From Candidatus Omnitrophota bacterium (lineage in GTDB: Bacteria > Omnitrophota > Omnitrophia > Omnitrophales > Aquincolibacteriaceae): a DNA stretch of 64,000 nucleotides. Where the stretch lies: the NCBI GenBank assembly GCA_022711115.1, contig JAKLFP010000006.1, positions 86,214 through 150,213 of the forward strand. The letters are read 5' to 3'. Of the stretch, positions 1 through 64,000 are shown piece after piece. The position numbers were made by a program, and so were the translations under genes. Under the pieces are notes generated by a model. The model was not told the DNA's origin, searched no databases, and saw nothing but the letters and a program-made list of their open reading frames with translations. How positions within the stretch are numbered: the first letter of the stretch is position 1; every line of letters begins with the position of its first letter.

Positions 1-3000
1 TAAAGTGTTTGCGCCCAGTTGTTTTTCCAAACGGTTCATCAAAATATCCATGGGATCCAGAAGAGCGCTTTGATTTTTAACTTTTCCGGCCGTCTCTTTT
101 TCTATTTGGGCTTTCCTTCCCGCCAAGTTAATCGCTTCTTCCAGTCTCTGCAGACCCAGAACAAATTCATCCATACCCGGGAAAATAGGTTGGGCTTTAG
201 CTGCCTCCAGTTTGCTTTTTGATTTTTTCAGATCGTCTTTTGCTAAAGCGCCTTCGACACCTGCCAAGAAACTTTTTAAAATCTCATTCCGCCGCGTCCA
301 TTCCTGTATGTCCTGCCCGTTTCGGACAAATTTTCCGAGTGCTTCAAGTTCTGTTTCTGAAAGAAGCGAAACCATGGCTTCATAAATTCTTCCGGCTTCA
401 TAAAGTTTTTTCTTTTTGGAATCGACATCCTGCAAGGCGCCCCGCTCCTCCATAAGGGCAACCAGCATCTCAAGTTTTTCAAGTACTAGAAGCTCCTTCG
501 CGCTCTGTTCTTTTGATGTCGCGAGAAAAACCTCGGCGATTCGTTCAACGGACGCAAGATATTCCTGAGAAGTGACCCATGGCAAAATCGTTTGCCGAAA
601 ATTTGCGGCAGAAGTTGCCTTTTTTGTTTTCAACATTTGGATCGTTGCGGCAAGCCGCCCCGCCGCGCCGCCATGTCCGCTCAACGCATCCTCCCACGAA
701 GCTTTGAAAAGAGCGCTACGGCCTTCTTTTTCTTCAGAGAAACCTATTTGGATCCACTCATCCGCATTGGGCCATTGGCCGCTTGGATCGAAATATTCTT
801 TGAGAAAATCAAAAAATTTTGTCCGCACAGCGGAAAGCCGGGTTTCCTTCACGGTCCTTTGATCATCCAGGCCCATGCGCTTGAAAAAAGCCACATTAAG
901 CGCGATCAGAAAACGGTTCTTTTCTCCGGCGTCCGGAATGGCATCGAGATAACTCTGCATCTTCTCTGTCGCGGGAACCATATCGTCAAGAACCTTTTTT
1001 AGCGGTGGAAAAAGAGACGTCCCGCTGGAAAAACGGCCGAAATCTTTCTGAGTGATCAGTGCTTGTCTTGGGTTCTCCTGCATAGCAAGGAATAGACCGA
1101 GTACCGGCATATAGATTTCACGCATTTGTTCTGGAATCTCAAAAAGCCTTTGCCTTTCCGGGGGAACCTTGCCGAACTCCTTTTGAAGCCGTTCCAAAAG
1201 ACTTCGCTTGGGACGCGCCGCTTCTGACAAAGATTGGACGGTACGCGCGACCTGTTTATGAGCTTGTATCAAGGGGTAGAGCACTGAACGCAGTTCCGGA
1301 AAATCTTCGCGCAAGGCTTCATAGGCCTGCGCCGAATCTTGCGGGGTGCCCGTTTCAAGGGCTTTACGAAAATCAATCAGCCGTTGGAATTGAGCAAGCC
1401 GCACGTTTAGATCTTCCACGACACTTCTTAATTCACTGCGCGGCGTTTTAGTTTGCACCCATTGAAAAATAGCCTCCACGCTTTGGACAAAAGCATCTTG
1501 TGAACTTAAATCGAAAGACGGCGGGCTGTTCATTCTTTTTATTTCGCTAAGCTCGATAAGCCGGCGAACCTGTCCTTGATAAATCTCAAAAGCCTGGGTT
1601 AATTCCTTTAAAATTTTATTGGCATAATCAGCCGCCGCCAGATTTTTAATCTTTTGTTCGAGACCGGCCAGATTTTTTTGTTTTTCAAATTCACGAACCG
1701 CGCCATGCCAAGTCTTATAAAAAACGGGCGTTTCTCCGGCGTCCGGGGCATACTTCATCATGAAATCGTCCAACCGGTCTCTCAGCACTTCGCCATCGGA
1801 TGTTTTAAAGGCATCATTGGAATCCATTCCAAGAGAGGTCAAGAAGGCCAGATTGAGGGCAACATACAATTCCCTTGCGGTTTCCGGCTTCGCTTGAAAA
1901 CGCTTTAAGATTTCAGAAGATGCCTTCTCGATCCATGGGTTGATAATGCGGAATTTGGAGCGGAATGCATGCATGTCTTGTGGCTGCAACAGGAAAACAA
2001 CTTTTCCGCTTGTTTTATCGAGATAAGTCGCAAGGAGAAGTCCGAGAACAGGAAAAAAGTGATCGGCTATTGAAATGTATTCCGTGAAGAATCCCATCCG
2101 GCCTTCAAGACCGGAATAACTTTTTGCGGGATCCAATCCGAACTCCCGCATCAGATTTTCTTTGGAAGCTAGGGGTTTAAGCGCGCGGCGGATCTGTGTT
2201 TCGGCTTGATGAAATGCTTGCAGGATCTGTTGGGTAGAACCTGCGGGGATCGTTTCCGGAGAGTGGAGTTTAAAAACACGCCGCTCATACTGTAATTCTA
2301 CTTTCATATGGTCATAGGTGGCCTGTTTCTCTTCTTCGGTCCGGGTGATTTGATGTGAATAAGCAACAATGGCCGGGGAGTTTCGCCCATGCTGGCGCGA
2401 CTCCGGAAAAAGACGCCCGTGCAGGGCGACTTCGGTAAGGAGTTTTTTCAGAGTATCAAATTTTTCATCTGTGTTCATCCCTTCATGAAACGCATATTTT
2501 TGAACCTCCGTATCCGCATAGACCATATTGGGAATCTCCTGAATGTCAACGCTGGGAGAACGAAGCGGCGATTCCAAAAACGCTACGATGAGCTCCTTCA
2601 TGAAACTTGCTTTGCTTTCATGGCCATGGGCCTCTGCCGGGGGGTCGACGATAGGCTGGTTGAAAACCAGTTTTAAACGGGGCGGATAATGGATCAAAGG
2701 TGAGAACTCTTTGCCCAGAGGATCCGCCGGAACGGACGGAATAAACTGGATGTCTACCACGTTCTTCAAGGCACGTGCAATTTCATATTCGGAACGTAGC
2801 ACCGGTCGAAAACCAAGATTGAGCATGACCCACAGCAAGATGATATTGGCTGCTCTGGGACTGGGTGGTGTGAAGCGGGGTTTTTCTGACGATGGAAGCG
2901 ATTCCGGAAAAAGATTCAAGAGACGATAGGCGAGAAGTTCATTGTCCCGGAACGCGCTAACAGTCGTGATTTCATTCGGAGGCTTGGGTTTGTCGCCAAG

Positions 3001-6000
3001 AGACGGCACCTTCGGATCGATGTCCGTGTCCAAATTAGCCAGGATCCGCCGAACCTTGAAGGCATCCCGAAGAAGGACCCAGATGGGATGGTTTTGATCT
3101 GCTAAGAGCAAATTATATTTTTTTCTTGCCCCGACAAGAACATGCATTAACTGAACTAGATTTCCGGTCTTTCCTTTCGTAAGATACTCCTGATAGTACA
3201 ATTTTCTGGCCATTTCTTCTGTGGTAAAAAGATTTTTCCCCGCATTGAGCCGTTCCAGATCTTTGAGAACATATTGGAAAAAGATTCTATGTTGTTCTTG
3301 CAATTCAGGAACGTCATGAGGTGAAAGCGCCACACCCGGTCGCGAATCAATATCAAACAAGCTGATATCTTGAAGCAATTTCCGGTACTGCAAGCCTTCC
3401 TGAACCCGATTCAGTTGGTCCATGACATCGGGATTGATCCGAGAAACTTCTTGAGCTTCGACATGACCTTCGGCATCCATACTTAAATAGGAAATACCAT
3501 GGGGCTCCGAAGGAGCTTGGACGGCCATATGAATGCTTTTGTCGGCTCCAAAAACAAACCCGAAAATATGTTCAATGGTATTTTCTTTCGCATTCGACTG
3601 CGTTGTGATTTTAAGCACACCCGCGCCACTGACAGAAAACACATAAAAGTTTTGATCCGGGAAATCACTTCGAATCTCATTTATCCGCCTCTGGAGGGCT
3701 TTGGAATCCATCACGATTTTTCCGTTTGCCGCCGGAGCTTGCGACATTTTCGAAGAGCCTTCCCCGCTGCGCACTTCAGAACGTACAGGACCATCTGCTC
3801 GTGATTTTTCTACAGCCTTTGAAACAGCATAGATGACCGGCTCCCAGCTCACCTGACCCGCTTTATCTTCCAAGATGCTTGTTAGCTGGGTATGGACGTA
3901 ACTGCTTATCGCATTGTAATGAGGCCGGACTTCACCGCTGCGAACTCTTGCAACAAAAAACTCCACCCATTTTTGTCCGGAACCTTCGCCAAAAGCTTTA
4001 TCGATTTTTTCAAAAGAAGAACGCACCTCCGCTCGATGTATAGACCTATGTTTCGGTTGTAAGATTATCGCGGTCGCTCCCCCATCATAGAGTTGCTCAA
4101 TTTTTTTAGACGCATACCATTGGCCTTCAGGGTCGAGATGCTCAAGATATCGGCGATAGCGGTCTTGCAGCATTTGCCTGAAATAGGTATGCCTGCTGAT
4201 GGTGTTATCCCACAATGGAATATCCGCGTCCTTTTCGACAGAGCTTTTTTCCAACAGCAAATGGGATCTTAAACTATTAGCAATCACGGCCGCCTTGGGC
4301 AATTGGGTTAAAGAATGAAGCGACGCTGTGGTGATCCTGACTGCATTATCAAACGGGTCTCCTTCTTCACTCCCCCCCAGCGATAAAACTCCACTATTGA
4401 GAATAAGATCGAATTTTTTCCCATGAAAATATCCTTTCGTATCCATCAGGCGCGCATCACCGTTTCGGGCATCTATTCCATTTTCTCTTTTACCATTCCA
4501 TCCTCCGACCGTAAGGGTCGACATAGCGCCACCGGCTTTTTTCAGAATATCATTGAGGAAATTCTCAAACACTCCGTCCGAGCCAATCTCTAAAATGTTT
4601 TTGATGCCATAATGCCTGAGGAGAAAGAGCAGCCGGTCCTCGGGATCCGATGGAAGCTCACCGTCAAAATCGTGCTCAAGATGATAAAAAATCATTGCTA
4701 AAAGATGCACATAATTGAATCTGGGAAGCTCAAAGCCTTCTTCGCCTTTCTTAATCAGCAAAGCTCTTGCCAAATAGTAATATTTTTTGGTTTTTGAATC
4801 CGGGAATTCTACGTAATTGAGAGGAACGACAGTTTTCGAATCATAGCGTTGTTGCATGTCCGACTGCAGTTTCTGCCATAGAGTAGGTTCAACAATATTG
4901 GGATGCGAAATAATGGACTGGGATTCTTGCTTGTACATCTGTGCCACAACGGTTTTGGATTGATCGAAAATGGGAGTCAACTGACCTTCAAAAGGTAAAG
5001 TTGCATTTCTTATTTCGGAACGATCAAAGGTAAGGCCTTGATTTGCAACAGTGAGACCGTGCTCTTCCAGGACAAGGGGATCAAGTGAACGGAGTAAAGC
5101 GGCAAACGGATGGTCGGCATCACCGACCTCGCGAAGACCTGTATTCAAACCCTCCAAATATTGAGTCCCCATTGCTTCGCTGAGCTGTGACTGAATAGCG
5201 CCTAACCCCATGAGGAGTGTAGGTTGGCGAATCGTTGACCCTGCCAAGACCCGGTCTTTGATCTCATGCGCACGAAGCTTAAGACCGGGTCTTGATTGTT
5301 CGGTCATAAGCTTGAGATAGCACTTGCCGTCGATTTTTTTCGAAATCCTTGGCGTAACGCGTATAAAAGAAATCTGGTGATCCTTGAAATATTGCGAAAG
5401 CCCTTCCGAGTGAAAGCCCCCGGTTACGAGAACCGCGTTTGGTTGATTGAGTGATTTCATCCGCCGCAGCATTTTTTCGAACATAATTTTTTCGCGTGCT
5501 TCCGCCAGCTCATAGAATCGCAAAGCGTCCACTACCCTGTCTTGGACGGTTCCGTTCCCTGGCGGATTATGCTCAGCGTTCAAAAGACGGTTTTGATCGT
5601 TGCCCGCTGACCGTTTTTCTTTGATTGTTCGATATTCTTCCCTGCTTAGTTCCAGAGCAAAGAGCTTCTTCAACAACAAATAATCTTGGTAACGATGGAT
5701 CACTTCTTTTTCAAAAGTTGTCTTCCCGAGCTTCTCCAGAACTTTTTCATTAAGTTGTTCGATTTCCTTAAATAGATCCGTCGCTTGAAGTTCGCTGGAA
5801 AGAATCGCCACGCCTATCCGACGCGTAAGGTTGGGATAATCTTCGAAACGAAAACCTTTCGGGGCAACGATACTATAAAATTCTTCAAAAAAACTTCGGG
5901 ACTCAAGACTCGGGGCTGGGGACTTGACTAAAAACGTTTCAAAACCATCTGCCATGGTGCCCAGTTTATGATCTATGAGCCATTTTTTCAGTTTTTGTAT

Positions 6001-6942
6001 TTCAGATTCAACAAGGGACGAGTTCCGGGCAACAAGTTTCTGTAAATTTTGGATTTTAAAAAATCGAACTAGCATGGGCCATTCAATCTGATGGCGAGTA
6101 TCGTTAAAATCGTGCCCTAAATAATCACGGGCATATTTCTCAAGAAGCGTTAAATGCGAAAGGATATCCTTGCCGGCTTCTTCTTGAAAAATCCAGGCTT
6201 TAAAAAAATCTTTTAGCTCTTTATTCAGAACCTTCGAGCTCTGCACCATAATCTTTCGGCGCATCTCATTCAAAAAACGATCCGTTTCGTTCTTGTGGCC
6301 GTAAACATCTCGAAAGACTTCAAGGTTCTTGCGATAGAGCACTTCGTCTTCAACTCCATAGACCACAGACTGAAGACTGGCGACTGAAACTTTAAAGTCT
6401 TTGGCCTGACGTCTTTGGCCGGCAGTCTGTTTTGAAAGAAACCGCTCCACGCCGCCAACGAACCCGAGTTTCGTCAATGCATCGATATATTTTTGATTCA
6501 GTTTTTCATCTTTGAAAAAAGCAAGTCTTTCCGGTTTTAACTCTCCGAAGCCGCCTTCTAAAAGAATCGTGTCGAACCCGTAACGGTCCTTCAGATGATT
6601 GAGAATGCGTTCTGTCTTGATCTGTGCTTCCTCACTGCCGTGGGCATCTTCGATATGGACAACCAGACTGGAGACTGAAAATGGAAGACCGAAGCGAGAG
6701 GTATTGCCAATTTCGGGTTTATAAATCTCGTTGATGATACCGATTTCGGAAGGAATAGCGATTTGATCGACCAATGAGGAGATGCTAGTCTCTAGTCTCT
6801 GGTCTACAGTCTGTAGTCTTGGAATTGAAAGATCCGCAGGCGCAGCTTGGGTGATGGTGGTGGTGGTGAAAATAAATACAATGATTCCCGCCACCAAGCG
6901 AATAGGAAAAGAGAATCTGGCACTTTTCTCGACGAAGCGCAT
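1..6942 (-). CDS. Giant modular ORF, second copy. Only the 5' portion lies in the window: the ATG is at 6942..6940 and the ORF runs off the left edge, so at least 2,313 codons are in the window. Signal peptide plus TraB/GumN/Tiki-like N-terminal domain, then modules separated by R-S-E-h-R junctions at 5008..5022, 3769..3783 and 1426..1440.
   Basis: No in-frame stop between 6942 and position 1, since no complete long minus ORF is listed there. The N-terminus MRFVEKSARFSFPIRLVAGIIVFIFTTTT is signal-peptide-like. It is paralogous to the N-terminus of ORF 25993..61080 (VHIEDAH, LLEGG and VLVTGGFHSEG motifs). The same RSEIR, RSEVR and RSELR junction peptides occur in frame. Confidence 0.8.
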   Translation of the reverse strand, partial: MRFVEKSARFSFPIRLVAGIIVFIFTTTTITQAAPADLSIPRLQTVDQRLETSISSLVDQIAIPSEIGIINEIYKPEIGNTSRFGLPFSVSSLVVHIEDAHGSEEAQIKTERILNHLKDRYGFDTILLEGGFGELKPERLAFFKDEKLNQKYIDALTKLGFVGGVERFLSKQTAGQRRQAKDFKVSVASLQSVVYGVEDEVLYRKNLEVFRDVYGHKNETDRFLNEMRRKIMVQSSKVLNKELKDFFKAWIFQEEAGKDILSHLTLLEKYARDYLGHDFNDTRHQIEWPMLVRFFKIQNLQKLVARNSSLVESEIQKLKKWLIDHKLGTMADGFETFLVKSPAPSLESRSFFEEFYSIVAPKGFRFEDYPNLTRRIGVAILSSELQATDLFKEIEQLNEKVLEKLGKTTFEKEVIHRYQDYLLLKKLFALELSREEYRTIKEKRSAGNDQNRLLNAEHNPPGNGTVQDRVVDALRFYELAEAREKIMFEKMLRRMKSLNQPNAVLVTGGFHSEGLSQYFKDHQISFIRVTPRISKKIDGKCYLKLMTEQSRPGLKLRAHEIKDRVLAGSTIRQPTLLMGLGAIQSQLSEAMGTQYLEGLNTGLREVGDADHPFAALLRSLDPLVLEEHGLTVANQGLTFDRSEIRNATLPFEGQLTPIFDQSKTVVAQMYKQESQSIISHPNIVEPTLWQKLQSDMQQRYDSKTVVPLNYVEFPDSKTKKYYYLARALLIKKGEEGFELPRFNYVHLLAMIFYHLEHDFDGELPSDPEDRLLFLLRHYGIKNILEIGSDGVFENFLNDILKKAGGAMSTLTVGGWNGKRENGIDARNGDARLMDTKGYFHGKKFDLILNSGVLSLGGSEEGDPFDNAVRITTASLHSLTQLPKAAVIANSLRSHLLLEKSSVEKDADIPLWDNTISRHTYFRQMLQDRYRRYLEHLDPEGQWYASKKIEQLYDGGATAIILQPKHRSIHRAEVRSSFEKIDKAFGEGSGQKWVEFFVARVRSGEVRPHYNAISSYVHTQLTSILEDKAGQVSWEPVIYAVSKAVEKSRADGPVRSEVRSGEGSSKMSQAPAANGKIVMDSKALQRRINEIRSDFPDQNFYVFSVSGAGVLKITTQSNAKENTIEHIFGFVFGADKSIHMAVQAPSEPHGISYLSMDAEGHVEAQEVSRINPDVMDQLNRVQEGLQYRKLLQDISLFDIDSRPGVALSPHDVPELQEQHRIFFQYVLKDLERLNAGKNLFTTEEMARKLYYQEYLTKGKTGNLVQLMHVLVGARKKYNLLLADQNHPIWVLLRDAFKVRRILANLDTDIDPKVPSLGDKPKPPNEITTVSAFRDNELLAYRLLNLFPESLPSSEKPRFTPPSPRAANIILLWVMLNLGFRPVLRSEYEIARALKNVVDIQFIPSVPADPLGKEFSPLIHYPPRLKLVFNQPIVDPPAEAHGHESKASFMKELIVAFLESPLRSPSVDIQEIPNMVYADTEVQKYAFHEGMNTDEKFDTLKKLLTEVALHGRLFPESRQHGRNSPAIVAYSHQITRTEEEKQATYDHMKVELQYERRVFKLHSPETIPAGSTQQILQAFHQAETQIRRALKPLASKENLMREFGLDPAKSYSGLEGRMGFFTEYISIADHFFPVLGLLLATYLDKTSGKVVFLLQPQDMHAFRSKFRIINPWIEKASSEILKRFQAKPETARELYVALNLAFLTSLGMDSNDAFKTSDGEVLRDRLDDFMMKYAPDAGETPVFYKTWHGAVREFEKQKNLAGLEQKIKNLAAADYANKILKELTQAFEIYQGQVRRLIELSEIKRMNSPPSFDLSSQDAFVQSVEAIFQWVQTKTPRSELRSVVEDLNVRLAQFQRLIDFRKALETGTPQDSAQAYEALREDFPELRSVLYPLIQAHKQVARTVQSLSEAARPKRSLLERLQKEFGKVPPERQRLFEIPEQMREIYMPVLGLFLAMQENPRQALITQKDFGRFSSGTSLFPPLKKVLDDMVPATEKMQSYLDAIPDAGEKNRFLIALNVAFFKRMGLDDQRTVKETRLSAVRTKFFDFLKEYFDPSGQWPNADEWIQIGFSEEKEGRSALFKASWEDALSGHGGAAGRLAATIQMLKTKKATSAANFRQTILPWVTSQEYLASVERIAEVFLATSKEQSAKELLVLEKLEMLVALMEERGALQDVDSKKKKLYEAGRIYEAMVSLLSETELEALGKFVRNGQDIQEWTRRNEILKSFLAGVEGALAKDDLKKSKSKLEAAKAQPIFPGMDEFVLGLQRLEEAINLAGRKAQIEKETAGKVKNQSALLDPMDILMNRLEKQLGANTL
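1426..1440 (-). other. Junction motif RSELR in the truncated giant ORF. Ser is encoded by AGT.
   Basis: cgc agt gaa tta aga. This is the only copy using the AGY serine codon family. Confidence 0.85.
3769..3783 (-). other. Junction motif RSEVR in the truncated giant ORF.
   Basis: cgt tct gaa gtg cgc. Confidence 0.85.
5008..5022 (-). other. Junction motif RSEIR in the truncated giant ORF.
   Basis: cgt tcc gaa ata aga, in frame with the ATG at 6942. Confidence 0.85.
5023..6942 (-). other. Module 1 of the truncated giant ORF: signal peptide plus TraB/GumN/Tiki-like domain (640 aa).
   Basis: Motifs VVHIEDAHGSEEAQIKTERILNHL, ILLEGG and AVLVTGGFHSEGL align with the other two paralogs in the window. 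Confidence 0.5.
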
Positions 6943-7442
6943 CTTCTTTTTTGTAACTCCAATGAGGCTTGGTATTTAGAGCATGTAAAAGTTAACACAT
7001 GTTTTTAAGTCTTACAATGGACTTATAAAATTTATTTATAAAATATAACAAGCTTTGGATAAAAAAAACTATCTTAAAATAGCATTATTATTCATAAAAT
7101 CAGCAACCTGCTACCTGGAGTTATTTATGAAATCCTTGTGATTTTTAACAATATTTTTGAGACTTTACGATGATTTTTGTCATGCTATAATGCCTCTTCT
7201 TGAAATTGTAAAGGGGGACCTGAGCCATGCTGCAGATCGGCGAAACCGTTCCTGATTTTGAAATACCATTCATTTAAATGGGAACGAAGTCTTTCCGGCA
7301 GGCTGGCAACCCGATAAAAGGATATTTAGACTTAACCAAGCTTTGGTTAAAAAAATATAAAACCCAGCGATTAATTTCAGGCCATTGCGGTAGAAAACTT
7401 TTTACGGCTGTGTTTTTATCGCTTACAAAATGAGAGGTATTT
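6943..7442. promoter_or_regulatory. AT-rich 500-bp region between the start of giant ORF 2 (minus) and sod (plus). Presumed divergent promoters.
   Basis: Very AT-rich. Contains a TATAAT-like tgctataat at ~7185. Near-palindromic 'ccaagctttgg(a/t)taaaaaaa' occurs twice, at ~7048 and ~7336. Confidence 0.35.
7227..7345 (+). pseudogene. Degraded peroxiredoxin (Bcp/AhpC-like) N-terminal remnant upstream of sod.
   Basis: A good Shine-Dalgarno (aagggggac) precedes an ATG at 7227. The 16-codon ORF MLQIGETVPDFEIPFI* matches the canonical Prx N-terminus M..(V/I)G..(A/V)PDF.LP. After the stop, another frame continues with NGNEVF, resembling Prx D.NG.EVSL, which implies a frameshift and truncation. Confidence 0.3.
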
Positions 7443-8021
7443 ATGCCATTTTCACTTCCTGAACTCCCTTACGCCATGGACGCTCTCGCGCCTCACATCA
7501 GCAAGGAAACCCTCGAATACCATTATGGGAAGCACCATAATGCCTATGTCACGAATCTCAACAAACTTACGGAGGGAAAACCTGCGGCTGGAAAAACCCT
7601 TGAAGAATTGATCAAGACTGCCAAGGGACCTGTTTTCAATAATGCCGCCCAGGTTTGGAACCACACCTTTTATTGGAATTGTTTGAAAGCGAACGGCGGC
7701 GGCATTCCCACCGGGCCGGTAGCCGAAGCCATCAACGCTTCTTTCGGTAGTTTTGAAGAATTTAAAACTCTTTTTACAAATATGTCGGTCGGACTTTTTG
7801 GCTCAGGCTGGACATGGCTTGTCAAAGACAGCGACGGCTCTCTCGGCGTCGAAGCGCTCTCCAATGCCGGAAATCCGCTGACCAATGACCAGAAACCCCT
7901 TCTCACCTGCGATGTCTGGGAACATGCCTATTACATCGATTACCGGAATGAGCGCGCGAAATACGTGGAAACTTTCTGGAATTTGGTGAATTGGGATTTT
8001 GTGAATCAGCAACTCAGCTGA
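7443..8021 (+). CDS. Superoxide dismutase, Fe/Mn family.
   Basis: 192 aa. Has HYGKHH, NHTFYW and DVWEHAYYIDYRN, the canonical Fe/Mn-SOD metal ligands and signature. Preceded by a gagg SD. Confidence 0.93.
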   Translation: MPFSLPELPYAMDALAPHISKETLEYHYGKHHNAYVTNLNKLTEGKPAAGKTLEELIKTAKGPVFNNAAQVWNHTFYWNCLKANGGGIPTGPVAEAINASFGSFEEFKTLFTNMSVGLFGSGWTWLVKDSDGSLGVEALSNAGNPLTNDQKPLLTCDVWEHAYYIDYRNERAKYVETFWNLVNWDFVNQQLS

Positions 8022-8046
8022 GTCTGCAGGCTGAAGACTAGAGACT

Positions 8047-8086
8047 TAAGACTAAAACTGTGAAAAGCTTCAGTTTGTAGTCTTTG
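8047..8086. terminator. Putative bidirectional hairpin terminator between the convergent sod and TPR genes.
   Basis: Inverted repeat AAGACTAAAACTG ... CAGTTTGTAGTCTT followed by T-rich sequence. Confidence 0.35.
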
Positions 8087-8095
8087 GTCTTCCGG

Positions 8096-8662
8096 CTAAT
8101 TGAGCATGGATTCCATACGACTGATCGCTTTCGCCGCCAAAGTGTATTCCGTGTTTTGTTGAAGGGCATGACGATAAGCTTCAAGCGCCTTGCTCCAATC
8201 ACCCTGATGCTCCCAAACTCTTCCCAAGTTATACCACGCATAGAACCGACCGTCATAACGTTCCGCAGTGGTCGCCTTTTCAAGCCAGGGAAGCGCTTCC
8301 TGCCAACGGCCTGTTTCGATCAGATAGGCTCCGATATCGTTATAAGGATTCCCATATTGCGGATCAATCCGAATCGCTCTCTCGCATTCCCTGATGGCAT
8401 CCCCGTAACGGCCTTTGACACTGTAGGCCCATCCTAAAAAGGTATGTGCCTCAGCGGTCGGCTGAGAGGCTATGGATTGGAGATACAATGTGACGGCCTC
8501 GTCGACTTTTCCGGCCATTTGTTTTTCATAACCTTCCTGAAGATAGCGATTTGCGGTTTCTTGAGGGTTCGGGATATCGAAGTTTTCCATATTAAAATCG
8601 CATAAAAGGGTTGGTTTTCTTTTCGTGACCCATCGTTGACTCCTCAGCATCGCCATAGGCAT
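8096..8662 (-). CDS. TPR-repeat protein.
   Basis: 188 aa with repeated W/L/G/Y/A/F/A/P TPR consensus (AYYNLGRVWEHQGDWSKALEAY, AEAHTFLGWAYSVKGRYGDAIRE). The start may be an internal Met, because the 5' end overlaps the MBL gene. Confidence 0.6.
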   Translation of the reverse strand: MPMAMLRSQRWVTKRKPTLLCDFNMENFDIPNPQETANRYLQEGYEKQMAGKVDEAVTLYLQSIASQPTAEAHTFLGWAYSVKGRYGDAIRECERAIRIDPQYGNPYNDIGAYLIETGRWQEALPWLEKATTAERYDGRFYAWYNLGRVWEHQGDWSKALEAYRHALQQNTEYTLAAKAISRMESMLN

Positions 8663-9200
8663 GGCCTGGAAAAACCTTGAGAGTTTCTTTCAAACCGGCT
8701 AGTCGCTTCAAACTTTCCCGCATTTTCAGTTCACTGCCTCCCGGAAGGTCACAACGCCCGCAAGCCCCGACAAAAAGTGTGTCCCCGGTCACCAGCCTAT
8801 CCTCGACAAGAATACATTGAGATCCTTCCGTATGACCCGGCGTGTGTATCAATATCAACTCCACATTGCCGATCTTCAGCAGAAAGCCTTCATAAGTTTC
8901 CAGAAGACGCTCTTTGATATCCTTGAGATGCCTTGCCTCTTTTTCGTGGACATAGACAGGACCCGCTATTTTTTGAATAAGATCGTTGACGCCGTTGCAG
9001 TGATCAAAATGCGTATGCGTCAAGACTCCGGCCACAACCTTCATTCCATCTTTCTCGGCTTCGCTCAAAACCGCATCCACATCCCAGGCCGGATCAACCA
9101 CAACGCATTCTTTTTTGCTTTTGTCCCCGATCAAATAGCAAAAATTCTGCATATAGCCAACCGGTATTTGTTTAAAATAAAGATTGCCGCTGTTACTCAC
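8592..9200 (-). CDS. MBL-fold metallo-hydrolase (glyoxalase II / hydroxyacylglutathione hydrolase-like).
   Basis: 202 aa. THTHFDHCNG is the HxHxDH metallo-beta-lactamase motif, with a downstream GHTEGS motif. Confidence 0.8.
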   Translation of the reverse strand: MSNSGNLYFKQIPVGYMQNFCYLIGDKSKKECVVVDPAWDVDAVLSEAEKDGMKVVAGVLTHTHFDHCNGVNDLIQKIAGPVYVHEKEARHLKDIKERLLETYEGFLLKIGNVELILIHTPGHTEGSQCILVEDRLVTGDTLFVGACGRCDLPGGSELKMRESLKRLAGLKETLKVFPGHAYGDAEESTMGHEKKTNPFMRF

Positions 9201-9684
9201 CGCATGGACACCTTTTCGTCTGGATACGTTCGTAATAAATACTTTCTATCTTAGGCTGGTCGCATAAATTCAAACGGGATTGTTCCGAAAAAGAAAACGG
9301 AAGCGGTGGATAAAAAACATCGCCGTCATAATTCTGATGAATCCGCGTCATATAGACCCCATCAATGAGAGAAAGTGTTTGCATGAAAAGATCCGCTCCC
9401 CCAAGGATAAAAGCCTTTTGTGTTTTGATTTGCCCAAGGGCATCTCCGAGCGTATCGAAGAATTGCGGATTGTCACCTCCTGAGGGAAGAGATTTGCTCA
9501 GAACAAAATTCTGACAATCCGGCAACGGTTTGCCGAGACCTTCATAGGTTTTGCGACCCATGATCACCGTGCTCCCAATGGTCAACTTACTGCGGTGTTC
9601 CCTGTCTTCTGGAAAACACCAAGGTATTTTCTGGTTCTTTCCGATAATATGATTTTGAGCGACCGTCACGATATGAAATAGCAT
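9193..9684 (-). CDS. folA: Dihydrofolate reductase.
   Basis: 163 aa. N-terminus MLFHIVTVAQNHIIGKNQKIPW matches the DHFR signature (I.A...N..IG....LPW). FILGGADLF is the GG motif. Confidence 0.88.
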   Translation of the reverse strand: MLFHIVTVAQNHIIGKNQKIPWCFPEDREHRSKLTIGSTVIMGRKTYEGLGKPLPDCQNFVLSKSLPSGGDNPQFFDTLGDALGQIKTQKAFILGGADLFMQTLSLIDGVYMTRIHQNYDGDVFYPPLPFSFSEQSRLNLCDQPKIESIYYERIQTKRCPCGE

Positions 9685-9726
9685 AAGACCTTCCCTGCAG
9701 CAGCTACCTTAAAGAATTAAAAAGAC

Positions 9727-10221
9727 TCACGCTTGTTTCTCATAAAAAACAACTTCAAGCAAGGGATCGTCCTGCAGTTTTTCCCGTGATTTTTCTTTAA
9801 AGGCAGCCGGGATTTCCGGATAAAAAACATCGCCCTGGTAATCGGCGTGAATACGGGTGAGATAAATGCCGTGGGCTCGATTAATGGAAGTCCTGTAAAG
9901 CTCCGCACCCCCAATGATAAAAGCGCGCTCGGTCTTCACATTTTTCAAAGCGTCCTCGAGCGTGGAGAAATAGGTTTGACCTGGATAGGGATTTTGACCG
10001 CTCCGATCCAAAATAAAGTTTTGACGTCCCGGCAACGCCTTGCAACCAAGGCTTTCAAATGTCTTGAGGCCCATAATCACCGTCTGGCCTGTGGTCATTT
10101 TTTTGAAATGCTGCAGATCTTTTGAAAAATGCCAGGGGAGTTGATTCCCCTTCCCAATCACTCGGTTATTCGCAACAGCCACAATATGGTAAAGCACAAA
10201 ACCTCCAAACTTTTTGACCAA
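9727..10221 (-). CDS. folA: Dihydrofolate reductase, second tandem paralog.
   Basis: 164 aa with YHIVAVANNRVIGKGNQLPWHF and FIIGGAELY. Roughly 45% identical to the adjacent DHFR. Confidence 0.88.
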   Translation of the reverse strand: MVKKFGGFVLYHIVAVANNRVIGKGNQLPWHFSKDLQHFKKMTTGQTVIMGLKTFESLGCKALPGRQNFILDRSGQNPYPGQTYFSTLEDALKNVKTERAFIIGGAELYRTSINRAHGIYLTRIHADYQGDVFYPEIPAAFKEKSREKLQDDPLLEVVFYEKQA

Positions 10222-10277
10222 AGCTTATGGCTCATAGCTTAGAGCTAGCCGCTAGGGGCTATAGTCTATGGTCTGAT

Positions 10278-11072
10278 TTAAACAGCAACAGGTGCCTTGA
10301 TCGCCGGATGAGGGTCATAACCTTCCAGCTTAAAATCTTCGTATTTAAAATCAAAAATATTTTTTACCGAGGGATTCAGAACCATCTTCGGCAGAGTTTT
10401 CGGCTCGCGGCTCAACTGCAGCTGAACCTGTTCCCGATGATTCAGATAAATGTGCACGTCTCCAAACGTATGCACAAATTCGCCCGACTTCAGACCCGTC
10501 ACCTGTGCCATCATCATAGTCAGAAGCGCGTAAGAAGCAATATTGAAAGGCACCCCCAGAAAAACATCCGCGCTCCGCTGAAAAAGCTGGCAGGAAAGCT
10601 TCCCGTTCAGAACATAAAACTGGAAAAACGCATGGCAGGGCGGCAAAGCCATTCGGTCGATCTCCCCGGCGTTCCATGCGCTGACGATGATTCTCCGGCT
10701 GTCCGGATTGATTTTGATCATGTTAACCGCGTCCGAGATCTGGTCCACCGTCGTTCCGTCATTTTTTTTCCAAGACCGCCACTGAGCGCCATAAACCGGC
10801 CCAAGATCTCCGTTCGCGTCGGCCCACTCGTCCCAGATGGTCACACCGTTGTCTTTCAAAAATTTGATGTTCGTATCCCCTTTTAAAAGCCAAAGCAATT
10901 CATAGAAAATCGATTTGGTGTGGATTTTTTTGGTGGTCACTAGCGGAAACCCTTCCGCCAGATCAAACCGCATCTGATAACCGAAGGTGCTGATCGTCCC
11001 AACGCCCGTGCGGTCTTTTTTTTCGGTGCCGTTTTTGAGGATATGCCGTAGAAGATCAAGATACGGCTTCAT
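10278..11072 (-). CDS. thyA: Thymidylate synthase.
   Basis: 264 aa. Has [10 protein letters not shown] (catalytic Cys motif), [10 protein letters not shown] and the conserved C-terminal PAIKAPVAV. Confidence 0.95.
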
Positions 11073-12142
11073 GAAGCCTGTCCGGCAGCATTGAGCTCTT
11101 GCATCTTTGTCTTCTGCGAATCTGCGGGCGGCTGAGACTCTTTGAAAAAATGAGTGTCATCGATATTAAGATCTCCGAAGTAATAACCATTCACAAGAAA
11201 AATCGAGGATGCATCGGAGATCTTCGCATAATAACCCCCTGCTTTTTCGTCATTCACCCCTAGACTGATCGCGGTTTCTTTCCCCCCTGCCGTCACAGCG
11301 ATTTCTAACACCGGTTTCTCAAGGCCATACCCTTTTCCGTCCGGGTCCACGACATTCTTCGCTTTAATGCTGTTCAAAGTCGCGATAAAACGTATGACCT
11401 TATCCGGATCAATGGAGGAAGAAAGATCCTGCCTTAAAAATTTCCAGGAGTTTTTCGTGGGATCTGATTTATCGGTGACTAATTCTATTCCGGCAGCGCC
11501 CGTTTTCGCGCCGTTCTTTAACTGGAATACTGTTATTTTTTGAACGTTTTCGGGTTGAAACTTAAAAAGAGTCAAATCCGCCCAATAATCACTTGAGGGT
11601 TTCCCTTCTTCAAGGGGCGTATAGATCCCAAGGAGATCCGCCATGTTCACATCGGAGAAGTAAACCTCATCGCTGGCCGTTTGGCGCAAAAAACACCCCT
11701 GCATCCCGGCCTGTTTCGTGCCCACCTTCAGATCTAAAAGAACCTTTCCTCCGTCCCCTGAAATCACCATGGAAAAAGCATCTTCATTTTTTATTTTAAA
11801 ATCCTCAAAAAGCTTTTTTTCATTCCCGCGCAATTCGCCTTTGGCCGTACTAAGTTTTTCCAAAAGATGATTCACCTTCGTAACATCTGCCGGAACATCC
11901 CAAAGGCTTTTGACTCTCCAAAGATCCTTTTCTTTGACAAGTTCGACAGGCGGCATGGCCACACCGCGGCCGATCAGGATCTTTTTCGCTTTCGTCGAAT
12001 CGAAATGAAACAGCCTAGTCCCCTCCGCTGACTTCAAGGATGCAACAGTCGTGTCACCGGACCGAACCCAGTATTTCGCTAAGATACCGAGCGAAAGAAT
12101 TCCAAGGATCAAAACCAAAACGATTATTTGTTTTTTTTCCAT
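11069..12142 (-). CDS. DUF4340-like exported protein, as typically found with GldG-type ABC systems.
   Basis: 357 aa with an N-terminal TM/signal segment. Sits directly downstream of the GldF/G-like permease with a 4-nt overlap with thyA. Confidence 0.45.
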
Positions 12143-12193
12143 AGCAAGAGAGGCGCCAGAAGTTTGTTCCGCTGACGCTCGGTCTGAGGTCCG

Positions 12194-14701
12194 TTAAGCT
12201 GTCAAACTTTTCAGATACACCTGTTTTGCTCGACGCCGCCAATAAGCCCGTCCAAAACCAAGGATCGCAATAAGCAGCGGTACAAGAAGCGTCGCAAAAA
12301 AACGCCAAAACATTTTTTGAGTTGCCGAGATCTTCGGCAACATCCGATCCACAGGCCCTTTGGAACGGATCCCGATCAGGGCATCCCCTAACGTCAATAT
12401 ATCCATGGCATTAATGAAAAAGTTGAGATGACCGCCCCCCTGCATCAATTGTTTTTGAAAAGGAATAGAAGCACCGATTAAAATGAGTTTCCCCGGTTTC
12501 GGCTGAAGAGGGGGCGCATTTTTTTCCGAAGTTGCATTCGGTTCAGGAGGTGTCGAAGGCGGCTGTGTGGGTGTCGATTCGGCCCATTCAGGGATTTTTT
12601 GGTCTTTAAATGCATCGGCGAATTGGCCTTCCGCCATCACTGCCAACGGAAATGGCCCTTTGGGACTCTTGGGCTGAGACGCGAGAGATGCCGCGCCCAT
12701 AGGCTCTTTTTTAAACGGTACTGTCCAGGAGTTCTTCGACGATGTCAACAAAGTCTCGAGCTTAAGCTGCTGCTCGTTGATTTTCTTGGTATCGATCTTT
12801 AAGGCGCTCCCCCACATATAGAAAAAAGTCGAAAGACGAGAAGTGATGGAAACGTTTAAATTCATCTCCGCATCAGACAAGCGTATCTGAACCGGCAGTT
12901 TGACGGGAATAGAAAGACCCAGGAGTTCGGCACGGGCGCCGCCGCCAAGACTGATCACTTCACTCTGTTCATCCGCCAGAATGTTTTCATCCACTTGGAA
13001 TCCCCAATGTGAAAGCAGGTCATTTACTTCAGGCTCTTTGTTTTTGGGAACAAGAGACAAAGACCCCGTTGCCGAAGGCCGGTAGCTGAATTCATAATTT
13101 TGAACGGCCATGAAAACGGACCCGCCCTGGTAAAGGAACCTGTTGATCTCGTATTTTTGGCGTTCGCTCAATTTGTGAGGTTCGATAACGGCGAGAGTTT
13201 TCATCCCGTCAGGAATCGGCGTCTCTTTATCAAGGGCAATCCGCGCCACAGAATAGCCCTCATACTGCAATCCCAACTGGAGGAATTCATAAGGATCGTC
13301 CCGGTAACTTGGCGGGATCTGACCGCCTCCGAGCTGCTGCAGCAAAGCCATCAGGTTCGGGTCCATGGAACGCTCTTCATAGGGTGCCACCAGTGCGATC
13401 TTGGGAATTTCCGGCAAGGTCATGCGGTAAAGTTTTGAAACAATGGTGTATTCGAGCTCGTTGAGATTCCCGGGATGAATACGCGGCAAAACCTCCTCGG
13501 GCTTTTCTTTATAGGAAAGCGTGATCCCTGAATAAATCAACCGGACGCCCATTTCATCGGACTGGATGGATTCCACCTGAAAAGGCTCAATGCCTTTTTT
13601 GGAAATTTTTTCTTCCATCGTCTCTTCTTTCTTACTTCCTTCGACCGCGTTCGCCGCATCCATATGGAACACCTTATACTGAAAACGGCCTTCAGATACG
13701 GCGCGCAATTCCTCGAGTTTGTCGCGGACATCCTGCTCCAGGGTTTTCATGGCAGTCGGCATCTTATCGGCGGAGGAAATATAGAATTTTGCGATCACGG
13801 GTGATTTAAGATCCCGCAGGATCTTTTTCGTTGCCGTTGAGATCGTGTACATTTTCCCTTCGCTCAAATCAAAACGGCCAAGCGGAATCTCCGCCACAAA
13901 CCAATTGCTCAAAAGAAAAATAGCGGTGCAGATTACCGTCGTTGTTGTAAATATCGATACCGCTTTCGGACGCATCCGTCCTTCGACCCAAAACCCGTTC
14001 AGCACAAGCGCCACCGCGCTACCGACCACAAAATAAAGCACATCCCGGTTATCAACCACTCCTTTGGCAAAAGAAGCATAATGGTCCGCGGCCCCCAGAA
14101 AATGCCTGAGAAACGTGCCCAAACCCGAGACCCAGCCGTCGAGTGATGTGGCGACAAATTCCGTCCCGATCAGGAACAGGCCGAAGCAGATCATCATCGA
14201 GAGAATAAAAGAAACAATCTGATCGCGAAAAAATCCTGAAATAAGAATGCCCATAGCGAGAAAAAAACCTCCCAGAAATGCCGCACCGACATAACCGCTT
14301 AAGATGGCCCCGGTATCCGGACGGCCGAGCGCTTGAAGCATGACCGGGACGGGAAAAGTAGCGACAAGGGCGATTAGATAAAAAAGGAAGCTTGCAAAAA
14401 ATTTCCCGAGTACAAGTTCTTGAGGCTGCATCGGGAAAGTCAGCAGAAGCTCCTGAGTGTTCCCTCGTTTTTCTTCGGACCAAAGCCGCATCGAAACCGC
14501 GGGAATAAACGCGGCCAGCAAGAACGGCAACATATAAAAGAAAGTCCGCATATCCACACGGCCGATCAAAAAGAACTGGGTCATAAAAAGACCGCCGTTC
14601 AGAAGCGTAAAAATGATCAGGAAGATATAAGCGATGGGAGAATTGAAATAGGTTGCCATTTCCCGCCGCAGAATAATGGAAAGATTCGAAAGCGTTTTCA
14701 T
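12194..14701 (-). CDS. ABC-2 family permease fused to a GldG-like domain (gliding-motility-type ABC transporter permease/auxiliary).
   Basis: 835 aa. The N-terminal ~250 aa has six hydrophobic segments like ABC-2/GldF. A large extracytoplasmic domain follows, with a C-terminal TM. Translationally coupled to the upstream ATPase (overlap 14698..14701). Confidence 0.6.
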   Translation of the reverse strand: MKTLSNLSIILRREMATYFNSPIAYIFLIIFTLLNGGLFMTQFFLIGRVDMRTFFYMLPFLLAAFIPAVSMRLWSEEKRGNTQELLLTFPMQPQELVLGKFFASFLFYLIALVATFPVPVMLQALGRPDTGAILSGYVGAAFLGGFFLAMGILISGFFRDQIVSFILSMMICFGLFLIGTEFVATSLDGWVSGLGTFLRHFLGAADHYASFAKGVVDNRDVLYFVVGSAVALVLNGFWVEGRMRPKAVSIFTTTTVICTAIFLLSNWFVAEIPLGRFDLSEGKMYTISTATKKILRDLKSPVIAKFYISSADKMPTAMKTLEQDVRDKLEELRAVSEGRFQYKVFHMDAANAVEGSKKEETMEEKISKKGIEPFQVESIQSDEMGVRLIYSGITLSYKEKPEEVLPRIHPGNLNELEYTIVSKLYRMTLPEIPKIALVAPYEERSMDPNLMALLQQLGGGQIPPSYRDDPYEFLQLGLQYEGYSVARIALDKETPIPDGMKTLAVIEPHKLSERQKYEINRFLYQGGSVFMAVQNYEFSYRPSATGSLSLVPKNKEPEVNDLLSHWGFQVDENILADEQSEVISLGGGARAELLGLSIPVKLPVQIRLSDAEMNLNVSITSRLSTFFYMWGSALKIDTKKINEQQLKLETLLTSSKNSWTVPFKKEPMGAASLASQPKSPKGPFPLAVMAEGQFADAFKDQKIPEWAESTPTQPPSTPPEPNATSEKNAPPLQPKPGKLILIGASIPFQKQLMQGGGHLNFFINAMDILTLGDALIGIRSKGPVDRMLPKISATQKMFWRFFATLLVPLLIAILGFGRAYWRRRAKQVYLKSLTA

Positions 14702-15450
14702 GCATTCACCGTTTTCCGGGGGGCCAATAGCTGGATAAAAATATCTTCGAGGCTCAGCTCTTTTGCAGACTGACCTTGCGCTAAAACTTTTTCCGCCAGT
14801 TCTCTTTTCGTCCCCTGCGCCACCAATTTCCCTTCGTTGATGATCACAATCCGGTCCGCAAGAACTTCGACTTCTTGTAAAATGTGTGTGGAAAAAATAA
14901 TGGTCTTTTCTTTGGCAAGGCTTTTGATCAGGGAACGAATCCCGATGATCTGAATCGGATCCAGCCCGGAGGTCGGCTCATCAAGGATCAGAACTTTAGG
15001 GTCATGGATCAGCGCCTGCGCAAGCCCGACGCGCTGTCCATAGCCTTTGGATAACTCGCAAAGCAAATGTTTCCACACGGATTTCAGCTGACAAGCCTCT
15101 CTCACCCATCCGAGACGTTCCTGGAGACTCTTCGAAGAAAGTTCACGCGCCTTGCCGACAAAATTCAGATATTCCTCTACTTGCATATCGGCATAAAGCG
15201 GCAAGGTTTCCGGCAGATAGCCGATGCGTTTGCGGACTTCAAGCGGATTTTCCAGAATGTCGATCCCGTCGACCTTCGCGGTGCCCGAGGAAGGATAAAG
15301 GTAGGTCGTCAGAATTCTCATCGCCGTGGTTTTACCGGCACCATTCGGCCCCAAAAGACCGAGAATCTCTCCGGGATTTGCCTGAAAAGAAACCCCGTCA
15401 AGTGCGACCACGGGGCCGTACCGCATGGCTAAGGATTGAACATCTATCAT
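14698..15450 (-). CDS. ABC transporter ATP-binding protein (GldA-like).
   Basis: 250 aa. Walker A GPNGAGKTT, signature LSKGYGQRVGLAQAL and Walker B ILILDEPTSGLD. Confidence 0.92.
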   Translation of the reverse strand: MIDVQSLAMRYGPVVALDGVSFQANPGEILGLLGPNGAGKTTAMRILTTYLYPSSGTAKVDGIDILENPLEVRKRIGYLPETLPLYADMQVEEYLNFVGKARELSSKSLQERLGWVREACQLKSVWKHLLCELSKGYGQRVGLAQALIHDPKVLILDEPTSGLDPIQIIGIRSLIKSLAKEKTIIFSTHILQEVEVLADRIVIINEGKLVAQGTKRELAEKVLAQGQSAKELSLEDIFIQLLAPRKTVNA

Positions 15451-15491
15451 AAAAAATAAAATTCCTTAAAAAATATAGATCAAAGTTAAAT

Positions 15492-16199
15492 TTACCGGCG
15501 CCGTCCAAAAAGCCGGAGGAGAAACAGAAACATATTAATGAAATCGAGATAAAGCCTCAAGGCGCCCATGATCGCAAGCTGTTCCGGCGCATGGGACCCG
15601 CTCTGGTGGATCGCTTTCAGTTTTTGAGTGTCATAAGCCGTGAGACCGATAAAAACCGCGACCCCGACATAAGAGAGGATCCAGTCAAAGACCGGCGAGT
15701 GAAAGAAAATATTTACAACACTGGCAAGGATCACTCCCCAGAGAGCCATCCCGCAAAAACTGCCGACTGAAGTTAAATCTTGTTTGGTCACCCATCCGTA
15801 CAAGCTCACCCCTGCGAAGGTCATGGCCGTGATAAAAAAAGTCGCAGAGATCGACGCCATGGTGTAAATAAGGAAAATAGTCGCCATGGTAATGCCATTC
15901 AGCGCGGAATAAATAAGAAACCCGAGTACGGCCGTTTGTGCGGAAATCCTTTGGATGCTCGCGGAAAGCCATAGGACGATTCCGAATTCCGCGATAAAGA
16001 AAAGCCAAATACCGCCTTTTAAGAGAAACCGAAGTAAGGGAACATTGCCTGCCGTAAAAAAAGCGATAAGCCCTGTCAGTGCAAGCCCCATGGCCATCCA
16101 CTGATAGACGCGTTGCATAAAAGTCGAAAAAACGGCTCCGTGGGAATAGGAAAATTGGTTCTGTTCATTCTGCTCCATAAAAAAATCCTCCTTTGACAT
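15492..16199 (-). CDS. Bax-inhibitor-1 / YccA family membrane protein.
   Basis: 235 aa with seven hydrophobic segments. Has the FMQRVYQWMAMGL N-terminal motif and the charged C-terminus typical of BI-1/TMBIM. Confidence 0.7.
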   Translation of the reverse strand: MSKEDFFMEQNEQNQFSYSHGAVFSTFMQRVYQWMAMGLALTGLIAFFTAGNVPLLRFLLKGGIWLFFIAEFGIVLWLSASIQRISAQTAVLGFLIYSALNGITMATIFLIYTMASISATFFITAMTFAGVSLYGWVTKQDLTSVGSFCGMALWGVILASVVNIFFHSPVFDWILSYVGVAVFIGLTAYDTQKLKAIHQSGSHAPEQLAIMGALRLYLDFINMFLFLLRLFGRRR

Positions 16200-16291
16200 T
16201 ACTGATGTGCGTGTATTGTAGCTAAAAAAACACTCTTTCTCAAGACAGATGCGAGACCCACCCGCATGGAAGGAATAAAAGCTTTTTCAGA

Positions 16292-16693
16292 TCAAGCAAC
16301 CGGCGGCACGTCTGAAGTAACAGGAGGCGCCAGAAATTCCCTGATCTTTTTGGCCGGTCTCGCCACAATGGCCTTATCCCCCTTTTCCACAATCGGTCTT
16401 TGAAGAAGATCCGGATAAATTGCTAAAAGATCCAGCCATTGGTTTTCGGTAAGTTTTTTCTGGTTCAATTTCAAGTCAAGATACAGCTGGTCCTTTTTCC
16501 GGATCAGTTCTTCGATGGGAAGTCCGATCTTCTGAATGAGTTCCTTAAGTTTTGATTTCGGGATCGGGTCTGTAAAATAATCCACCGCTTCAAAATCTAC
16601 ATTGGATTCTTTCAGGATCTGATGAACTTCCTTACAAGTCGTGCAGGTAGGTTTCTGATAAACTGTGATCTCTGACATGCTTACTCCTTCCAA
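16292..16693 (-). CDS. ArsC/Spx-family thioredoxin-fold protein.
   Basis: 133 aa. ITVYQKPTCTTCKEV is the ArsC/Spx/YffB CxxC N-terminal motif. Confidence 0.7.
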   Translation of the reverse strand: MEGVSMSEITVYQKPTCTTCKEVHQILKESNVDFEAVDYFTDPIPKSKLKELIQKIGLPIEELIRKKDQLYLDLKLNQKKLTENQWLDLLAIYPDLLQRPIVEKGDKAIVARPAKKIREFLAPPVTSDVPPVA

Positions 16694-17280
16694 TCATTAG
16701 GCGGACGGATCTGACAGGAAGAAGGTCCTTGGTCAGGGTTTTGCTTTTCTTCCTTCACTTTGCGGTCCGCAAAGTAAATTTTTAAAAAATAGAGTCCTGT
16801 ATACACTTTCGGGTCCACAAGATAACCGTGTTTTTCCATGGTATGCAGCCACAAAGCCGCTCCCGTCAGAGGGACTTCATGGACGATGATGGATTCTGTC
16901 GCGTCCCCTCCGCCCGGCCCTTTTTTAACAACGCCGATGGCTTGATAGAATGTAATGATCTCGGAACTCAACCCGCTTGAAACAGGTCCCTCGACGATCA
17001 AGGAAAGATGTTCCGCTTCATAACCTGTTTCTTCCAAAAGCTCGCGCCGGGCCGCATCTTCCATGGTCTCGGGATCATGGGACAGCTTGTCATTGACGAG
17101 GCCGGCCGGGAATTCGATCACGTGAGATTTGACCGGTCGGCGAAACTGTTCGACAAAAAGAACCTTTTCTTCCCTCGTCACCGCCACAATGACCACGATA
17201 CCGCTGCAATTGGTCCTTTTGACGTACTCCCAGTTGTCTTCGCGAATCAAATCAAGATACTTCCCCTTAAAAAGAATCAT
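16681..17280 (-). CDS. NUDIX hydrolase (ADP-ribose pyrophosphatase-like).
   Basis: 199 aa. The Nudix box is GLVNDKLSHDPETMEDAARRELLEETGY (Gx5Ex7REUxEExGU). Confidence 0.85.
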   Translation of the reverse strand: MILFKGKYLDLIREDNWEYVKRTNCSGIVVIVAVTREEKVLFVEQFRRPVKSHVIEFPAGLVNDKLSHDPETMEDAARRELLEETGYEAEHLSLIVEGPVSSGLSSEIITFYQAIGVVKKGPGGGDATESIIVHEVPLTGAALWLHTMEKHGYLVDPKVYTGLYFLKIYFADRKVKEEKQNPDQGPSSCQIRPPNDWKE

Positions 17281-17318
17281 GCCTGGAATCTCCGTTTTCG
17301 ATGAATGGAAGCGGCTGC

Positions 17319-19085
17319 TTATAAAGTTTGCCGCGGATCACTTTCGCCCGCTATTTTACCAGAACTATCTTCAAAACAAATCATTTGTGCAGTACCGATC
17401 TTTTCCTTTTTCTCGATCTTATGGCCTAGAAGCTCAAGCTTGACCCGCATCGTCTCTTGCGCATAGATCCCCGGCTCCATCCATAAAATGCCCTCGCGAT
17501 CCAAAACACGTGAAGCCGCTATGGAATCAGCGCAGGTCCTGCCGAAATCGATCTTCTGGACAAAAAGATTCATCAGAACCGCCGCGGGATCTTCATCCCC
17601 ATAGGCATCCATCACAAGAAAAGGCTTCCCCTTTTCAAAGACCAGTGTCGAAACAACCGGAGCTCGCGGTCTCTGCCCGGGGGAAGGAATATTGACGGCC
17701 TCCCCCTTTTTGACAAGGTCGGGTGTGGCATTAAAATCTGTCAACTGGTTATTCAGGAAAAAACCATAACCGGGGACCATGACCGCAGAACCAAAGGCGT
17801 CTCCGAGCGTCATAGTTAATGCGGCGATATTCCCGTGAGTATCCGCAACAAGAACAGAAGACAGCATCTGTTTTCTGCCGGTCTCAGGGGTATTTTTTTG
17901 AGAATCTTTTAATCGGAGAACTTTATCAAATTTGATCGATTCCCTGAGTTCCTGAGCCCATTTTTCAGACAGAAGCTCCTCCAGAGGAACTTCAAAGACA
18001 TCCGGATCGGCAATGGCAAGGCCCCCGGTAAAAGCATGTTTTTGAGTTTCCTCCAAAATATGATAGGTCTCCGCGGTTTTTCCAAAACCCGCAAGTCCGA
18101 ACTGAGACAAAATATTGAGCGCACGAAAAAGCATGATACCGCCGGCCGCCGGAGGACTGACGCTGAAAACATCATACCCTTCATAGGTGATATGGATCGG
18201 GTCCCGCCTGGCTACACTGTAATCTTCAAGATCACGATAGTTTAGAAACCCCGGCCGAAAAGAATTTTTTTGGACCGTTTGCACTATCGCTTTGGCAATC
18301 TCTCCCTCGTAAAAAATCCGGATCCCTTTTGACTGTATGAGTCGAAAAGTTTTGGCAAGGTCGGGTTGAGAGATTTTGGATTCTGCGCTGACCGGTTGGT
18401 TGTTTTTTAAAAAAAGCCCGCGCCCCGCATCAAAAAGCGCCAGTCTTTCTTTGTGTTCCTGAATCGCTTGCGCCAACGATGCAGAAACAGCGGCCGCCCC
18501 ACCGGCTTCCTGGATGGCAGGATCAAAAAGTTTTGCAAAAGAAAATTTTTGAGTGCCATACCGCGCATGCACCTCCTCCAACAATTTCAGAAGCCCGGGC
18601 GTGCCGACAGGAAGTCCGCCGGTGTTCCGATCCGACCGATAAGGACGAAGTTCCCCTTTTTCATCAAAAAACATTTCCGCAAAGACCTCTGCCGGCGTTT
18701 GAACGCTGCCATCAAAAAAAAGGATCCGCCTTGTCCCGATATCATAAAAAAGGAGATACCCGCTTCCGCCAAGGCCGGACGACTGAGGCTGCACCACATT
18801 GAGAACCCAAGCCGCGGCTACCGCAGCATCAATCGCATTGCCTCCCTGCCCTAAAACTTCCGTGGCGGCTTTTGTCGCACGGAGATCTGAAGTCACAGCA
18901 ATAGCTTTATCACTCAGGGCTGCCTGAAGTACCGGAGAAAAAAGAAAGGTGAGAAAAAGGCTTCGTAAAACACAGGAAGCAACGGGGAAGGTATACTTTA
19001 GAAAAAACTTCATTTTAAGAGGCCCAGAACGCCGCACATCATGCGTTGGATAATTGAAAATTTTCATTCCGAAAATATTCTCCAC
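17319..19085 (-). CDS. ggt: Gamma-glutamyltranspeptidase.
   Basis: 588 aa with a signal peptide and GGT family motifs (GGNAIDAAVAAAWVLNVV, SGLGGSGYLL, and a TSHFSV-like catalytic Thr region DTHGNIAAL). The true start is probably the internal MKFFLKYTF. Confidence 0.85.
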   Translation of the reverse strand: MENIFGMKIFNYPTHDVRRSGPLKMKFFLKYTFPVASCVLRSLFLTFLFSPVLQAALSDKAIAVTSDLRATKAATEVLGQGGNAIDAAVAAAWVLNVVQPQSSGLGGSGYLLFYDIGTRRILFFDGSVQTPAEVFAEMFFDEKGELRPYRSDRNTGGLPVGTPGLLKLLEEVHARYGTQKFSFAKLFDPAIQEAGGAAAVSASLAQAIQEHKERLALFDAGRGLFLKNNQPVSAESKISQPDLAKTFRLIQSKGIRIFYEGEIAKAIVQTVQKNSFRPGFLNYRDLEDYSVARRDPIHITYEGYDVFSVSPPAAGGIMLFRALNILSQFGLAGFGKTAETYHILEETQKHAFTGGLAIADPDVFEVPLEELLSEKWAQELRESIKFDKVLRLKDSQKNTPETGRKQMLSSVLVADTHGNIAALTMTLGDAFGSAVMVPGYGFFLNNQLTDFNATPDLVKKGEAVNIPSPGQRPRAPVVSTLVFEKGKPFLVMDAYGDEDPAAVLMNLFVQKIDFGRTCADSIAASRVLDREGILWMEPGIYAQETMRVKLELLGHKIEKKEKIGTAQMICFEDSSGKIAGESDPRQTL

Positions 19086-19130
19086 CCAGGAAAAGTGTGA
19101 TCATCGGTACAAACCACGAGGGCCTAACGG

Positions 19131-20075
19131 TTATCGGCCAAGGATTTTTTTTGCAGTCTTGACAATATAAGGCGAAGTAAGATTGTATTTTTCCAAAAGC
19201 TCTTCGGGTTGACCGGATTCCGCGTAAGTATCCTGAATAGCCACAAATCCCACCTTGCAAGGATGTTTCCTGGCAAGCAATGTCGCAACCGCACTCCCGA
19301 GACCGCCCCAGATTTGATGTTCTTCCGCGACTACCACGTGCCCGGTCTTTTTAGCTTCTTCAAGGATCAGTTCGGCATCCAGGGGCTTTACAGTGTGCAT
19401 ATCAATGACGCTAGCTTGAATACCATCATCCTCGGCTAGTTTTTCTGCGGCGCATAGGGCTTCAAAAACAAGAAAACCGTTGGCGATAATCGTTAGGTCC
19501 TTTCCTTCGCGCATCCGAACGCCTTTACCGATTTTGAATGGGGTCGCGGCTTTATGAATGATCGGAGCTTTCGGCCGACCCGTACGGATATACACCGGAG
19601 CGGGATAATGAACCGCTTCCAAAACCAACGCGCGCGTTTCGACCTCATCGCTTGGAACCATGACCACAAAACCGGGCAGACTGGTCATCAAGGCAACGTC
19701 TTCGATGCTCATCTGCGAAGCCCCGTCTTCCCCCACCGTAATACCGCCATGGGAACCGACCACTTTGACATTGAGTTCTGAAAAAGCAACGCCCATGCGG
19801 AATTGGTCAAAACCCTTGCAAACCAAAAAAGACGCAAAACTGGAAATGAACGGGATCTTCCCGCAAGACGCAAGACCGGATGCAACACCGACCAGATTGG
19901 CTTCCTGGATTCCGACATTTAAAAAACGTTCCGGAAACACCTGGCTAAAAGCGTAGGATTTGGTGGATTTGGAAAGGTCTGCATCCAGCACCACCACATT
20001 CGGATTGGCTTTGCCGATCTCGACGATCGTTTCACCGTAAGCATCTCGTGTGGGCTTCCCGTATTTCTTTTCCAT
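19131..20075 (-). CDS. Transketolase, C-terminal (pyrimidine-binding) subunit.
   Basis: 314 aa with RDAYGETIVEIGKANPNVVVLDADLSKSTK and a conserved C-terminal domain. Adjacent to the N-terminal subunit, so this is a split tkt. Confidence 0.9.
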   Translation of the reverse strand: MEKKYGKPTRDAYGETIVEIGKANPNVVVLDADLSKSTKSYAFSQVFPERFLNVGIQEANLVGVASGLASCGKIPFISSFASFLVCKGFDQFRMGVAFSELNVKVVGSHGGITVGEDGASQMSIEDVALMTSLPGFVVMVPSDEVETRALVLEAVHYPAPVYIRTGRPKAPIIHKAATPFKIGKGVRMREGKDLTIIANGFLVFEALCAAEKLAEDDGIQASVIDMHTVKPLDAELILEEAKKTGHVVVAEEHQIWGGLGSAVATLLARKHPCKVGFVAIQDTYAESGQPEELLEKYNLTSPYIVKTAKKILGR

Positions 20076-20076
20076 T

Positions 20077-20895
20077 TTAAGTGAGTTCCTTCAAAGCTTT
20101 TTCCACTTCCGCCGGCGTCGGAGCCACCCCGTGATAATGATTATTCCCTTCCATGAATGAAACACCTTTGCCTTTAATCGTATGTGCCACGATCATTGCC
20201 GGTCGATCTTTGACCTTTTTGGCTTTTTCAACAGCGTTCAAAATCGCCTTGAGATCATGCCCGTCGATCTCCTGTACATGCCAGCAGAAAGATTCCCACT
20301 TTTTGATGACGGGTTCCATATCGCAGATCACGCGGGTGGCATCATCCAGCTGGAATTTATTATAGTCAAGGAACGCAATCAGATGATCCACCTTATGATG
20401 CGCAGCCATGGCCGCGGCTTCCCAGGTCTGGCCTTCATTCATCTCACCATCGCTTGTGACCACGTAGGTATAATAATTTTTTTTATCAAGACGCCGCGCA
20501 AGCGCCATCCCGATCCCCATCGATAATCCCTGTCCAAGAGACCCCGTGGAAGCTTCCACACCCGGTAGCTTCCGACGATCCGGATGCCCTTGAAGGGGGC
20601 TGCCAAATTTGCGAAAATCTTTTAACGTGCTAGGATCAAAATAGCCGGCCTCCGACAATACAGAATAAAGCGCCGGCGAGGCATGTCCTTTACTTAAAAT
20701 GCAGCGGTCACGGTCCGGCCAATGAGGATCCTGGGGGTTGTGGTCCATGAGGTTAAAATAGAGGGCGACCAGTATTTCAGTCGCGGAAAGCGAGCCGCCC
20801 GGATGACCGGAGGCTGCGGCACCCGTCATCTCGACGATATGTCGGCGAACCACTTTTGCCTTGGCCTTAAGCTGTTCTATCGAAAAATTTTCCAT
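20077..20895 (-). CDS. Transketolase, N-terminal (TPP-binding) subunit.
   Basis: 272 aa. GHPGGSLSATEILVALY and GSLGQGLSMGIGMA are the TPP-binding motifs. Confidence 0.9.
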   Translation of the reverse strand: MENFSIEQLKAKAKVVRRHIVEMTGAAASGHPGGSLSATEILVALYFNLMDHNPQDPHWPDRDRCILSKGHASPALYSVLSEAGYFDPSTLKDFRKFGSPLQGHPDRRKLPGVEASTGSLGQGLSMGIGMALARRLDKKNYYTYVVTSDGEMNEGQTWEAAAMAAHHKVDHLIAFLDYNKFQLDDATRVICDMEPVIKKWESFCWHVQEIDGHDLKAILNAVEKAKKVKDRPAMIVAHTIKGKGVSFMEGNNHYHGVAPTPAEVEKALKELT

Positions 20896-20996
20896 GAATA
20901 TAAGGACTGTCCTGACTGCTCATTAAAACACTTGTATAGGGGAATGAGGAATGAAGTTTAACGGCTTTCAGTGTTACCGTCAATGACTAAAAACCT

Positions 20997-22169
20997 GTGG
21001 TTTGTCCGTTGCGCGCCTTGCCCTCTGCGTGTTATTCTTACGACATGTCCAAACCAGCGGCTCTGATCATCGGCTCCAGCGAGAAAGATTCTGACCTTTT
21101 TTATGCAACAAAGTTCATCGCACCGGATCCTTTTATTTTTGTGGAGATCCGGAATAAAAAATATCTCCTCGCTAACGATCTTGAGATCGACCGTGCCAAA
21201 AAACAGGCCGCCGTTCATGCCGTGGTCTCAACCTCTGTTTTAAGCAAAGCCTACCGCGCAAAGTTCAAGAAAGCCGCACCCCTCGAGGAGAAGCTTTTCT
21301 GGTTCCTGAAAAAGCATCGGGTCAAGTCCTTGATCATTCCTGCGGATTTCCCAGTCCGGTATTACGAGCCTTTAAAGCGCGCGGGATTCCGGATTCGCTA
21401 CAAAAATCCTCCTTTTTATGAAAAGCGCAGCATCAAGAACCGCTATGAAATTGCGGCGATCAAACAAGCTCTTCGCGCCACGGAATATGCCGTCGCGAAA
21501 GCGATCCAGGTCCTGAAAAAAAGCGTCATCAAAAAAAACAGGCTTTATTACAAATCAAAGCTTCTCACCAGCGAATTTCTCAAAACGATCATCCATCAAT
21601 CTCTTCTGGAAAAAAGCTGCATCGGAGAACATACGATCGTTTCCTGCGGCCAGCAGACCATCGACCCGCATCACCGCGGCTCCGGCCCCCTTTACGCGCA
21701 CCAACCGATCATCATGGATGTCTTCCCCCGTCATGAGCAAACGCTTTATTACGCGGATTTCACGCGCACGGTTGTCCGCGGCAAAGCTTCGCCTGTGTTG
21801 AAAAGAATGTATGCTGCCGTCAAAGAGGGCCAGAAAATTGCCTTTCAAATGATCCGTGCGAGGATGGACGGGAAAAAAGTTCATGCCGCAATTCAAGAAA
21901 GATTCTCGCAATCCGGTTTCCAGACCGGAAACATGGGAGGTCGCATGCAAGGTTTTTTCCATAGCACAGGACACGGCCTCGGGTTGGATATCCACGAGCC
22001 GCCGCGCATCGGCGCCGCCACTGACCTCTTGAAGGCGGGGCAGGTGGTGACTGTGGAGCCCGGACTTTATTATAAGGGTATCGGCGGTGTACGTCTGGAA
22101 GATGTGGTGCTTGTCACAAAAAAAGGCTGCACCAACCTCACTAAATTTCCTAAATTCTTAGAACTCTAA
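20997..22169 (+). CDS. Xaa-Pro aminopeptidase / M24B peptidase.
   Basis: 390 aa. HSTGHGLGLDIHEPP and the VVTVEPGLYY metal-ligand motifs of the M24 family. Confidence 0.88.
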   Translation: MVCPLRALPSACYSYDMSKPAALIIGSSEKDSDLFYATKFIAPDPFIFVEIRNKKYLLANDLEIDRAKKQAAVHAVVSTSVLSKAYRAKFKKAAPLEEKLFWFLKKHRVKSLIIPADFPVRYYEPLKRAGFRIRYKNPPFYEKRSIKNRYEIAAIKQALRATEYAVAKAIQVLKKSVIKKNRLYYKSKLLTSEFLKTIIHQSLLEKSCIGEHTIVSCGQQTIDPHHRGSGPLYAHQPIIMDVFPRHEQTLYYADFTRTVVRGKASPVLKRMYAAVKEGQKIAFQMIRARMDGKKVHAAIQERFSQSGFQTGNMGGRMQGFFHSTGHGLGLDIHEPPRIGAATDLLKAGQVVTVEPGLYYKGIGGVRLEDVVLVTKKGCTNLTKFPKFLEL

Positions 22170-22298
22170 AGGTTGTTGGTGCTGCACTAAATTCCTTATT
22201 CAAAAAAATTAATGGGAGTCAGTGCTGCACCAACCTTACTAAATTTCCTAAACATTTGGAAATTTAAGATCCTGGCAATGCCGGGTACTGCAGAAGCT

Positions 22299-22664
22299 TT
22301 ATCGACCGCCTCTCATGACACCAGAAACAAGCGCTTCTTTTTTCTTCCTCGGCCATTCTTTGACTTCACATTCACGGACAAGGGCCTGTGTCCTATCTCC
22401 GCATTTCTCATGGTAGACCATTTCTACCGGTCGATGCACCCGCGTGTAACGAGAGGCCTTGCCGGTCTGATGCATTTTGAGACGCCGTTCCAGATCTTTA
22501 GTGATCCCCGTATAGAATGAATCGTCGCAGCATTTGAGAATATAAAGAAACCAATCTCCGCGGGTTTTTTCCCTCCGGGAAATCTTCTTCTTTTTTTGAA
22601 GCCCTTGAAGCATTTTTTTATAGGTTGGATGCATCTTAGAATCCGATCCACGTGCAAGGCGCAA
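22299..22664 (-). CDS. GIY-YIG nuclease family protein.
   Basis: 121 aa. WFLYILKCCDDSFYTGITKDLERRLKMHQ carries the GIY...YIG motif pair. Confidence 0.8.
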   Translation of the reverse strand: MRLARGSDSKMHPTYKKMLQGLQKKKKISRREKTRGDWFLYILKCCDDSFYTGITKDLERRLKMHQTGKASRYTRVHRPVEMVYHEKCGDRTQALVRECEVKEWPRKKKEALVSGVMRGGR

Positions 22665-22693
22665 GGTTAGAAGGTCTTTTAGACACGCGTTGC

Positions 22694-23146
22694 TTATTGC
22701 TTTTTTGGGTCTTTAACGCGATGATGATACTTTATCGTTACAAAAACAACCGCGGTGAAAAATATCAGGTTGCTGTATCCAAACAGCCTGAAACTTAATT
22801 CCTTGGACGCGAAAGTCGCCGGCAACATCAAAAGGATGCAAGTCCAGACCCCCAAAAGCCACACCAGACTGATATCGTCCGAGGATTTGCGTTTGATGAT
22901 CCTGAGGATCATGGGGATGTTGAAAAGCGGCATGACAGCTCCCGCATAGATGGCGATATGCTGAAAGATCTCCATTTTTACTTGTACCATTCCCTTGTGA
23001 TGGCTCTGACTTTTTCCTGAGCTTCCGCTACAATCTCCTCCGGCTGACGCTTCCCAGCGTTCATCCCCGACGCGGTCACGGCGCGAATGTCCGAAAATCC
23101 CATGAGTTGAAATTCCACTCTTGCCAGACTTACCGCGTGTTCCCAA
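22694..23146 (-). CDS. Small polytopic membrane protein, possibly PQ-loop/SemiSWEET-like. The start is probably internal.
   Basis: Three hydrophobic helices in the C-terminal ~95 aa (MEIFQHIAIYAGAVMPLFNIPMILRII...). The N-terminal 50 aa is low-complexity and overlaps the azoreductase gene. Confidence 0.35.
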   Translation of the reverse strand: MGTRGKSGKSGISTHGIFGHSRRDRVGDERWEASAGGDCSGSSGKSQSHHKGMVQVKMEIFQHIAIYAGAVMPLFNIPMILRIIKRKSSDDISLVWLLGVWTCILLMLPATFASKELSFRLFGYSNLIFFTAVVFVTIKYHHRVKDPKKQ

Positions 23147-23592
23147 GAGGCCATCGGCCCTTCATAAATCCCCCCGCTCGCCAAGAGAATCAGCGCTTTT
23201 TTCCCAGTCATAAGCCCTATGAATTTTCCGTCCTGGATATCCCAGGTCTCACTTTTGAGCAAAATAGAATCGAAATAAGTTTTAACGCATCCAGGCAAGG
23301 AGAAATTATGCATCGGTGTTGCCAGCACCACAATATCCGCCCCCTTGAACTGGGCGGTCATGCGGTCCATGGTTGCGATGGCCTTTTGATGAACGGCATC
23401 CAGCTTTTGTCCCATATAATTGCGTTGGATATAGGCCTCAAGACTTGTTTCCATGAAAAAGCCGGGGATATCTTTAAGAAGATCCAGAGATTCAATGGGT
23501 TGATTTTTTATGCCTTCCAAAAAAGCATCTGCTAACTTTTTTGTGTAGGATCGTTCTCCCCTTGGAAGATACGTCACCATCAGTGTTTTCAT
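22978..23592 (-). CDS. FMN-dependent NADH-azoreductase / NAD(P)H:quinone oxidoreductase (flavodoxin-like fold).
   Basis: 204 aa. The N-terminus MKTLMVTYLPRGERSYTKKL and the ADIVVLATPMHNFSLP motif are typical of AzoR/ACP phosphodiesterase-like flavoproteins. Confidence 0.7.
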   Translation of the reverse strand: MKTLMVTYLPRGERSYTKKLADAFLEGIKNQPIESLDLLKDIPGFFMETSLEAYIQRNYMGQKLDAVHQKAIATMDRMTAQFKGADIVVLATPMHNFSLPGCVKTYFDSILLKSETWDIQDGKFIGLMTGKKALILLASGGIYEGPMASWEHAVSLARVEFQLMGFSDIRAVTASGMNAGKRQPEEIVAEAQEKVRAITREWYK

Positions 23593-23680
23593 GATCAGTC
23601 TCCTCTTCGAATCTCTGTTTGTTCAAGATCCAGTCTCAAACCAGTTTGCGACCGGATCTTAAAACGGGCCATCTGCAAAG

Positions 23681-24280
23681 TCACTCAAGTTGATCTGCTA
23701 ATTTCTGGGCCAAGGTATCCATTTGTTTTAGTAGGTAATCCGGTACAAGATCTTCTTCTTCGAGCTGACTTTTCGCTGAGTTAAGAAAACCTATTAACCG
23801 CTTCAAAACGCCGTTTCGTTTTTGCTCCTTGGCTTCCGGAGTGTCTTTGGGCTTATGGACTTCAAGGATCTTTTTGACCTGGGCCCGAACTTCCTTGGAT
23901 TCTTTGCCTTCGTTTAAAACATCGTTGCGAAGTTCCGCGAATTCATTGGTAGGAATATTTTTATTATTTTTGGCGAGCCGGAGCAAATTCACAGCTTCAT
24001 AATCCGGGATCTTTCTCGGCGTTTCTTCTTCCGTGTAATCCGGCTTTACAATCCGGGGCTCTTCTTTTTCAAGAAAAGAGTAAGATTTGATCAGTTTGGA
24101 GGCTGTGGCCTCTTTAACGCCTAATTCTTTATGACAATAAGTCTCAAACGCTTGATAGCCCCATTCTTTATAAAGCTTGTTCTTGTAGATCGAAAAAAGG
24201 TGCTGCCCGAGCTCGATCCAGGAAGCTTTGTGTTTTTTAGCCACTTCGACTGTTTTAGCTCTCAACTCATCGCTTCCCAT
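23681..24280 (-). CDS. Hypothetical charged protein.
   Basis: 199-aa ORF rich in K/E with good coding periodicity. No motif recognised. Confidence 0.4.
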   Translation of the reverse strand: MGSDELRAKTVEVAKKHKASWIELGQHLFSIYKNKLYKEWGYQAFETYCHKELGVKEATASKLIKSYSFLEKEEPRIVKPDYTEEETPRKIPDYEAVNLLRLAKNNKNIPTNEFAELRNDVLNEGKESKEVRAQVKKILEVHKPKDTPEAKEQKRNGVLKRLIGFLNSAKSQLEEEDLVPDYLLKQMDTLAQKLADQLE

Positions 24281-24317
24281 GTTTTCCTTTCATGTAACTT
24301 AAAATAACTTTAAACCT

Positions 24318-24944
24318 CTAATTGTTGATTAAAAAAGGCCGTTTTTTAAGCGCCTTTGCCAAAAAAAATCCTAAATTATTTTTAAATAATTTATAAAATC
24401 TGTCCTTCATAGTATTCTTCCTTGGAAAGGCAATCCTCGGAATGGGCTTGCCTAGAAAAGGGCACAACGTCTTCCACCCTTCGCCGTCACAAATCCGAAA
24501 GATCAATAATTGACTCGGTTTTTCCTTAAAATAATGCAACACGTCCGAAGTGTGGTTTAGATATAAATCTTCGCATTTTTCCTTGTCAATTTTTAAAAAA
24601 TCAAACTTATAAAAAGGATCTTTGCGGTTTACCCAGGCGTGCACTTGATTGCTTCGCATCCAAGATTCAAAATCGCGGCCCGTAAAGATAAACTGGCTGT
24701 CGGGATACTGCTGATCCAGGATCTTATAAAACTTTTTTACATTAAACCCCAGAAAGGCATCATATGTTTCAAGGCCGTCTAAAAGTTTTTTACCCTGATT
24801 CATATTTTCTTGAAATAAATCCATGAGGCGTTTGCCTTTAAAAACGTCATGAAGACTCCGATATCCCAAAAGAATCAGAGCCTCATGAAGCGATAAAGTC
24901 CCTGTTTTTCTAAGGCCGATACAAAATATTTTTTTATTTCCCAT
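24318..24944 (-). CDS. Sulfotransferase-family protein (putative).
   Basis: 208 aa. The N-terminal P-loop-like IFCIGLRKTGTLSL resembles the sulfotransferase PAPS-binding (PK.GTT) motif. Confidence 0.4.
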   Translation of the reverse strand: MGNKKIFCIGLRKTGTLSLHEALILLGYRSLHDVFKGKRLMDLFQENMNQGKKLLDGLETYDAFLGFNVKKFYKILDQQYPDSQFIFTGRDFESWMRSNQVHAWVNRKDPFYKFDFLKIDKEKCEDLYLNHTSDVLHYFKEKPSQLLIFRICDGEGWKTLCPFLGKPIPRIAFPRKNTMKDRFYKLFKNNLGFFLAKALKKRPFLINN

Positions 24945-25023
24945 AATTCCTTATCCAAAAAAACAGTTTTATGCTTCCGGTTTGTGCGTTTTTATTCTGA
25001 AAAATCTCCGCCTTGAACTAAAA

Positions 25024-25902
25024 TCAAATAAATTCCAAAAGGACTTTTCGGGGAATCATGCAACATTGATATGCTTCATCCATCAATCTCTGAAATCCCT
25101 CTTCCCCTTTTATGCCAAGTTCTAGCGTAAAATCGTTCACATACATGCCGACAAAACGATCATTCAGGTCTTCCGAAATACCGCGGCCGTACTGAAGCGC
25201 GTATGCTAAGGCTTCGCGACGGTGCGTCAATGCATACTGAATGCTTGTCTTGAAAAGTCTGGCGAAATCCCTGATTGTTTCTTTTCCCAGGTCGCGACGG
25301 ATAATATCGATGCCAAGCGGCAACGGAAGTTTTGTTTTTTCATGCCACCAGACACCCAGATCCACGGCCTTGTTCAGCCCATGCTTTTCATAAGTGATCT
25401 GCCCTTCATGAATGATCAAACCGTAATCTACTTCACCGTTTTTGACAGCATCAAGGATCTTGTCGAAAGGAACAAAAACAGGCGCAAAATTTTTTTCAAA
25501 AAGCTGGAGGACGAGAAATGCCGTAGTTAATTTACCGGGAATCGCTATTTTTTTATTCTTTAAATCGTGCCCCGGCGAACGAGGAGCATCCCCCTTGCAA
25601 ACCAGAATGGGTCCGTAACCATCGCCCACGCTCGCGCCGGAACGCATCACGATATATGGATCCGCCAGATAAGCGTAGGCGTGACAGGAAACGGCCGTCA
25701 CCTCAAGCTCCCCTTGGAGTGCTCGCTGGTTCAGACTTTCGATATCCTCGATCACATGCTCAACCTCGAACCCGCATATATCGATCTTTTTTTTAGCGAG
25801 CGCATAAAACATGAAGGCGTCGTCAGGATCGGGGCTGTGGCCGATGCGGATAAGTTGTTTGCCTGTGGTTTTCATAGGGAAGGCATTATAACGCAATTTC
25901 AA
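25024..25902 (-). CDS. MqnA/MqnD-family protein (futalosine-pathway menaquinone biosynthesis).
   Basis: 292 aa. The conserved N-terminal IRIGHSPDPDDAFMFYAL resembles the MqnA/MqnD SPCPND(T)F motif. Has a periplasmic-binding-protein-like fold signature. Confidence 0.55.
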   Translation of the reverse strand: MKLRYNAFPMKTTGKQLIRIGHSPDPDDAFMFYALAKKKIDICGFEVEHVIEDIESLNQRALQGELEVTAVSCHAYAYLADPYIVMRSGASVGDGYGPILVCKGDAPRSPGHDLKNKKIAIPGKLTTAFLVLQLFEKNFAPVFVPFDKILDAVKNGEVDYGLIIHEGQITYEKHGLNKAVDLGVWWHEKTKLPLPLGIDIIRRDLGKETIRDFARLFKTSIQYALTHRREALAYALQYGRGISEDLNDRFVGMYVNDFTLELGIKGEEGFQRLMDEAYQCCMIPRKVLLEFI

Positions 25903-25992
25903 AAAAATCGGGACTAGTTCCTCGGATCTTGAAACTCTTTTTGGTTTTTTATTGAGACGAATCTCATGGAACGAAATCCGAATCCGTGCTTT

Positions 25993-28900
25993 TTACGCGC
26001 TTCTTGCCATCGCGAACTGCGCTTGGACTTCCGTCACAAGCGTATTGATGCGGTCCCCAGCAAGGGTGAGGAAATTCTTGAGCATTTTAGGCATCACCAG
26101 CATCGTATCCGGCCATTGCGCTTTCAGGGCCACGGCCAAAGGTTCGCTCGCATAGGCCAATGGCTTGAGATTTAAAGATAAAATACCGGTACTGCGCAGA
26201 CGCGCGGCTTCTATATCCAGGAGTTTTCTCGCTTCATCCAGATGATCGGCTGGAAGGATCGGCGGCCGATGGGCTTGGGCAAGCTGGATATTGATTTTTT
26301 CAAGGAAGCCGCGGTCTGCGGCATTACGTACTAATACGATAACAGGCGTATCGCCGAAAATCGGACGGATAGCCGCGATCAAGCCATGATCCAGCGCAAG
26401 TTCAGGAGCAAGGATCAAGGCATCGGAGGTGGAAATTGTTTTAATCCCAAGGGCTTTAAGCGCTTGGGTGAAACGAACTTTGTCCAGAACCTGTTGAGCC
26501 TTTTGCACCATAGAATCCGGCAAAAGCGATATGGCAAGTTCCGCCGCGTTAAAGGCATAAGCCTGAAGCGAAACAAGGCCATCAGTCAGCTTTTCCGTTA
26601 CTCCTTCGAAACCTTGCAGGTTCCCGCCACCTATTTTTCTGTTTTCCCTGATCAGGTCTTCGATAGTTTTCACGGCAACACGCTCTGGCGTAAAAGTCGT
26701 CAAAGTAACCGTAGGAAGCGGAACAGACAAAGGAACATTTCCAACAACGGCTGCTGTCATGGTGGGTGTTACCGTATGAATCGCCATGGTTTGCCGCACT
26801 TCCGAACGTGACGCCTTTCCTTTGTCTGCCTGTAATTCAGAATGGATAGGTTTAAGATGTAAAATTTGCGCATGATCCCCATCCCTGACCGGTACGCGAT
26901 GTTTCCAACCCGAAAGCAAGTTATCGCGTTCTCCATAGTTTTCCCAGGTTAACATATCCACTACTTGGTAACGGACGCCCGGGTCGATCATTCTTTCAAG
27001 ACCGTTTGTAAGTGTTGTCGATACTTTCCCGTCACCGGCTAATTCACCCTCCTGAATGCCGAAAATAATCGAGGCAAAAACCATTTGCCCAGAATCACTT
27101 TTCCTTGCGAAAACAAGAGAACTCTGATTGGAAGGATCAAAAACTGTCCATTGATGTCCTTCAGCATCGGAAAGATTGTCTCCAAAAACAGCTTTGATCT
27201 CTGTGACTGCCTTCCGAAGTTTTGAGTAATATCCCGGGTTCCAATGTGCAACTTCGGATTTTTCTAGAAGTTCCGGTCTAAAAAGAGCTATCAGGGTCAT
27301 TAAGGGCTTTATGTTTTCTCCAAAGTAATGGGCCGCATCTTTAGCCGAAAAACTGGCCATGATCGCCAATTGTTCAAAAAAGTGGTCCGACCGTACAACA
27401 CCGTCTGTTAAAGTGTACCCTCTGCCTTTTTGGCGGACGAGTTGTTTCATAAGCGCCATCGCAGAGGTTTCACGGTTTCGGATCTTTTCCGCAATATTGG
27501 CAACTTCCGGCAACTCAATGGCCTCCCATTCTTGGACTTCCACAGCGATGGGCATCGAGATCGACGCAGGAACTTCCGAAGCGACTTCATCGCTATGTTG
27601 AATGGTGTGCTTTTTCTCGTATTTGGGGTCCGAGATTCGAACAAGAGGAACATTGCCCGTTTTTCCGACCAACCCGGCAAAGATAGCCGGATCGATGGCG
27701 ATGGAAGTCCGAGACTTGAAAAGTTTCCCCCCGCTCGAGGGGACTTCTTCTCTCACAGGAGCACCTGTATTAATATTCACCTGAAGCGGTTTTCCTCCTC
27801 GTGGAGTAAAAATGAAAGATTGGATCTCGGTGCGCCGGCTCTTTAGGGGTTTGGCGGCCGGATGACCTTCAAGGTAACGCACAATATAAACAGCCCAAGG
27901 CTGATATTTGGGACTGACGTTTTGCGTCAATTCTTTTCTTAGTTTATGGGCTTCCGCGGGAGAAGCTTGCATGTAACGTTCAAACCAATCACCCGCCATA
28001 CGAAGCAACAGTTCTTCTGTCAGATCCAAAGCTTCCAAATTAAGCCGGATTCTTGTCTTTTCATCTGCCGTTTCCGCTTCCGCGGCTAATTGTCCGATCC
28101 GTTTTTTAAAGGGCTCCAATCCTGAAGAAAATTTGGTGAGGACTTGCTCGCGTAAATATCTGAAGATATCATCGTAATAAACATGATGCCGTAAGCTGTT
28201 TAAGGCTTCAACGCCGCGCGAAGAAGGGCTTCCCGTGGGCTGCCATGTTTTGATTTCTCGAAATGAACGGAACATCCCGAAAAGCCCCAAGCCTTCAGCT
28301 GAATGTTTTCGGAATCTGCTTAAACCCTCCCACACAAAATCAGGCGCCTGCACAGGAACCGCATAATCGGAAAACTGATATTGAAGCTGGCTAAATAACG
28401 CTTCCCGCTCTTCATTTTCCTTGAGCATATTTTCAAACAAATAGGCGTGCCCCATGGCCTGTCCTGTCACCATATCCACACGCCAGGCGGCCGCTACGGA
28501 TTGATACATACGTTCACGGCGGGTCGCAGGATCTTTTCTTAATGCTTTGACTGTTTTCAAGGCTTCAAAGAGACTGCGGGCCGAAGGGCGCCTCCCCCCG
28601 CCTTCCTGGCTACTTTTCTCGCTATCGTCATAGGCTACAAAAACACCGCTCAAAATCTCCCAGTCACCGCTTCTTAAACGTTCCCTCAAAATGTCCTGAG
28701 TGATCACTTTGGTGTTCGGTTCCCCTTTTTCATTCAAGACATCGATCATCGCCCCTGTTTTTCTGTCGCGGATCACCCAAACCTCGGGGTTGCTTCCGGC
28801 AAAAGGTCCGACAACTTCGCCTCCGTTGGCCATGACTTTCATCATGCTCGTGGCGGAAGCTTCCAGATCTTCATCGGACAGCATAACTCCTGCTTGGGCT

Positions 28901-31900
28901 CCTCGAAAAATAATTTGCGCTTCGTAATAGGTGTAATCTTCGAGAGTGGCTATCCGGTCTTCCAATCCGAGAAGTTCCGTCATAAAACGTATATAAAGAA
29001 AACGGTCATGCGCGTCGTCTGCAAAAGTACGCCCGCCGATCAACAGGCGAGACATGGTACGCCGCAAAACTTCAACTGCCGGCTGGTTTTTAAGACGTTC
29101 CCGAAGCCCTTCAAAATCATTTTTATAGCGTCCATGATTTTGATCCCTTCCATCTCTATACGCTTTCCAAAAAAGAAAAAGTTGATCGAAAGGCCTTGCA
29201 AAAGGGCCGGAAAATTCCACTTTAAGCCCGGCTTGAGTCACCGCTTCTTCCACTCTTCGTTTGAGCGTTTCTTCGGCTTCTACGGCTGTCATGATAGGTT
29301 TTTTTATCTTTTGGGCGGCTTCGTCTGCGGCTTTGGCAGCGGTGTCTTTCAATCTTTCTTCATATTTATCCGGACCTTTATAAGGTACCTGGCGTCTGAC
29401 ATTCGATGAAATAGGATCGCCAAGAAGCAGATCGCGGGCTTTCCCATAATTTTGTTCAAGTGTCGCCCAGTTTTCTGGTCGGTTTTCTTGAATCGCTGTC
29501 GAAAAAAGTTCCTGCATTTCTCTTAAATGTCCCGCCAGCTGCGTGTCATCTAAATGGCGTTCCGTTTGATAATCTCTAAACGTGCTCCCAAGCCAGTCGC
29601 TCGCGCCTTTGAAACCGCGTTTTTCGCGGAGCCAGATCAGAAGCTGGGCTGCATCGGCCGCGCTGACCCATTCATTTTGAATCTTGAATTGTTCGCGCAG
29701 ATCCGAATGTTTTTCAAGCTCCTGGAAAAATTGCCGGTCGTTGGCTTCTGAAGGAAGTCCGTTTTCCGGTTTTGGGATCTGAAGTTCTTGCTTAAAACGT
29801 TCGATCAAAAGCCTTCTTGCCGGAGACTGCCAACGCGGCAGAAAAACACCGTTCGTACTTCGAATACCTTTAGAAGGATCATAAAAACCTTTGACGCGAT
29901 GCCATGCGGCGCGAAAAATATTTTTTAGAAGCGCCGGTAAGTGTTCCACAAGATTGACGCCGGAAATGAGATGAAAAACCTCTGCCGTAAACCCGGCAAT
30001 ATCGATCATACCGTCATGAACCAGCGTGGAGCGCAACCATTCGGGGAATCCCAAAAGCTCGTAGTGACCTTCCCAGGCTTCAAAAAGACCCGGACGAAAA
30101 ACCGTATGGTTCAGTGTCACTCGCTTCGCACTCTTGAGATGCCGCACCGGGAGGCTCACGAACACTTCATGGTCCAGAAGAATGATGTTCTGGGGATTGT
30201 TTTGATTTTCAAGGATTTGGATCAGACGTTCGCTCGCGGCGCTGAAGAAAGCCATATCAATTTCGCGATTACCCGTATCGTCGTAAACCTCCAAAAAGGC
30301 CGGCGCTTCTTCTTGTCCATTCGGACCTTTGACATAGGCGTCCAGATAATACTGCGGTGATTTGTGAAATTGAAAATAAGTTTTGTAAACCCGGAAAGAG
30401 ACCGTTCTGGGAACTCCTCTCACGGGAAGTGTGACCTCCAAGGCAATATCGGTAGGATCTAAAAACTTTTTGATGATCTGACCGAGAAGTTTCCGCTGAT
30501 GATGATCATAACCTTTGCCGGGCTTATTTTTGATGAAGTTCCAAAGCGGATGAATCCCGGTTACATTCATCCCGAGCGCAGCCCAGGCTTCAAAAAGGTC
30601 CGGCATCAAAGCTCCAAGGCCGCCTGTCAAAGTTGTTTGGGAAGCTTCCCCTGCAGTCCAAGCGCTCATCTCCGCAGCGATTTTTTCCAGAACAGGCATC
30701 GGAAGACCGCATTCGAATTGCCGGCTATAAATATGCTGTTTATGAACTCGGGGCGTATTAACTTCGACCCACTTTGGCACCTTTTGCTCCCGCAATTCTG
30801 AACGTGGAAAAGACGGGGTTATCCCGAGTGTTTTGAAATCAATATTGATCAGGCGGGGATGGCTTAAAAAATCCAACGCGACATCCCAGGATTTCAGCGC
30901 AAGACCCGCTGCGACAAGATTTAAAACGGTCCTGCGGTACAACTCAAAATCCGGACGGTCGACAAGCTCATAAGCTTCCATGCCCTCATAGAAAGATCCA
31001 TGGCCTGCAGCGGCAAGCTTTTGGATCCCTGCCAGGAAATGGGTCTTGGTGTTTTCTTCGAAAATCTTTTTTCTGACCCAAACGATTGTTTTCCCTCTCA
31101 CACCGTAATACCAGCTTGTCTTCATATCCACTTCGACAAATTCATCTGGCTCCGACGGCCGCTCATAGGTCACAAGCCACTGAAGCATACCGGCTAAATA
31201 GTTCGGAGTAATAACGGAATGGTCTATCAAGCTTCGCACCTCGGATCGCCGGTAACGAATGGTTACTTTGGAATTGTTGATCACGGTGTTTTCCCAACCG
31301 CGGGAAGAAGCAGTGACCGATTGGGTTCCCCAGCTTACGGAAACAAACCGGTATCTATTCATATCTGAAATGCCCGCAGCCCTGATTCCGTCAGCACCTT
31401 CAAAATGATTGTCAATGAATTGCCTCACGGTCAGTCCGCGCGGCACATTGATAAAATTGATTGCGATCAGATTTGAAGCGGGCGCAGAAGGTTTCGGCAT
31501 CTCTTGTTGTTTAGGCGCCGGCGGAAGTATTCCCATAATCTTCGCCGCCATTGCTTCCCCGGCAGCTTTCGCTTTTGTTTCATCCGCCACAGTTAAAGGT
31601 ATTTCTTTTTGAACTGGTTCGACGGGTGTTGTTTTTACCGTTGGCACAGACGGTGTATTCCGGGAAGATAGCGCGGCAGCTTCTTCGGTTTTGGACAAAG
31701 CTTGTATGACAAAATGGAGCTCATTCGTCCACGGGTGATCAGGTCGACGGTCTAAAATAGTAAGCGCTTGGATCCGATGGAGAGGATAATGCTCAGGCTG
31801 GTCTCGAAGCATACGGCGCACCGCTTCAGCAATACGTTCCGGAGCTTCGCCCATGCCCACATGATGCACAAGCTTGCGATTGCTATAGCTTGTATCCGTG

Positions 31901-34900
31901 GACGTTTCAAAACTAATCTCATCAATCCTCATCTTCACCTGGAACATAAGCCGATACACAGCATCCCGGACCTCAGAAGGCGTACGTGCAAACACCTCCA
32001 TAGACTTGGATTCTGCTAATGTTTCCGAAACCTTTTTTGGGCTAATTTTCTCTGAAACAGTCATCACGTCGATCTTCTGCCCGATTTGAAACTCGGGTTT
32101 AGGCGCGACAGTCGGTTGAAGTGTGAGCGTGATCTCGCCTTTGTTGTTCTCGGCAGTCAATAAGAACCATCCGTATATTTCTTGGTGGGATGGCACATTC
32201 GCGAAAAAGTCGTTGCCCGTATCGTTCCAAAATGCTGAGGATTGAATCCGGCGACCTGCGCTTTGATAAATAACTTCAATGGCGTGGTCCCGCGCGATAT
32301 TCCACCGATCACCGATTTGGCGCAATGCGTCGGAAATCCGGTCAAATGTCAGCGGTTCAGAGGTCCACGTGTCTTTAGACGGAGCATAAGAAACGCTTAC
32401 AATGCGGTTCGCGTTATAACCGGTTGAACCGGCTTTCTCTTGGATATAAAGCGTCCCGCCTATCAATGCCTCGAATTTTCCTTCGTAAACAGTTCCATCC
32501 TGCATGGAAAGCTTCAACATCGTCCCCAAAGCGACATTTCCCGCTTGAGCATCCGTTTTAAATTGCGCGAACGGGACTTTGGCAAGCAACGTTTCCGCTA
32601 TGTTTTTGGCCATCCCTTCCGGCTTTGGTTGCTCTTCACCGCGCACTTCCGAGCGTTTGGAATCCACATAGGTTAGTGAGGGAGAGAGACGATCATCGGC
32701 AAAATGCAGCCAAAAAATTTCGCCTTTCTGAATAAGAATATCTCGCCATTCCATCGGACGGCTATAAGCATAACGCTGGCCTTTGCTAGAAACCTCTGCA
32801 CCGACCAGGGCCTTATCACTGAGCGAACGAAGACGGATAAGAGATTCCATCAGATCCGCGAGAGACGATTTCTTTAACGCCTTGACTTTTATGAGTGCTT
32901 CCGAGCCATGGATTATCTGGACAGCCTGCTGCGAAGCGCTAAGCCCGGAACCCGGACTCACTAGGCTTCTCAATTCCGAGCGGGACTCGGCGATGAGGAA
33001 GGAATCGCCGGCTCCGGCAATTTCGAAAGTTTTCAAATCCGGATTCAGAAAAGAGCGCCGGAACGCTTCGCCCAAGGACATCCGTCCCGCACTATCCAAT
33101 TCAATAAAAATGGCCCTGCGATGAATTTGATCCATATAGTCTCTTGCCGCAACCGGATCTTGAGGCGTTGTTTGCTCAACCATTTGCTGCCATGCTGTCG
33201 AAGGATAAACCCGCAAGGCTTTGCCTGCCTTTTCCGATACAGCGATAAGTTGAGTCTCCTCTCCTAACATGGTTCGGAAAGGTGCGGGAAGTTGGATCCT
33301 ATTTTTATCATCCACCTTGAAGGTATAAGAGCTGGTGAAGATCACCGGCGCCCGCACTTCAGAGCGGGAAATCACGGGTAAGAGACCTTTATATTTAAGA
33401 TCAGGTCTTTGTATGCCAAGAGAAAAATTTGAACTGCCATCCGCGTACCGGATCACCCATGGTTTTTCGGTTTTGCTTTGGGCTTCCAGCAGTTCAGAAA
33501 GCGATGGTAACTTCACCGGTTGGCCGTTCTTGAACCATTCCAAAACTCGGTTTTGCTGCGACGTATAGCCCAATTTTTTTGCTAGGGTCTCGCGAAGCGC
33601 TTGGGAATCCATGAACTTCATGGGCCAAGGAGCTTTAAGATCAGGCGGGAACCTTGGATTGGTGCGAATCCCGTATACTTGTTTAATTTCACCATCCTGG
33701 GTGATAAAAATTGCCTGGAGAGGGAAACGGCCGTCAAAGCTGCTTCGTAATTGGTCACCGTCAAAAAACCTGGTTTTAAACCGGCCAAAGTGAACGGAAA
33801 TGTTTTTGGCGCCGGTCCGATAAACGAGTTCATGGTCAGGTCCAAGATAAAATCCTTCGAATTCCGGGCTTCTCGGGTCCTGCGTTCCGTTGAACGCGAC
33901 AACTCCCTGCTCAACCGGCTGCTGATACTTCTGCGCCAAATCGAACAGGATTTGTTCTCCTTCAAAATAAGTGACATACGGATCAAGCGCCTGCGCGAGG
34001 TCCCTGTCCCCGAAAAGATTGCCGACGATTTTGACCGTAACGGGTTGCACTGCCTTTGCCCCTTCCGCTTGAGCAAGGCTGATGATCTCGATGCTGTTCG
34101 GATCCTTCGCAGGTTTAAAATCCACGCCCTCGATCAAATAAAGTTTGTCGCGCCAGGCCTGAAGCTGGCTAATCAATTCATTGATAGTGATCTGCGGTCC
34201 GGTTAATGGTTTCAACGTAATCCTCGATTGCCCGATCTGTATCCACCTTGTCGGGCTCGTCACGGACCGGCTGTAAAGAACTTGGGTTTCCGGTAACGCA
34301 ATGGCCGGTTCGGGTTTCTGTTCAACGGGTTCTGTTTTCTTGACTTCTTCTACAGGGGCTTGCGCTGTCTGAACCGGGGTCTTGGGAGAAGCAAATCCCT
34401 GCCGTTGCTGAGCCGCTTTCTCACGGAGTTCTTGCTCTTTCTGAGCTACTTTTGACACCCTGACATCCCACTGCCCGCTACGGCGGGCGTCGTCTTTATT
34501 CATTCGCACTTCAGAGCGGGAGGTAAGCTCGACAATTTGGACGGTAAGTCTTTTCATTTTCTCTTCAGCGGAAGTATTGAGTAATCGATAGGCCGTAAAC
34601 GGTCCCGCAAGCATTTCCGTCACTTCTTGAAAGCCATATTGCCTGACCTTCGGAATAGCGTAATTGAATTCCACAACCGTGACAGTTTGAGAAGCGCTAT
34701 CGACTTTAGCGATCACTCTTTTCCATGAAATGGAGCCGAGATTGGAATTGTCGATGCGCCAATCCTTAGAGATCAACACGCTATTTTCTAAAGTATCGAA
34801 GTCCCCTGCCGAGGTTTGAGAAGTGATCCTGCCGCTTGCCGTATTATTTTCAAGGAGCTTCAGAAGATCGCCATACGGGATGAATCTAACTTCCCCTTCC

Positions 34901-37900
34901 GCTTGCGAAATAACAAGATAAGATTTGTATGCGTCGTGTTCTTGTTCTGCGACAAAAAAGCTAAGATCGCCTGTGGTTTCATCTTTTTGGAAGTCAAGGA
35001 TCCGTTTCCCGGCAAGGAATGTTTCGATTTCTTTTTGAAGTTCCGCGGCAGAACGCCCATTCGCGGCCTCAAATTCAACCTGCCGTTCACCTTGCTTCAC
35101 GATTAATTTTTGTCCGGATTGTTCAATGATAATTGCCGGCGGCGCTGAGTAAGGCCCACCCCACGGAATGCGTCCTTTTCGGGACAGGCTGCGTACTTCC
35201 GAGCGCAACGCAGGTTTTTCCTGCGGTAATTTTCCCAAAACCGCTCTGGCCGCATCATGAACAAGGCTTTTTCCTTTTTCATCAAGACGATTTCCTGAAA
35301 CAAGCTGCTGGACAACATTGGTCACACGGGCATTTACAAAATCGATGAGATCCTGGACCGTCAAACCTGAAAATTCATAATAGGCCGGTTTGCTTTTGGC
35401 CTGCAAGGCGGCTTCATCCGTTTTTGTGATTTCGATGCCGAATCTTTCTTCGAGAGACTGCATCAGACTCATTTCATCCAGGGAATCCATGCCGAGATCT
35501 TCTACTAACCGATCCGTCAGACGAATTTCTTCCTCGATCGCGGGAGGTAAAACCTCTTTTAAAATATCGATGACCTCTTGATCAATATTTTCACTCACCG
35601 TTCCCCGCATTTCCGAGCGACTGGCCTTTCTTCTTTCATTGATGGCGTGCTGAAAGGCATTCGAAAGTATTTTGTAGGGATTTTGCGAATAAAAATAATT
35701 TTGCCACAACCAATGCGCCAGACCTGAAATCCCGATAAAAATCATGCTAAACGCAACCACGCGGGGGATCTGTTCCTCCGCCGGCAAGAAGAATGTTGCC
35801 GTCCCGATAAGAGGAAATATAATCCCCACCAGGACCTTCATAAAAGCACTGCTCCGTCGGAATTGGAGTTCAGCAAGAAAAGAGGTGGGGTTACCGTTTT
35901 CCGCTTTTTTGTAATTGTCGGCATATCGGTTTTTCATTTTTTCCCACAATTGTTCTAAGCGGTCTAAGGTTATCCGGTTTTTACTATTTGATCGGAGATA
36001 TGCTCTGACCGATTCATCAAGAGAGCGCAATTCAGACCTTGCTTCCGTAAAGAGAACAGGATTGATTAAGTCATGGCTTAAATTAAGGGCATCATATTTC
36101 AAAGCTTTTTTTTGCTGTAAAAGTTGAATGCTTTTTGAAGGAATAGTTCGAAACTCAATACGATCAAACTCTGGGACTGTTTCTGTCCTGACGTTTTTGG
36201 TCGGTTTGATGCCCATGGAAGATATCCAGCCTTCAAAGGTTGTTTCCCCTGCTTCTTCCTGAAAGAAGTAAAAACGAAGTTTGAACGGCCCTTGAACAAT
36301 GTCCTCGGGTCCCAATTCGCGGGACCGGATGGTCCCGGCAGCCCCCGCTAACCATGAAAACCACACAAGATGGGAAAATTGTGTCCTTGGCAAATGTTCG
36401 TGGTGGGAATTATAAAGTTTATCGGGAAGTGCGAGATAGTGCTGTACCGCCTTACGGTTCTTAAACAACGTGATCATAAGACCTAAGGATCCTTGCTCAT
36501 CACCTTCAAAGTCATGGGCATCCAACCGAAGCTCCCGCTCCCATCCGATGCCTCCATTTCTCATATTCCAAACAAGCGGTTGGTGGACCAGATCCGACAG
36601 TTTGAATAAAGGTCCCTGAACAGCCCGTACTTCGGAACGAGTTTCCAGCTTCCTTGGCATAAAGAAATTTCCCGCATCGTCCTTCGAATCCCCCATAGAA
36701 AGCTGCTCGATGCCTTTAAAAACTTCGGCAAAAAACTTTTTTGCTTCGGCCTGTCTTATAGATTTTGAAGCGATAGAAAATTCCACTGTGATATCACGGC
36801 CATAGCTATTCAGCATCGCCTGCGTGTGATAGTTCAAGCCTAAAAGGGTCATCTCGTCCCACGACAAAAGATTAAATCTCTGTCCGTCGCTGCGAATAAT
36901 GGCTGCTTGAAAACTCTTGTCTTGAACAAGATATTTTCTTTCGAGAAGATGTTTGGTTCTGGCGGTAGGCGCCGTGTGAAGCCCGAGAGCGTTTCCGATG
37001 CTGTATTTCTTTGCCGCGATCCAGCGATCTCCTATTTTTGTCAGCTTAAAATCAGTTTTTCTTAATTCGGAGCGCTGATCGTTCATGTAATTCGGCTTGC
37101 GGGTCACCGGAAAAGCAGGCTCGGCGGTTTTTCGGGCATATGCAAGCAGGTATTTCTGCATTTTTTCGTATTTTGTACCGACGTTGATCGGGCCTTCGAT
37201 CCCACGGATGGGCTCCGTCAGTGTGAATCCCGCGGCCCGAAGAAGTGTTTCGAAATAACTCGGCGTGACAGTAAAGACCCAGCCATTGAGAAGTCGATCG
37301 CCGCTTAATTTTTGATTTTTAGGCTTGAAGATATTTCCCCCCGGGGCCCATCGGACAAAAAGAGGCGCGTCTTTTTCGAGAAGGTCCCTGAGCGAAAGTA
37401 ATGCGTTTAGCTGTTCTTCGGGCGAAAAATAAAGGAGCACATCGCTGATAAAAATCCCTCCGAAAGTTTTCCCGTTGAAATCAGCCGTTCGGAAATCGGC
37501 GGTCATGAACCTGTCTTTAGACATGTCCCCGAAAGAGGGATCTTCGAGAGCGGCTTTGATAAGCGACGGCGAGATGTCCGTTCCCCAAAGGTCGGTAAAT
37601 CCCTGTTCCTTAAATTTCTTGAGCGCCCTTCCGATGCCCATACCCACATCAAGAATGCTTTTATCCTTGCCGGCCATCAACGCCAGGAACTGATCGATCG
37701 TTTCTTGATGCGGAGAAACGTTCCAATCGCGGAGCTTATGGCGTTCAAAATCAAGGGAGAATTCATCATCCGTCCAGTACCGGACATTGCTGATCGCCGG
37801 GTCGGGGGGTGATTTTCTGAAGGTTTCTACCGCCGCCTGGAATTCCGGAGAAGTTTCCATCAGCGTTGCCAAAACCCGGGCAAATTCCGGATGATGTCTT

Positions 37901-40900
37901 ATCTCGGAACGTTTTGGGGAAGCTGGGACTGCGGAAGATACAGGCAGCAACGGTATGAGCGGCTCATAATAATGTGGCGCCGGATTGTAGTAAGAAGAAA
38001 CGTCTTCTGTTTCTTGTGCGCGTAATTCATTGCGCGGTGGAGCAATGTAGATACCGTCAAAAACAAGTTTGCCAACCAGATTGGTCCCGGCGTATTCTCT
38101 TTTTACAATAAAATCTATCTGGGCAATGCCACCATCTAAATACAGTATTGGCACCTCTACTATTTGATTTGCATATACCCTGGGAATGTCTCTCCCATCA
38201 CTTCCATGCAGTTGTATTCTAAACTGGCTGGGCACATTAATTGTTTCAGCGCCAACATGAAGTCTCAGTATAGTATTAGTCGGCCAACTTGCCAGTGATA
38301 CGTAATTAATTTTCGCCCATGCCCCTTCCCAGTTGCCTTGCCTAAAATCAAAATTAATTGTCCATTTACCCCCTGAGATACTTTCAGTCACTCCGCTCCA
38401 AAGAATGCCATGACTGGTAACTAACGGGATCAGGGATATGTTTCCTGAGGCACTAAAAAATTCCTTCTCGAGCTCTGTGGAATTCAAAGGGCGGGTAAAG
38501 GATGCGTCTCCGTTTTTGCCGGGAACATTCGTAAGGACTGCGGAGGATCCCGTAAAATTAGCCGGATAAGTTCGTATGTCATAAGCGTTGTAATTGGTGG
38601 GGCCGGTAATATTCATCGTGACTTGATTTGTCGCAGGTCCTTTTCTGATCGACATCAGTATATTCGTCATCTGTGCCAGCGCGCTTTGCGCCTGAAGTCC
38701 GAGCACGAGCAGGCCGGTTATGACAAGTTTTGAGATCGCGCTCATCCGTACTTCAGAGCGGCCGGCGTTATTGTTGTCGTTCAGTATCTCCAGTAGTTTT
38801 AGAATGTTTGGCTGAAGAATATCTTCTGTTGAAACATACTTCCGAAGAATGGTTTCGACTTGAGCAACCCGTAAGGTCCTTTGAGCCGCTAAATCCCGTA
38901 TATCTCCGTAAAGAACACTTGCAACGCCCCCCAACCCAAAAGCAATAAGGAATGCTACTGCGCCAAATCCGAAAAGACCGATGCTCCCTATTCCTAAAGC
39001 CAACGCGAAAAGCTTATGACGTTTTAATTGGGATTCTGTTTTAAAGGAAAGCTCATTCATCCAAAACGTATATAAAACGGCTATCTGGGCAAAATCAACC
39101 TGCGCCTCCTCACCCTCCATTTGAGCCCATTTGTATATACTTTCCGCGATCTTATTCCATTCTTCTTCTTGATAAATCGTAAGCCGTTGTTTTACCCATT
39201 GAAGATCGACTTTCTCAATTGGTTTACGGGAAGCCGCCATAGATAGAATGTCATCAATAGCGCGCAAGGAATAAGGATGCGAAATTCTTCCTTTTTTGAT
39301 TGATTCGTTTAAAAAATTGATCCCCTTAAAAACTTCGGTTCTTCTTTCATCTATGAGAGGGGAAACTTCACCTGCAGGGAATGCCTCTCCACGCACCTCG
39401 GAACGTTTTTGAGAAACAGGAACTGTGGCAGGCATGAGTGATAGCCGATGACCGCTCCGGTTATAAATCACTCCATTGAGTGTTAGTGTTTGATCGTCAT
39501 TAAAATGGACGCTCTCAAGAGGAGCCTCTAAGGTTGCCCATTGGATTCCTAAATTGGGATAAGGATTGAACATGTCTATCAGATGGATCCCCGCCAAGTA
39601 ATTAGTCATACCTCCGGCGCGGACCCATTCTCCCCAAACTACCACCTTGCCATCCGGCGAAACATCCCAAACATTAGGAACCAATCCGCGATCTTCCGCT
39701 GAATCATGTAACTTAAACGTTCTCCAGGTATGCGAGCGCGGGTTTCGAAGATCAACCATTTGAAGCGTTTGAATGCCAGAGGGTAAACCTGGACCTACTT
39801 GCACCCATGTTCTAAGCTCAAAATCAGGATTGGAAGTAGCCCGGATAAAAGGTGTTGGCGAATATTGAATCAGTGGAAAAACCTGATCTGTTTTGACACG
39901 ATAAAAAGCCTCAGCCCAGTAAGGCGTCATATTCACTACGGTTTGGGTTGCTCCCACAATGCCGGCCTGTGCCGTGAACCAAGTCCCGGAAGCAAGATTG
40001 GTCGAGATCTGAACCCAGTAAGTACGGTTGGTGGAACTTTTAAAACCCATGCCCATGACTGAACCATTTTTTACAAAAGAAATTATTTCGACCAGATTCG
40101 TCATCTGTGCCAGCGCGCTTTGAGCCTGAAGTCCGAGCACAAGAAATCCAAGCAAGGCAATCTTGGAAATCGTCTTGGCGCGCATTTCGGAACGTGTCTT
40201 TGAATGATAAGTTCCGGGCAAATGATAAGTACCGGGTAATAGCTTTATATAAGTTTGCTGCCCCGGAGAAATAAAAGCCAGTTTCTCATCAAGTTTCGCC
40301 GTCACATCCACTATGTTTTCTTGCAAATTCCATGATGAGATAGCCTTAACAGTAAACAAAGGCCCTTCAGATTTCCAGGAGGGCGCACTCATCATCACAA
40401 ATCCCATCGCACTAAACGCTTCTATCGCATCCTTTTCGAATTCAGCCCTGGAATACGAACGGGCCGTCCGCGCCTCGGAACGCCGGATTCCGTTGCGGTC
40501 ATACGTCCTGTTGCCATTCAGAGTGATGGTTCCGTTTTCATTGAAGCGGATTGATTGCAACGGATCCGGAAGATCAAGAAAGATTCTTTGCTTGGTAGCT
40601 GGTTTATAAAAAACAGCACGATTGCCTAAGATTCCATAGACAACAATGACTCCATCCTGGGAAACATCCCATGGGAAAGCTGAAATACGCGCATAGTAAG
40701 CGTCATCAGAAATGATTGTCCATGTTCGATTACGCAAATTCATCATGTCAAAAAAGATATCCCATGATGTTCCCCCTGTCGTCCGCGGATCAATTCGAAA
40801 AGCGAAATCAGGGTTGGATGGGGCTCGGGTCCAACTAACAATAGATCCGGGTGATGAAGGCACAGCATACAAAGAACCGGCTTGTATTTTAAGAAACCCT

Positions 40901-43900
40901 TTCCCGGTAAAAGATCCGAACAACTGAACAGATGTTTGTGGGGTGCTAATGAAACCCGCCCAGGCAAAATTCCATGTGGGATTTGCCGTAAGATTCGTTG
41001 CAGTTAAAACGCGATGTGCGATATTGGTCCCGAAATTCGTTTCGCTGAGAAATCGTAGCCAAAGATTTGTCGGCGAGTAAGCAAACGAAGTGATCACCGG
41101 CGGGTTTATCTGCGGGATTGCGGGATACCCGATAGCACGGAAAAATCTCTGGCTTGGATTTAGAGCCAATCGATTTAAATAGAGGGCGACAGAATCCACA
41201 TAAGATTCTCGGCCGTAACCGCTGCCCATTACGTCAACTGACGTAACCGTATCGCCTTCCGCAAGTCCGAGCTCCTGAACCGTAAAAGTTCGGGTCACCC
41301 ACTGATTCTGCGGAACTAAAACAAAATTGGTATTGCTGGCTGAATTTTCATCATGCCTGTAATTAAAGTACCTGGCTACCTGATAGGCCGAGCCGTTGTT
41401 TCTCAAGCCATTCAATCGGAAATAAACTGGCGCTTCCCTCCCCGAACCGTCTCCAGTAAGTGGGGCTGAAACAATTTTGAAAGTTATATCAAATCGGCTG
41501 AAATTACTCAGCGTAATCGGTGTGTTATATTCCTGCATCATAAAACGGCCTTCACCGTAATCGGGAGGACGTGACAGGCTAACAACTCCTGTGCGTCCAT
41601 CGTAAGAAGAAAAATATCTGGGAACAGTTTCCGCATTAGTCGAATATGGGACCCAACTGTCTGGCAGGCTATTGGTAGATGATCTTTGAAGAAAATCCCC
41701 ATTGACGACCCCATCAACCACATCCGACGGAACCGTAAAGGTATAAGAAGCTGAACCATTCGTTGCCGCAACATTGGCAAAATGAAGAAAATTTGTGGCT
41801 GTCCCGTTGAAAAGCCGCTCAGCGCTTTGGATCTCATAGGTTTTGTTGGTCGCCGGCCCCGTGATGCCCAGCGTGAATTGATTGGTCGCAGGCCCTTTTC
41901 TGATCGACATCAATATGTTCTGCGCCCATCCTCCGACAGAGGACAGCATCAGGCCAATAAGAGCGGTAATCGCTAATTTGCCCCGCACTTCGGAGCGAGG
42001 TGCGACCGGAGCTGCGGAAGAAGTAGGCGGAGATTCTATTAGCGGCTCATAATAATGCGGCGTCGGGTTGTAGTAAGAAGAAACGTCTTCCGTTCCTTGT
42101 GCGCGCAATTCGTTGCGGCGTGGTGCGACATAGATGCCATCAAACACAATCCTCCCGACCATGTTGGTTCCCGCGTCTCTTTTGTCCAGAACAAAAGCAA
42201 GCTCGTTATGCGCAGTTGGCTTAAGCGGCAACTCTATAATCTGTCCCGCTTGTGGATTATGAACCCCTAGAATTTGCGTATTGGGCTTAAATTCGATTTT
42301 GATATAGGTCGGCAGATTTGTCGTACCGGCGCCAAAATGCAGCCTCAAAACCCTGTCGGCGGGAATGTACATTATATCTCCATACTTCAATCTCCCCCAC
42401 GCGCCGACTAAGCTGCTAATGTTAAAATCAAAGTCGATTGTCCATTTTTTGTCCGCTGAAATTCTCTCGACCACACCTGTCCAAATGATGCCATGGTAAT
42501 AAAATAACGGAATCCACGAGACATTCCCTACGGCACTAAAAAATTCGTGGTCTAATTGGCTCGAATTTAAAGGATGGACATAGGAGGCAATTCCACCCGT
42601 TGCGCGAATATTTGTTAAAACCATGGGTGAGCCTACGAAATTAGGGGGATAAGTTCGCAGATCATAAGCATTGTAACTTTTAGGACCAGTAATGTTCATC
42701 GTGACTTGATTTGTCGCAGGTCCTTTTCTGATCGACATCAAGATATTCGTCGCCTGCGCTAGCGCGCTTTGAACTTGAAGCCCGAGCGCAAGCAGTCCGG
42801 CCATGGCGAGTTTCGAAACCACTCCAACCCGCACTTCGAAGCGGGCGAAAGAAGTGATGAGTTGGCGGACTTCCCTGTGAACGGCAGGAGCCCCTAAAAG
42901 AGCTGAGAGGTTAAAGCGCGGAGAATTGACTTTTTTAAGATTGATATTGTCAAAACGCATCGGAAAGATTGGATCACCGTTCTCAAGAGTCGCTTCTCCA
43001 CCGGCCTTCAAGACCAGAAACGCTCCCTGAACAATATCCCAGATTGACGGAGTGGGTTTCATGTAAAAGATCTCAGGGTCTCCTTGGTTATAAACACCGC
43101 TTGAAATGACGCGCCCGATATTGATAAACCCGGATTCTCCTTTATTGAAGATCACTGAACGAGCCGCCGCCTGAACGGCCGCATAGTAAGGCGCCGGAGA
43201 AACTCCGGCTTTATCGGATTGATAAATAGCAACCCTGGCATTTGCAAGGGTACCGGCTGCAGGATCGATCCAAACGGGTTTTCCGTTCAATAAAACTCCG
43301 GGCCGATCCCGGGTGGCGGTCCACATCGAGCTGCCTGTTCCGTCAACATCGTATTCGGGAGCAAAAATAACTGAAAGGACCGGCATGCCGTCTTCAAGCA
43401 GAAGAAGCGCGGTATCATAGCCTTTCTTTTTTGTCTCATAAGCTTTAGTGCCATCAATAGGGTCCACGATCCAGACATGCTTCGCTTTCTTGGCATTCTC
43501 GATCAGCTGCCTGTTCGCTTCCAGATCGGCATCGTCCTGAGAAAAATTTTCTTCACCGAGGACCACAGAATCAGGCACGATCCTGGGAAGTTCAAGATTG
43601 AAGAGATTCTGAATGTCTCGATCAGCCTTTGTTTGCCCTGAGTTGTCACTTTTGACGACGCGATCCAGATCGGAAGACTGAAGGGCTTTTCGCATAATTT
43701 CACCGGCTTGTCTGGCTAGGCTTTCAACTTCACTCAGCGCTTTTTGAACTTCGCCCGGTGTTAAATCCCGCATTTCGGAACGAGATTTTGGTTTTCCGAG
43801 ACGGACGAAAAATTTATGATCCATGTGACCAATGGCGGTTGTCCGTGCTACCGGACGATCTCGATAAGTCTCATCGATCTTGTGCACCCGCAAACCTTTG

Positions 43901-46900
43901 GGAGCTTCCACGCTCAAGTTTGCCGTTTGAAGATCCGCCACTTGCCGCAAAGAAATCTTAACAACACCTTTTCCTGTCTCGATTACAAGCGGTTGGGACA
44001 ACGAAACCTCAAAAATTTGTCCGGCCAAAATCGCCACACCGCCTTTTGTGATCATCGAACCGTCCTTGATTAAAGGAATGGAAACCATCATCCTTTGCTG
44101 TTGTGAAGACAATGTATCGATCTGGACCCGGAAGATCCCGGGGCCGAAAACAAGTTTATGCCCGCGGGAAACGCGCATTGTCTCTGTGGTAAGGATAGTG
44201 GGCTTTTCCGGATTTCGCATTTCCGAACGATGCTTTTTTTCAATTCCTATTTCAGCATACAAAGGCTGCCCTGTGTCCTGGACTTTATGAAGATGAACAA
44301 TAATATCACCGACGGAAATGCTTTCTCCGGCAATCCGTCTGCCCTCTTGGATTACTTGGCCCTCCTTTAAAATTTGCAAAAAAGCGGCAGGCAGACTATC
44401 CCAACCATAACGACCGGGATAAGCTTCAACATCTACGGTCAAAGATAATCCATGGTCTAATTCGATAGTTTGCTGATCTTCAACACGTTTTAAGGATAGT
44501 TCTATTTCATTCGACACTTCAAGTTTTTGTCTTTGGGGACGGTTTTTATAAAGTTCTTTTATTCCTATCACGATCATCCCTAAGATCGCAGCCGGTGCAA
44601 CAATCCTGGCCAGAACAACCAGGGAATTGACCCAATCGATATCCATCCGCAATTCCGAGCGACGAAAATGAGGCGCTTCGTCCATTTCCGGGGCCAAAAG
44701 ATCTTGAGTTTGCTCCACCGCGGCCCTGACAACCGACATTTCATCAAGATAGCGGCGATAAGCGCGCGTGGTCACGGGATCGGCCGGCGATTCCTCGGAC
44801 AAAGATTCGATTTTCTTTTCCAGACCCTGAAGCCAGCTCGCCCATGCCGCAGAAGCCGCGTAGAGCCATCCCAGAGTTCTTACAAGATTTTCGACGTTTT
44901 CCGGTTTTGCGTTTTGACGGTCCGACAGAAGCCGTTCGGCCGCAGGATTGAATTTACGAACCAACGGATCCCGGATCTGGCTAAGCATGCTCGGTTGGTC
45001 CAGCCGGTTATCCTGGAGATGCCTTCCGATCTCTGTCTTGATCCTCACAGGGTCCGTGGAAGGATTCCCGTTGTGCGGCGCGAGCGCAAATAAAGCGTTG
45101 GAAACTTCTCGGAGCGCGGACAAAGCGTCGGCGTGAACCTGTTCCGGTAACAATTTATTTTGATAAATCTCTTCCAGACTCAACAGCCTGTCCATAAGAG
45201 ACGCGGTATTTGAACCGATAAAATCAAGCCCTTCCTCTCCGGCTACCGCCTCTTGTCCTTCTTTTTCAAGAAAACGCTGCGCTTCCCGTCTGCTCTGAAA
45301 GATCAAGGCCGTTTCATTTTCAATCCGCAACTCCGAGTGAGGCGTTTGGGAAGCCGTGTCCCCGCCCGTAAGCGAGAACAACCGCCCGCGCAACACCTCG
45401 AGCCGGCTCGATAAAACCTTCCGGCTACGTTCCAAATTTATCCGTTCTTGTAAAGAGGTTGCTTGGCGAAACTTTACAGCAAAAGATTTTGAGCTGGATT
45501 CCAAATTGGCGATCCTCAAACGAATCTCTTGTTCGTCAACTGGAATCCCCGGATCCGGATCTTCGGCACGCGCCTCCGACCGGGAGATCTTAGTCATGTC
45601 CGGAATATTCCCGAGCAGCTCTCCGACAGCACGGGCTATGCGAACCCGGGAATTGTTGGGATCATCACCGAAATTCCCGGCATTGCTCTGCACTATTCCG
45701 ATCAAGTCAGAGACAACTTCCGCTTGTTTACGGACAGCCTCGGGAAATCCTTCCGTGGAAATCACGTCGAACAGCCCGCCTTTATTTTCCGTAATAGCCA
45801 GGAAAAGTTCCTTCAGCTTTTCACGATCCCCTTTGAAATTTTCCTTGATGCCGGTCATGTCGGGATTAACGCTCCGGACCAAAAGCCTCAAAAGGATCTC
45901 GGCCTTGATTTCAGAAGTCAATGTCCGGTTGCTCATAATATCGTTCAGGACTTTTGCCCGCCGCTCCGCCTCAGAAAAACCCGTCATGGATTCAGGCAAT
46001 GATTCTCCGAGATTCAGAGCCTTGGATTTTTGTTCCTGCGCGTGAAACTCATAGGCCGAGGCCACGATCAGATCCAACCCACGCTGTGCCCGCCAAGCCA
46101 GTTTCCGCGTCGCCAATTCACTGCTGGCACGAAGAACATCCGGATCGCCCTGCCGGCGCGGACCGTAATCCACCACTAATTTGCCGCGCTCTGCCGCGGG
46201 AAGCACTTTCCTGAAACTTTCAACGATCTGATTATTGGAGGTTGGGGTTCCTGTCCCTAAGGTAAAGACTTCGCCTACTTTTTTATTCTCTGTCTTGGCT
46301 TGATAAGACAGTGACAAAGATTTCATAATCGCGTGACCAATGTCCAGAACATGGATATAATCCCGGATATTGGTGCCATCGGGCGTCTGATAATCTTTCC
46401 CAAAGATCTGGAACGGAACCTTTTCTTTTCCGTAAAGGAAATATTTGATGAGCCTCGGGATGAGGTGCGTCTCCGGACCGATATGCCCTTCCCCGACCCA
46501 CTCTCCGATCTCCTCCCAGTAAAACGCTCCTGCCAGATTGAAAAAACGCAGCGCCGCGAAATTAACGCCCTGCGCTTGATAGGCCTGCATCAGGCGTTCC
46601 ATCAGATATTTGGTCTCTCCGTAAGGGTTCATCGGTTTTGCCGGGATCTTTTCATCAAGCAATCCGTATTTATTGAAATTCTTTCCTTCAAAAACACCAG
46701 CGCTCGAGGCGAACGCCAGGGGGATCCCCAGTTCCTTCGCGACTTCTTCCACATCCAGCGTACCAACCACATTATTGTCAAAGTACGTCGCCGGAAAATT
46801 TCCGGAGACCCCAGCGGCAATGTAAGCCGCCAAATGAACAATGCTGTCCGCGTGATGTTCCATCGCGACCTGCTTCAAAAGATCGCGGCTTGCGATATTT

Positions 46901-49900
46901 CCTTCCACCACTGAAACTCTTCCAGGGTAGGCCGCCTGGACCTTCCGCAGATAGGCCTTCCGCTTGGGTGTGAGCATGTTGTCAAAAAGGACGACCCTGG
47001 ACCCGTTGGAAAGCGCTTCATACATGACCCCTGAGGCTACATAACCAAAACCTCCCGTGATCAAGACGGTCTTTCCTTCATGGATTTTAGGATCCACATT
47101 CGGAGCCACCGGGCTTTCGATCATGGATTTCTGCCAATTTAAAAAGTAGAGACGCTCGTCATCTTTAGGAAGGATCTCAAGTTCCCAGTTCTCTTTGATC
47201 AAAATTCCGCCGAGCTCATAAGATTTCTTGGAAGCCAGAAAGGCCGCGATCTTTTCAGGGATCCCTTTTTCCCGAAGTTTGCGTCCCAATTCTTCAGAAG
47301 ACATGTAAAAAGCTTCCTGGGCCGCGATCTCGACAGCGATATGATCGTCTTGCGTCACCTCCACGCCTCCGATGCTGCCAAGACTGGCCTGAAGACGTTT
47401 TTTCCAGTAATGAGACTGCGCCAGATACGAAGTAGCGACCGTTTCCACCACGGCTACGGCATCGGGCTTTTTGATCGGTTCGAAAGTATCTTCGCGCGTC
47501 AGCCCGACCAGAGGAGATTCCGGTCTGCGGGGCCTGTCATCGCTCGCACGTTCTAATTTTTTGACAGTTCTTGTATTCCCCTCGAAATCCACCTGCGGTT
47601 TGGTGTCAAGCCGCCACGGCGTTCGGCTGGACGCTTTGAGACTTTTTCTCCACAACACGCGAAAACTCGGGTCCCCCCACAGCACTGTGTCCTTAATGGC
47701 GTCCGTGGCGTTCCCGTAGCCGATATGGCGCCACTGCCCGTCGGAGGTTTTGATCTGGTTCCCAAGCCGGTCATCGCGATTATTTTTCTTCACAACACCC
47801 AATGCGATATGGGCTCGGTCATCCTGATTGCCGGGATTCCATGTCATTTGCCCGTAGCCGATCAATCGCTCATCCGCGATGGGGTTCAGCTGATTGTCCA
47901 CATTAAGGTACTGGACCACTTCAACGCCGAAGGAATCGAGAAAAGCGTTCACATCCTCCCGGAGAAGAACATCATCAAACGTATCCCCATGACCGGTTCC
48001 CCCTGTCGCGATCTCGCCGTTCTTGTTCAGAAAAGGCATTCCTGTTTTCGCGTCAAAAAGCGGCATCACGCCCTGTTGGGCGATAAAGATCCGGTCTTTC
48101 ATCCCGAACCACTGATTTTCCTCAAAGAACTGTATCGTTTTTTCATGGGTGATATCGCTTGTCATGATGATGACGGGAAAAGACGCGTCGTGACCGTAAT
48201 ATTTTGCTGCGGCCTGGATCTTCTTGATGATCCCGGCATAAAGCGGGAGCTGGCTCAAGGGTGTTCCGGGCAAAAATCCCTTGGGGTCAGGGCTCTTAAA
48301 CTCAGACCCCGAACCTCCGGCCGCCAGGACAAGCGCAAATCTTGATTTCCCGGGCATCGCCGGATCCGCCCGCAAAACTTTTTCCCGGGCCAGACGCTTT
48401 GCGGCGGCATCCTCCGCTGCTCCCGGTTCATGAACAGGAACGGTGAACGTTTCCGGAACTTCCGGCTTCGGCACTCCCGGCATCACAATCGTGTCCCGGA
48501 GTCGCTTGGCCTCTCTCCACAGAATTGTTTTAATCTGTCCGAGTATTTTTTTCTGCTGCTTTTCGCTTAAGGAATCCCACGGCGCCAGCAGGTGCTCCCA
48601 GCCGACTTCCTTGAGGCTTTTCATGGCCCAGGATGGGATTTCCGCGGCAACGCGTACTTCGGAACGTTTCTGCGAACCGCTTGCCGGAACAATCCCGCTA
48701 AGAATATCTTTTTCCCCCGCCGTCAGAACGGCATACGCTTGCGCGTGTTGTTCCGCAATGTCTCGCAAAACTTCTTCAGCGTAGTCTTCATCATCAACTT
48801 CCGGATCAAGACTTTGCATGACTTCTTTAAGAACGCTGGCGAATACTCTCGTGTTGAATTTCCCGTCGGCAAAAGTCTTCGGCAAAAGTTTCCCTTCCGC
48901 CAATTCCTCGGGAGAAAGGTCAAGTTTGGAGATCGCCTTTGCCGCGGCCTCTTCCATAACATGTAGTTTCAGGTCTTTCAGTGTCGGCACATCACGCAGC
49001 GCCCTGAAAATGGCCGGAAAACTGTAGCTGTTGTTCAAGGTGCTTCCCTGCGGGTATCCAAAAGCGCCTGTTGCGATAAAACGGATGTTCGGCATTTTTT
49101 TGAGTTCTGCCGGGTCCGCTTCGGGAGTCGGGTTCGAGCCCATAAAAGCACTGGCCTGGTCCTTCATGCCAGAAAAGATCGATTCCTTGCCCCACAAAAA
49201 CCCAGGCTCGGATAATCCTATAAAAGCATCCGCCCCTTGCAGTCCTTCCGCCAAACGCCCCTGATCGATCAAAGAAAGGACTATTTGGTTAATCTCGGGC
49301 ATAAGATCGCCGTATTTTTCGCTGAGAAATCCCGCGATGTTCTCCGGCAAACGGCCTTGTTTCTGCAGGGCCTCCATCGCGGCCAATCTTTCTGCCGCGG
49401 CATGGGCAACATGCTTTTTATCTCCTCCCTGCTCGACTTCGGCTAAAGCCAGTTCATGGGCCTTCGCAACCGAAAACTCCAGGCTTCCTTTAAATCCCTG
49501 AATGTTCAAAGCCGCCAGGTCATTTTTATGCTCTTCAAAGATTCCTTTTCGGCCCGAATAAAGAGGGCCCTTGGTGTCGTATACGATAATATTGCCACCC
49601 CCTGTTTTATCCATACCGAAACCGAGACGTTTCAGGAGAAGTGCTGTCGCGGTGGCAGAGGCCCCGGCGCCGGCGATCACCACTTTCATTTTAGAAATAT
49701 CACGGTTGGTTTCTTTCGCGGCCCGTAGAAGAGCTCCCGCAAAAACCATCGCGGTCCCGTGCTGATCGTCATGAATGGTCGTGATCCCTGTTTCGTTCAG
49801 TTCTCTTTCCAGCGGAAAACAGACCGGCGACCCGATATCCTCCAGCATCACCACAACCTCAAGTCCTTCCTCCTCGCGAACCTTGGTGACATAAGCCTGG

Positions 49901-52900
49901 ACTTGCTGTTTGATCTTTTCCTTAATCTCAAACGCTATTCGTTTTTTCGCCCCGGGATCTTTTTCTGCCTTGTATTTGAGCCACATGTCCCGCGTATCCA
50001 CAAACGCGATGTCCACGTTCACGCCGCCGAACCACTTCAGCAAAATCCTTTTCCCTTCCGATACCGCGCGCATCACGGCCGGCCACTGCAGTCCGATCCC
50101 AAGCACCGCGGAAGCGTCCGAAAAAATCACGATCTTTCTTTTTTGAGCCGGGAAAGACAAAGGCTTTTTGCCGTAAAGCGGCGTTTCAAGGTCCAGGCCT
50201 TTTTTCAGCGCGTCCGCGATCGCTTCACAAACGGCTCCCACGCCGGGGGTATAAACCGTCTTCATCGCTTCGATCACATCGACCGGGACAATGCCGTGCT
50301 TAAAAAATATGTCGATGAGTTTTTTGTAAGTCTGATATTCCGATGGGATCGCCGCCGGCAAGCTGTCCTCAGATGTCTCCCGAACTTCAGACCGGGGTCT
50401 GCTTTCCATACTAACCGCTACTTTGCAATTATTTGTGTCGGCCCGGGTCCTTACGCGGACATTTTCCCATCCCAATCGGGTAAGGTTTTTGAATGGAATA
50501 TCAAAGACAACCCAAGTTGTCCGATTTGAATCTACAATAAGCGAAGCTTCTTCTATCAATGCGTGGATATCTCCGTAGATATCAGCAGGCCTTTTCCCGG
50601 AAGGATCCACGTATAACCGCATAGGGATCCGGATCCGATCGTCCGGCTCAATGAGTTCGACTTGAAGTTGTTTGTGATCCTTAAAGAAGGATTGCTTAAC
50701 AAAAATATTGACGGCTTTGTCGTTTGTTTCGACGAAACCCGGAACCAAAAGGCTGATATCCTGTGCGGGTAAATGCCATTGGGGGCCTATGAAATCTCCC
50801 AGCGGCTCCCGAAAACTCCATGCCGTCAGCGCAAGAATTAACAACGCCATAGCCATACTTAGGTTTAAGAAAATAGCCCGTGAACTTAGGTTTGGATTCC
50901 ACCAGCGCCTTATCTGGGTGTCTGTGCGTGAAGCTTCTGGGATGGCAGCAACAGAACCGCCTTTCGGGGGCATGGTTCGTATTTCGGAACGGCGTCCAAA
51001 AGCTTTGGTAAGCGCTTCGGCAAGGGCTTTCGGATTGTCCCATGGAGCAAGATGTAATGAGGAATCTTTTTTGGGGTTTTTAAAAACAATTTTTTTCTGG
51101 AAAGGTTCAAGGCTTCGTTTTTCTCCTGACTGTATGACAGACACTTGTTTTGAGTTCAATCCAAGCGCCCGCTGTAATGTTAAAACAAGGTCTTCCGGAC
51201 TTTGCACAAAATCCAACGGGGCCATGTCAATGCCCACCCAAATACCGTTTCCAGCCTGATGAAAAGTTACCTCATACCCAAGTACTTTTGCCGTCTCACC
51301 CCGCATTTCGGAACGGCCCAGGTTTTGGCTTGGATCTGTTCTACCATTTGCGCGCTGATGAACGTTGATGATCGTTTGGGCGATCTCCATGGAGTTCATA
51401 ACAAAACCGTCTTTCATCACCGGTTTTACATTTTCGGTAACAAACTCCGAGGGACCCTGAGCGTAAACAAGCAACTGGCCGTCTTCGCTCTCAATAACAT
51501 GAATCCCATTCGGCAATGTCCTTCCCATACCTTGGATCAATCCTGCGAGCTGTTTTGCCGAGAAAACCGTGGTGTAATCACCGATGACCGCCGCAAGAGA
51601 TGTCGGATCTTTCCGGCTAGCGGCCCTCACTTCAGCCCGTTGAATGGCAGCAATTGCATTTTTTGCACTTAGGTGAACGGATGGATCTGAATCATTCAGC
51701 GCTGAGTAGAGCGCTGAAAGCGCTGGTTGGGCCTGGGGACCAATTTCCCCAAGTGTGATAATGGTCTGCTCACGAATCTCCGGAGAAGGGTCCCTCAATT
51801 GGGGCATTAACTGCCAAACTGCATCGCCCGCCTCAGAACCCAAGGCGCCAATAGCGGCAATGGCCTTTAAACGCACCTCTTTTTCCGGGTCGCCGATTAA
51901 ATGAAGCCAATCACTCACATTTTTCGGCATAGCCGTTTCAGACGTACTCCTCATTTCAGAGCGATTGTCCGCGGGATGTTTTCCTTCGAAGTGTGATGGT
52001 TTTTTGACAAAGGTGACTTTAGCGGTTGTCCCTTTAGGATAAGGATGTTTCAGGGTTTCGGGATTTTTTAAATCAACTGCTTTATGGCCGGGAGATGGAA
52101 TGATGCTGGCAATGTATTCACCGCCGCCTAGATTTTCACGTACCTCAACGGCTCGCTTGATAGCCTTGAGCGTCATGGTTGCCTCAAGTTTATAGATTTT
52201 AAAATGAAGGGCGTCGTCAGCTTTCACTTCCGTTAGCCCTTTGACCTTCGTCCTCATCTCGGACCTGGCAGAACGGCTTTTCAGGGTATCTATTTTTCTT
52301 TGACCCTCTTGATCTTCCGGTTGGATATAGCGGTGCAGAAAATGCCAAAGAAGAGATTCAGGAGTGAGAAGCGACTGGTCCCAAACCGGCATGTCTTTAA
52401 AAATCGTCTTGAATCGTTTCAGGACGTTGAATACAAAATCATTCTGCTTTCTCTGGAATTGCTGGGCATAGGCGATTTCGATTAACGGCCCCAAAAAACG
52501 GTTAAGAAACGGCAGTTCATAAGCAAGTTGTGTATTAATGGAACGATGCGCTTTTTTCATGGTTTTAAAGCTACGTTCCGTTTCTTCGAATCTCATCTTT
52601 TGCCATCTCCGGATCACCTCGGCAACCGTATGCTCCGGTCCCACCACCAAACTTGCGAGGATATCCCGCATCAAGCGGATGTCATAACCTGTCAGGATAT
52701 TATTGCCGTAAAGCAGCATATCAGGACTTGTATAAAGAAAGATCCCATAATGTGTTTCTTCAGGTTTCAAAACGGCCAACAACTCATCACTCAAAGCTTC
52801 AACCCCTGTCACAATCAAGGTCTCGTCCGGCGCAAGCTGCAAAAGCTGTTTTTCTCCTCGGTCGTCTTTAACGCGGATTTTCTTCCCGTCCAAAGCATTA

Positions 52901-55900
52901 CGGACATCCCACGGATTGGCAAATTCAAGGTCCAAATGTTTCAGCTTAAGACCTGCTTGAGCGAGCATTTCAGAGAGCTCTTCGGTGATTCCATGTTTGC
53001 CCGAAGCGCGCATGCCACCGATCAAGATCACCTTGGGTTTTTTCTCAAGGATCTCACGGATAACCTCCTCGGTCTGTTGCTTTTTGGATCGATCCACCTT
53101 TTCGACCAATGCTTTTCTTTCCTCTTCGGTTTTGATCGCTCGAAGTTCGTCGAGAGTTTCGGGCAGAAGTTCCAGGCTCATGCCTTCAAGGTCATAAGGT
53201 TTTTGGCCCTCAAGTTTTTTCGCCCATGCTTCGGGATGGCGCGCCAATTCCGCATTCATAATACGGATGACGGCCAAAATAAAGGCTGCTTTTCGAAGAC
53301 TTATTTTTTTCGCGTCGGCAATACGAACAACATTGTTAAAAGCGCTGATAATTTTATCTTCCATAATGCGGTTCACGGCATCTTCCGGCCATTGTTCACG
53401 AACAAGGTTCTGCCGCCATTCCAGGTAAGAAACGATCACGCCGCCCGCATTGGCAACCACATCCGGAACAACGATGACACCTTTTTGCTTCAAAATTCCG
53501 TCGGTTTCCTTGTTTTTGATCGGTCCGTTGGCTGCTTCAATCACCAATTTGACCCGGAGCAAACGGGCAATGCGTTCATCAATGGTATTTTCGAGTGCGG
53601 CAGGCACTAGGGTATGAACCTCGCTGGCCCAAAATTCTTCCTCGGAGATCACTTTCACTTCTTCGGGGTATTCTTTTGCATAATCCAAAATGGTTTTCCT
53701 GGGAAGCATGTTGCCGGCCGCGTCTTTCCTGGGTGCCAGGAATTCCAGAATCTTGGGAATGTTCAAACGTTCACCGGTTTTGGTCGCAATAGCGCCTTCT
53801 TTTTCTTTCACGGCCATAATCCTTGCTCCATTTTCATGAAAGATTTGCGCGCCATGCCCGCCCACATTGCCGAGTCCTTCAAACGCAACGGTTTGTTTTT
53901 CTATCTCTGTCCCGATGCCGAGCCGGGCTCCAAAAACTTTGACTGCTTCGCGCCAGACAAAAAACACCCCACGGCCTGTTGCTGCAGTCCGACCATGTGA
54001 ACCGCCTTTTTTCTCGGGCTTGGCGGTCACCACAGCAATGGGAGATCCTTCTACCATTGGAATTTTATGCTTTTCAGGATTTGCTAAATACGCGTCTAAA
54101 TAGGGTGTGTCGACATCTTTGGAATTGCTTAGTTTCCACCGAAATTCGATTGTTTTTTTGAATAATTTGTCATGCTTAATCTTTAAAAATTCATCTGCCA
54201 TCCATGCCATTTCCTTTTCTCCAGTGCCGACATCCGGAGCCGGAATATCATTCAAAGGACCGATCGCATCGGCATCTTTGGCAAGCAAAGCCTTCACATA
54301 ACCTCGAGTCAATCGTGCGAGCTCGCCTTCTGAAAGCTCGCGCGGATTCACGGCAATGCCTCCCTTGCCCCCTCCGTAAGGAAGCCCTGTGATGGCATTT
54401 TTGATGCTCATCCACATGGAAAGAGCCTGCACATCCTCAAGATCGACATTCGATTTATAGCGCACACCGCCTTTTCCCGCCCCCCGCGCATCATTGTGAT
54501 AGACGCGATAGCCTTTAAAGATCTTTGTGGTGCCATTATCCATACGCACCGGAATATTTACTTCAAGGATACGATAAAAGCTGAGGAGCCATTCAAGAAG
54601 TTGGGGATCAAGGTGGATCAGCTCTGCGACCTCCGAAACCTGACGCTTTGCATTATCAAGGGCCACCTGACCTTCGGATGCTTTTGCCTGTGCTTCTTTT
54701 TCTGCTCGCACTTCGGACCGTCCTTCAAGTTGGCCGGGCATGTCGGCCATCAAAATTCCCTCGTCATCTGACAGCAACGTCTGCTGACCGCCAGGCGCTA
54801 CATAGCGCGACACCGGCCTGCTGAGTTTTTTTCCTCCGCTGAAATTCAGGAAAGCGATCGGTTTCCGGTTGAATTTTTCAGAAAGTTTGGAAGCCCAAAA
54901 ATCAGCGCTAAACTGATCCGTTCCGGCCACTACCAAAATCTGGTCTGCTTCTGATAATTCGTTAAATAACCTGTCGGGAGGTGAAGTGATGTCGATGGCC
55001 CATTCACTCTCATTGCAGATGAGCAGTGCCAGTTTGAATTTTTGATTCAATAAAATGATTCGCGATTCTTGGTTATGAGCGTATTTCTTGAATTCTGTTT
55101 TTTGAACTCGACCCGTTCCATCGGAAAGGAAAAAGACATAGAAAGCCCTTAAGTACTCCAGCCCTTCGGGAGGGATCCTCTCCAAACCGTAGCCGACCGA
55201 AATTCCAAGACGCCGGACCGTTTCTGAGAGAATTCTTTCTCTTTCTTTTTCGCGTTCCGGAGTGTAGCTGTTCCAACCCACAACTTCATCCGGGCTTTCA
55301 GGGAAAACAACAAGATCGGGGGCATTTGTTCCGAATTTATCTTTGAGCCCTTGCAGAATCCCCGCCATTCTGGCTGTGCTCGCATCAAAATCATTTTCCT
55401 TCATTTGGACCCAAGCGATCCTTGGAGCGTCACTTTTTGCCTTTTCGTCAAGCCACACAATCTGTGCGGGTAACGCTTCTTCTTTTTTTCTCACTTCGGA
55501 ACGAGAAGAAACTTCGGGCGGCTGTTCTTCAAAAAGAAGATCAAGGGCCAACTGACCTTCTTGACCATAACCTTTCTGCCGAAACAGATCTTCTAAGCGA
55601 GGGCGTTGTACGAGGTCGCTGAAATCCGCATCTTCGGAAATTTGGTCTTGTATGGTCTTGCGAAGCAATTCCAGAATCCTTCCCGCGGATGAATAATCAG
55701 AACCACGTTGAGTCTTACGAATAAGAGAATCTGTTAACGCCGTAAAAATATTAGCGAGAAAAATAGTGTCTCGAGCTTCCTGAGAGATATTGGCAGGAAC
55801 ACGGCTGGCTGGTTTTTGATCCTGCATTTTTGCCCTCGCAATAGCACTTTGAATCCAGTCCATGACCGTTTTCTTGGTTTTGTTTTCAGTCCTCACTTCA

Positions 55901-58900
55901 GAACGAACTGTGGCAGAAACCGTCATCTTTTCAAGAAGCTTTTGAGGTACAGGACGGCCCTCCTCAAAAAAATTGGCTGTCGCCCAATCATAAATGGCAC
56001 CCCCTACGGATTTTTGGGCTTGGAAAAAGTTTTCTTCTTTATTGCCGGGAAATTTTGATAACGTTTCGCCGGCTACCTTTAAAAACTCACTTTCAAGAAA
56101 TGTTTGCATCTCCTTTTTTCGCTTGGATAAATCCTGAAAAAATTTTCTTTCTTCTGCACTTGCGGTTTCTTCTATGTTTTTGGGGCGTTCAAGGAGTCTT
56201 TCGATAAAAAGCTTGGCGTAGAATTGCGCCATTTCGAGGTTAATCTTGTCCCATTTTAAATTTTTAAGCTCTTCGAGGGCTTTCTGCGCTTGCTGCCCCG
56301 CCGTCGTCAAAGCATCTTTTTTGGATAGGGCCAATTTTTGCCAATATTCGGAAGGCATACTCGCGATCATTTCGGGCGTTAGGTCATCCGCGCGAGTTGC
56401 GTTTTTGATTTTTTCCCAAGCAGCTTCGTTTTGTGCTAGGAATGCAGCTTCAGCTTCTCTTTTTTCAGCTTCAACGGCTTCCAGCTCTTCGATCTCCTTG
56501 TTTGTCACATCGAGTAAGAGGCGGCTCTTTTTCTCTAGAGCTTTTTGTTTTAACTCAGGAGTCGGCAACGCTTCGATGATTTCTTTTGTGATTTCTCCTG
56601 GCTCTGTTGCGTTCTGAACTACGGTGAGAGCATTCTTTACAGCCTGTCGCTTATTTTGCTCAACAACGCGCATGTAGTCTGTTTGAACCTGACCCATTTG
56701 CTTTGCTGTCCTGGTTTCTCCTTCTTGCATCAGTTTGGCTGTCGCTAATGCCTTTTTTTTAGCCCTTGCTAATTCCTGCCAATATCCGGATGGCATCCTT
56801 GCGATCATGGCTGGGGTGATGCTTTTGCTGCTTGTGGCTGTCCGGATGGTTTCCCAAACTTTTTTATTTTTTTCTGCTTGGACATCACCGGATCTCCGGA
56901 CTTCAGCTTCTTCAGATTCCATCTTCGAAATTTCCGCAGCTGTTATCTCCGAGAAAAGACGGCTTTTTGTCGCGATGGCTTCCTGTTTCAACGCCTGCGT
57001 CGGCAGTGCGTCGATAATTTCTTGCGTGATTTCTCCGGGCTCCATGGCACGCCGCACTACTTCTAAGGCATTTTGGATGATTTGCCGATCGTGCGCCTGA
57101 AGTTCGCGAGTCTGTTGCTCAAGCAAGGCTGTCTGACGAGCTTCACCGGCCGCTATGACTTTCCCCCATGACAATTGAGAAGCTTTTATTGCCGCTTTTT
57201 GGGCCTTTTGAACAGCAGCTTCTTTTGCAGCTTTTTCATCGGCCTTTTTCTTCGGTAAGGCAGCTCCCTGGGCAAGTTTCGACTTTTGAGCTGCTTCTTT
57301 GGATTTCTGAGTTTCTTGTTTCTCCCTTTCTTTTTGTTCCTTGGCCAACAAAGTAGCTATCTTCAAGGCTTCTGCCTTTTGAGCCGCCTCCTTGGCTTTT
57401 TGAGCCGCTTTTTCTTCCTCTTCTCTTTGTTTTTTTTCTAAAGCAGCTATTTTCGCAGCTTCTGATTTTTGAGCTGCTCTTTCTTCTTTTTCTTTTTCCT
57501 TTTTTTCAAGAGCGGCTAATTGGGCTTCGGACAAGCTTGGCTTTGCCGGTCGCGAAGTAATAATCTTTGGCTCTCTCCTTTGAGCCCGTTCAACCAAATA
57601 AGTTTTAAGAACCTCGCTTTCGGGATACATCTGCTGCAACTGGGTCATGGCACCATGGATCTGCTCCATGGTTCCCGTTTTTTGGATCTGGCGCACGCGG
57701 GCTTCTACTGCATTCCGAACGGTTTGAATATACATGTCCCTGTCACGCCGCTGCCTTTGTTTGATCTGTTGCAGATCCAAAAGTTTTTCGGCTGTCTTTT
57801 TTAAATCAGGATGTTTCGCGACCCACTGAGCCAATGCTTCTTGGAAGCGCCGGCCAATAAACACATTTCTTTTGCCAAAAAAAACATCCGCATTCCCTTT
57901 CCCATAGATTTGATTGATCTTCCGTCCGATACTTGTTGTTTCGATGACGCGCAGTTCGTTGGCGAGTATTTCAAGAGGAACGGGCATATTTTTGAATTGC
58001 GGGTTTCCATAATCGCGGATTCTTTTCAAAGCGCTATCCACTAATTCTGTGAAATCTTTATTTTCACTCGGAAGATGCAGTCCCCAAACTCCCATCTCCC
58101 TGAAATCCACTTCAAAACGGTGGATCGTGGAAGCTACAATCCCCGTTGTTTTTTCAAGGGCTTCCTTCAAACGAAGAAGCGTCAGCTTTTGATCTTTCGC
58201 GAGTTCTTTTTCGAGGTCTTCGACAGTCTTTATCACGGTATCGAACGTCAGCGTGACATGGCCGAGATTGACCTTTGTTTCCTTTGCTTTCTTTGCTCTT
58301 ACCTCGGAGCGAGAATGCGAAAGAAAAAGTTCCTGGATAGCCGACTTCTGATAATTCATGTCGGCGGGCCAGTCCTTTCCAAGAACGCCGTGGGCCCATT
58401 CGTGAAGATCCGCAAGAATATCCAAGAAAAATGCTTCTTTGGGATGGAGATCCGCAAGCTCGTGCGCGTAACCGATAATAGAAAACCGTTTGAGTGAATC
58501 AAGAAAAGTCAGTGCGCCATGAAAATTTGTATCCGCCGTACCGGCCTCAAGCGCCAAAAAAAGATCTTCCGATTCCTGGATCAATCGCTCAAGAAGTGGC
58601 CGCCAAATTTGATGCGCGGGAGTAGAGCTCGAGAGATTCCATTGTTGCAGGACCTTTACAAGTCGATTGTTGGTCCGGTCTAAAAGGCTCTTCAGCTCCT
58701 TGATGGATTTTTCATCCGCAGGCGAAAAAGAAATATTCCTGGAAAAAACAACCCCATAGAAATTTTTATCCGGTATCGGAGAAATCCCAGGGACATGCTG
58801 CCTGGTGAACATATCCAATGCCTCAAGCCATAAACCTGAAAGCTGATAATAAACTGCTCCAAAATGCGCCAAAAGCACGTCACCCTCTTTGGCATTCCCT

Positions 58901-61080: not shown

Positions 61081-61395
61081 GAAATAGGTTGTCTTTCCTT
61101 ATTTCCGATCTGGATCTTTAGGTATGAGAAAACTCGCTGAAAGCGTAACATATTTTTTTATAATTTCAAGTTCTTGAAAAAGGATTTATTAATGCATGCA
61201 TTAAGATTTTAAATTTCGTTACTAATGACACTCCATTGCTATATACTGCTAGAATAAGAAAATTCATGGCAGGAGCTGTCTCTACTCCGTGTTGATTTTA
61301 GACACGATCTGGGCTATATATATTGTGCATTGCGCGAGAGTTCCAAGGTACACTGCAATAAAATTACGTAATGCTGTTTCCAAAATGAGGACACG
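61081..61395. promoter_or_regulatory. AT-rich divergent intergenic region between the giant ORF (minus) and its stand-alone TraB-like paralog (plus). Presumed bidirectional promoters.
   Basis: 315 bp, strongly AT-rich (tataatttcaagttcttgaaaaagg..., ctatatact...). Both flanking ORFs have SD-like sequences adjacent to their ATGs. Confidence 0.4.
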
Positions 61396-63573
61396 ATGCG
61401 TCATCCTATTTCCTATAAAAGCGCTAGTGTGGCATTGGCTGCTATTTCAATGTTCCTTTTTTACAACTGGACTGCCACGGCGGAAACAACTCCTTCGTTA
61501 CCTTTAGAAAATCTTGCAATCCCTGAGTCCTTAGGCAAGGTTCAGGAACGTTTCGTCGGTTCCGGAAACCGCATCATTATTCAGATTCAGGATGTCCATG
61601 CACACGCCGCCGCACAGGAAAACATCGCGGCCATTCTGGAGCATCTTCAAATTGTCGGCAGGATCGATAAAGTCGCCTTGGAGGGTGCCTGGATCACAAC
61701 TGATTTGCCGAAAAGCCACGCTTTACCGACTTCCAGAGAAAAACAACTTCTCGCCAGATCCCTGCTGAGCGATGATCTTATTTCAGGCCCTGTCTACGCC
61801 TCCCTGATTGCCCCCTCCCCCTTGATGCTGATGGGGATGGAAGATGCGGAGTTGTATGAAAAAAACCGCGATCTTTTCATTAAACATCTTGAAGCCGCAC
61901 CAGCCATTGATTCGAAAGTTCGTGCTTATGGAGAAAGATTGCAAAACCTGCAAAAACAAGCCTGGAACCAGGATCTTCTGACTTTTGGAATTGCTTTTTC
62001 AAAATTTGAAGAAGCGATGGATTATGGAAAATTTTTTCCTTTCTTAATAGAAATTTCAGGTTCTCACAACGTTGATTTTTCAGACCTCGCTCAGATTGTT
62101 TTAACACGGGACATTATGGCTTTCGAAAAATCCATCTCGAAAGAACGCCTCGAGAAAGAGGCCAAACAGCTTATGCGTCAATTCAAGGACACTCCCTGGA
62201 CGCTGGAAGAATTGATTCGAGGCAATAAAATCCCGTCCGAACAGCTGGGTTTTTATCCGGAAATAAAAAAACTCCTCCACTTATTCAAACTTAGAGATCG
62301 GGTTTCTCTAACCGAGCTCATGTCTCAGACGGAAACCCTCATCAGTCGTATCCTCAAAATGCTTATTCAGACACCGGAAGAAGAGGCTTTGTGGGGAAAA
62401 AGTGAAAGATTTTTCCTGGCGAAACGGATTCTTCTTCTCAAGGCAGCGCCAGATGACCTCAAAACTTATGAGGATGAAAAAGCGGCTCTGGAGGCGGATC
62501 TTCAAGAGGCCGGACTTTCCGAGGGATTAGATCTTTCCTTGAAATTTTATGAAGTTGTTAAAAAACGCGATGAAATCTTTTATGACAAGATCGTTAATGG
62601 CCCCGCGTTCGCGGGTCCCCTTGCCGTCGTCACGGGGGGATTTCATACGGATGGTCTCTCCAAAAAATTTCGCGCCGCAGGAATCTCATATATCACGATT
62701 GCTCCCGAACTCGGGAACACTTCTATGGATGAAAAGCTTTATGTTGAGAGAATGCGTTCTTCAAAACCAGCGCAATACCAGGATTTGCCGCCCTTGGCAG
62801 ATCCCGGTATTGCCGAGGGTAAAACGGAAACTCTCTCGGAGCTTCGCAATGCTATTGCTTGGATCGACGAAAGATTTTTCGAGGCTTATGAGGTCTTGAT
62901 GCAAACCAAGGATGTACGAAAAGCCGTTGCTGCTTTTTCCGGAACAACCGTCACTATTTCTAACGCGCAAAAGATATCGTATGCCTATTCTGCGGGCAAA
63001 GTTGTTTCGGCAAGAAAGACAGGGGGAACCACCATTCCGGCCATTCATGAAGCTGAATTCCTAGCCAGCACGCGACAGGAACAATTAGCCGTTGTGCAAG
63101 GATGGCTTGATAAAGCTCCCCGCGTCGATCAAAAGGCCATGCTGGTCTCTTCTGTCAGTGTTCTTAAAAAATTGCTTTCGGACGAAAAAGTTCCAGGGCT
63201 GATCGAAAAAATCACTAAAAACGGGGATTTGCTTGTACTCCTGCAGGATATTCCCTTAACCGAAGTGCCTGAATCTTTGATGACAGCACGAGGGATCGAT
63301 CGTTTTGATGCGCCGGATTTCCAGCACTTGCTCCAAAATATGCCGCGTTTTCAAAGGCTTGCTAAAAAATATCCTTTTGCAATCATGAAAGAGGGCTACC
63401 GAAGCCAGGCCTATGTGGTGCTTCCGGAAGATCCGGCCTCATTAATCCTTTACCGAATCGTCACCTTAAGCCCAAGCCTTTATCAGGCTGCCAAAAACCC
63501 TCGCTTTCTTAATCTTTTGAAGGAGCTTGTTGCAGAGATCTTGTCCGAAGAGCTTCCTAAAAAATCCGTTTAG
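61396..63573 (+). CDS. Stand-alone paralog of the giant-ORF head domain: secreted TraB/GumN/Tiki-like protein (725 aa) with a unique C-terminal ~230 aa. No junction motif.
   Basis: gagga SD 5 nt upstream. The hydrophobic N-terminus MRHPISYKSASVALAAISMFLFYNWTATA is followed by IIIQIQDVHAHAAAQENIAAILEHL, ALEGAW and LAVVTGGFHTDGL, aligning with module 1 of both giants. Ends with a normal stop. Confidence 0.8.
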   Translation: MRHPISYKSASVALAAISMFLFYNWTATAETTPSLPLENLAIPESLGKVQERFVGSGNRIIIQIQDVHAHAAAQENIAAILEHLQIVGRIDKVALEGAWITTDLPKSHALPTSREKQLLARSLLSDDLISGPVYASLIAPSPLMLMGMEDAELYEKNRDLFIKHLEAAPAIDSKVRAYGERLQNLQKQAWNQDLLTFGIAFSKFEEAMDYGKFFPFLIEISGSHNVDFSDLAQIVLTRDIMAFEKSISKERLEKEAKQLMRQFKDTPWTLEELIRGNKIPSEQLGFYPEIKKLLHLFKLRDRVSLTELMSQTETLISRILKMLIQTPEEEALWGKSERFFLAKRILLLKAAPDDLKTYEDEKAALEADLQEAGLSEGLDLSLKFYEVVKKRDEIFYDKIVNGPAFAGPLAVVTGGFHTDGLSKKFRAAGISYITIAPELGNTSMDEKLYVERMRSSKPAQYQDLPPLADPGIAEGKTETLSELRNAIAWIDERFFEAYEVLMQTKDVRKAVAAFSGTTVTISNAQKISYAYSAGKVVSARKTGGTTIPAIHEAEFLASTRQEQLAVVQGWLDKAPRVDQKAMLVSSVSVLKKLLSDEKVPGLIEKITKNGDLLVLLQDIPLTEVPESLMTARGIDRFDAPDFQHLLQNMPRFQRLAKKYPFAIMKEGYRSQAYVVLPEDPASLILYRIVTLSPSLYQAAKNPRFLNLLKELVAEILSEELPKKSV

Positions 63574-63893
63574 ACTTTTTCCGCCAGTTCTTTCCAGTTT
63601 GCAAGCGTCGTTTCAAAGCTTTGTTCGAGAATGTCTCTGACCTTCTGCTCGCCGAGAATCATACCTGCAATCCCCAGATCCCAGGCCACTTCAATGGCAA
63701 CCTGAACACCGTCTGAAACCGGCTGAAAGTCGTGCGTTCTTTTCATGACACCATTCATCGGAAGCTTGCTCTGAATGACCGCATGGCGCATCGGTTCCCA
63801 AACCATCATTTCATGCTCAGCTTCGATATGCTGCCGGCCAAGTTCACAGGATTCGCGCCAGCACAGGCCTTTCCCTTCCACGATCTCACCCAT
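63570..63893 (-). CDS. Hypothetical protein. The N-terminus may lie beyond the right edge of the window.
   Basis: 107-aa ORF with coding-like composition, convergent with and overlapping 4 nt of the 61396..63573 gene. No motif recognised. Confidence 0.35.
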   Translation of the reverse strand: MGEIVEGKGLCWRESCELGRQHIEAEHEMMVWEPMRHAVIQSKLPMNGVMKRTHDFQPVSDGVQVAIEVAWDLGIAGMILGEQKVRDILEQSFETTLANWKELAEKV

Positions 63894-64000
63894 CCGTTCG
63901 GTTTCCTTGACACCATCGATCCATTCGGGATACCGGCGGACATCGGCAAGCAGTCCCCAAACTTTGTCAAGAGACGCATTGATGAAAATTGATTTTTTAA

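Follow-up and report, generated by a model that had tools for sequence, protein, structure and literature searches.

Signal peptides directly past a recurrent pentapeptide in a probable giant polyprotein of Candidatus Omnitrophota

Background

How can a secretion signal work when it lies deep inside a giant open reading frame? The question is raised by four modules (M18, M19, M21 and M23) in the window analysed here, a 64,000-nucleotide stretch of a Candidatus Omnitrophota contig, each of which begins with a predicted Sec signal peptide. The original prediction held that signal peptides need a free N-terminus to function, so that these modules had to be liberated from a precursor. This premise was too absolute, since flavivirus polyproteins and polytopic membrane proteins have internal signal sequences that act during translation. 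We consider it likely that the region is part of a Candidatus Omnitrophota polyprotein gene.

Giant proteins of Omnitrophota were described by West-Roberts et al. (2023, bioRxiv 10.1101/2023.11.21.568195), who speculated on cleavage by C39/S8 domains and stated that the cleavage points were unknown. A "multi-enzyme metabolic cluster" class of such proteins was described in a 2026 preprint (bioRxiv 10.64898/2026.06.07.730766), where the products were taken as single membrane-anchored polypeptides and internal signal-peptide calls were discarded as artefacts, without mention of cleavage, motifs or junctions. Neither paper describes the junction motif, the leader module or the placement of signal peptides next to junctions.

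Results

M18, M19, M21 and M23 were all found, by an ORF check, within one unbroken minus-strand ORF (25993..61080) of 11,695 aa, stop-free over 35 kb and comprising ~38 junction-delimited modules. The modules re-derived from the junctions matched the earlier numbering. An 11,695-aa product of this locus was also present on contigs from three samples (ENA ERZ27257456, JGI 3300009838 and JGI 3300025706), and contig-truncated copies were found in Logan ERR7850085 (6,999 aa) and SRR4244739 (4,215 aa); the full-length ORF call was thus repeated in three independent assemblies that differed in samples and pipelines. Pfam searches detected GDH, HEAT, malic enzyme, UDPGP and epimerase, IMPase, methyltransferase, ACP, MraZ and GT5/phosphorylase-like domains, and indicated that the modules are whole enzymes or complete proteins. 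The MraZ, ACP, IMPase and GDH domains started 4–45 residues past a junction. The Pfam searches of this ORF detected no protease domain of chymotrypsin-like or papain-like type, no RTX repeats and no CPD cysteine-protease domain. A second polyprotein ORF (1..6975, minus strand), of at least 2,325 aa and running off the window start, carried a homologous leader module and RSEIR, RSEVR and RSELR junctions.

The giant ORF contained 36–37 junctions of the form R-(S/A/F)-E-(V/M/L/I/A)-R. RSE[VMILA]R accounted for 33 copies, against 0.07 expected from composition, and the others were RFEVR, RAEVR and two degenerate copies. Across 20 related ORFs, R-S-E-Φ-R occurred 130 times where 0.59 would be expected; the Glu and the two Arg residues hardly varied. 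Conservation was confined to these five residues and did not extend to the upstream nascent-chain segment. The junction codons varied synonymously: the Arg of position 1 was encoded in four ways, the Ser in four and the Arg of position 5 in six. This indicates that it is the peptide, and not the DNA or RNA, in which the signal is read. The residue directly after the junction (+1) was A/G/S/T in 52% of 163 junctions against a background of 27% (P=1e-11) and L/F/Y/W in 4.9% against 18.7% (P=2e-7), and Pro occurred there once in the 163. These biases persisted with the window's own ORFs left out, and the data support reading the +1 preference as a P1'/N-degron signature.

The same architecture was found in dozens of Omnitrophota MAGs. 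The related polyproteins had the leader module and the junctions in common, with mostly different cargo modules; homologous modules kept the same junction boundaries while their order and the module content differed. Examples of such junction-bounded homologs were those of M36 (~56% identity, in L018, L019 and L023) and of the MraZ module M31 (in L018). Signal peptides or TM anchors also came after a junction in P0006, L009 (aa 694), L015 (aa 1206), L016, L017, L020 and L024. In the giant ORF, 5 of ~10 strongly hydrophobic segments started within 10 aa of a junction (P=6e-6); when other genomes were counted too, 12 of 44 began 0–20 aa past a junction, against 2.3 expected (P=2e-6).

As the original prediction proposed, an n-h-c leader began at residue 1 of each of the four modules, directly past the junction, according to a rule-based scan whose rules also gave many false positives elsewhere. 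In all four leaders the n-region contained Lys, the h-region was 11 residues long and the cleavage site read ALA↓Q or GWA↓Q (arrows mark predicted cuts). M18 (41983-42828 with its junction, minus strand like all features below) began after the M17–M18 junction RFEVR (42829..42843) with VGVVSKLAMAGLLALGLQVQSALA↓Q (42757..42828), of the anatomy VGVVSK-LAMAGLLALGL-QVQSALA↓Q. M19 (40468-41982) followed RSEVR (41983..41997) with GKLAITALIGLMLSSVGGWA↓Q (41923..41982; GK-LAITALIGLML-SSVGGWA↓Q), and M21 (39391-40179) followed the M20–M21 junction RSEMR (40180..40194) with AKTISKIALLGFLVLGLQAQSALA↓Q (40108..40179; AKTISK-IALLGFLVLGL-QAQSALA↓Q). M23 (37897-38745) followed the M22–M23 junction RSEVR (38746..38760) with MSAISKLVITGLLVLGLQAQSALA↓Q (38674..38745; MSAISK-LVITGLLVLGL-QAQSALA↓Q). 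Downstream, M19 ended at RSEAR (M19–M20, 40468..40482), M21 at RSEVR (M21–M22, 39391..39405) and M23 at RSEIR (37897..37911), which precedes M24, a SAM methyltransferase. The leaders of M18, M21 and M23 are similar and paralogous, so these observations are not independent. M18, M19 and M21 began without Met, as had been claimed of three modules. No ATG, GTG or TTG preceded the h-region in M19 or M21, M18 had a GTG at codon 3, and no SD-like motif was found upstream of any of the four. Over the whole ORF, 33 of 36 internal modules started without Met; M15, M23 and M30 started with it.

The four modules had been taken as one family, which held for part of them. M18 and M23 were full-length paralogs (58% aa and 65% nt identity, dN/dS 0.26). 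The mature part of M18 (41998..42756) comprised the N-terminal motif TNILMSIRKGPATNQVTMNITGP, a beta-rich body (strands predicted at low confidence) and the C-terminal NELRAQGTEDVSSYYNPTPHYYEPLI followed by a Pro/Ser linker; that of M23 spanned 37912..38673. M19 and M21 were not uniform members. M19 (mature part 40483..41922, with a large insert) shared with M18/M23 only the leader and NILMSIRKGPATNQ, and M21 (mature part 39406..40107, with a small beta domain ending in AFYRV) only the leader and AQMTN. The C-terminal NELRAQ..YYEPLI motif attributed to all four was present in M18 and M23, whereas M19 and M21 carried a different C-terminal domain common to the two. No homologs of the M18/M19/M21/M23 family were found in databases, which counts against our preferred explanation, and none were found for the mature part of M19.

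The DNA of M18 and M23 had been called nearly identical at both ends. In a codon-aligned comparison the overall identity was 65%, with 82% for 38620-38740 and its copy, 81% for 37950-38070 and a longest exact common run of 46 nt. The similarity was not restricted to the signal-peptide codons and peaked at the mature N-terminal motif and the C-terminal motif. The overall dS was ~1.25, and a lower value (0.53) was confined to the N-terminal motif. This indicated that the duplication is old and contradicted the proposal that whole modules were recently duplicated or homogenized by gene conversion; the 46-nt run is at most a short tract that is young or constrained. The dN/dS of 0.26 indicated purifying selection on both modules. 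The proposed cassette-like growth survived in another form, the duplicates taking in linker and junction and the relatives sharing leader module and junctions with mostly different cargo.

Several other modules bore membrane segments. M10 (50395..50976) had the internal TM segment claimed for it, at offset ~34, and M22 (38761..39390) an internal TM hairpin at aa 7356-7392. In M15 (44230..44646) the N-terminus straight after RSELR was a TM anchor, acidic before and basic after, which suggests an N-out/C-in orientation. M20 (40195..40467) was a small soluble module; its homolog in L025, likewise bounded by junctions, was 39% identical across 94 aa.

The leader module M1 (59203..61080), with an N-terminal signal peptide, was the only type of module common to all related polyproteins, each of which begins with one. 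It gave weak PF04187 matches below Pfam thresholds, contained a conserved His...Glu-Gly...Gly-Gly-Phe-His pattern and a helical insert, and had a predicted disordered tail ahead of the first junction; its structural neighbours included RRSP, a MARTX effector. A putative fold like that of Tiki/TraB/ChaN/EreA is thus suggested. This superfamily includes site-specific peptidases (e.g. TIKI and RRSP), and many Tiki/TraB/PrgY/ChaN/GumN/EreA members are extracytoplasmic with an N-terminal signal peptide. M1 is the sole cis-encoded candidate for the junction protease, a role that we regard as possible but rather doubtful. Its own signal peptide predicts export, which makes a trans-acting cytosolic protease at least as likely. 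A predicted extracytoplasmic leader module fits poorly with cutting of junctions that lie beside cytosolic enzymes.

Discussion

The product of the giant ORF is probably cut at the junctions into many separate proteins, in the manner of a viral polyprotein. Translation of one 35-kb ORF would yield a string of ~38 unrelated proteins, each complete in itself and connected to the next through a short linker plus the pentapeptide R-(S/A)-E-(V/M/L/I/A)-R. Every junction would be cut by a site-specific endopeptidase, most likely directly past the second Arg and probably co-translationally, giving every module its own N-terminus. The modules would then reach separate destinations: GDH, malic enzyme, IMPase, ACP, MraZ and others would stay in the cytoplasm as soluble enzymes, and M15 would insert into the membrane via its N-terminal anchor. 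In M18, M19, M21 and M23, which appear to be lineage-specific, locally duplicated orphan beta-rich proteins, the new N-terminus would expose a standard Sec signal peptide, leading to export and to removal of the leader at ALA↓Q or GWA↓Q by signal peptidase I. We infer the cleavage, its position within the motif and the export from several independent but indirect lines, and to that extent the original claim is sustained that the four modules are not genes with a start of their own and have to be released from a precursor. The lines are that conservation of the junction is confined to the protein level, that the modules are complete proteins, that junction-bounded modules are kept between genomes, that the +1 residue carries a P1'/N-degron signature, and that the adjacency of junctions to signal peptides or membrane anchors recurs in other Omnitrophota genomes. 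In addition, M18 lies next to M19 and no TM segment separates the two; by topogenesis rules an uncut chain would be unable to export both with their AXA sites in the periplasm.

The main competitor is one giant uncut, membrane-associated multi-enzyme protein, in which R-S-E-Φ-R is a linker or docking motif and the signal peptides are ordinary transmembrane helices threading the chain. The N-terminal signal peptide and several internal hydrophobic segments of the ORF fit this, as do the indirect nature of the case for cleavage and the published analyses that class long Omnitrophota proteins as single polypeptides with SP+TM or TM only. We nevertheless think it unlikely: the M19 leader after M18 would be expected to span the membrane N-out/C-in, which would put its AXA site on the wrong side, and the acidic N-tail and anchor of M15 must have a short free N-terminus to flip outward. 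A passive linker also leaves the avoidance of bulky residues and Pro at +1 unexplained, leaders occur at residue 1 past a junction far above chance, and complete modules are shuffled between genomes as junction-bounded units. Flavivirus-style separation, with signal peptidase and internal signal or stop-transfer sequences parting the modules co-translationally at uncut junctions, can appeal to the internal signals established in viral polyproteins and polytopic proteins and to AXA sites in 4/4 leaders. But a hydrophobic leader is found at only ~5 of 37 boundaries, the others lying between soluble enzymes with no signal peptidase site; the excess of 130 motif copies over 0.59 is left unexplained; and nothing would keep a downstream cytosolic module, such as the M24 methyltransferase after M23, out of Sec. 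This mode is therefore quite improbable.

A protease-free alternative is that the junction is a recoding signal, acting by a 2A/StopGo-like peptide-bond skip or by stop-less termination-reinitiation. It would suit a motif read at the peptide level and a cis-encoded protease candidate that is itself doubtful, and would remove the compartment problem of the exported leader module. We hold it to be very improbable, since conservation is limited to five residues with no conserved upstream nascent-chain segment, Pro is avoided at +1 (1/163), the opposite of NPG↓P, and we know of no bacterial precedent for 2A/StopGo-like recoding. Internal initiation on a long mRNA, the ORF being an operon whose stop codons were lost, finds some comfort in the Met of M15, M23 and M30 and the GTG of M18, but fails for the 33 of 36 internal modules without initial Met and for M19 and M21, which lack a start codon ahead of the h-region; none of the four leaders is preceded by an SD-like motif, the synonymous junction variation leaves no conserved RNA signal, and an upstream ribosome would read through anyway, giving fused chains. 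It is hardly credible. Still less can be said for an error of assembly or gene calling, or for an array of decaying pseudogenes, despite the metagenomic source and the four modules without database homologs: the 11,695-aa ORF recurs in three independent assemblies, with truncated copies in two further samples, 35 kb are free of stop codons, the M18/M23 dN/dS is 0.26, and dozens of MAGs have the same architecture. We give it practically no weight.

Cleavage at the junctions, as preferred here, would resemble that of viral polyproteins (picornavirus 3C, flavivirus NS2B-NS3, potyvirus NIa), in which many mature proteins, with differing membrane topology, come from one ORF with a short conserved motif at each boundary. 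The flavivirus site (K/R)R↓(G/S/A) likewise has basic residues before the cut and a small P1', and flaviviruses include internal signal sequences. The Omnitrophota case differs in its cellular genome, in a cargo that combines dozens of enzymes of housekeeping type with secreted and membrane proteins, in having no chymotrypsin-like or papain-like protease domain detected in the ORF, and in signal peptides that stand exactly at the predicted neo-N-terminus instead of being internal anchors; R-S-E-Φ-R resembles no viral cleavage site known to us. The gingipain/adhesin polyproteins of Porphyromonas gingivalis (RgpA, Kgp and HagA) are precursors from which cuts after Arg or Lys release several mature domains, and are thus a bacterial parallel for the cleavage proposed here. 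Unlike it, they are secreted whole and processed outside the cell by gingipain itself, and their modules are related adhesin domains, not unrelated enzymes, with no pentapeptide junction.

The published Omnitrophota giant proteins come from the same phylum. They too have ORFs of >10 kAA covered by numerous different Pfam domains, with a signal peptide at the N-terminus and TM segments dispersed along the chain. With the Tiki/TraB/PrgY/ChaN/GumN/EreA superfamily the leader module shares its weak PF04187 matches and the His...Glu-Gly...Gly-Gly-Phe-His pattern, but it has a ~300-residue helical insertion and falls below Pfam thresholds, and we know of no member of that superfamily in polyprotein processing. 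MARTX and related multi-effector autoprocessing toxins differ in their RTX repeats and CPD, neither detected by Pfam here, in cutting at Leu↓(A/S/G) rather than at an Arg-based motif, in having 3–5 modules against ~38, and in carrying toxins, where the Omnitrophota modules resemble ordinary metabolic or housekeeping proteins. They are nonetheless very large bacterial polypeptides, mosaics of unrelated functional modules exchanged between strains in cassette fashion, with inter-module linkers cut site-specifically before a small P1', as we propose for Omnitrophota, and their effector RRSP is among the structural neighbours of the leader module.

The giant ORF is divided by a peptide motif

The giant ORF (25993..61080, minus strand) ran for 11,695 codons without interruption. 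An assembly artefact was ruled out because the full-length ORF was called on contigs from three independently assembled samples (ENA ERZ27257456, JGI 3300009838 and JGI 3300025706), and contig-truncated copies of the gene (6,999 and 4,215 aa) were found in two Logan runs. Its junctions, of the form R-S-E-φ-R, comprised RSEVR (17 copies), RSEMR (seven), RSELR (five), RSEIR and RSEAR (two each), together with RFEVR, RAEVR and two degenerate copies, HSELR and PSEVR; RSE[VMILA]R was observed 33 times, against 0.07 expected from the amino-acid composition of the ORF. Splitting after every motif yielded 37–38 modules (numbered from M1) of 81–1,332 residues each, and the resulting numbers agreed with those of the original prediction. 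Coordinates 37912..42828 corresponded to about residues 6085–7723.

Across the giant ORF, the first Arg of the junction was encoded by CGC, CGT, CGG or AGG, the Ser by TCC, TCG, TCT or TCA, the Glu by GAA or GAG and the last Arg by all six codons, and no conserved nucleotides flanked the junctions. No Rfam family and no tandem repeats were detected. This synonymous variation, without an RNA or DNA signal, indicated that the short boundary motif was selected and conserved at the protein level; judged by its coding, the junction is a peptide-level signal. Explanations at the RNA level were rejected on the same grounds, and an alternative genetic code was rejected because no single codon recurred at the junctions and the flanking genes had normal stops.

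Modules contain whole proteins

Complete Pfam domains sat within single modules of the giant ORF and began a few residues after the junction. Pfam assigned a Glu/Leu/Phe/Val dehydrogenase (GDH) to M6, HEAT repeats to M8, malic enzyme to M11, UDPGP and NAD-epimerase to M12, inositol monophosphatase (IMPase) to M17, a SAM methyltransferase to M24, an acyl-carrier (PP-binding) domain (ACP) to M28, MraZ to M31 (profile position 1 at module residue 4) and a GT5/phosphorylase-like domain to M36. One ORF therefore encoded several complete, unrelated proteins (GDH, malic enzyme, epimerase, IMPase, methyltransferase, ACP and MraZ), and 33 of its 36 internal modules had no initial Met. Ahead of the first junction, M1 was predicted to end in a disordered tail.

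Some modules were fusions with no junction between their parts: M12 (45568–48651, minus strand; 1,028 aa) joined UDPGP, NAD-epimerase and a C-terminal helical region, and M6 (52252–54705, minus strand) joined GDH and an unannotated extension of ~330 aa. Inside M8, RAEVR (51625–51639, minus strand; aa 3148–3152) is probably an additional junction, which would split off a module of 108 aa from the HEAT-repeat part. Junction-bounded homologs of the 108-aa part were present at two leader-family loci of other genomes, L025 and L009.

Membrane segments were also placed near junctions. M15 (44230–44646, minus strand) had a transmembrane (TM) anchor directly after RSELR, and its acidic N-tail and basic C-flank gave an N-out/C-in orientation, for which a short free N-terminus would be needed. 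The internal TM segment described in M10 was present, and internal segments were also found in M22 (38761–39390, minus strand) and M27 (35605–36024, minus strand), both as TM hairpins. Five of the about 10 strongly hydrophobic segments in the giant ORF started at most 10 residues from a junction (P = 6e-6).

Predicted signal-peptide leaders follow four junctions

As originally predicted, tripartite leaders started at residue 1 of M18, M19, M21 and M23 (family A), directly after the junction. Their n-, h- and c-regions (↓, cleavage site) were VGVVSK, LAMAGLLALGL and QVQSALA↓Q in M18; GK, LAITALIGLML and SSVGGWA↓Q in M19; AKTISK, IALLGFLVLGL and QAQSALA↓Q in M21; and MSAISK, LVITGLLVLGL and QAQSALA↓Q in M23. 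All four n-regions contained Lys within residues 2–6 with a net charge of +1 to +2, and all four h-regions were uncharged, 11 residues long and of peak KD 1.97–2.13 (15-residue window). The c-regions ended in A-L-A↓Q (M18, M21 and M23) or G-W-A↓Q (M19), with small residues at −3 and −1 and no Pro at +1. The leaders are thus predicted to have the features of Sec/SPase-I signal peptides; these calls were rule-based, and the same rules without a positional filter were noisy. No lipoprotein (SPase II) or Tat signal was found in the four leaders: their cleavage sites had no nearby Cys, and their n-regions lacked RR.

The leaders were encoded 6,084–7,445 residues into the giant ORF and would be N-terminal only if the junction were cleaved. 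M19 and M21 had no ATG, GTG or TTG ahead of the h-region, and no SD-like sequence lay upstream of any of the four modules. Ordinary internal initiation was therefore ruled out.

M18 and M23 are old paralogs

The proposed paralogy of M18 and M23 was found over their full length (58% amino-acid identity), but their DNA, which had been called nearly identical, was 65% identical overall and 81–82% identical in the two windows cited for it. The similarity extended beyond the signal-peptide codons and was not limited to them. Nei-Gojobori dS was lowest for the N-terminal motif (0.53), followed by the signal peptide (0.93), and stood at 1.26 for the C-terminal part and 1.25 for the whole pair; dN/dS was 0.26. 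A dS of 1.25 contradicted a recent duplication; by these substitution rates the duplication dates far back, and purifying selection acts on both copies. The longest exact DNA run was 46 nt (38612–38657 in M23 and 42695–42740 in M18), encoding MSIRKGPATNQVTMN. With a local dS of 0.53 within otherwise diverged paralogs, it could be a short gene-conversion tract or reflect synonymous constraint, so that at most a short tract was homogenised or constrained. The duplicated units did carry linker and junction with them (37903–37937 versus 39397–39431, 80% identical).

The four modules had been grouped as one family. M19 shared the leader and NILMSIRKGPATNQ, and M21 only the leader and AQMTN, but the remainder was not uniform: M19 and M21 had a common C-terminal domain different from that of M18 and M23, and the motif NELRAQ..YYNP.PHYYEPLI, thought to be family-wide, was confined to M18 and M23. 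The observation was, overall, largely real, with nucleotide identity and family uniformity overstated. In M18 (42103–42117, minus strand; aa 6322) and M23 (38020–38034, minus strand; aa 7683) this C-terminal motif was opened by a junction-like RNELR followed by Ala, which, if cut, would free a Tyr/Pro-rich peptide of ~40 aa, AQ(G/E)TEDVSSYYNPxPHYYEPLI. Asn at position 2 was otherwise absent among about 170 junctions, and the likeness may be coincidence.

No relatives of family A were found with M23 or M19 as query among 5.8 billion clustered proteins, nor in GTDB genomes or JGI metagenomes. An M18 and M23 profile searched exhaustively with HMMER against 1.84 billion representatives gave only two weak matches, to beta-sandwich repeats of secreted proteins, and Pfam gave nothing on M18–M23 even at E≤0.1. 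These searches also failed to return the source ORF, although by exact lookup it is on record for several samples. The indexes therefore probably leave out very long proteins or this contig, and family A is an orphan among searches with that probable omission. An AF2 model of M18 from a 2-sequence alignment had a pLDDT of 44, with beta strands at residues 105–236, and was unusable for fold search.

Junctions recur in related ORFs

A second polyprotein ORF (6975..1, minus strand; at least 2,325 aa) ran off the start of the window. Its junctions were RSEIR, RSEVR and RSELR, and its first module of ~645 aa was homologous to M1 (31% identity over 567 aa, E = 2e-65).

In other genomes, the same junction was found in the closest clade of leader-family loci (42–53% leader identity; L009, L013 and L015–L026) and also at L029, L032, L037 and L057. 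Over 20 ORFs, 130 copies of R-S-E-φ-R were counted where 0.59 were expected. The two Arg and the Glu were nearly invariant, position 2 was mostly Ser, less often Ala and then Pro (S >> A > P), and position 4 was V, M, A, L, I, T or S. In the leader-headed giant ORFs of the more distant MAG OFTM55 (L030 and L034; JAJDCD010000025.1), RSE-φ-R was absent, and a periodic [GA][AS]SLG[KSDE] followed charged linkers every 400–700 aa; [GA][AS]SLG may be a lineage-specific alternative junction.

Junctions also bounded homologous modules at equivalent places. Homologs of M36 (about 56% identity, full length) had junctions at equivalent boundaries at L018, L019 and L023, and M31 MraZ at L018 and M20 at L025 were junction-bounded at equivalent positions; the upstream boundary of an M24-like module at L019 was less clear. 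An M37-like module was the last module in two complete ORFs (L013 and L019). In the giant ORF, M37 lay at 25996–26793 (minus strand) and M36, of 1,332 aa, at 26794–30789 (minus strand). The retention of M36 in three other MAGs and of M37-like last modules suggests a conserved 3′ end of related polyprotein genes. Module order and content otherwise differed between genomes, a cassette pattern.

Junctions as predicted cleavage sites

The residue following 163 junctions was A, G, S or T in 52% (background 27%, P = 1e-11), L, F, Y or W in 4.9% (background 18.7%, P = 2e-7) and Pro in one case, and this pattern persisted in the 124 junctions outside the window. Leu, Phe, Tyr and Trp are N-degron residues under the bacterial N-end rule. 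The bias fits either a P1′ preference or avoidance of N-degrons, and either way points to cleavage after the second Arg.

Junctions next to signal peptides or anchors were also seen in unrelated modules of other genomes. RSEAR, RLKSVLMAGLVAIVSLWTAATAKA and QTVFPGKP followed one another in P0006, from another genome, as did RSELR, INKTFLPALLAGSVALAALFMEAAAKA and QTVFPGKP at L009, in each case a junction and then a signal peptide. At L015, RAEVR was followed by 6 aa and a signal peptide; L024 had FPELR with a signal peptide and RAELR with an anchor, and L016, L017 and L020 had a junction followed by an anchor. A first rule-based scan over all loci gave 83 clusters, was too noisy and was replaced by a stricter test of hydrophobic segments. 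By this test, 12 of 44 strongly hydrophobic segments started 0–20 aa downstream of a junction, where chance would give 2.3 (P = 2e-6), and eight of the 12 were in other genomes.

The giant ORF, with 11,695 aa and more than 10 distinct Pfam families, matched the “multi-enzyme metabolic” class of Omnitrophota giants in its Omnitrophota origin, its length of at least 10 kAA and its many Pfams, none dominating. West-Roberts et al. (bioRxiv 10.1101/2023.11.21.568195), who described Omnitrophota giant genes, speculated on cleavage by C39/S8 peptidase domains and stated that information on cleavage points was absent. A June 2026 preprint (10.64898/2026.06.07.730766) reported giants of the “multi-enzyme metabolic cluster” of up to 147 kAA and treated them as single polypeptides with signal peptide and TM segments; internal signal-peptide calls were deliberately down-weighted as chunking artefacts, and cleavage, motifs and junctions were never mentioned. 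Such a chain would place metabolic enzymes, predicted to be exported, behind a single signal peptide at the N-terminus and as many as 147 TM helices, a topology paradox (10.64898/2026.06.07.730766). In the giant ORF, the signal-peptide modules M18 and M19 were neighbours that no TM segment separated, and we infer that, if the chain stayed uncut, the two could not both be exported with outward-facing AXA sites. The liberation of modules from a precursor, as the original prediction held, is the best-supported reading and was strengthened by the comparative evidence; on these sequence patterns cleavage is predicted, with moderate confidence.

Unlike a MARTX autoprocessing toxin, the giant ORF had no RTX/GD-rich repeats and no CPD cysteine protease domain (Pfam, E≤0.01, whole ORF). 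The 2A/StopGo sequence D(V/I)ExNPG↓P, with Pro at +1, did not match RSE-φ-R, where Pro at +1 occurred in 1/163. Literature searches found no report of the RSEVR motif in a relevant context and no description of bacterial polyproteins of the giant-ORF type, Omnitrophota included; neither the motif at the junctions nor the leader family nor the adjacency of junction and signal peptide appears to have been described so far.

We regard the arrangement as a variant form of the polyprotein strategy, used by a cellular organism and with cleavage predicted. A wider reading, which we consider as likely as not, is that at least the multi-enzyme giants of Omnitrophota are polyprotein precursors, a large and varied part of the proteome being made by virus-like translation and then cutting at a fixed pentapeptide. 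One chain would contain housekeeping enzymes of the cytosol together with membrane proteins and proteins exported by Sec, and every freed module would have a targeting signal of its own at the new N-terminus. Gain, loss and duplication would act on junction-bounded cassettes, and the junction peptide would differ in other lineages, e.g. GASLG. If the junctions are real cut sites, the whole-or-cut question of both Omnitrophota giant-gene studies becomes testable at exact predicted sites, the topology paradox of the 2026 preprint disappears, and bacteria join viruses in large-scale polyprotein expression. There would be consequences for gene calling, proteome-size estimates, stoichiometric co-expression and the claim of the “largest proteins in biology”. 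Splitting giants at junctions makes structure and function prediction feasible module by module, and the motif with its cognate protease would offer a new, orthogonal means of cutting synthetic polyproteins.

The leader module

No classical protease domain was found by Pfam in the giant ORF or its flanks. The leader module, the M1-type first module, had the alpha/beta core of the Tiki/TraB/ChaN/EreA superfamily. Its structural neighbours were 2rad (10.5), HopBA1 (9.5), 2qgm (9.3), EreC (9.2), a TraB family protein (9.2), ChaN (9.1) and the Ras/Rap1-specific endopeptidase RRSP (8.3). A sequence profile search of PDB gave nothing and Foldseek nothing significant (E>0.1), and no sequence match exceeded a curated family threshold; PF04187 (“Tiki superfamily, ChaN”) matched weakly, below its gathering score, in four of 15 leader-family members (best E = 0.0046). 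Conserved residues in two leader-family alignments, A3 and A4, were H84, E112-G113 and TGGFH (~503), candidates for a His/Glu/His active-site constellation; A3 was too diverse for locus finding, and A4 was used instead.

The Tiki/TraB/ChaN/EreA superfamily includes the site-specific peptidases TIKI and RRSP, and for this reason the leader module is a candidate processing enzyme. It has a conserved Sec-type signal peptide of its own (KKLKR, an h-region and AHA/AYA↓Q) and should therefore be exported, which fits poorly with the cutting of junctions beside cytosolic enzymes. That the leader module is the junction protease is therefore doubtful.

The leader module was rare in the protein database (13 matches). 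GTDB species genomes contained 65 loci of the family, almost all in Candidatus Omnitrophota. At most loci it opened an ORF longer than 1,000 aa, and many of these ORFs were still open where the 10-kb flank ended, at about 3,900 aa. A stand-alone leader gene had a giant open frame directly behind it in at least 11 cases; in one of these (L012) the giant ORF had no RSE-φ-R. Stand-alone leaders of ~500–650 aa were found at L012, L048, L051, L055, L058–L061, L067, L069 and L076. The giant frames that often came immediately behind them were on the same strand and had lengths from 1,100 aa to above 3,260 aa, and some of the MAGs were labelled Planctomycetia.

Follow-up and report, generated by a model that had tools for sequence, protein, structure and literature searches.

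Viral polyproteins, above all those of the flavivirus type, are encoded as one long open reading frame (ORF), in which short protease sites recur at the product boundaries. Some of their products are multi-domain, and internal signal peptides follow some of the sites. The window analysed here, a stretch of 64,000 nucleotides of an Omnitrophota contig, contains a giant ORF that resembles this arrangement: a basic putative P1 residue is followed by a small residue, and signal peptides lie past some of the junctions. In contrast to the viral proteins, the giant ORF is chromosomal and bacterial, carries at least 34 units of cellular enzymes and shows no viral hallmark. The hallmarks of MARTX toxins are missing as well, as neither RTX repeats nor a C80 domain were recognised by Pfam in the 11,695 aa (E ≤ 0.01). 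Unlike in MARTX, the cargo resembles housekeeping metabolism and not toxins, the proposed cleavage motif is different, and the TIKI-like domain is a conserved N-terminal head and not part of the cargo. At the level of a single unit, the closest comparison is with naturally occurring bifunctional enzymes of nucleotide-sugar metabolism, among them Gal10 (an epimerase-mutarotase, PDB 1z45) and GlmU. Like them, one module of the giant ORF would join consecutive or related nucleotide-sugar steps in one chain.

Giant proteins of Omnitrophota have been described before, and their post-translational cleavage has been proposed (bioRxiv 10.64898/2026.06.07.730766; West-Roberts et al., bioRxiv 10.1101/2023.11.21.568195). 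The giant ORF shares with these multi-enzyme clusters the phylum, a very long frame tiled by enzyme Pfams (starch-synthase PF08323, methyltransferases, HEAT repeats), an N-terminal signal peptide and scattered transmembrane helices. With 11.7 kaa it is among the shorter of them and fits class 1 of the giant multi-enzyme proteins, with at least 10 kaa and many distinct Pfams of which none dominates (10.64898/2026.06.07.730766). In contrast to the clusters as described, its units are delimited by the motif R[SA]ExR, and a head and a tail can be defined. The words "polyprotein" and "junction" are absent from the text of both preprints, and "motif" occurs once, incidentally. We found no earlier report of the separators in the literature, nor, outside the two preprints, of the head.

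We propose that the module is a bifunctional unit, that R-[S/A]-E-h-R is a likely protease site and that the Ere/ChaN/TIKI-like head is the leading candidate protease. Taken as a whole, we regard this reading as probable, with considerable room for doubt. The features on which it is based are collected in Table 1.

Table 1. Coordinates of the giant ORF, the flagged module and their elements, in window positions
Feature	Position	Strand	Remarks
Giant ORF	25993..61080	minus	11,695 aa; encloses the flagged module
Head module	59203..61080	minus	aa 1-626; signal peptide and Ere/ChaN/TraB/TIKI-like domain; candidate junction protease
Tail module	25996..26793	minus	aa 11430-11695; conserved in related giants, ends ...ARSA
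Flagged module	45583..48651	minus	aa 4144-5166, 1023 aa; pyrophosphorylase, linker, epimerase, C-terminal extension
Upstream junction RSEVR	48652..48666	minus	aa 4139-4143
Downstream junction RSEAR	45568..45582	minus	aa 5167-5171
AGX1/UAP1-like sugar-1-phosphate uridylyltransferase (UDPGP family) domain, full-length	47104..48651	minus	~516 aa; Pfam and PDB matches
Nucleotidyltransferase signature LAAGGSGSEFKSPDPKG	48277..48327	minus	gapless against AGX1 LLAGGQGTRLGVAYPKG; Arg replaced by Glu, Lys two residues on
Inter-enzyme linker RLYFLNWQKSMIESPVAPNVDPKIHEGK	47071..47154	minus	~28 aa; more conserved than either enzyme
GalE-type NAD-dependent 4-epimerase, full-length	46027..47067	minus	Pfam, TIGR01179 and PDB matches
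Gly-rich motif TGGFGYVASG	47029..47058	minus	aligns with TGGAGYIGSH of GalE 8wxk
FASSAG	46696..46713	minus	aligned with corresponding GalE residues; same in P0001
YGETK	46609..46623	minus	within NPYGETKYLME, aligned with GalE; same in P0001
C-terminal extension	45583..46026	minus	148 aa; common only to P0001, 50% identity

Separators, head and tail of the giant ORF

The giant ORF lies among ordinary genes of a bacterial chromosome, its closest homologs are from Omnitrophota, and a gene in its flank carries the name Candidatus Omnitrophota. A Pfam profile search recognises at least 10 unrelated enzyme families along its length; the cargo includes GDH, HEAT repeats, malic enzyme, IMPase, a methyltransferase, ACP, MraZ and a GT5/phosphorylase-like domain. 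RSE.R is found 33 times in this sequence, against 0.23 occurrences expected from composition, and one RAEVR completes the tally of junctions. Every one of the 33 RSE.. strings continues as RSE.R, and an unbiased gapped-motif scan returned RSE.R as its top motif. The copies vary in their synonymous codons, which points to selection on the motif at the protein level. Junction variants are concerted within each protein, with RSE.R in 33/33 cases here and RAE.R 18 times in the relative P0034. A small residue (A/S/G/T/N) follows the putative P1 basic residue in 32 of 51 junctions.

In five modules the native N-terminus starts 3-13 aa past a junction (MraZ 3, ACP 9, UAP 12, IMPase 13, HEAT 13), and the UAP start corresponds to AGX1 residue 9. 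In others the N-terminal lead is longer and reaches up to 68 aa. As in a polyprotein, a short recurrent motif marks the boundaries of units that are autonomous elsewhere, and these boundaries match both native N-termini and the limits of cargo in relatives. Five other junction-bearing relatives have a junction past the UDPGP unit, at a distance of 5-33 aa in four of them (P0018, P0022/L008, P0028, P0039) and of 107 aa in P0034; four of the five also carry one 8-18 aa ahead of the unit. The relatives L004 and P0020 are of a different type and contain DxAM at the matching place past the UDPGP unit. Because RSExR and DxAM of the relatives both fall at unit edges, the separators delimit evolutionary units and not domains. 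The other Pfam-recognisable enzymes of the giant ORF each reside in their own module. The first-pass annotation had also assigned a P-loop kinase-like domain to the GDH module, an assignment with weak support: APS_kinase (E 0.014) and AAA_18 (E 0.14) match poorly, the stretch GGMRASGKHG is degenerate, and there is no PDB match.

The pentapeptide R-[S/A]-E-h-R stands between units that occur elsewhere as proteins of their own, and would most likely be a site-specific protease site with the cut at or just past the second Arg. Sec-type signal peptides (n-h-AxA) are located directly past the junctions at aa 6362, 6963 and 7441, and also past junctions in P0007 and L011. A hydrophobic stretch follows 10 of 112 junctions, compared with a background of ~2-3%. 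Functional-looking signal peptides with AxA in this position are most easily understood if the N-termini there are free. As protease, the foremost candidate would be the conserved N-terminal head, which contains the motifs HIQDAH, LLEG, GIE and GGFH. Nearly every head that covers the positions retains (D/E/N)82-x-H84, E112, E187 and H503, and the spacing of H84 and E112 equals that of His85 and Glu113 in BcR135, as a matter of sequence spacing only. The TIKI/erythromycin-esterase/ChaN/TraB superfamily uses a 2His/2Glu catalytic motif (PMC6254334).

Alternatively, the giant protein could stay uncut. R[SA]ExR would then be a linker or a docking or modification motif in a membrane-anchored multi-enzyme scaffold, and pyrophosphorylase and epimerase would be mere neighbours in it. 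The 2026 preprint sees such proteins as membrane-anchored multi-enzyme clusters (10.64898/2026.06.07.730766), and a Pfam search of the giant ORF found no classical protease domain (C39, S8 and C80 were not recognised). A recurrent motif is missing from related giants that share this head and tail; L012, P0029, P0112 and P0038 have heads with intact motifs and no recurrent junction, so that the job of the head need not be junction cleavage. The N-terminal signal peptide of the head implies that it should be extracytoplasmic, which is at odds with the cytoplasmic work expected for most of the cargo (NAD(P)- and UTP-dependent enzymes, ACP, MraZ). Against an uncut scaffold stand the Sec signal peptides with AxA, the junctions placed few residues ahead of native N-termini and the occurrence of the cargo types as separate genes in relatives. 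In addition, the unrelated motifs RSExR and DxAM lie at homologous boundaries, as expected of lineage-specific protease sites. We consider the scaffold possible and rather unlikely, and retain proteolytic release as our working reading.

Two enzyme halves in one module

The first-pass annotation described the flagged module as a 1023-aa unit in which a UDP-sugar pyrophosphorylase is joined to a GalE-type epimerase. Its coordinates and minus strand are right, the unit lies within one ORF between RSEVR and RSEAR, and profile searches bear out both domain assignments. The N-terminal half matches UDPGP (PF01704) with 44.3 bits at a cut-off of 22, this match being partial (profile positions 52-245 of 413). 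Eleven PDB chains of UAP/AGX match it with E values from 9e-19 to 1e-13 over residues 12-267/319, colinear from the native N-terminus, and the ExFxPxK stretch (residues 384-400) is weakly aligned to them. Identity to AGX1/UAP1 (PDB 1jv1, 6z2f, 8yp3) is ~25-30%. At E ≤ 1e-10 the half has 597 cluster representatives. Its closest subfamily comprises 23 representatives at E < 1e-30, which occur almost only within multi-enzyme proteins of 700-6300 aa.

The assignment to the UDPGP family stands, and the proposed subtype is to be revised: AGX1/UAP1 is matched with E ~1e-18, compared with 1e-3 for UDP-sugar pyrophosphorylase and 0.2 for UDP-glucose pyrophosphorylase. Given this closeness to AGX1/UAP1, a UDP-HexNAc is predicted to be no less likely a product than UDP-Glc or UDP-Gal.

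The pyrophosphorylase signature reads L-x2-G-x-G-T-x-M-x4-P-K and includes a phosphate-binding Arg (GGQGTRLG in AGX1). The strings LAAGGSGSEF (48277..48327 region) and MTSDITHEKT (48136..48165) are present as first reported. The half resembles AGX1/UAP1 in its colinearity, in this signature and in the later motifs, and it differs in the residue equivalent to Arg115. Gly, Ser/Thr and P-K of the signature are retained, whereas Glu takes the place of the Arg that is canonical in GGxGTR. Across the subfamily this position varies between G, R, E, A, D and K. The pyrophosphorylase-like half could thus be a nucleotide-sugar binder that is non-catalytic or has been re-purposed, and the module, in function, a GalE whose partner regulates it or captures its substrate and not a two-step enzyme. 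The limited Pfam coverage and the lack of any match among the NCBIfam naming models (0 families at E ≤ 0.01) point in the same direction. In contrast, the rest of the signature (L-x2-G-x-G-S/T...P-K-G) as well as GHGD, VDN and ExFxPxK are kept and invariant in four close homologs. The Lys two residues on is shared by seven close embedded relatives inspected by eye (P0018, P0019, P0021, P0023, P0024, P0031, P0032), in which the Arg position varies, and is missing from more distant ones such as P0026, P0028, P0020 and P0022. That Arg is also absent from UDP-glucose pyrophosphorylases, which belong to the same Pfam family. A loss of catalysis appears improbable to us, and we continue with two enzymes.

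The C-terminal half gives 130.8 bits with Epimerase (PF01370) and 106 bits with GDP_Man_Dehyd, and matches PDB GalE chains with E 2e-45. Similarity to GalE is full-length (TIGR01179 profile positions 2-330 of 332) and includes the Ser/Tyr/Lys site, whereas the score of 235.5 bits remains under the equivalog cut-off of 262.3. The next family, dTDP-glucose dehydratase, follows with 90 bits. Both the catalytic Ser...Tyr-x3-Lys and the Gly-rich NAD motif of extended SDRs are present. The YxxxK named at first reading is found as YGETK; the strict GxxGxxG is not, its place being taken by a GxGxxA variant.

A conserved fusion without an inner junction

Homology of the cargo to relatives starts ~4 aa past RSEVR, and the alignment to AGX1 residues 9-13 starts 12 aa past it. 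The 1023 aa between RSEVR and RSEAR contain neither RSE.R nor R[SA]E.R. A position-specific scoring matrix detected no cryptic junction: the best score in the module is -0.2 bits, compared with at least 16.1 for true sites and a median shuffled maximum of 0.6, and the inter-domain zone reaches only -11.5 bits. The length as such is not improbable, as ~1.7 junction-free gaps of at least 1023 aa are expected and 2 are seen (34 segments, mean 344 aa). The significance of the module comes from the two complete enzymes inside it and from the comparison with relatives. As first suggested, a junction is not inserted at every domain boundary.

The first-pass annotation had asked whether the two enzymes are fused in relatives. 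P0001, an Omnitrophota protein with 57% identity and a stand-alone gene in L001, contains the fusion in the same order, and P0040 contains GalE and a UDPGP-like domain fused in reverse order. Among 40 relatives compared, pyrophosphorylase followed by GalE occurs only in the flagged module and P0001, and reversed in P0040. A narrow literature search found no paper on this fusion. P0001 has a different, carrier-type architecture with DxAM, and no DxAM lies between its UDPGP and GalE. Its homology stops just ahead of RSEAR, where P0001 turns into its own C-terminal "GGID" domain. The linker is identical in 29 of 35 positions (83%), compared with 56% for the pyrophosphorylase and 61% for the epimerase.

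Two formerly separate modules could have lost their junction recently, which would make the fusion an accident of one genome; degenerate junctions do occur elsewhere in the ORF, such as RFEVR at aa 6080, which is followed by a signal peptide. The lack of any residual motif in the linker zone and the conservation of linker and fusion in a protein of other architecture already largely refute this, and we consider it very improbable. An assembly or annotation artefact, conceivable for a metagenome-assembled genome, is the least credible reading, as independent assemblies are identical (an ENA gene with the same product length; ENA and Logan contigs that agree without a mismatch over the final 8952 nt), a stop-free frame of 11,695 codons has a chance probability of ~1e-244, and several unrelated metagenomes contain homologous giants with junctions.

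From this comparison of sequences, pyrophosphorylase and epimerase appear to behave as one conserved unit, one cargo of an Omnitrophota head-cargo-tail giant protein. The predicted product of the AGX1/UAP1-type half is a UDP-sugar, UDP-GlcNAc or another UDP-hexose being the most plausible, and the GalE-type half would then epimerise this sugar at C4 within the same polypeptide. Giant multi-enzyme proteins of Omnitrophota are already described; the separators and the head are the apparently unreported part. The placement of the separators suggests that they stand at the limits of single products, and the pyrophosphorylase-epimerase pair would be freed as one of these.

Two enzymes in one module

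The module comprises exactly the 1023 residues between RSEVR and RSEAR, in agreement with the coordinates of the first-pass annotation, and lies in a stop-free frame of 11,695 codons with a chance probability of ~1e-244. A gene of identical product length is called in an independent ENA assembly, and the window agrees with the ENA and Logan contigs at every base of the last 8,952 nt. This giant ORF is flanked by ordinary bacterial genes (MqnA-like, sulfotransferase, M24 peptidase, split transketolase, GGT and ABC transporter); one flank gene is annotated from a Candidatus Omnitrophota MAG. Rfam and tRNA scans detected no RNA genes in the window.

Both domain assignments made from the sequence are backed by profiles. 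In Pfam searches, the first third of the module matches UDPGP (PF01704) at 44.3 bits over part of the profile, and the sequence from module residue ~530 onward matches Epimerase (130.8 bits) and GDP_Man_Dehyd (106 bits). For the N-terminal 516 aa, the best matches among solved structures are the UDP-GlcNAc/HexNAc pyrophosphorylases AGX1 and UAP1 (E ~1e-18), with the alignment starting at module residue 12 and enzyme residue 9-13. The UDP-sugar and UDP-glucose pyrophosphorylases match far worse. The signature LAAGGSGSEFKSPDPKG can be aligned without gaps to LLAGGQGTRLGVAYPKG of AGX1. The signature Arg is Glu in the module, at a position that varies in the subfamily, and seven close relatives of the embedded type, inspected by eye, have the Lys two residues further on. 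The N-half is a divergent, probably active enzyme. The C-terminal part reaches 235.5 bits with TIGR01179 (cut-off 262.3) over profile positions 2-330 of 332 and matches GalE chains in the PDB at 2e-45. With the Gly-rich motif, the Ser and YGETK present as well, this part is by its sequence features a full-length GalE. A 148-aa extension follows, common only to the module and P0001, a stand-alone Omnitrophota relative.

We searched for a hidden internal junction with a position weight matrix built from 51 junctions of the window and the relative locus L008, which gives true sites 16.1 bits or more. The inter-domain zone reaches -11.5 bits at best, in agreement with the proposed absence of a cryptic junction. 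Across the whole module the best position scores -0.2 bits, with a median shuffled maximum of 0.6. Since RAEVR (aa 3148) and RFEVR (aa 6080) are detected elsewhere, the method sees degenerate junctions, and the module holds none. Junction-free stretches of this length are expected ~1.7 times and observed twice. The length alone is unremarkable, and the argument therefore depends on the content of the module and on comparison with its relatives.

Relatives of the pyrophosphorylase-epimerase pair

Relatives of the module are few, with 3 loci in the genome scan and 5 in the metagenome scan. P0001 shows 57% identity over 98% of the module and is encoded by a stand-alone 1495-aa gene among ordinary genes (locus L001). 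It contains the pyrophosphorylase, then the epimerase and the same C-terminal extension, so that the fusion is found in a stand-alone homolog as well. The linker is identical at 29 of 35 positions, a conservation above that of either enzyme. The pyrophosphorylase occurs without the epimerase in P0002, L006, L003 and L007, and no GalE was found near the unfused relatives within the fetched flanks. P0040 combines GalE and a UDPGP-like domain in reverse order. A literature search on pyrophosphorylase-epimerase fusions returned nothing relevant.

In an exhaustive profile-free search, nearly all of the 23 closest cluster representatives (E<1e-30) turned out to be parts of larger proteins, 700-6300 aa long. 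Five of these carry junctions, namely P0018 (RSELR), P0022/L008 and P0028 (both RSEVR), P0034 (RAE.R) and P0039. A junction precedes the pyrophosphorylase unit by 8-18 aa in four of the five, and four of the five have one 5-33 aa past its end (107 aa in P0034). At the position of this second junction, the window has the conserved linker and GalE.

Read by eye from sequence motifs, the pyrophosphorylase subfamily appears to be repeatedly fused to other sugar-activation enzymes in P0019, P0024, P0025, P0055, P0106 and P0120. The apparent partners are a GHMP sugar kinase, a mannose-6-P isomerase-like domain, a second nucleotidyltransferase and a PGI-like domain. If so, sugar salvage would show a Rosetta-stone pattern.

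Separator motifs

RSE[VMILA]R occurs 33 times in the giant protein, with 0.23 expected from composition. All RSE.. in the ORF are RSE.R, which is also the top motif in an unbiased gapped-motif scan. The residue after the last Arg is small in 32 of 51 sites (window and L008). In P0034, a complete protein of 6292 aa with the N-terminal head module and the tail, RAE.R replaces RSE.R and occurs 18 times with 0.30 expected. This variant is concerted along the entire protein, as would follow from co-evolution of the sites with a single recognition factor. RFEVR together with VGVVSKLAMAGLLALGL reproduces the pattern seen after true junctions.

Most plausibly, the pentapeptide is a protease site, which would have Arg at P1 and a small residue next. 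The chief alternative is that the protein stays uncleaved as a scaffold and that the motif serves as a linker or docking element. Textbook Sec signal peptides are located directly after three junctions of the giant (aa 6362, 6963 and 7441) and after junctions in P0007 and L011. A hydrophobic stretch follows 10 of 112 junctions, with a background of ~2-3%. Two of the three signal-peptide modules have ...LGLQAQSALAQM, and those at aa 6362 and 7441 also have ILMSIRKGPATN. The three modules resemble paralogous secreted proteins carried within a polyprotein. The use of internal signal peptides is explained only if the chain is cut first. A junction acting at the DNA level (repeat element, ribosome-binding site with start codon, or recoding signal) is ruled out, as the amino acids alone are conserved: codons vary synonymously between CGN/AGG, TCN and GAA/GAG, with GTT, GTA, TTA, ATA and GCG besides NTG at position 4, which points to selection at the level of the peptide, not of the DNA.

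Relatives lacking RSE.R use D-x-A-M-[LVIA] (DxAM). L004 has 10 DxAM with 1.04 expected (aa 239-5828 of its open frame). One of them is placed directly after the pyrophosphorylase unit, as is a DxAM in P0020, and this spot is RSEVR in other lineages. DxAM sits at carrier/cargo and cargo/cargo boundaries. It shows no consistent upstream Shine-Dalgarno sequence and is conserved at the amino acids only. In the carrier architecture (L001 10001-14488; L002 5094-16985; L006; sister Omnitrophota), NUDIX, pyrophosphorylase and GT5 are separate long genes. In each, the enzyme lies between a common N-terminal domain of ~375 aa with signal peptide (...DLWVNLSPYE...) and a common C-terminal domain of ~70 aa (PGGIDL...), neither of which has a Pfam match. 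The carrier-type proteins P0001 and those of L002 have DxAM between the N-terminal carrier domain and the cargo, and P0001 has none between pyrophosphorylase and epimerase. Two architectures with two unrelated motifs thus leave the pair undivided and mark the boundaries between pyrophosphorylase and other units. For the junction-less giants L012, P0029, P0021, P0112, P0038 and P0032, the unbiased scan gave no alternative junction motif.

Coordinates of the module, its giant ORF and associated features
Feature	Window position	Strand	Residues	Remarks
Giant ORF	25993..61080	minus	11,695 codons	ATG start, single stop at end
Module	45583..48651	minus	aa 4144-5166	
Flanking RSEVR	48652..48666			
Flanking RSEAR	45568..45582			
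Stretch after GDH	52267..53241		aa 2614-2938	325 aa, same module as GDH
RAEVR	51625..51639		aa 3148	single copy in this giant, directly after HEAT repeats
RFEVR	42766..42843		aa 6080-6105	probable degenerate junction within IMPase module, then signal-peptide-like VGVVSKLAMAGLLALGL
HSELR	45325..45339			near-miss
RNELR (two)	42103..42117, 38020..38034			near-misses, repeated context IY[IV]AP.RNELRAQ.TED
Three modules opening with Sec signal peptides	41896..41997, 40093..40194, 38659..38760			
Second junction-bearing giant gene	1..6942	minus	at least 2314 aa	Met near 6942, signal peptide, own head; runs off left edge
Stand-alone head paralog	61396..63573	plus	725 aa	divergent from giant gene, 315-bp intergenic region
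DxAM, P0001			aa 387	
DxAM, P0020			aa 362 and 913	
DxAM, L002				in genes of this locus

Head, cargo and the polyprotein reading

Apart from the pair, the Pfam-recognisable cargo is distributed one enzyme per module: GDH, HEAT, malic enzyme, IMPase, methyltransferase, ACP, MraZ and GT5-like. In five of these, the match begins 3-13 aa past a junction at profile position ~1-9; the N-terminal lead is longer in others. The P-loop kinase-like domain suggested to follow GDH could not be confirmed: hits stay below threshold (APS_kinase at E 0.014, with a degenerate GGMRASGKHG), and the PDB gives no match. The tail (window 25996..26793) is a conserved last module with a generic Rossmann-like fold that ends in ...RSA. 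Similar alpha/beta tails end P0008, P0021, P0028, P0032-P0035 and P0039, with ...[RHQ]SA or similar as last residues, and the tail is shared by many head-associated giants, with junction motifs present or absent.

The head is the best candidate for the junction protease. It has no sequence match in the PDB and nothing significant with Foldseek. Against this role, the head should be extracytoplasmic, whereas the cargo looks cytoplasmic, and heads with intact motifs also occur in giants without the junction motif. The head of the second giant is 31% identical to the first, has the motifs HIEDAH, LLEGG, GVED and GGFHSEG and is followed by RSEIR, RAEVR, RSEVR and RSELR. The stand-alone paralog aligns with the head at 23% identity (E 8e-13). 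It starts with a hydrophobic segment, keeps the four His/Glu motifs intact and ends in ~250 extra residues without a match; it contains no junction motif. A similar divergent fragment is present in L011.

Two preprints describe giant multi-enzyme Omnitrophota proteins (bioRxiv 10.64898/2026.06.07.730766; 10.1101/2023.11.21.568195) and speculate on cleavage, with no sites given. By term searches, neither text mentions junctions or polyproteins, and a full-text literature search for RSEVR returned nothing relevant. The nearest mechanistic analogues are viral polyproteins and MARTX toxins, but the MARTX hallmarks are absent from the giant ORF.

Most likely, the module is a single bifunctional nucleotide-sugar enzyme that counts as one unit of cargo in a giant of head-cargo-tail design, and pyrophosphorylase and epimerase would be released together. 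A more far-reaching reading is tentative, and we consider it somewhat less than probable. A chromosomal bacterial polyprotein would be cleaved at R[SA]ExR, or at DxAM in sister lineages, and the conserved N-terminal TIKI/Ere-like head, fused or next-door, would be the site-specific protease. Dozens of enzymes, secreted proteins and regulators would derive from one translation product, the pair among them as one bifunctional enzyme.

For the separator motif, the module serves as an internal control. No such motif divides the conserved pair, whereas relatives with the first enzyme alone have it at the same position, and DxAM behaves likewise, which makes the product-boundary idea testable. The prediction is concrete: it names the sites, a candidate for the protease and a product of ~113 kDa. 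In addition, UDP-Gal or UDP-GalNAc production could draw on the module as a candidate natural two-step UDP-sugar enzyme (predicted pyrophosphorylase plus 4-epimerase). Giant Omnitrophota proteins are a known puzzle, and published work asks whether they are cut without naming cleavage points. The finding is of interest mainly because whether and where they are cut becomes testable. If the polyprotein reading is true, ordinary cellular proteins would be expressed in a way that has until now been known from viruses and a few toxins.

What the first reader, a model, noticed from the sequence alone, without database searches (positions are those of the whole stretch)
61081..63573. Divergently transcribed, ordinary-sized TraB-like paralog sharing a promoter region with the giant ORF
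The 725-aa plus-strand gene (61396..63573) has the same head domain but a normal stop and no junction motifs. It sits back-to-back with the giant ORF across a 315-bp AT-rich spacer. It is a candidate trans-acting partner (protease or maturation factor) or the ancestral gene from which the giant heads derive. Co-regulation from a shared bidirectional promoter would be expected.
Basis: inference. Interest (0 to 1): 0.55.

Follow-up and report, generated by a model that had tools for sequence, protein, structure and literature searches.

The report
Stand-alone Tiki-like paralog of giant-gene heads
Next to an 11,695-residue gene of an uncultured Omnitrophota bacterium sits a normal-sized, conserved gene for an exported enzyme-like protein that shares its hydrolase-type "head" with the giant proteins, which gives a concrete way to test whether those giant proteins are cut into pieces.

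Summary
ORF 61396..63573(+) encodes 725 aa. It lies head-to-head with an 11,695-aa ORF (25993..61080, -) across a 315-bp spacer of 35% GC. Its residues 30-460 match the N-termini of that giant and of a second, cut-off giant (start 6942, -) at 22-23% identity. The window is Candidatus Omnitrophota.

The protein also has a Sec-type signal peptide, a conserved QTLSELRN linker motif and a non-catalytic HAD-fold C-domain that the giants lack. The head family has about 10,000 cluster representatives. Only the 725-aa clade has a fixed short length.

The divergent pairing holds in 22 of 24 evaluable related species, together with a pair-specific conserved ~110-bp control block.

A role as protease at the giants' R-S-E-Φ-R junction motif is plausible but untested. 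"Ancestral gene" is not supported.

The parts
61396..63573 (+). CDS of the 725-aa protein (p725), stop TAG 63571-63573
   Evidence: It is 100% identical to a public Omnitrophota MAG protein, and 129 homologs, mostly 680-750 aa, were found.
61396..61482 (+). Sec-type signal peptide (aa 1-29; predicted cut after A-T-A)
   Evidence: Read from the sequence. Nearly all of the 38 orthologs have a charged n-region, a hydrophobic core and an AxA-like site. The model shows helix 5-27. No signal-peptide predictor was run.
61513..62760 (+). Tiki/EreA/ChaN-fold head domain (aa ~40-455)
61588..61599 (+). Q65-D66-V67-H68, first catalytic motif ([D/E]-x-H)
   Evidence: Invariant in 38/38 orthologs. Giant A has QDAH and giant B has EDAH. 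It corresponds to E3900-x-H3902 of RRSP (PMC6254334).
61681..61683 (+). E96, candidate catalytic Glu, 28 residues after H68
   Evidence: Invariant. The H-to-E distance is 28 in RRSP and Bcr135 as well, and in 133/133 head-family representatives where the motif could be located.
61846..62598 (+). Helical insertion of ~250 aa within the head (aa 151-401)
   Evidence: Secondary structure of the model.
62566..62568 (+). R391, invariant Arg, candidate for the conserved basic residue of Tiki-type active sites
   Evidence: One search shows it is invariant. The equivalence to RRSP R4001 is inferred from its position 26 residues before the second His. It was not checked by superposition.
62635..62649 (+). 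G414-G415-F416-H417-T418, second catalytic motif (GxxH)
   Evidence: Invariant. Giant A has GGFHT and giant B has GGFHS. GGFH is present in 145/145 family representatives.
62764..62844 (+). Disordered linker (aa 457-483)
   Evidence: pLDDT is 31-34.
62827..62850 (+). E-T-L-S-E-L-R-N (family consensus QTLSELRN), a conserved short motif in the linker
   Evidence: T479 in 37/38, L480 in 36/38, S481 in 33/38, N485 in 31/38. DNA read.
62851..63570 (+). C-terminal HAD-like-fold domain (aa 486-725), apparently non-catalytic and specific to p725
61081..61395 (.). 315-bp AT-rich divergent spacer
61137..61252 (.). Conserved control block: GAAAg-TAACAyA-N14-AAATTTCAAG-N3-TTGAAAAAGGATTTATCA...TGTTTAA...TTGCTATAAATTGCTAT
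   Evidence: 9-mers are shared by 21/21 orthologous spacers, against at most 11 in shuffles. The block is unique in the window. It occurs only in loci that carry the giant/p725 pair.
61164..61179 (.). Dyad TTTCAAG-tt-CTTGAAA inside the block
61142..61169 (-). Putative promoter of the giant gene: -35 TTGAAA (61169-61164), a 16-nt spacer ending in TATGt (consensus TGTGt), -10 TACGCT (61147-61142; consensus TAnCTT)
   Evidence: Inferred from the cross-species alignment. It lies at a fixed 77-106 nt from the giant ATG in 19 of 21 species. No transcript data.
61236..61252 (+). Putative extended -10 promoter of p725: TTGCTATATACTGCTAG (consensus TTGCTATAAATTGCTAT)
   Evidence: Conserved about 75 nt to the right of the dyad. 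Inference. An alternative plus-strand site, CTGAAA-16-TATAAT at 61137..61164, was found by the scan.
59401..61080 (-). Head of giant ORF A (aa 1-560 of 11,695), paralog of the p725 head
   Evidence: It is 44-50% identical to the heads of the syntenic giants in L001 and L003.
5263..6942 (-). Head of giant ORF B (ORF runs off the window start), the third paralog
   Evidence: It is 31% identical to the giant A head.

Best explanation
p725 is a real, conserved Omnitrophota protein that is exported through the Sec pathway.

Its parts, in order:
- a signal peptide;
- a Tiki/EreA/ChaN-fold hydrolase-type domain, split by a ~250-aa helical insertion;
- a disordered linker that carries the conserved motif QTLSELRN;
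- a non-catalytic HAD-fold domain.

The hydrolase-type domain belongs to a very large, unannotated family. All its other clades form the N-terminal head, right after a signal sequence, of long and giant multi-enzyme proteins. p725 is the only clade with a fixed, short architecture.

It keeps the full catalytic constellation of active Tiki-superfamily enzymes: D66-x-H68, E96 exactly 28 residues later, R391 and GGFH417. It therefore most likely acts as a hydrolase outside the cytoplasm, using a water molecule activated by a His-Glu pair, on a peptide or ester bond.

In one Omnitrophota clade the gene is paired head-to-head with a giant A-type gene. The two share a conserved, pair-specific control region of about 110 bp with a central dyad, so they are probably regulated together.

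The likeliest job is handling or maturation of the exported giant proteins, the same substrate class that the giants' own heads act on. This may take place at or near the R-S-E-Φ-R junctions that bound protein-sized modules.

Shown: the gene, its conservation, the paralogy, the fold class, the conservation of the catalytic residues, the conservation of the pairing and of the spacer block, and the restriction of the junction motif to head-bearing proteins.

Inferred: export, hydrolase activity, the promoter assignments, co-regulation and, least certain of all (about 0.2-0.25), cleavage at the junction motif.
For: Gene and family: 129 homologs, mostly 680-750 aa and all unannotated. There are 38 invariant columns across the 38 aligned orthologs.

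Active site: the 2His/2Glu motif plus Arg of RRSP and Bcr135, with the same H-x27-E spacing (PMC6254334), corresponds to D66/H68/E96/R391/H417. These are invariant in the orthologs and present in both window giants. In family representatives, GGFH is present in 145/145 and H-x27-E in 133/133.

Export: Sec-type N-termini in nearly all 38 orthologs.

Family size: 9,950 representatives at E<=1e-3. In the top 150 the head is always N-terminal, and the 145 representatives new to that search are 578-7,498 aa long.

Clade structure: 49 p725-type heads all lie in ORFs of 619-846 aa, whereas every other clade is long.

Pairing: a giant A-type head lies directly upstream on the opposite strand in 22 of 24 evaluable loci of the clade with at least 41% identity.

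Spacer: a conserved block present in 21/21 spacers and only in paired loci.

Link to the junction motif:
- 166 strict motifs in 190,701 aa of head-bearing ORFs, against 2 in 199,563 aa of other ORFs.
- 330 strict motifs, against 2.2 expected, in 145 representatives.
- 29 of 33 assemblies with p725 have the motif, against 3 of 12 without a detected p725.
- The motifs bound protein-sized modules (median 210 aa), and none falls inside a Pfam match.
Against:
- In the more distant p725 clade (33-37% identity) the upstream neighbour is usually an MqnA-like gene, not a giant. p725 is therefore not tied to one particular giant.
- Two loci in the close clade lack the giant and also lack the spacer block.
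- Head-bearing long proteins of Endomicrobia, a Planctomycetia MAG, Omnitrophus magneticus and some other Omnitrophota have no repeated motif. The head therefore does not require the motif.
- The phyletic correlation is not corrected for phylogeny or for MAG incompleteness.
- About half of the giant heads have Asn or Thr in place of the first acidic residue.
- The sigma-70-like sites in the spacer are not more frequent than in shuffles.
- No expression data are available.
Confidence: 0.5

Rival explanations
1. p725 is an independent envelope enzyme. It would be a periplasmic esterase or peptidase with a housekeeping substrate such as a lipid, glycan or peptide, and no functional tie to the giants. 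The adjacency would be historical: a head-bearing gene was inserted, or grew, between p725 and the MqnA-like gene, and the conserved spacer block is simply the giant's own promoter and leader.
For: - Distant orthologs lie directly next to VitK2_biosynth/MqnA without any giant.
- The same synteny (MqnA, M24 peptidase, transketolase, GGT, Bax1-I) is found in the window on the far side of giant A. Giant A therefore looks like an insertion.
- The spacer block sits at a fixed distance from the giant's ATG and at a variable distance from the p725 ATG. It is absent where the giant is absent.
- p725 is equidistant from all head clades and has its own C-domain.
- Known relatives include esterases (EreC) and haem binders (ChaN) as well as proteases.
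Against: - The pairing and the pair-specific block, including the putative p725 promoter element about 75 nt from the dyad, are kept in 22 of 24 evaluable loci, all at 41-63% protein identity to the window protein.
- Presence of p725 correlates with the junction motif in the giants of the same assembly.
- The head fold is otherwise used almost exclusively at the N-terminus of long proteins.
Confidence: 0.3
2. p725 and the heads are non-catalytic. They would be ligand- or haem-binding domains like ChaN, or chaperone or export-handling domains that hold the nascent giant chain at the membrane.
Against: The inactive members lack the 2His/2Glu motif. p725 keeps all of it in all 38 aligned orthologs. 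The His, the Glu at +28 and GGFH are universal in the family. There is no lipobox Cys.
Confidence: 0.12
3. p725 is a decaying or spurious ORF, a truncated remnant of a giant gene.
For: None beyond its short length compared with its paralogs.
Against: More than 120 clusters have the same length and architecture. Identity to the window protein is 31-67%, and 38 columns are invariant. Both domains give confident models. The C-domain is unique to p725 and absent from the giants. There is a good ribosome-binding site and an ATG start.
Confidence: 0.01

Closest known systems
Tiki-superfamily endopeptidases (RRSP/DUF5 of MARTX toxins; metazoan TIKI1/2)
   Different: There is no detectable sequence similarity. 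p725 has a 250-aa helical insertion, an Asp instead of a Glu at the first acidic position, a signal peptide and an extra HAD-fold domain. Its substrate is unknown.
Erythromycin esterases (EreA/B/C) and EreA-like Bcr135/Bcr136-type 'succinoglycan biosynthesis' proteins
   Different: There is no Pfam PF05139 match. Those enzymes are cytoplasmic esterases of small molecules, whereas p725 carries an export signal.
ChaN (Campylobacter haem-binding lipoprotein, PF04187)
   Different: There is no sequence-model match, no lipobox, and nothing that indicates haem binding. p725 keeps the full catalytic set.
   Different: None of the 38 orthologs matches PF01963, even at E<=10. The membrane topology and the domain composition differ.
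Omnitrophota 'multi-enzyme metabolic cluster' giant proteins (West-Roberts et al. 2023, bioRxiv 10.1101/2023.11.21.568195; Nielsen & Lui 2026, bioRxiv 10.64898/2026.06.07.730766)
   Same: Giant A is of this class, with Glu dehydrogenase, malic enzyme, UDPGP, epimerase, inositol phosphatase, methyltransferase, ACP and MraZ segments. p725 shares their N-terminal head.
   Different: p725 is 725 aa with a single C-terminal module. Neither paper mentions a Tiki/TraB/esterase-type head, the R-S-E-Φ-R motif or a stand-alone paralog.
HAD-superfamily phosphatases (for the C-terminal domain only)
   Different: The DxDx(T/V) nucleophile motif and the other HAD motifs are absent. No residue of the alpha/beta part is conserved.

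Membership tests
Tiki/TraB/EreA/ChaN superfamily (fold level) | Alpha/beta core with a parallel beta-sheet, structurally similar to solved members | tested here: met
Tiki/TraB/EreA/ChaN superfamily (fold level) | 2His/2Glu-type motif: [E/D]-x-H, a Glu about 28 residues later, and a second His in a GxxH motif | tested here: met
   D66-x-H68, E96 (+28) and GGFH417 are invariant in 38 orthologs and present in both giants. The reference pattern is from PMC6254334.
Tiki/TraB/EreA/ChaN superfamily (fold level) | Conserved basic residue next to the active site | tested here: inconclusive
   R391 is invariant and lies 26 residues before H417. Its structural equivalence to RRSP R4001 was not checked.
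Tiki/TraB/EreA/ChaN superfamily (fold level) | Hydrolytic activity (peptidase or esterase) | not testable with these tools
   Needs biochemistry.
Pfam TraB_PrgY_gumN (PF01963) | Significant match to the family HMM | tested here: not met
   The family is not among the Pfam matches of the window protein or of the 38 orthologs at E<=10.
Pfam Erythro_esteras (PF05139) / Cofac_haem_bdg (ChaN, PF04187) | Significant match to the family HMM or to the sequence of a solved member | tested here: not met
   Pfam; NCBIfam; profile against PDB sequences.
HAD superfamily (C-terminal domain) | Rossmannoid HAD fold | tested here: met
HAD superfamily (C-terminal domain) | Catalytic motif I DxDx(T/V) after strand 1, and motifs II-IV | tested here: not met
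   Strand 1 reads AMLVSSVS. Only D491 and F494, in the first helix, are invariant.
Head-bearing Omnitrophota long/giant proteins | N-terminal signal sequence followed by the head domain | tested here: met
Head-bearing Omnitrophota long/giant proteins | Long, variable C-terminal body with repeated R-S-E-Φ-R junctions | tested here: not met
   p725 has a fixed length of about 700-750 aa, no strict motif and one specific C-domain.
Bidirectional / shared divergent promoter region | Conserved promoter-like elements for both strands within one short region | tested here: inconclusive
   A conserved block with a dyad, a minus-strand TTGAAA-16-TGTGnTAnCTT and a plus-strand TGcTATAAA. The simple sigma-70 scan is not above chance.
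Bidirectional / shared divergent promoter region | Mapped divergent transcription starts and correlated expression | not testable with these tools
   No transcript data were available.

The most novel reading that the evidence does not exclude
The heads and p725 are site-specific peptidases of a bacterial polyprotein system. In this reading, giant multi-enzyme ORFs are precursors that are cut at R-S-E-Φ-R junctions into protein-sized modules (median about 210 aa, some with their own signal peptide directly after the junction). p725 would be the free, co-regulated, trans-acting copy of the protease, and its own QTLSELRN linker would be a self-processing or autoinhibitory site.
Probability: 0.2. 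Interest if true: 0.9.

Novelty: new variant of a known kind. Interest (0 to 1): 0.6.

Why it matters
The giant genes of Omnitrophota are a recognised puzzle. Published work asks whether their products act as one chain or are cut into pieces. So far it points only to occasional C39 or S8 peptidase domains.

This finding adds three things:
- a common, previously unannotated N-terminal head with a protease/esterase-type active site, with about 10,000 cluster representatives;
- a stand-alone, normal-sized, soluble-domain paralog that can be expressed and assayed, which an 11,695-aa protein cannot;
- a junction motif that is restricted to head-bearing proteins.

Together they turn "are giant proteins processed?" into a direct experiment. 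Even if the protease idea fails, the family deserves a name and a model in the domain databases. The size series at this locus (no gene, then 1.8k, 2-3k and 11.7k aa) is also a natural system for studying how giant genes grow.

Tried and rejected
- **Sequence classification.** Pfam and NCBIfam scans of the three heads and of all 38 orthologs found nothing relevant.
- **PDB by sequence.** Profile searches against PDB sequences with A1 and A2 gave only chance hits.
- **Foldseek.** The search against the PDB gave nothing with E<0.07. The afdb50 library was unavailable.
- **RNA families.** Rfam on the spacer gave no match. I also considered the spacer dyad as an RNA hairpin. I rejected this because the variants (TTTCAAC...TTGGAAA) are not compensatory.
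- **p725 as a giant truncated after its first module.** Rejected. The C-domain profile finds nothing in the giants, and hhalign against the region after the head gives a probability of 0.07%.
- **p725 as the ancestor of the neighbouring head.** Not supported. It shows 21-24% identity to all clades.
- **QTLSELRN as a true junction motif.** Only 'SELR' overlaps. The first position is Leu, not Arg, and the codons differ from the junction pattern. I left it as a weak resemblance.
- **Ser of the junction motif as a nucleophile or phosphosite.** Unlikely, because one orthologous giant uses RAELR five times.
- **Homolog search with the giant A head.** It returned only 13 proteins, mostly fragments, so it was of little use. 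The exhaustive profile search replaced it.
- **Literature.** A search for the motif 'RSEVR' found nothing relevant. 'Omnitrophota' plus 'polyprotein' found no paper.
Full report
**1. The observation**

The window comes from a Candidatus Omnitrophota genome. The 725-aa product of ORF 61396..63573(+) is 100% identical to a hypothetical protein of an Omnitrophota MAG. The ORF has an ATG start, a GAGGA ribosome-binding site 4 nt upstream and a TAG stop.

It lies head-to-head with an 11,695-aa ORF (25993..61080, minus strand). The spacer between them is 315 bp with 34.9% GC, against 46-48% in the flanking coding DNA.

Residues 30-460 of the 725-aa protein ("p725") match two places in the window:
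- the N-terminus of the giant (60912..59488, E=1e-12, 23% identity);
- the N-terminus of a second minus-strand ORF that starts at 6942 and runs off the window start, so it has at least 2,314 aa (6792..5284, E=7e-16, 22% identity).

R-S-E-[VLIM]-R occurs 31 times in giant A against 0.05 expected, 3 times in the partial giant B and never in p725.

**2. Anatomy of p725**

An alignment of 38 orthologs (31-67% identity to the window protein) has 38 invariant columns. They include Q65-D66-V67-H68, N76, E96-G97, E149, R391-D392 and G414-G415-F416-H417-T418.

An AlphaFold2 model built on this alignment is confident, with mean pLDDT 84.9. It shows the following parts:
- an N-terminal hydrophobic helix;
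- an alpha/beta domain whose conserved His and Glu residues sit right after beta-strands;
- a ~250-residue helical insertion (aa 151-401) between two core strands;
- a disordered linker (aa 457-483);
- a separate C-terminal alpha/beta domain (aa 486-725).

Nearly all 38 orthologs begin with a typical Sec signal peptide: a charged n-region, a hydrophobic core and an AxA-like site. There is no lipobox. This was judged by eye, not with a predictor. Both giants start with the same kind of sequence.

The linker carries a conserved short motif, QTLSELRN (ETLSELRN in the window). T479 is present in 37/38 sequences, L480 in 36/38, S481 in 33/38 and N485 in 31/38. A conserved motif inside a segment that is not confidently modelled is the usual signature of a short linear motif. 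It overlaps the junction motif only in "SELR". Two of the 38 aligned orthologs carry an exact RSExR: P0102 at this site, P0094 further downstream.

**3. What the head is**

No sequence model recognises it:
- Pfam and NCBIfam give nothing for any of the three heads or for any of the 38 orthologs.
- Profile searches against PDB sequences give only chance hits.
- Foldseek against the PDB is not significant.

The interleaved HAD-family hits come from the C-terminal domain (see section 4).

The structural paper on RRSP defines the active site of this "TIKI superfamily" as a 2His/2Glu motif: E3900, H3902, E3930 and H4030, plus a conserved basic residue, R4001. In Bcr135 the His-Glu pair is H85/E113 (PMC6254334).

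p725 has D66-x-H68, then E96 exactly 28 residues after the His, as in RRSP and Bcr135. It also has an invariant R391 and H417 in the GGFH motif. Both giants have the same residues and the same 28-residue spacing.

Across 145 further family representatives, GGFH is present in 145/145. The His-x27-Glu spacing is present in 133/133 where the motif could be located. The first acidic position is Asp or Glu in only about half of them and Asn or Thr in the rest.

I conclude that the head is a new, highly divergent family of the Tiki/TraB/EreA/ChaN superfamily with an intact hydrolase-type site. The label "TraB-like" is right at that level only. Membership of Pfam TraB_PrgY_gumN was tested and not met.

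**4. The C-terminal domain**

It lacks the DxDx(T/V) nucleophile motif. Its only invariant residues are D491 and F494, in its first helix.

It is specific to p725:
- A profile of it finds nothing in any head-bearing long ORF.
- hhalign against the region that follows the giants' heads gives a probability of 0.07%.

p725 is therefore not a giant cut short after its first module.

**5. The family and the place of p725 in it**

A profile of the head was searched against 1.84 billion cluster representatives. It finds 9,950 proteins at E<=1e-3 and 6,918 at E<=1e-30. In the best 150 the head is always at the N-terminus. The 145 representatives new to that search are 578-7,498 aa long, and 98 of these 145 exceed 1,500 aa.

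I collected 103 near-complete heads from 84 loci and the window:
- The p725-type clade has 49 sequences, and its ORFs are uniformly 619-846 aa.
- The other seven clades are long. They include ones from Endomicrobia and from a Planctomycetia MAG.
- Mean identity between the p725 clade and every other clade is 21-24%.

p725 is therefore an old paralog, no closer to its neighbour's head than to any other. The "ancestral gene" idea has no specific support.

**6. The neighbourhood**

Giant A is a concatenation of enzyme-like segments. Pfam finds glutamate dehydrogenase, HEAT repeats, malic enzyme, UDPGP, NAD epimerase, inositol monophosphatase, methyltransferase, an ACP-like PP-binding domain and MraZ. 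This is the "multi-enzyme metabolic cluster" class already described for Omnitrophota.

Orthologs of p725 at 58% and 45% identity lie divergently next to giants of 6,228 and 4,642 aa. Those giants have different bodies but orthologous heads, 44-50% identical to the giant A head.

In a scan of GTDB species representatives, 22 of 24 evaluable loci of the clade with at least 41% identity have a giant A-type head directly upstream on the opposite strand. In the clade at 33-37% identity:
- the upstream neighbour is usually a ~290-aa VitK2_biosynth (MqnA-like) gene;
- a few loci instead have head-bearing genes of 1,769-2,899 aa.

In the window the same MqnA-like gene and its syntenic partners (M24 peptidase, transketolase, gamma-glutamyltranspeptidase, Bax1-I) lie on the far side of giant A. 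Giant A therefore occupies a slot that is empty in distant relatives and holds genes of increasing size in closer ones.

Downstream of p725, a convergent SRPBCC gene overlaps its stop codon by 4 nt. p725 is thus monocistronic.

**7. The spacer**

The simple sigma-70 scan finds three plus-strand sites, which is not more than in shuffles. Rfam finds nothing.

Comparison across species is far more informative. All 21 orthologous spacers are AT-rich, with GC 0.29-0.46. Nineteen are 201-374 bp long, and the other two are 489 and 891 bp. They share 9-mers in 21 of 21 cases, against at most 11 of 21 in shuffles.

The alignment shows a ~110-bp block. Its consensus is GAAAg-TAACAcA-N14-AAATTTCAAG-N3-TTGAAAAAGGATTTATCA...TGTTTAA...TTGCTATAAATTGCTAT. 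It corresponds to window 61137..61252. It sits at a fixed 77-106 nt from the giant's ATG in 19 of 21 species, and at a variable distance from the p725 ATG.

The block occurs once in the window. Among all loci it occurs only where the giant/p725 pair exists. It is missing from the two close-clade loci that lack the giant and from all distant-clade loci.

My reading of the elements is inference only:
- On the minus strand, TTGAAA, a 16-nt spacer ending in TGTGn, and TAnCTT form a good extended promoter for the giant (window 61169..61142).
- On the plus strand, TGcTATAAA, about 75 nt to the right of the dyad (61237..61247), is an extended -10 for p725.
- An alternative plus-strand promoter (61137..61164) would overlap the giant's promoter.
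- The dyad TTTCAAG..CTTGAAA (61164..61179) lies between them. Its variants are not compensatory, so it looks like a DNA site rather than an RNA hairpin.

It has not been demonstrated.

**8. Link to the junction motif**

The motif is a property of head-bearing proteins:
- 166 strict motifs occur in 190,701 aa of head-bearing ORFs, against 2 in 199,563 aa of all other ORFs of at least 250 aa in the same loci.
- 330 occur in the 145 representatives, against 2.2 expected.

In giant A, none of the 34 relaxed motifs falls inside a Pfam match (P=0.004). The pieces they bound are protein-sized, with a median of 210 aa. A methyltransferase piece has 274 aa, an ACP piece 133 aa and an MraZ piece 123 aa. 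The MraZ-like sequence starts 3 residues after the motif. Several motifs are followed at once by a signal-peptide-like segment.

One orthologous giant uses RAELR five times, so the Ser is not essential.

Head-bearing long ORFs of Endomicrobia, the Planctomycetia MAG, Omnitrophus magneticus and a few other Omnitrophota have no repeated motif. No p725 ortholog was detected in those assemblies. Overall, 29 of 33 assemblies with p725 have the strict motif, against 3 of 12 without (Fisher p=1.3e-4). This is not corrected for phylogeny or for MAG incompleteness.

That result is the only evidence that bears directly on the "trans-acting partner" idea, and it is only suggestive.

**9. Mechanism and verdict**

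The best-supported description has two parts:
- p725 is an exported hydrolase-type enzyme of the Tiki/EreA/ChaN superfamily.
- It is the one fixed-length clade of a huge family that otherwise forms the heads of long and giant Omnitrophota proteins. In one clade it is co-located, and probably co-regulated, with a giant gene.

I put about 0.5 on the composite claim that it is an active extracytoplasmic hydrolase functionally tied to the head-bearing giants. I put about 0.2-0.25 on the specific claim that it cleaves at or near R-S-E-Φ-R junctions.

The main rival, at about 0.3, is an unrelated envelope enzyme whose adjacency to the giant is historical. A non-catalytic binding or handling role is less likely (about 0.12), because the catalytic set is fully conserved. 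A decaying gene is excluded.

**10. Novelty**

The giant multi-enzyme proteins themselves are known. In the library searched, neither paper on Omnitrophota giant genes mentions a Tiki/TraB/esterase-type head. They also do not mention a recurrent junction motif or a stand-alone paralog. No paper combines Omnitrophota with "polyprotein".

The superfamily is known. This family is not: it combines a signal peptide, a split Tiki-like domain, a linker motif and a pseudo-HAD domain, and it is tied to giant genes. I rate it a new variant of a known kind, with interest 0.6. Its main value is that it makes the question of giant-protein processing experimentally tractable.

Noticed in passing
window 25993..61080 (-), for example aa 2121, 7724, 8488, 9239 of the giant: R-S-E-[VLIM]-R occurs 31 times (34 with the relaxed pattern R[SA]E[VLIMA]R). 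It bounds protein-sized modules with a median of 210 aa. There is also a codon-level bias. Ser is always TCN, never AGY. The fourth codon ends in a purine in 29 of 31 cases (GTG, GTA, ATG, ATA, TTG, TTA), although GTT and GTC dominate Val codons elsewhere in the gene. This suggests either a common origin of the junctions or some constraint at the nucleotide level.
   Followed up: partly
window giant A aa 5474, 6362, 6963, 7441 (about nt 44655, 41991, 40188, 38754, minus strand): Several junction motifs are followed directly by sequences that look like N-terminal Sec signal peptides or membrane anchors, for example RSEVR-MSAISKLVITGLLVLGLQAQSALAQ. The modules look like former independent exported proteins. 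Two of them also share a repeated stretch...NILMSIRKGPATNQ....
   Followed up: no
window 25024..25902 (-) and 7000..25000; loci L005, L028, L034, L037, L045, L050: The slot between p725 and the MqnA-like gene is empty in distant relatives. In others it holds head-bearing genes of 1,769 aa, 1,827 aa, 2,089-2,899 aa and at least 3,200 aa. Here it holds 11,695 aa. The rest of the synteny (M24 peptidase, transketolase, GGT, Bax1-I) is kept. This is a natural size series for the growth of a giant gene.
   Followed up: partly
locus L020 (DAOPYQ010000001.1), minus-strand giant 2..9697: This orthologous giant has no RSExR at all but carries RAELR five times. It is a lineage-specific variant of the junction motif with Ala in place of Ser.
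   Followed up: no
window 63570..64000 (-): A convergent SRPBCC/Polyketide_cyc2 gene, 68% identical to the one in L001, overlaps the p725 stop codon by 4 nt and runs off the window end. Pfam did not match the 107-aa ORF piece listed there.
   Followed up: partly
loci L008, L011-L016, L018, L020, L021, L024-L029: In 16 species-level MAGs the contig ends only 0.6-4.5 kb downstream of the p725 ortholog. This suggests a recurrent assembly breakpoint there, such as a repeat, an rRNA operon or a hypervariable region.
   Followed up: no
proteins P0129-P0132: There is a further clade of short head proteins (~590 aa). They have a head plus a low-complexity tail that contains motif-like ASEIR/ASESR, and are 21-24% identical to giant A's head. 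p725 may therefore not be the only stand-alone form.
   Followed up: no
loci L064, L068, L069, L078 (Endomicrobia) and L084 (Planctomycetia MAG): The head domain also heads long ORFs (up to more than 3,800 aa within the fetched DNA) outside Omnitrophota, without any repeated junction motif.
   Followed up: partly
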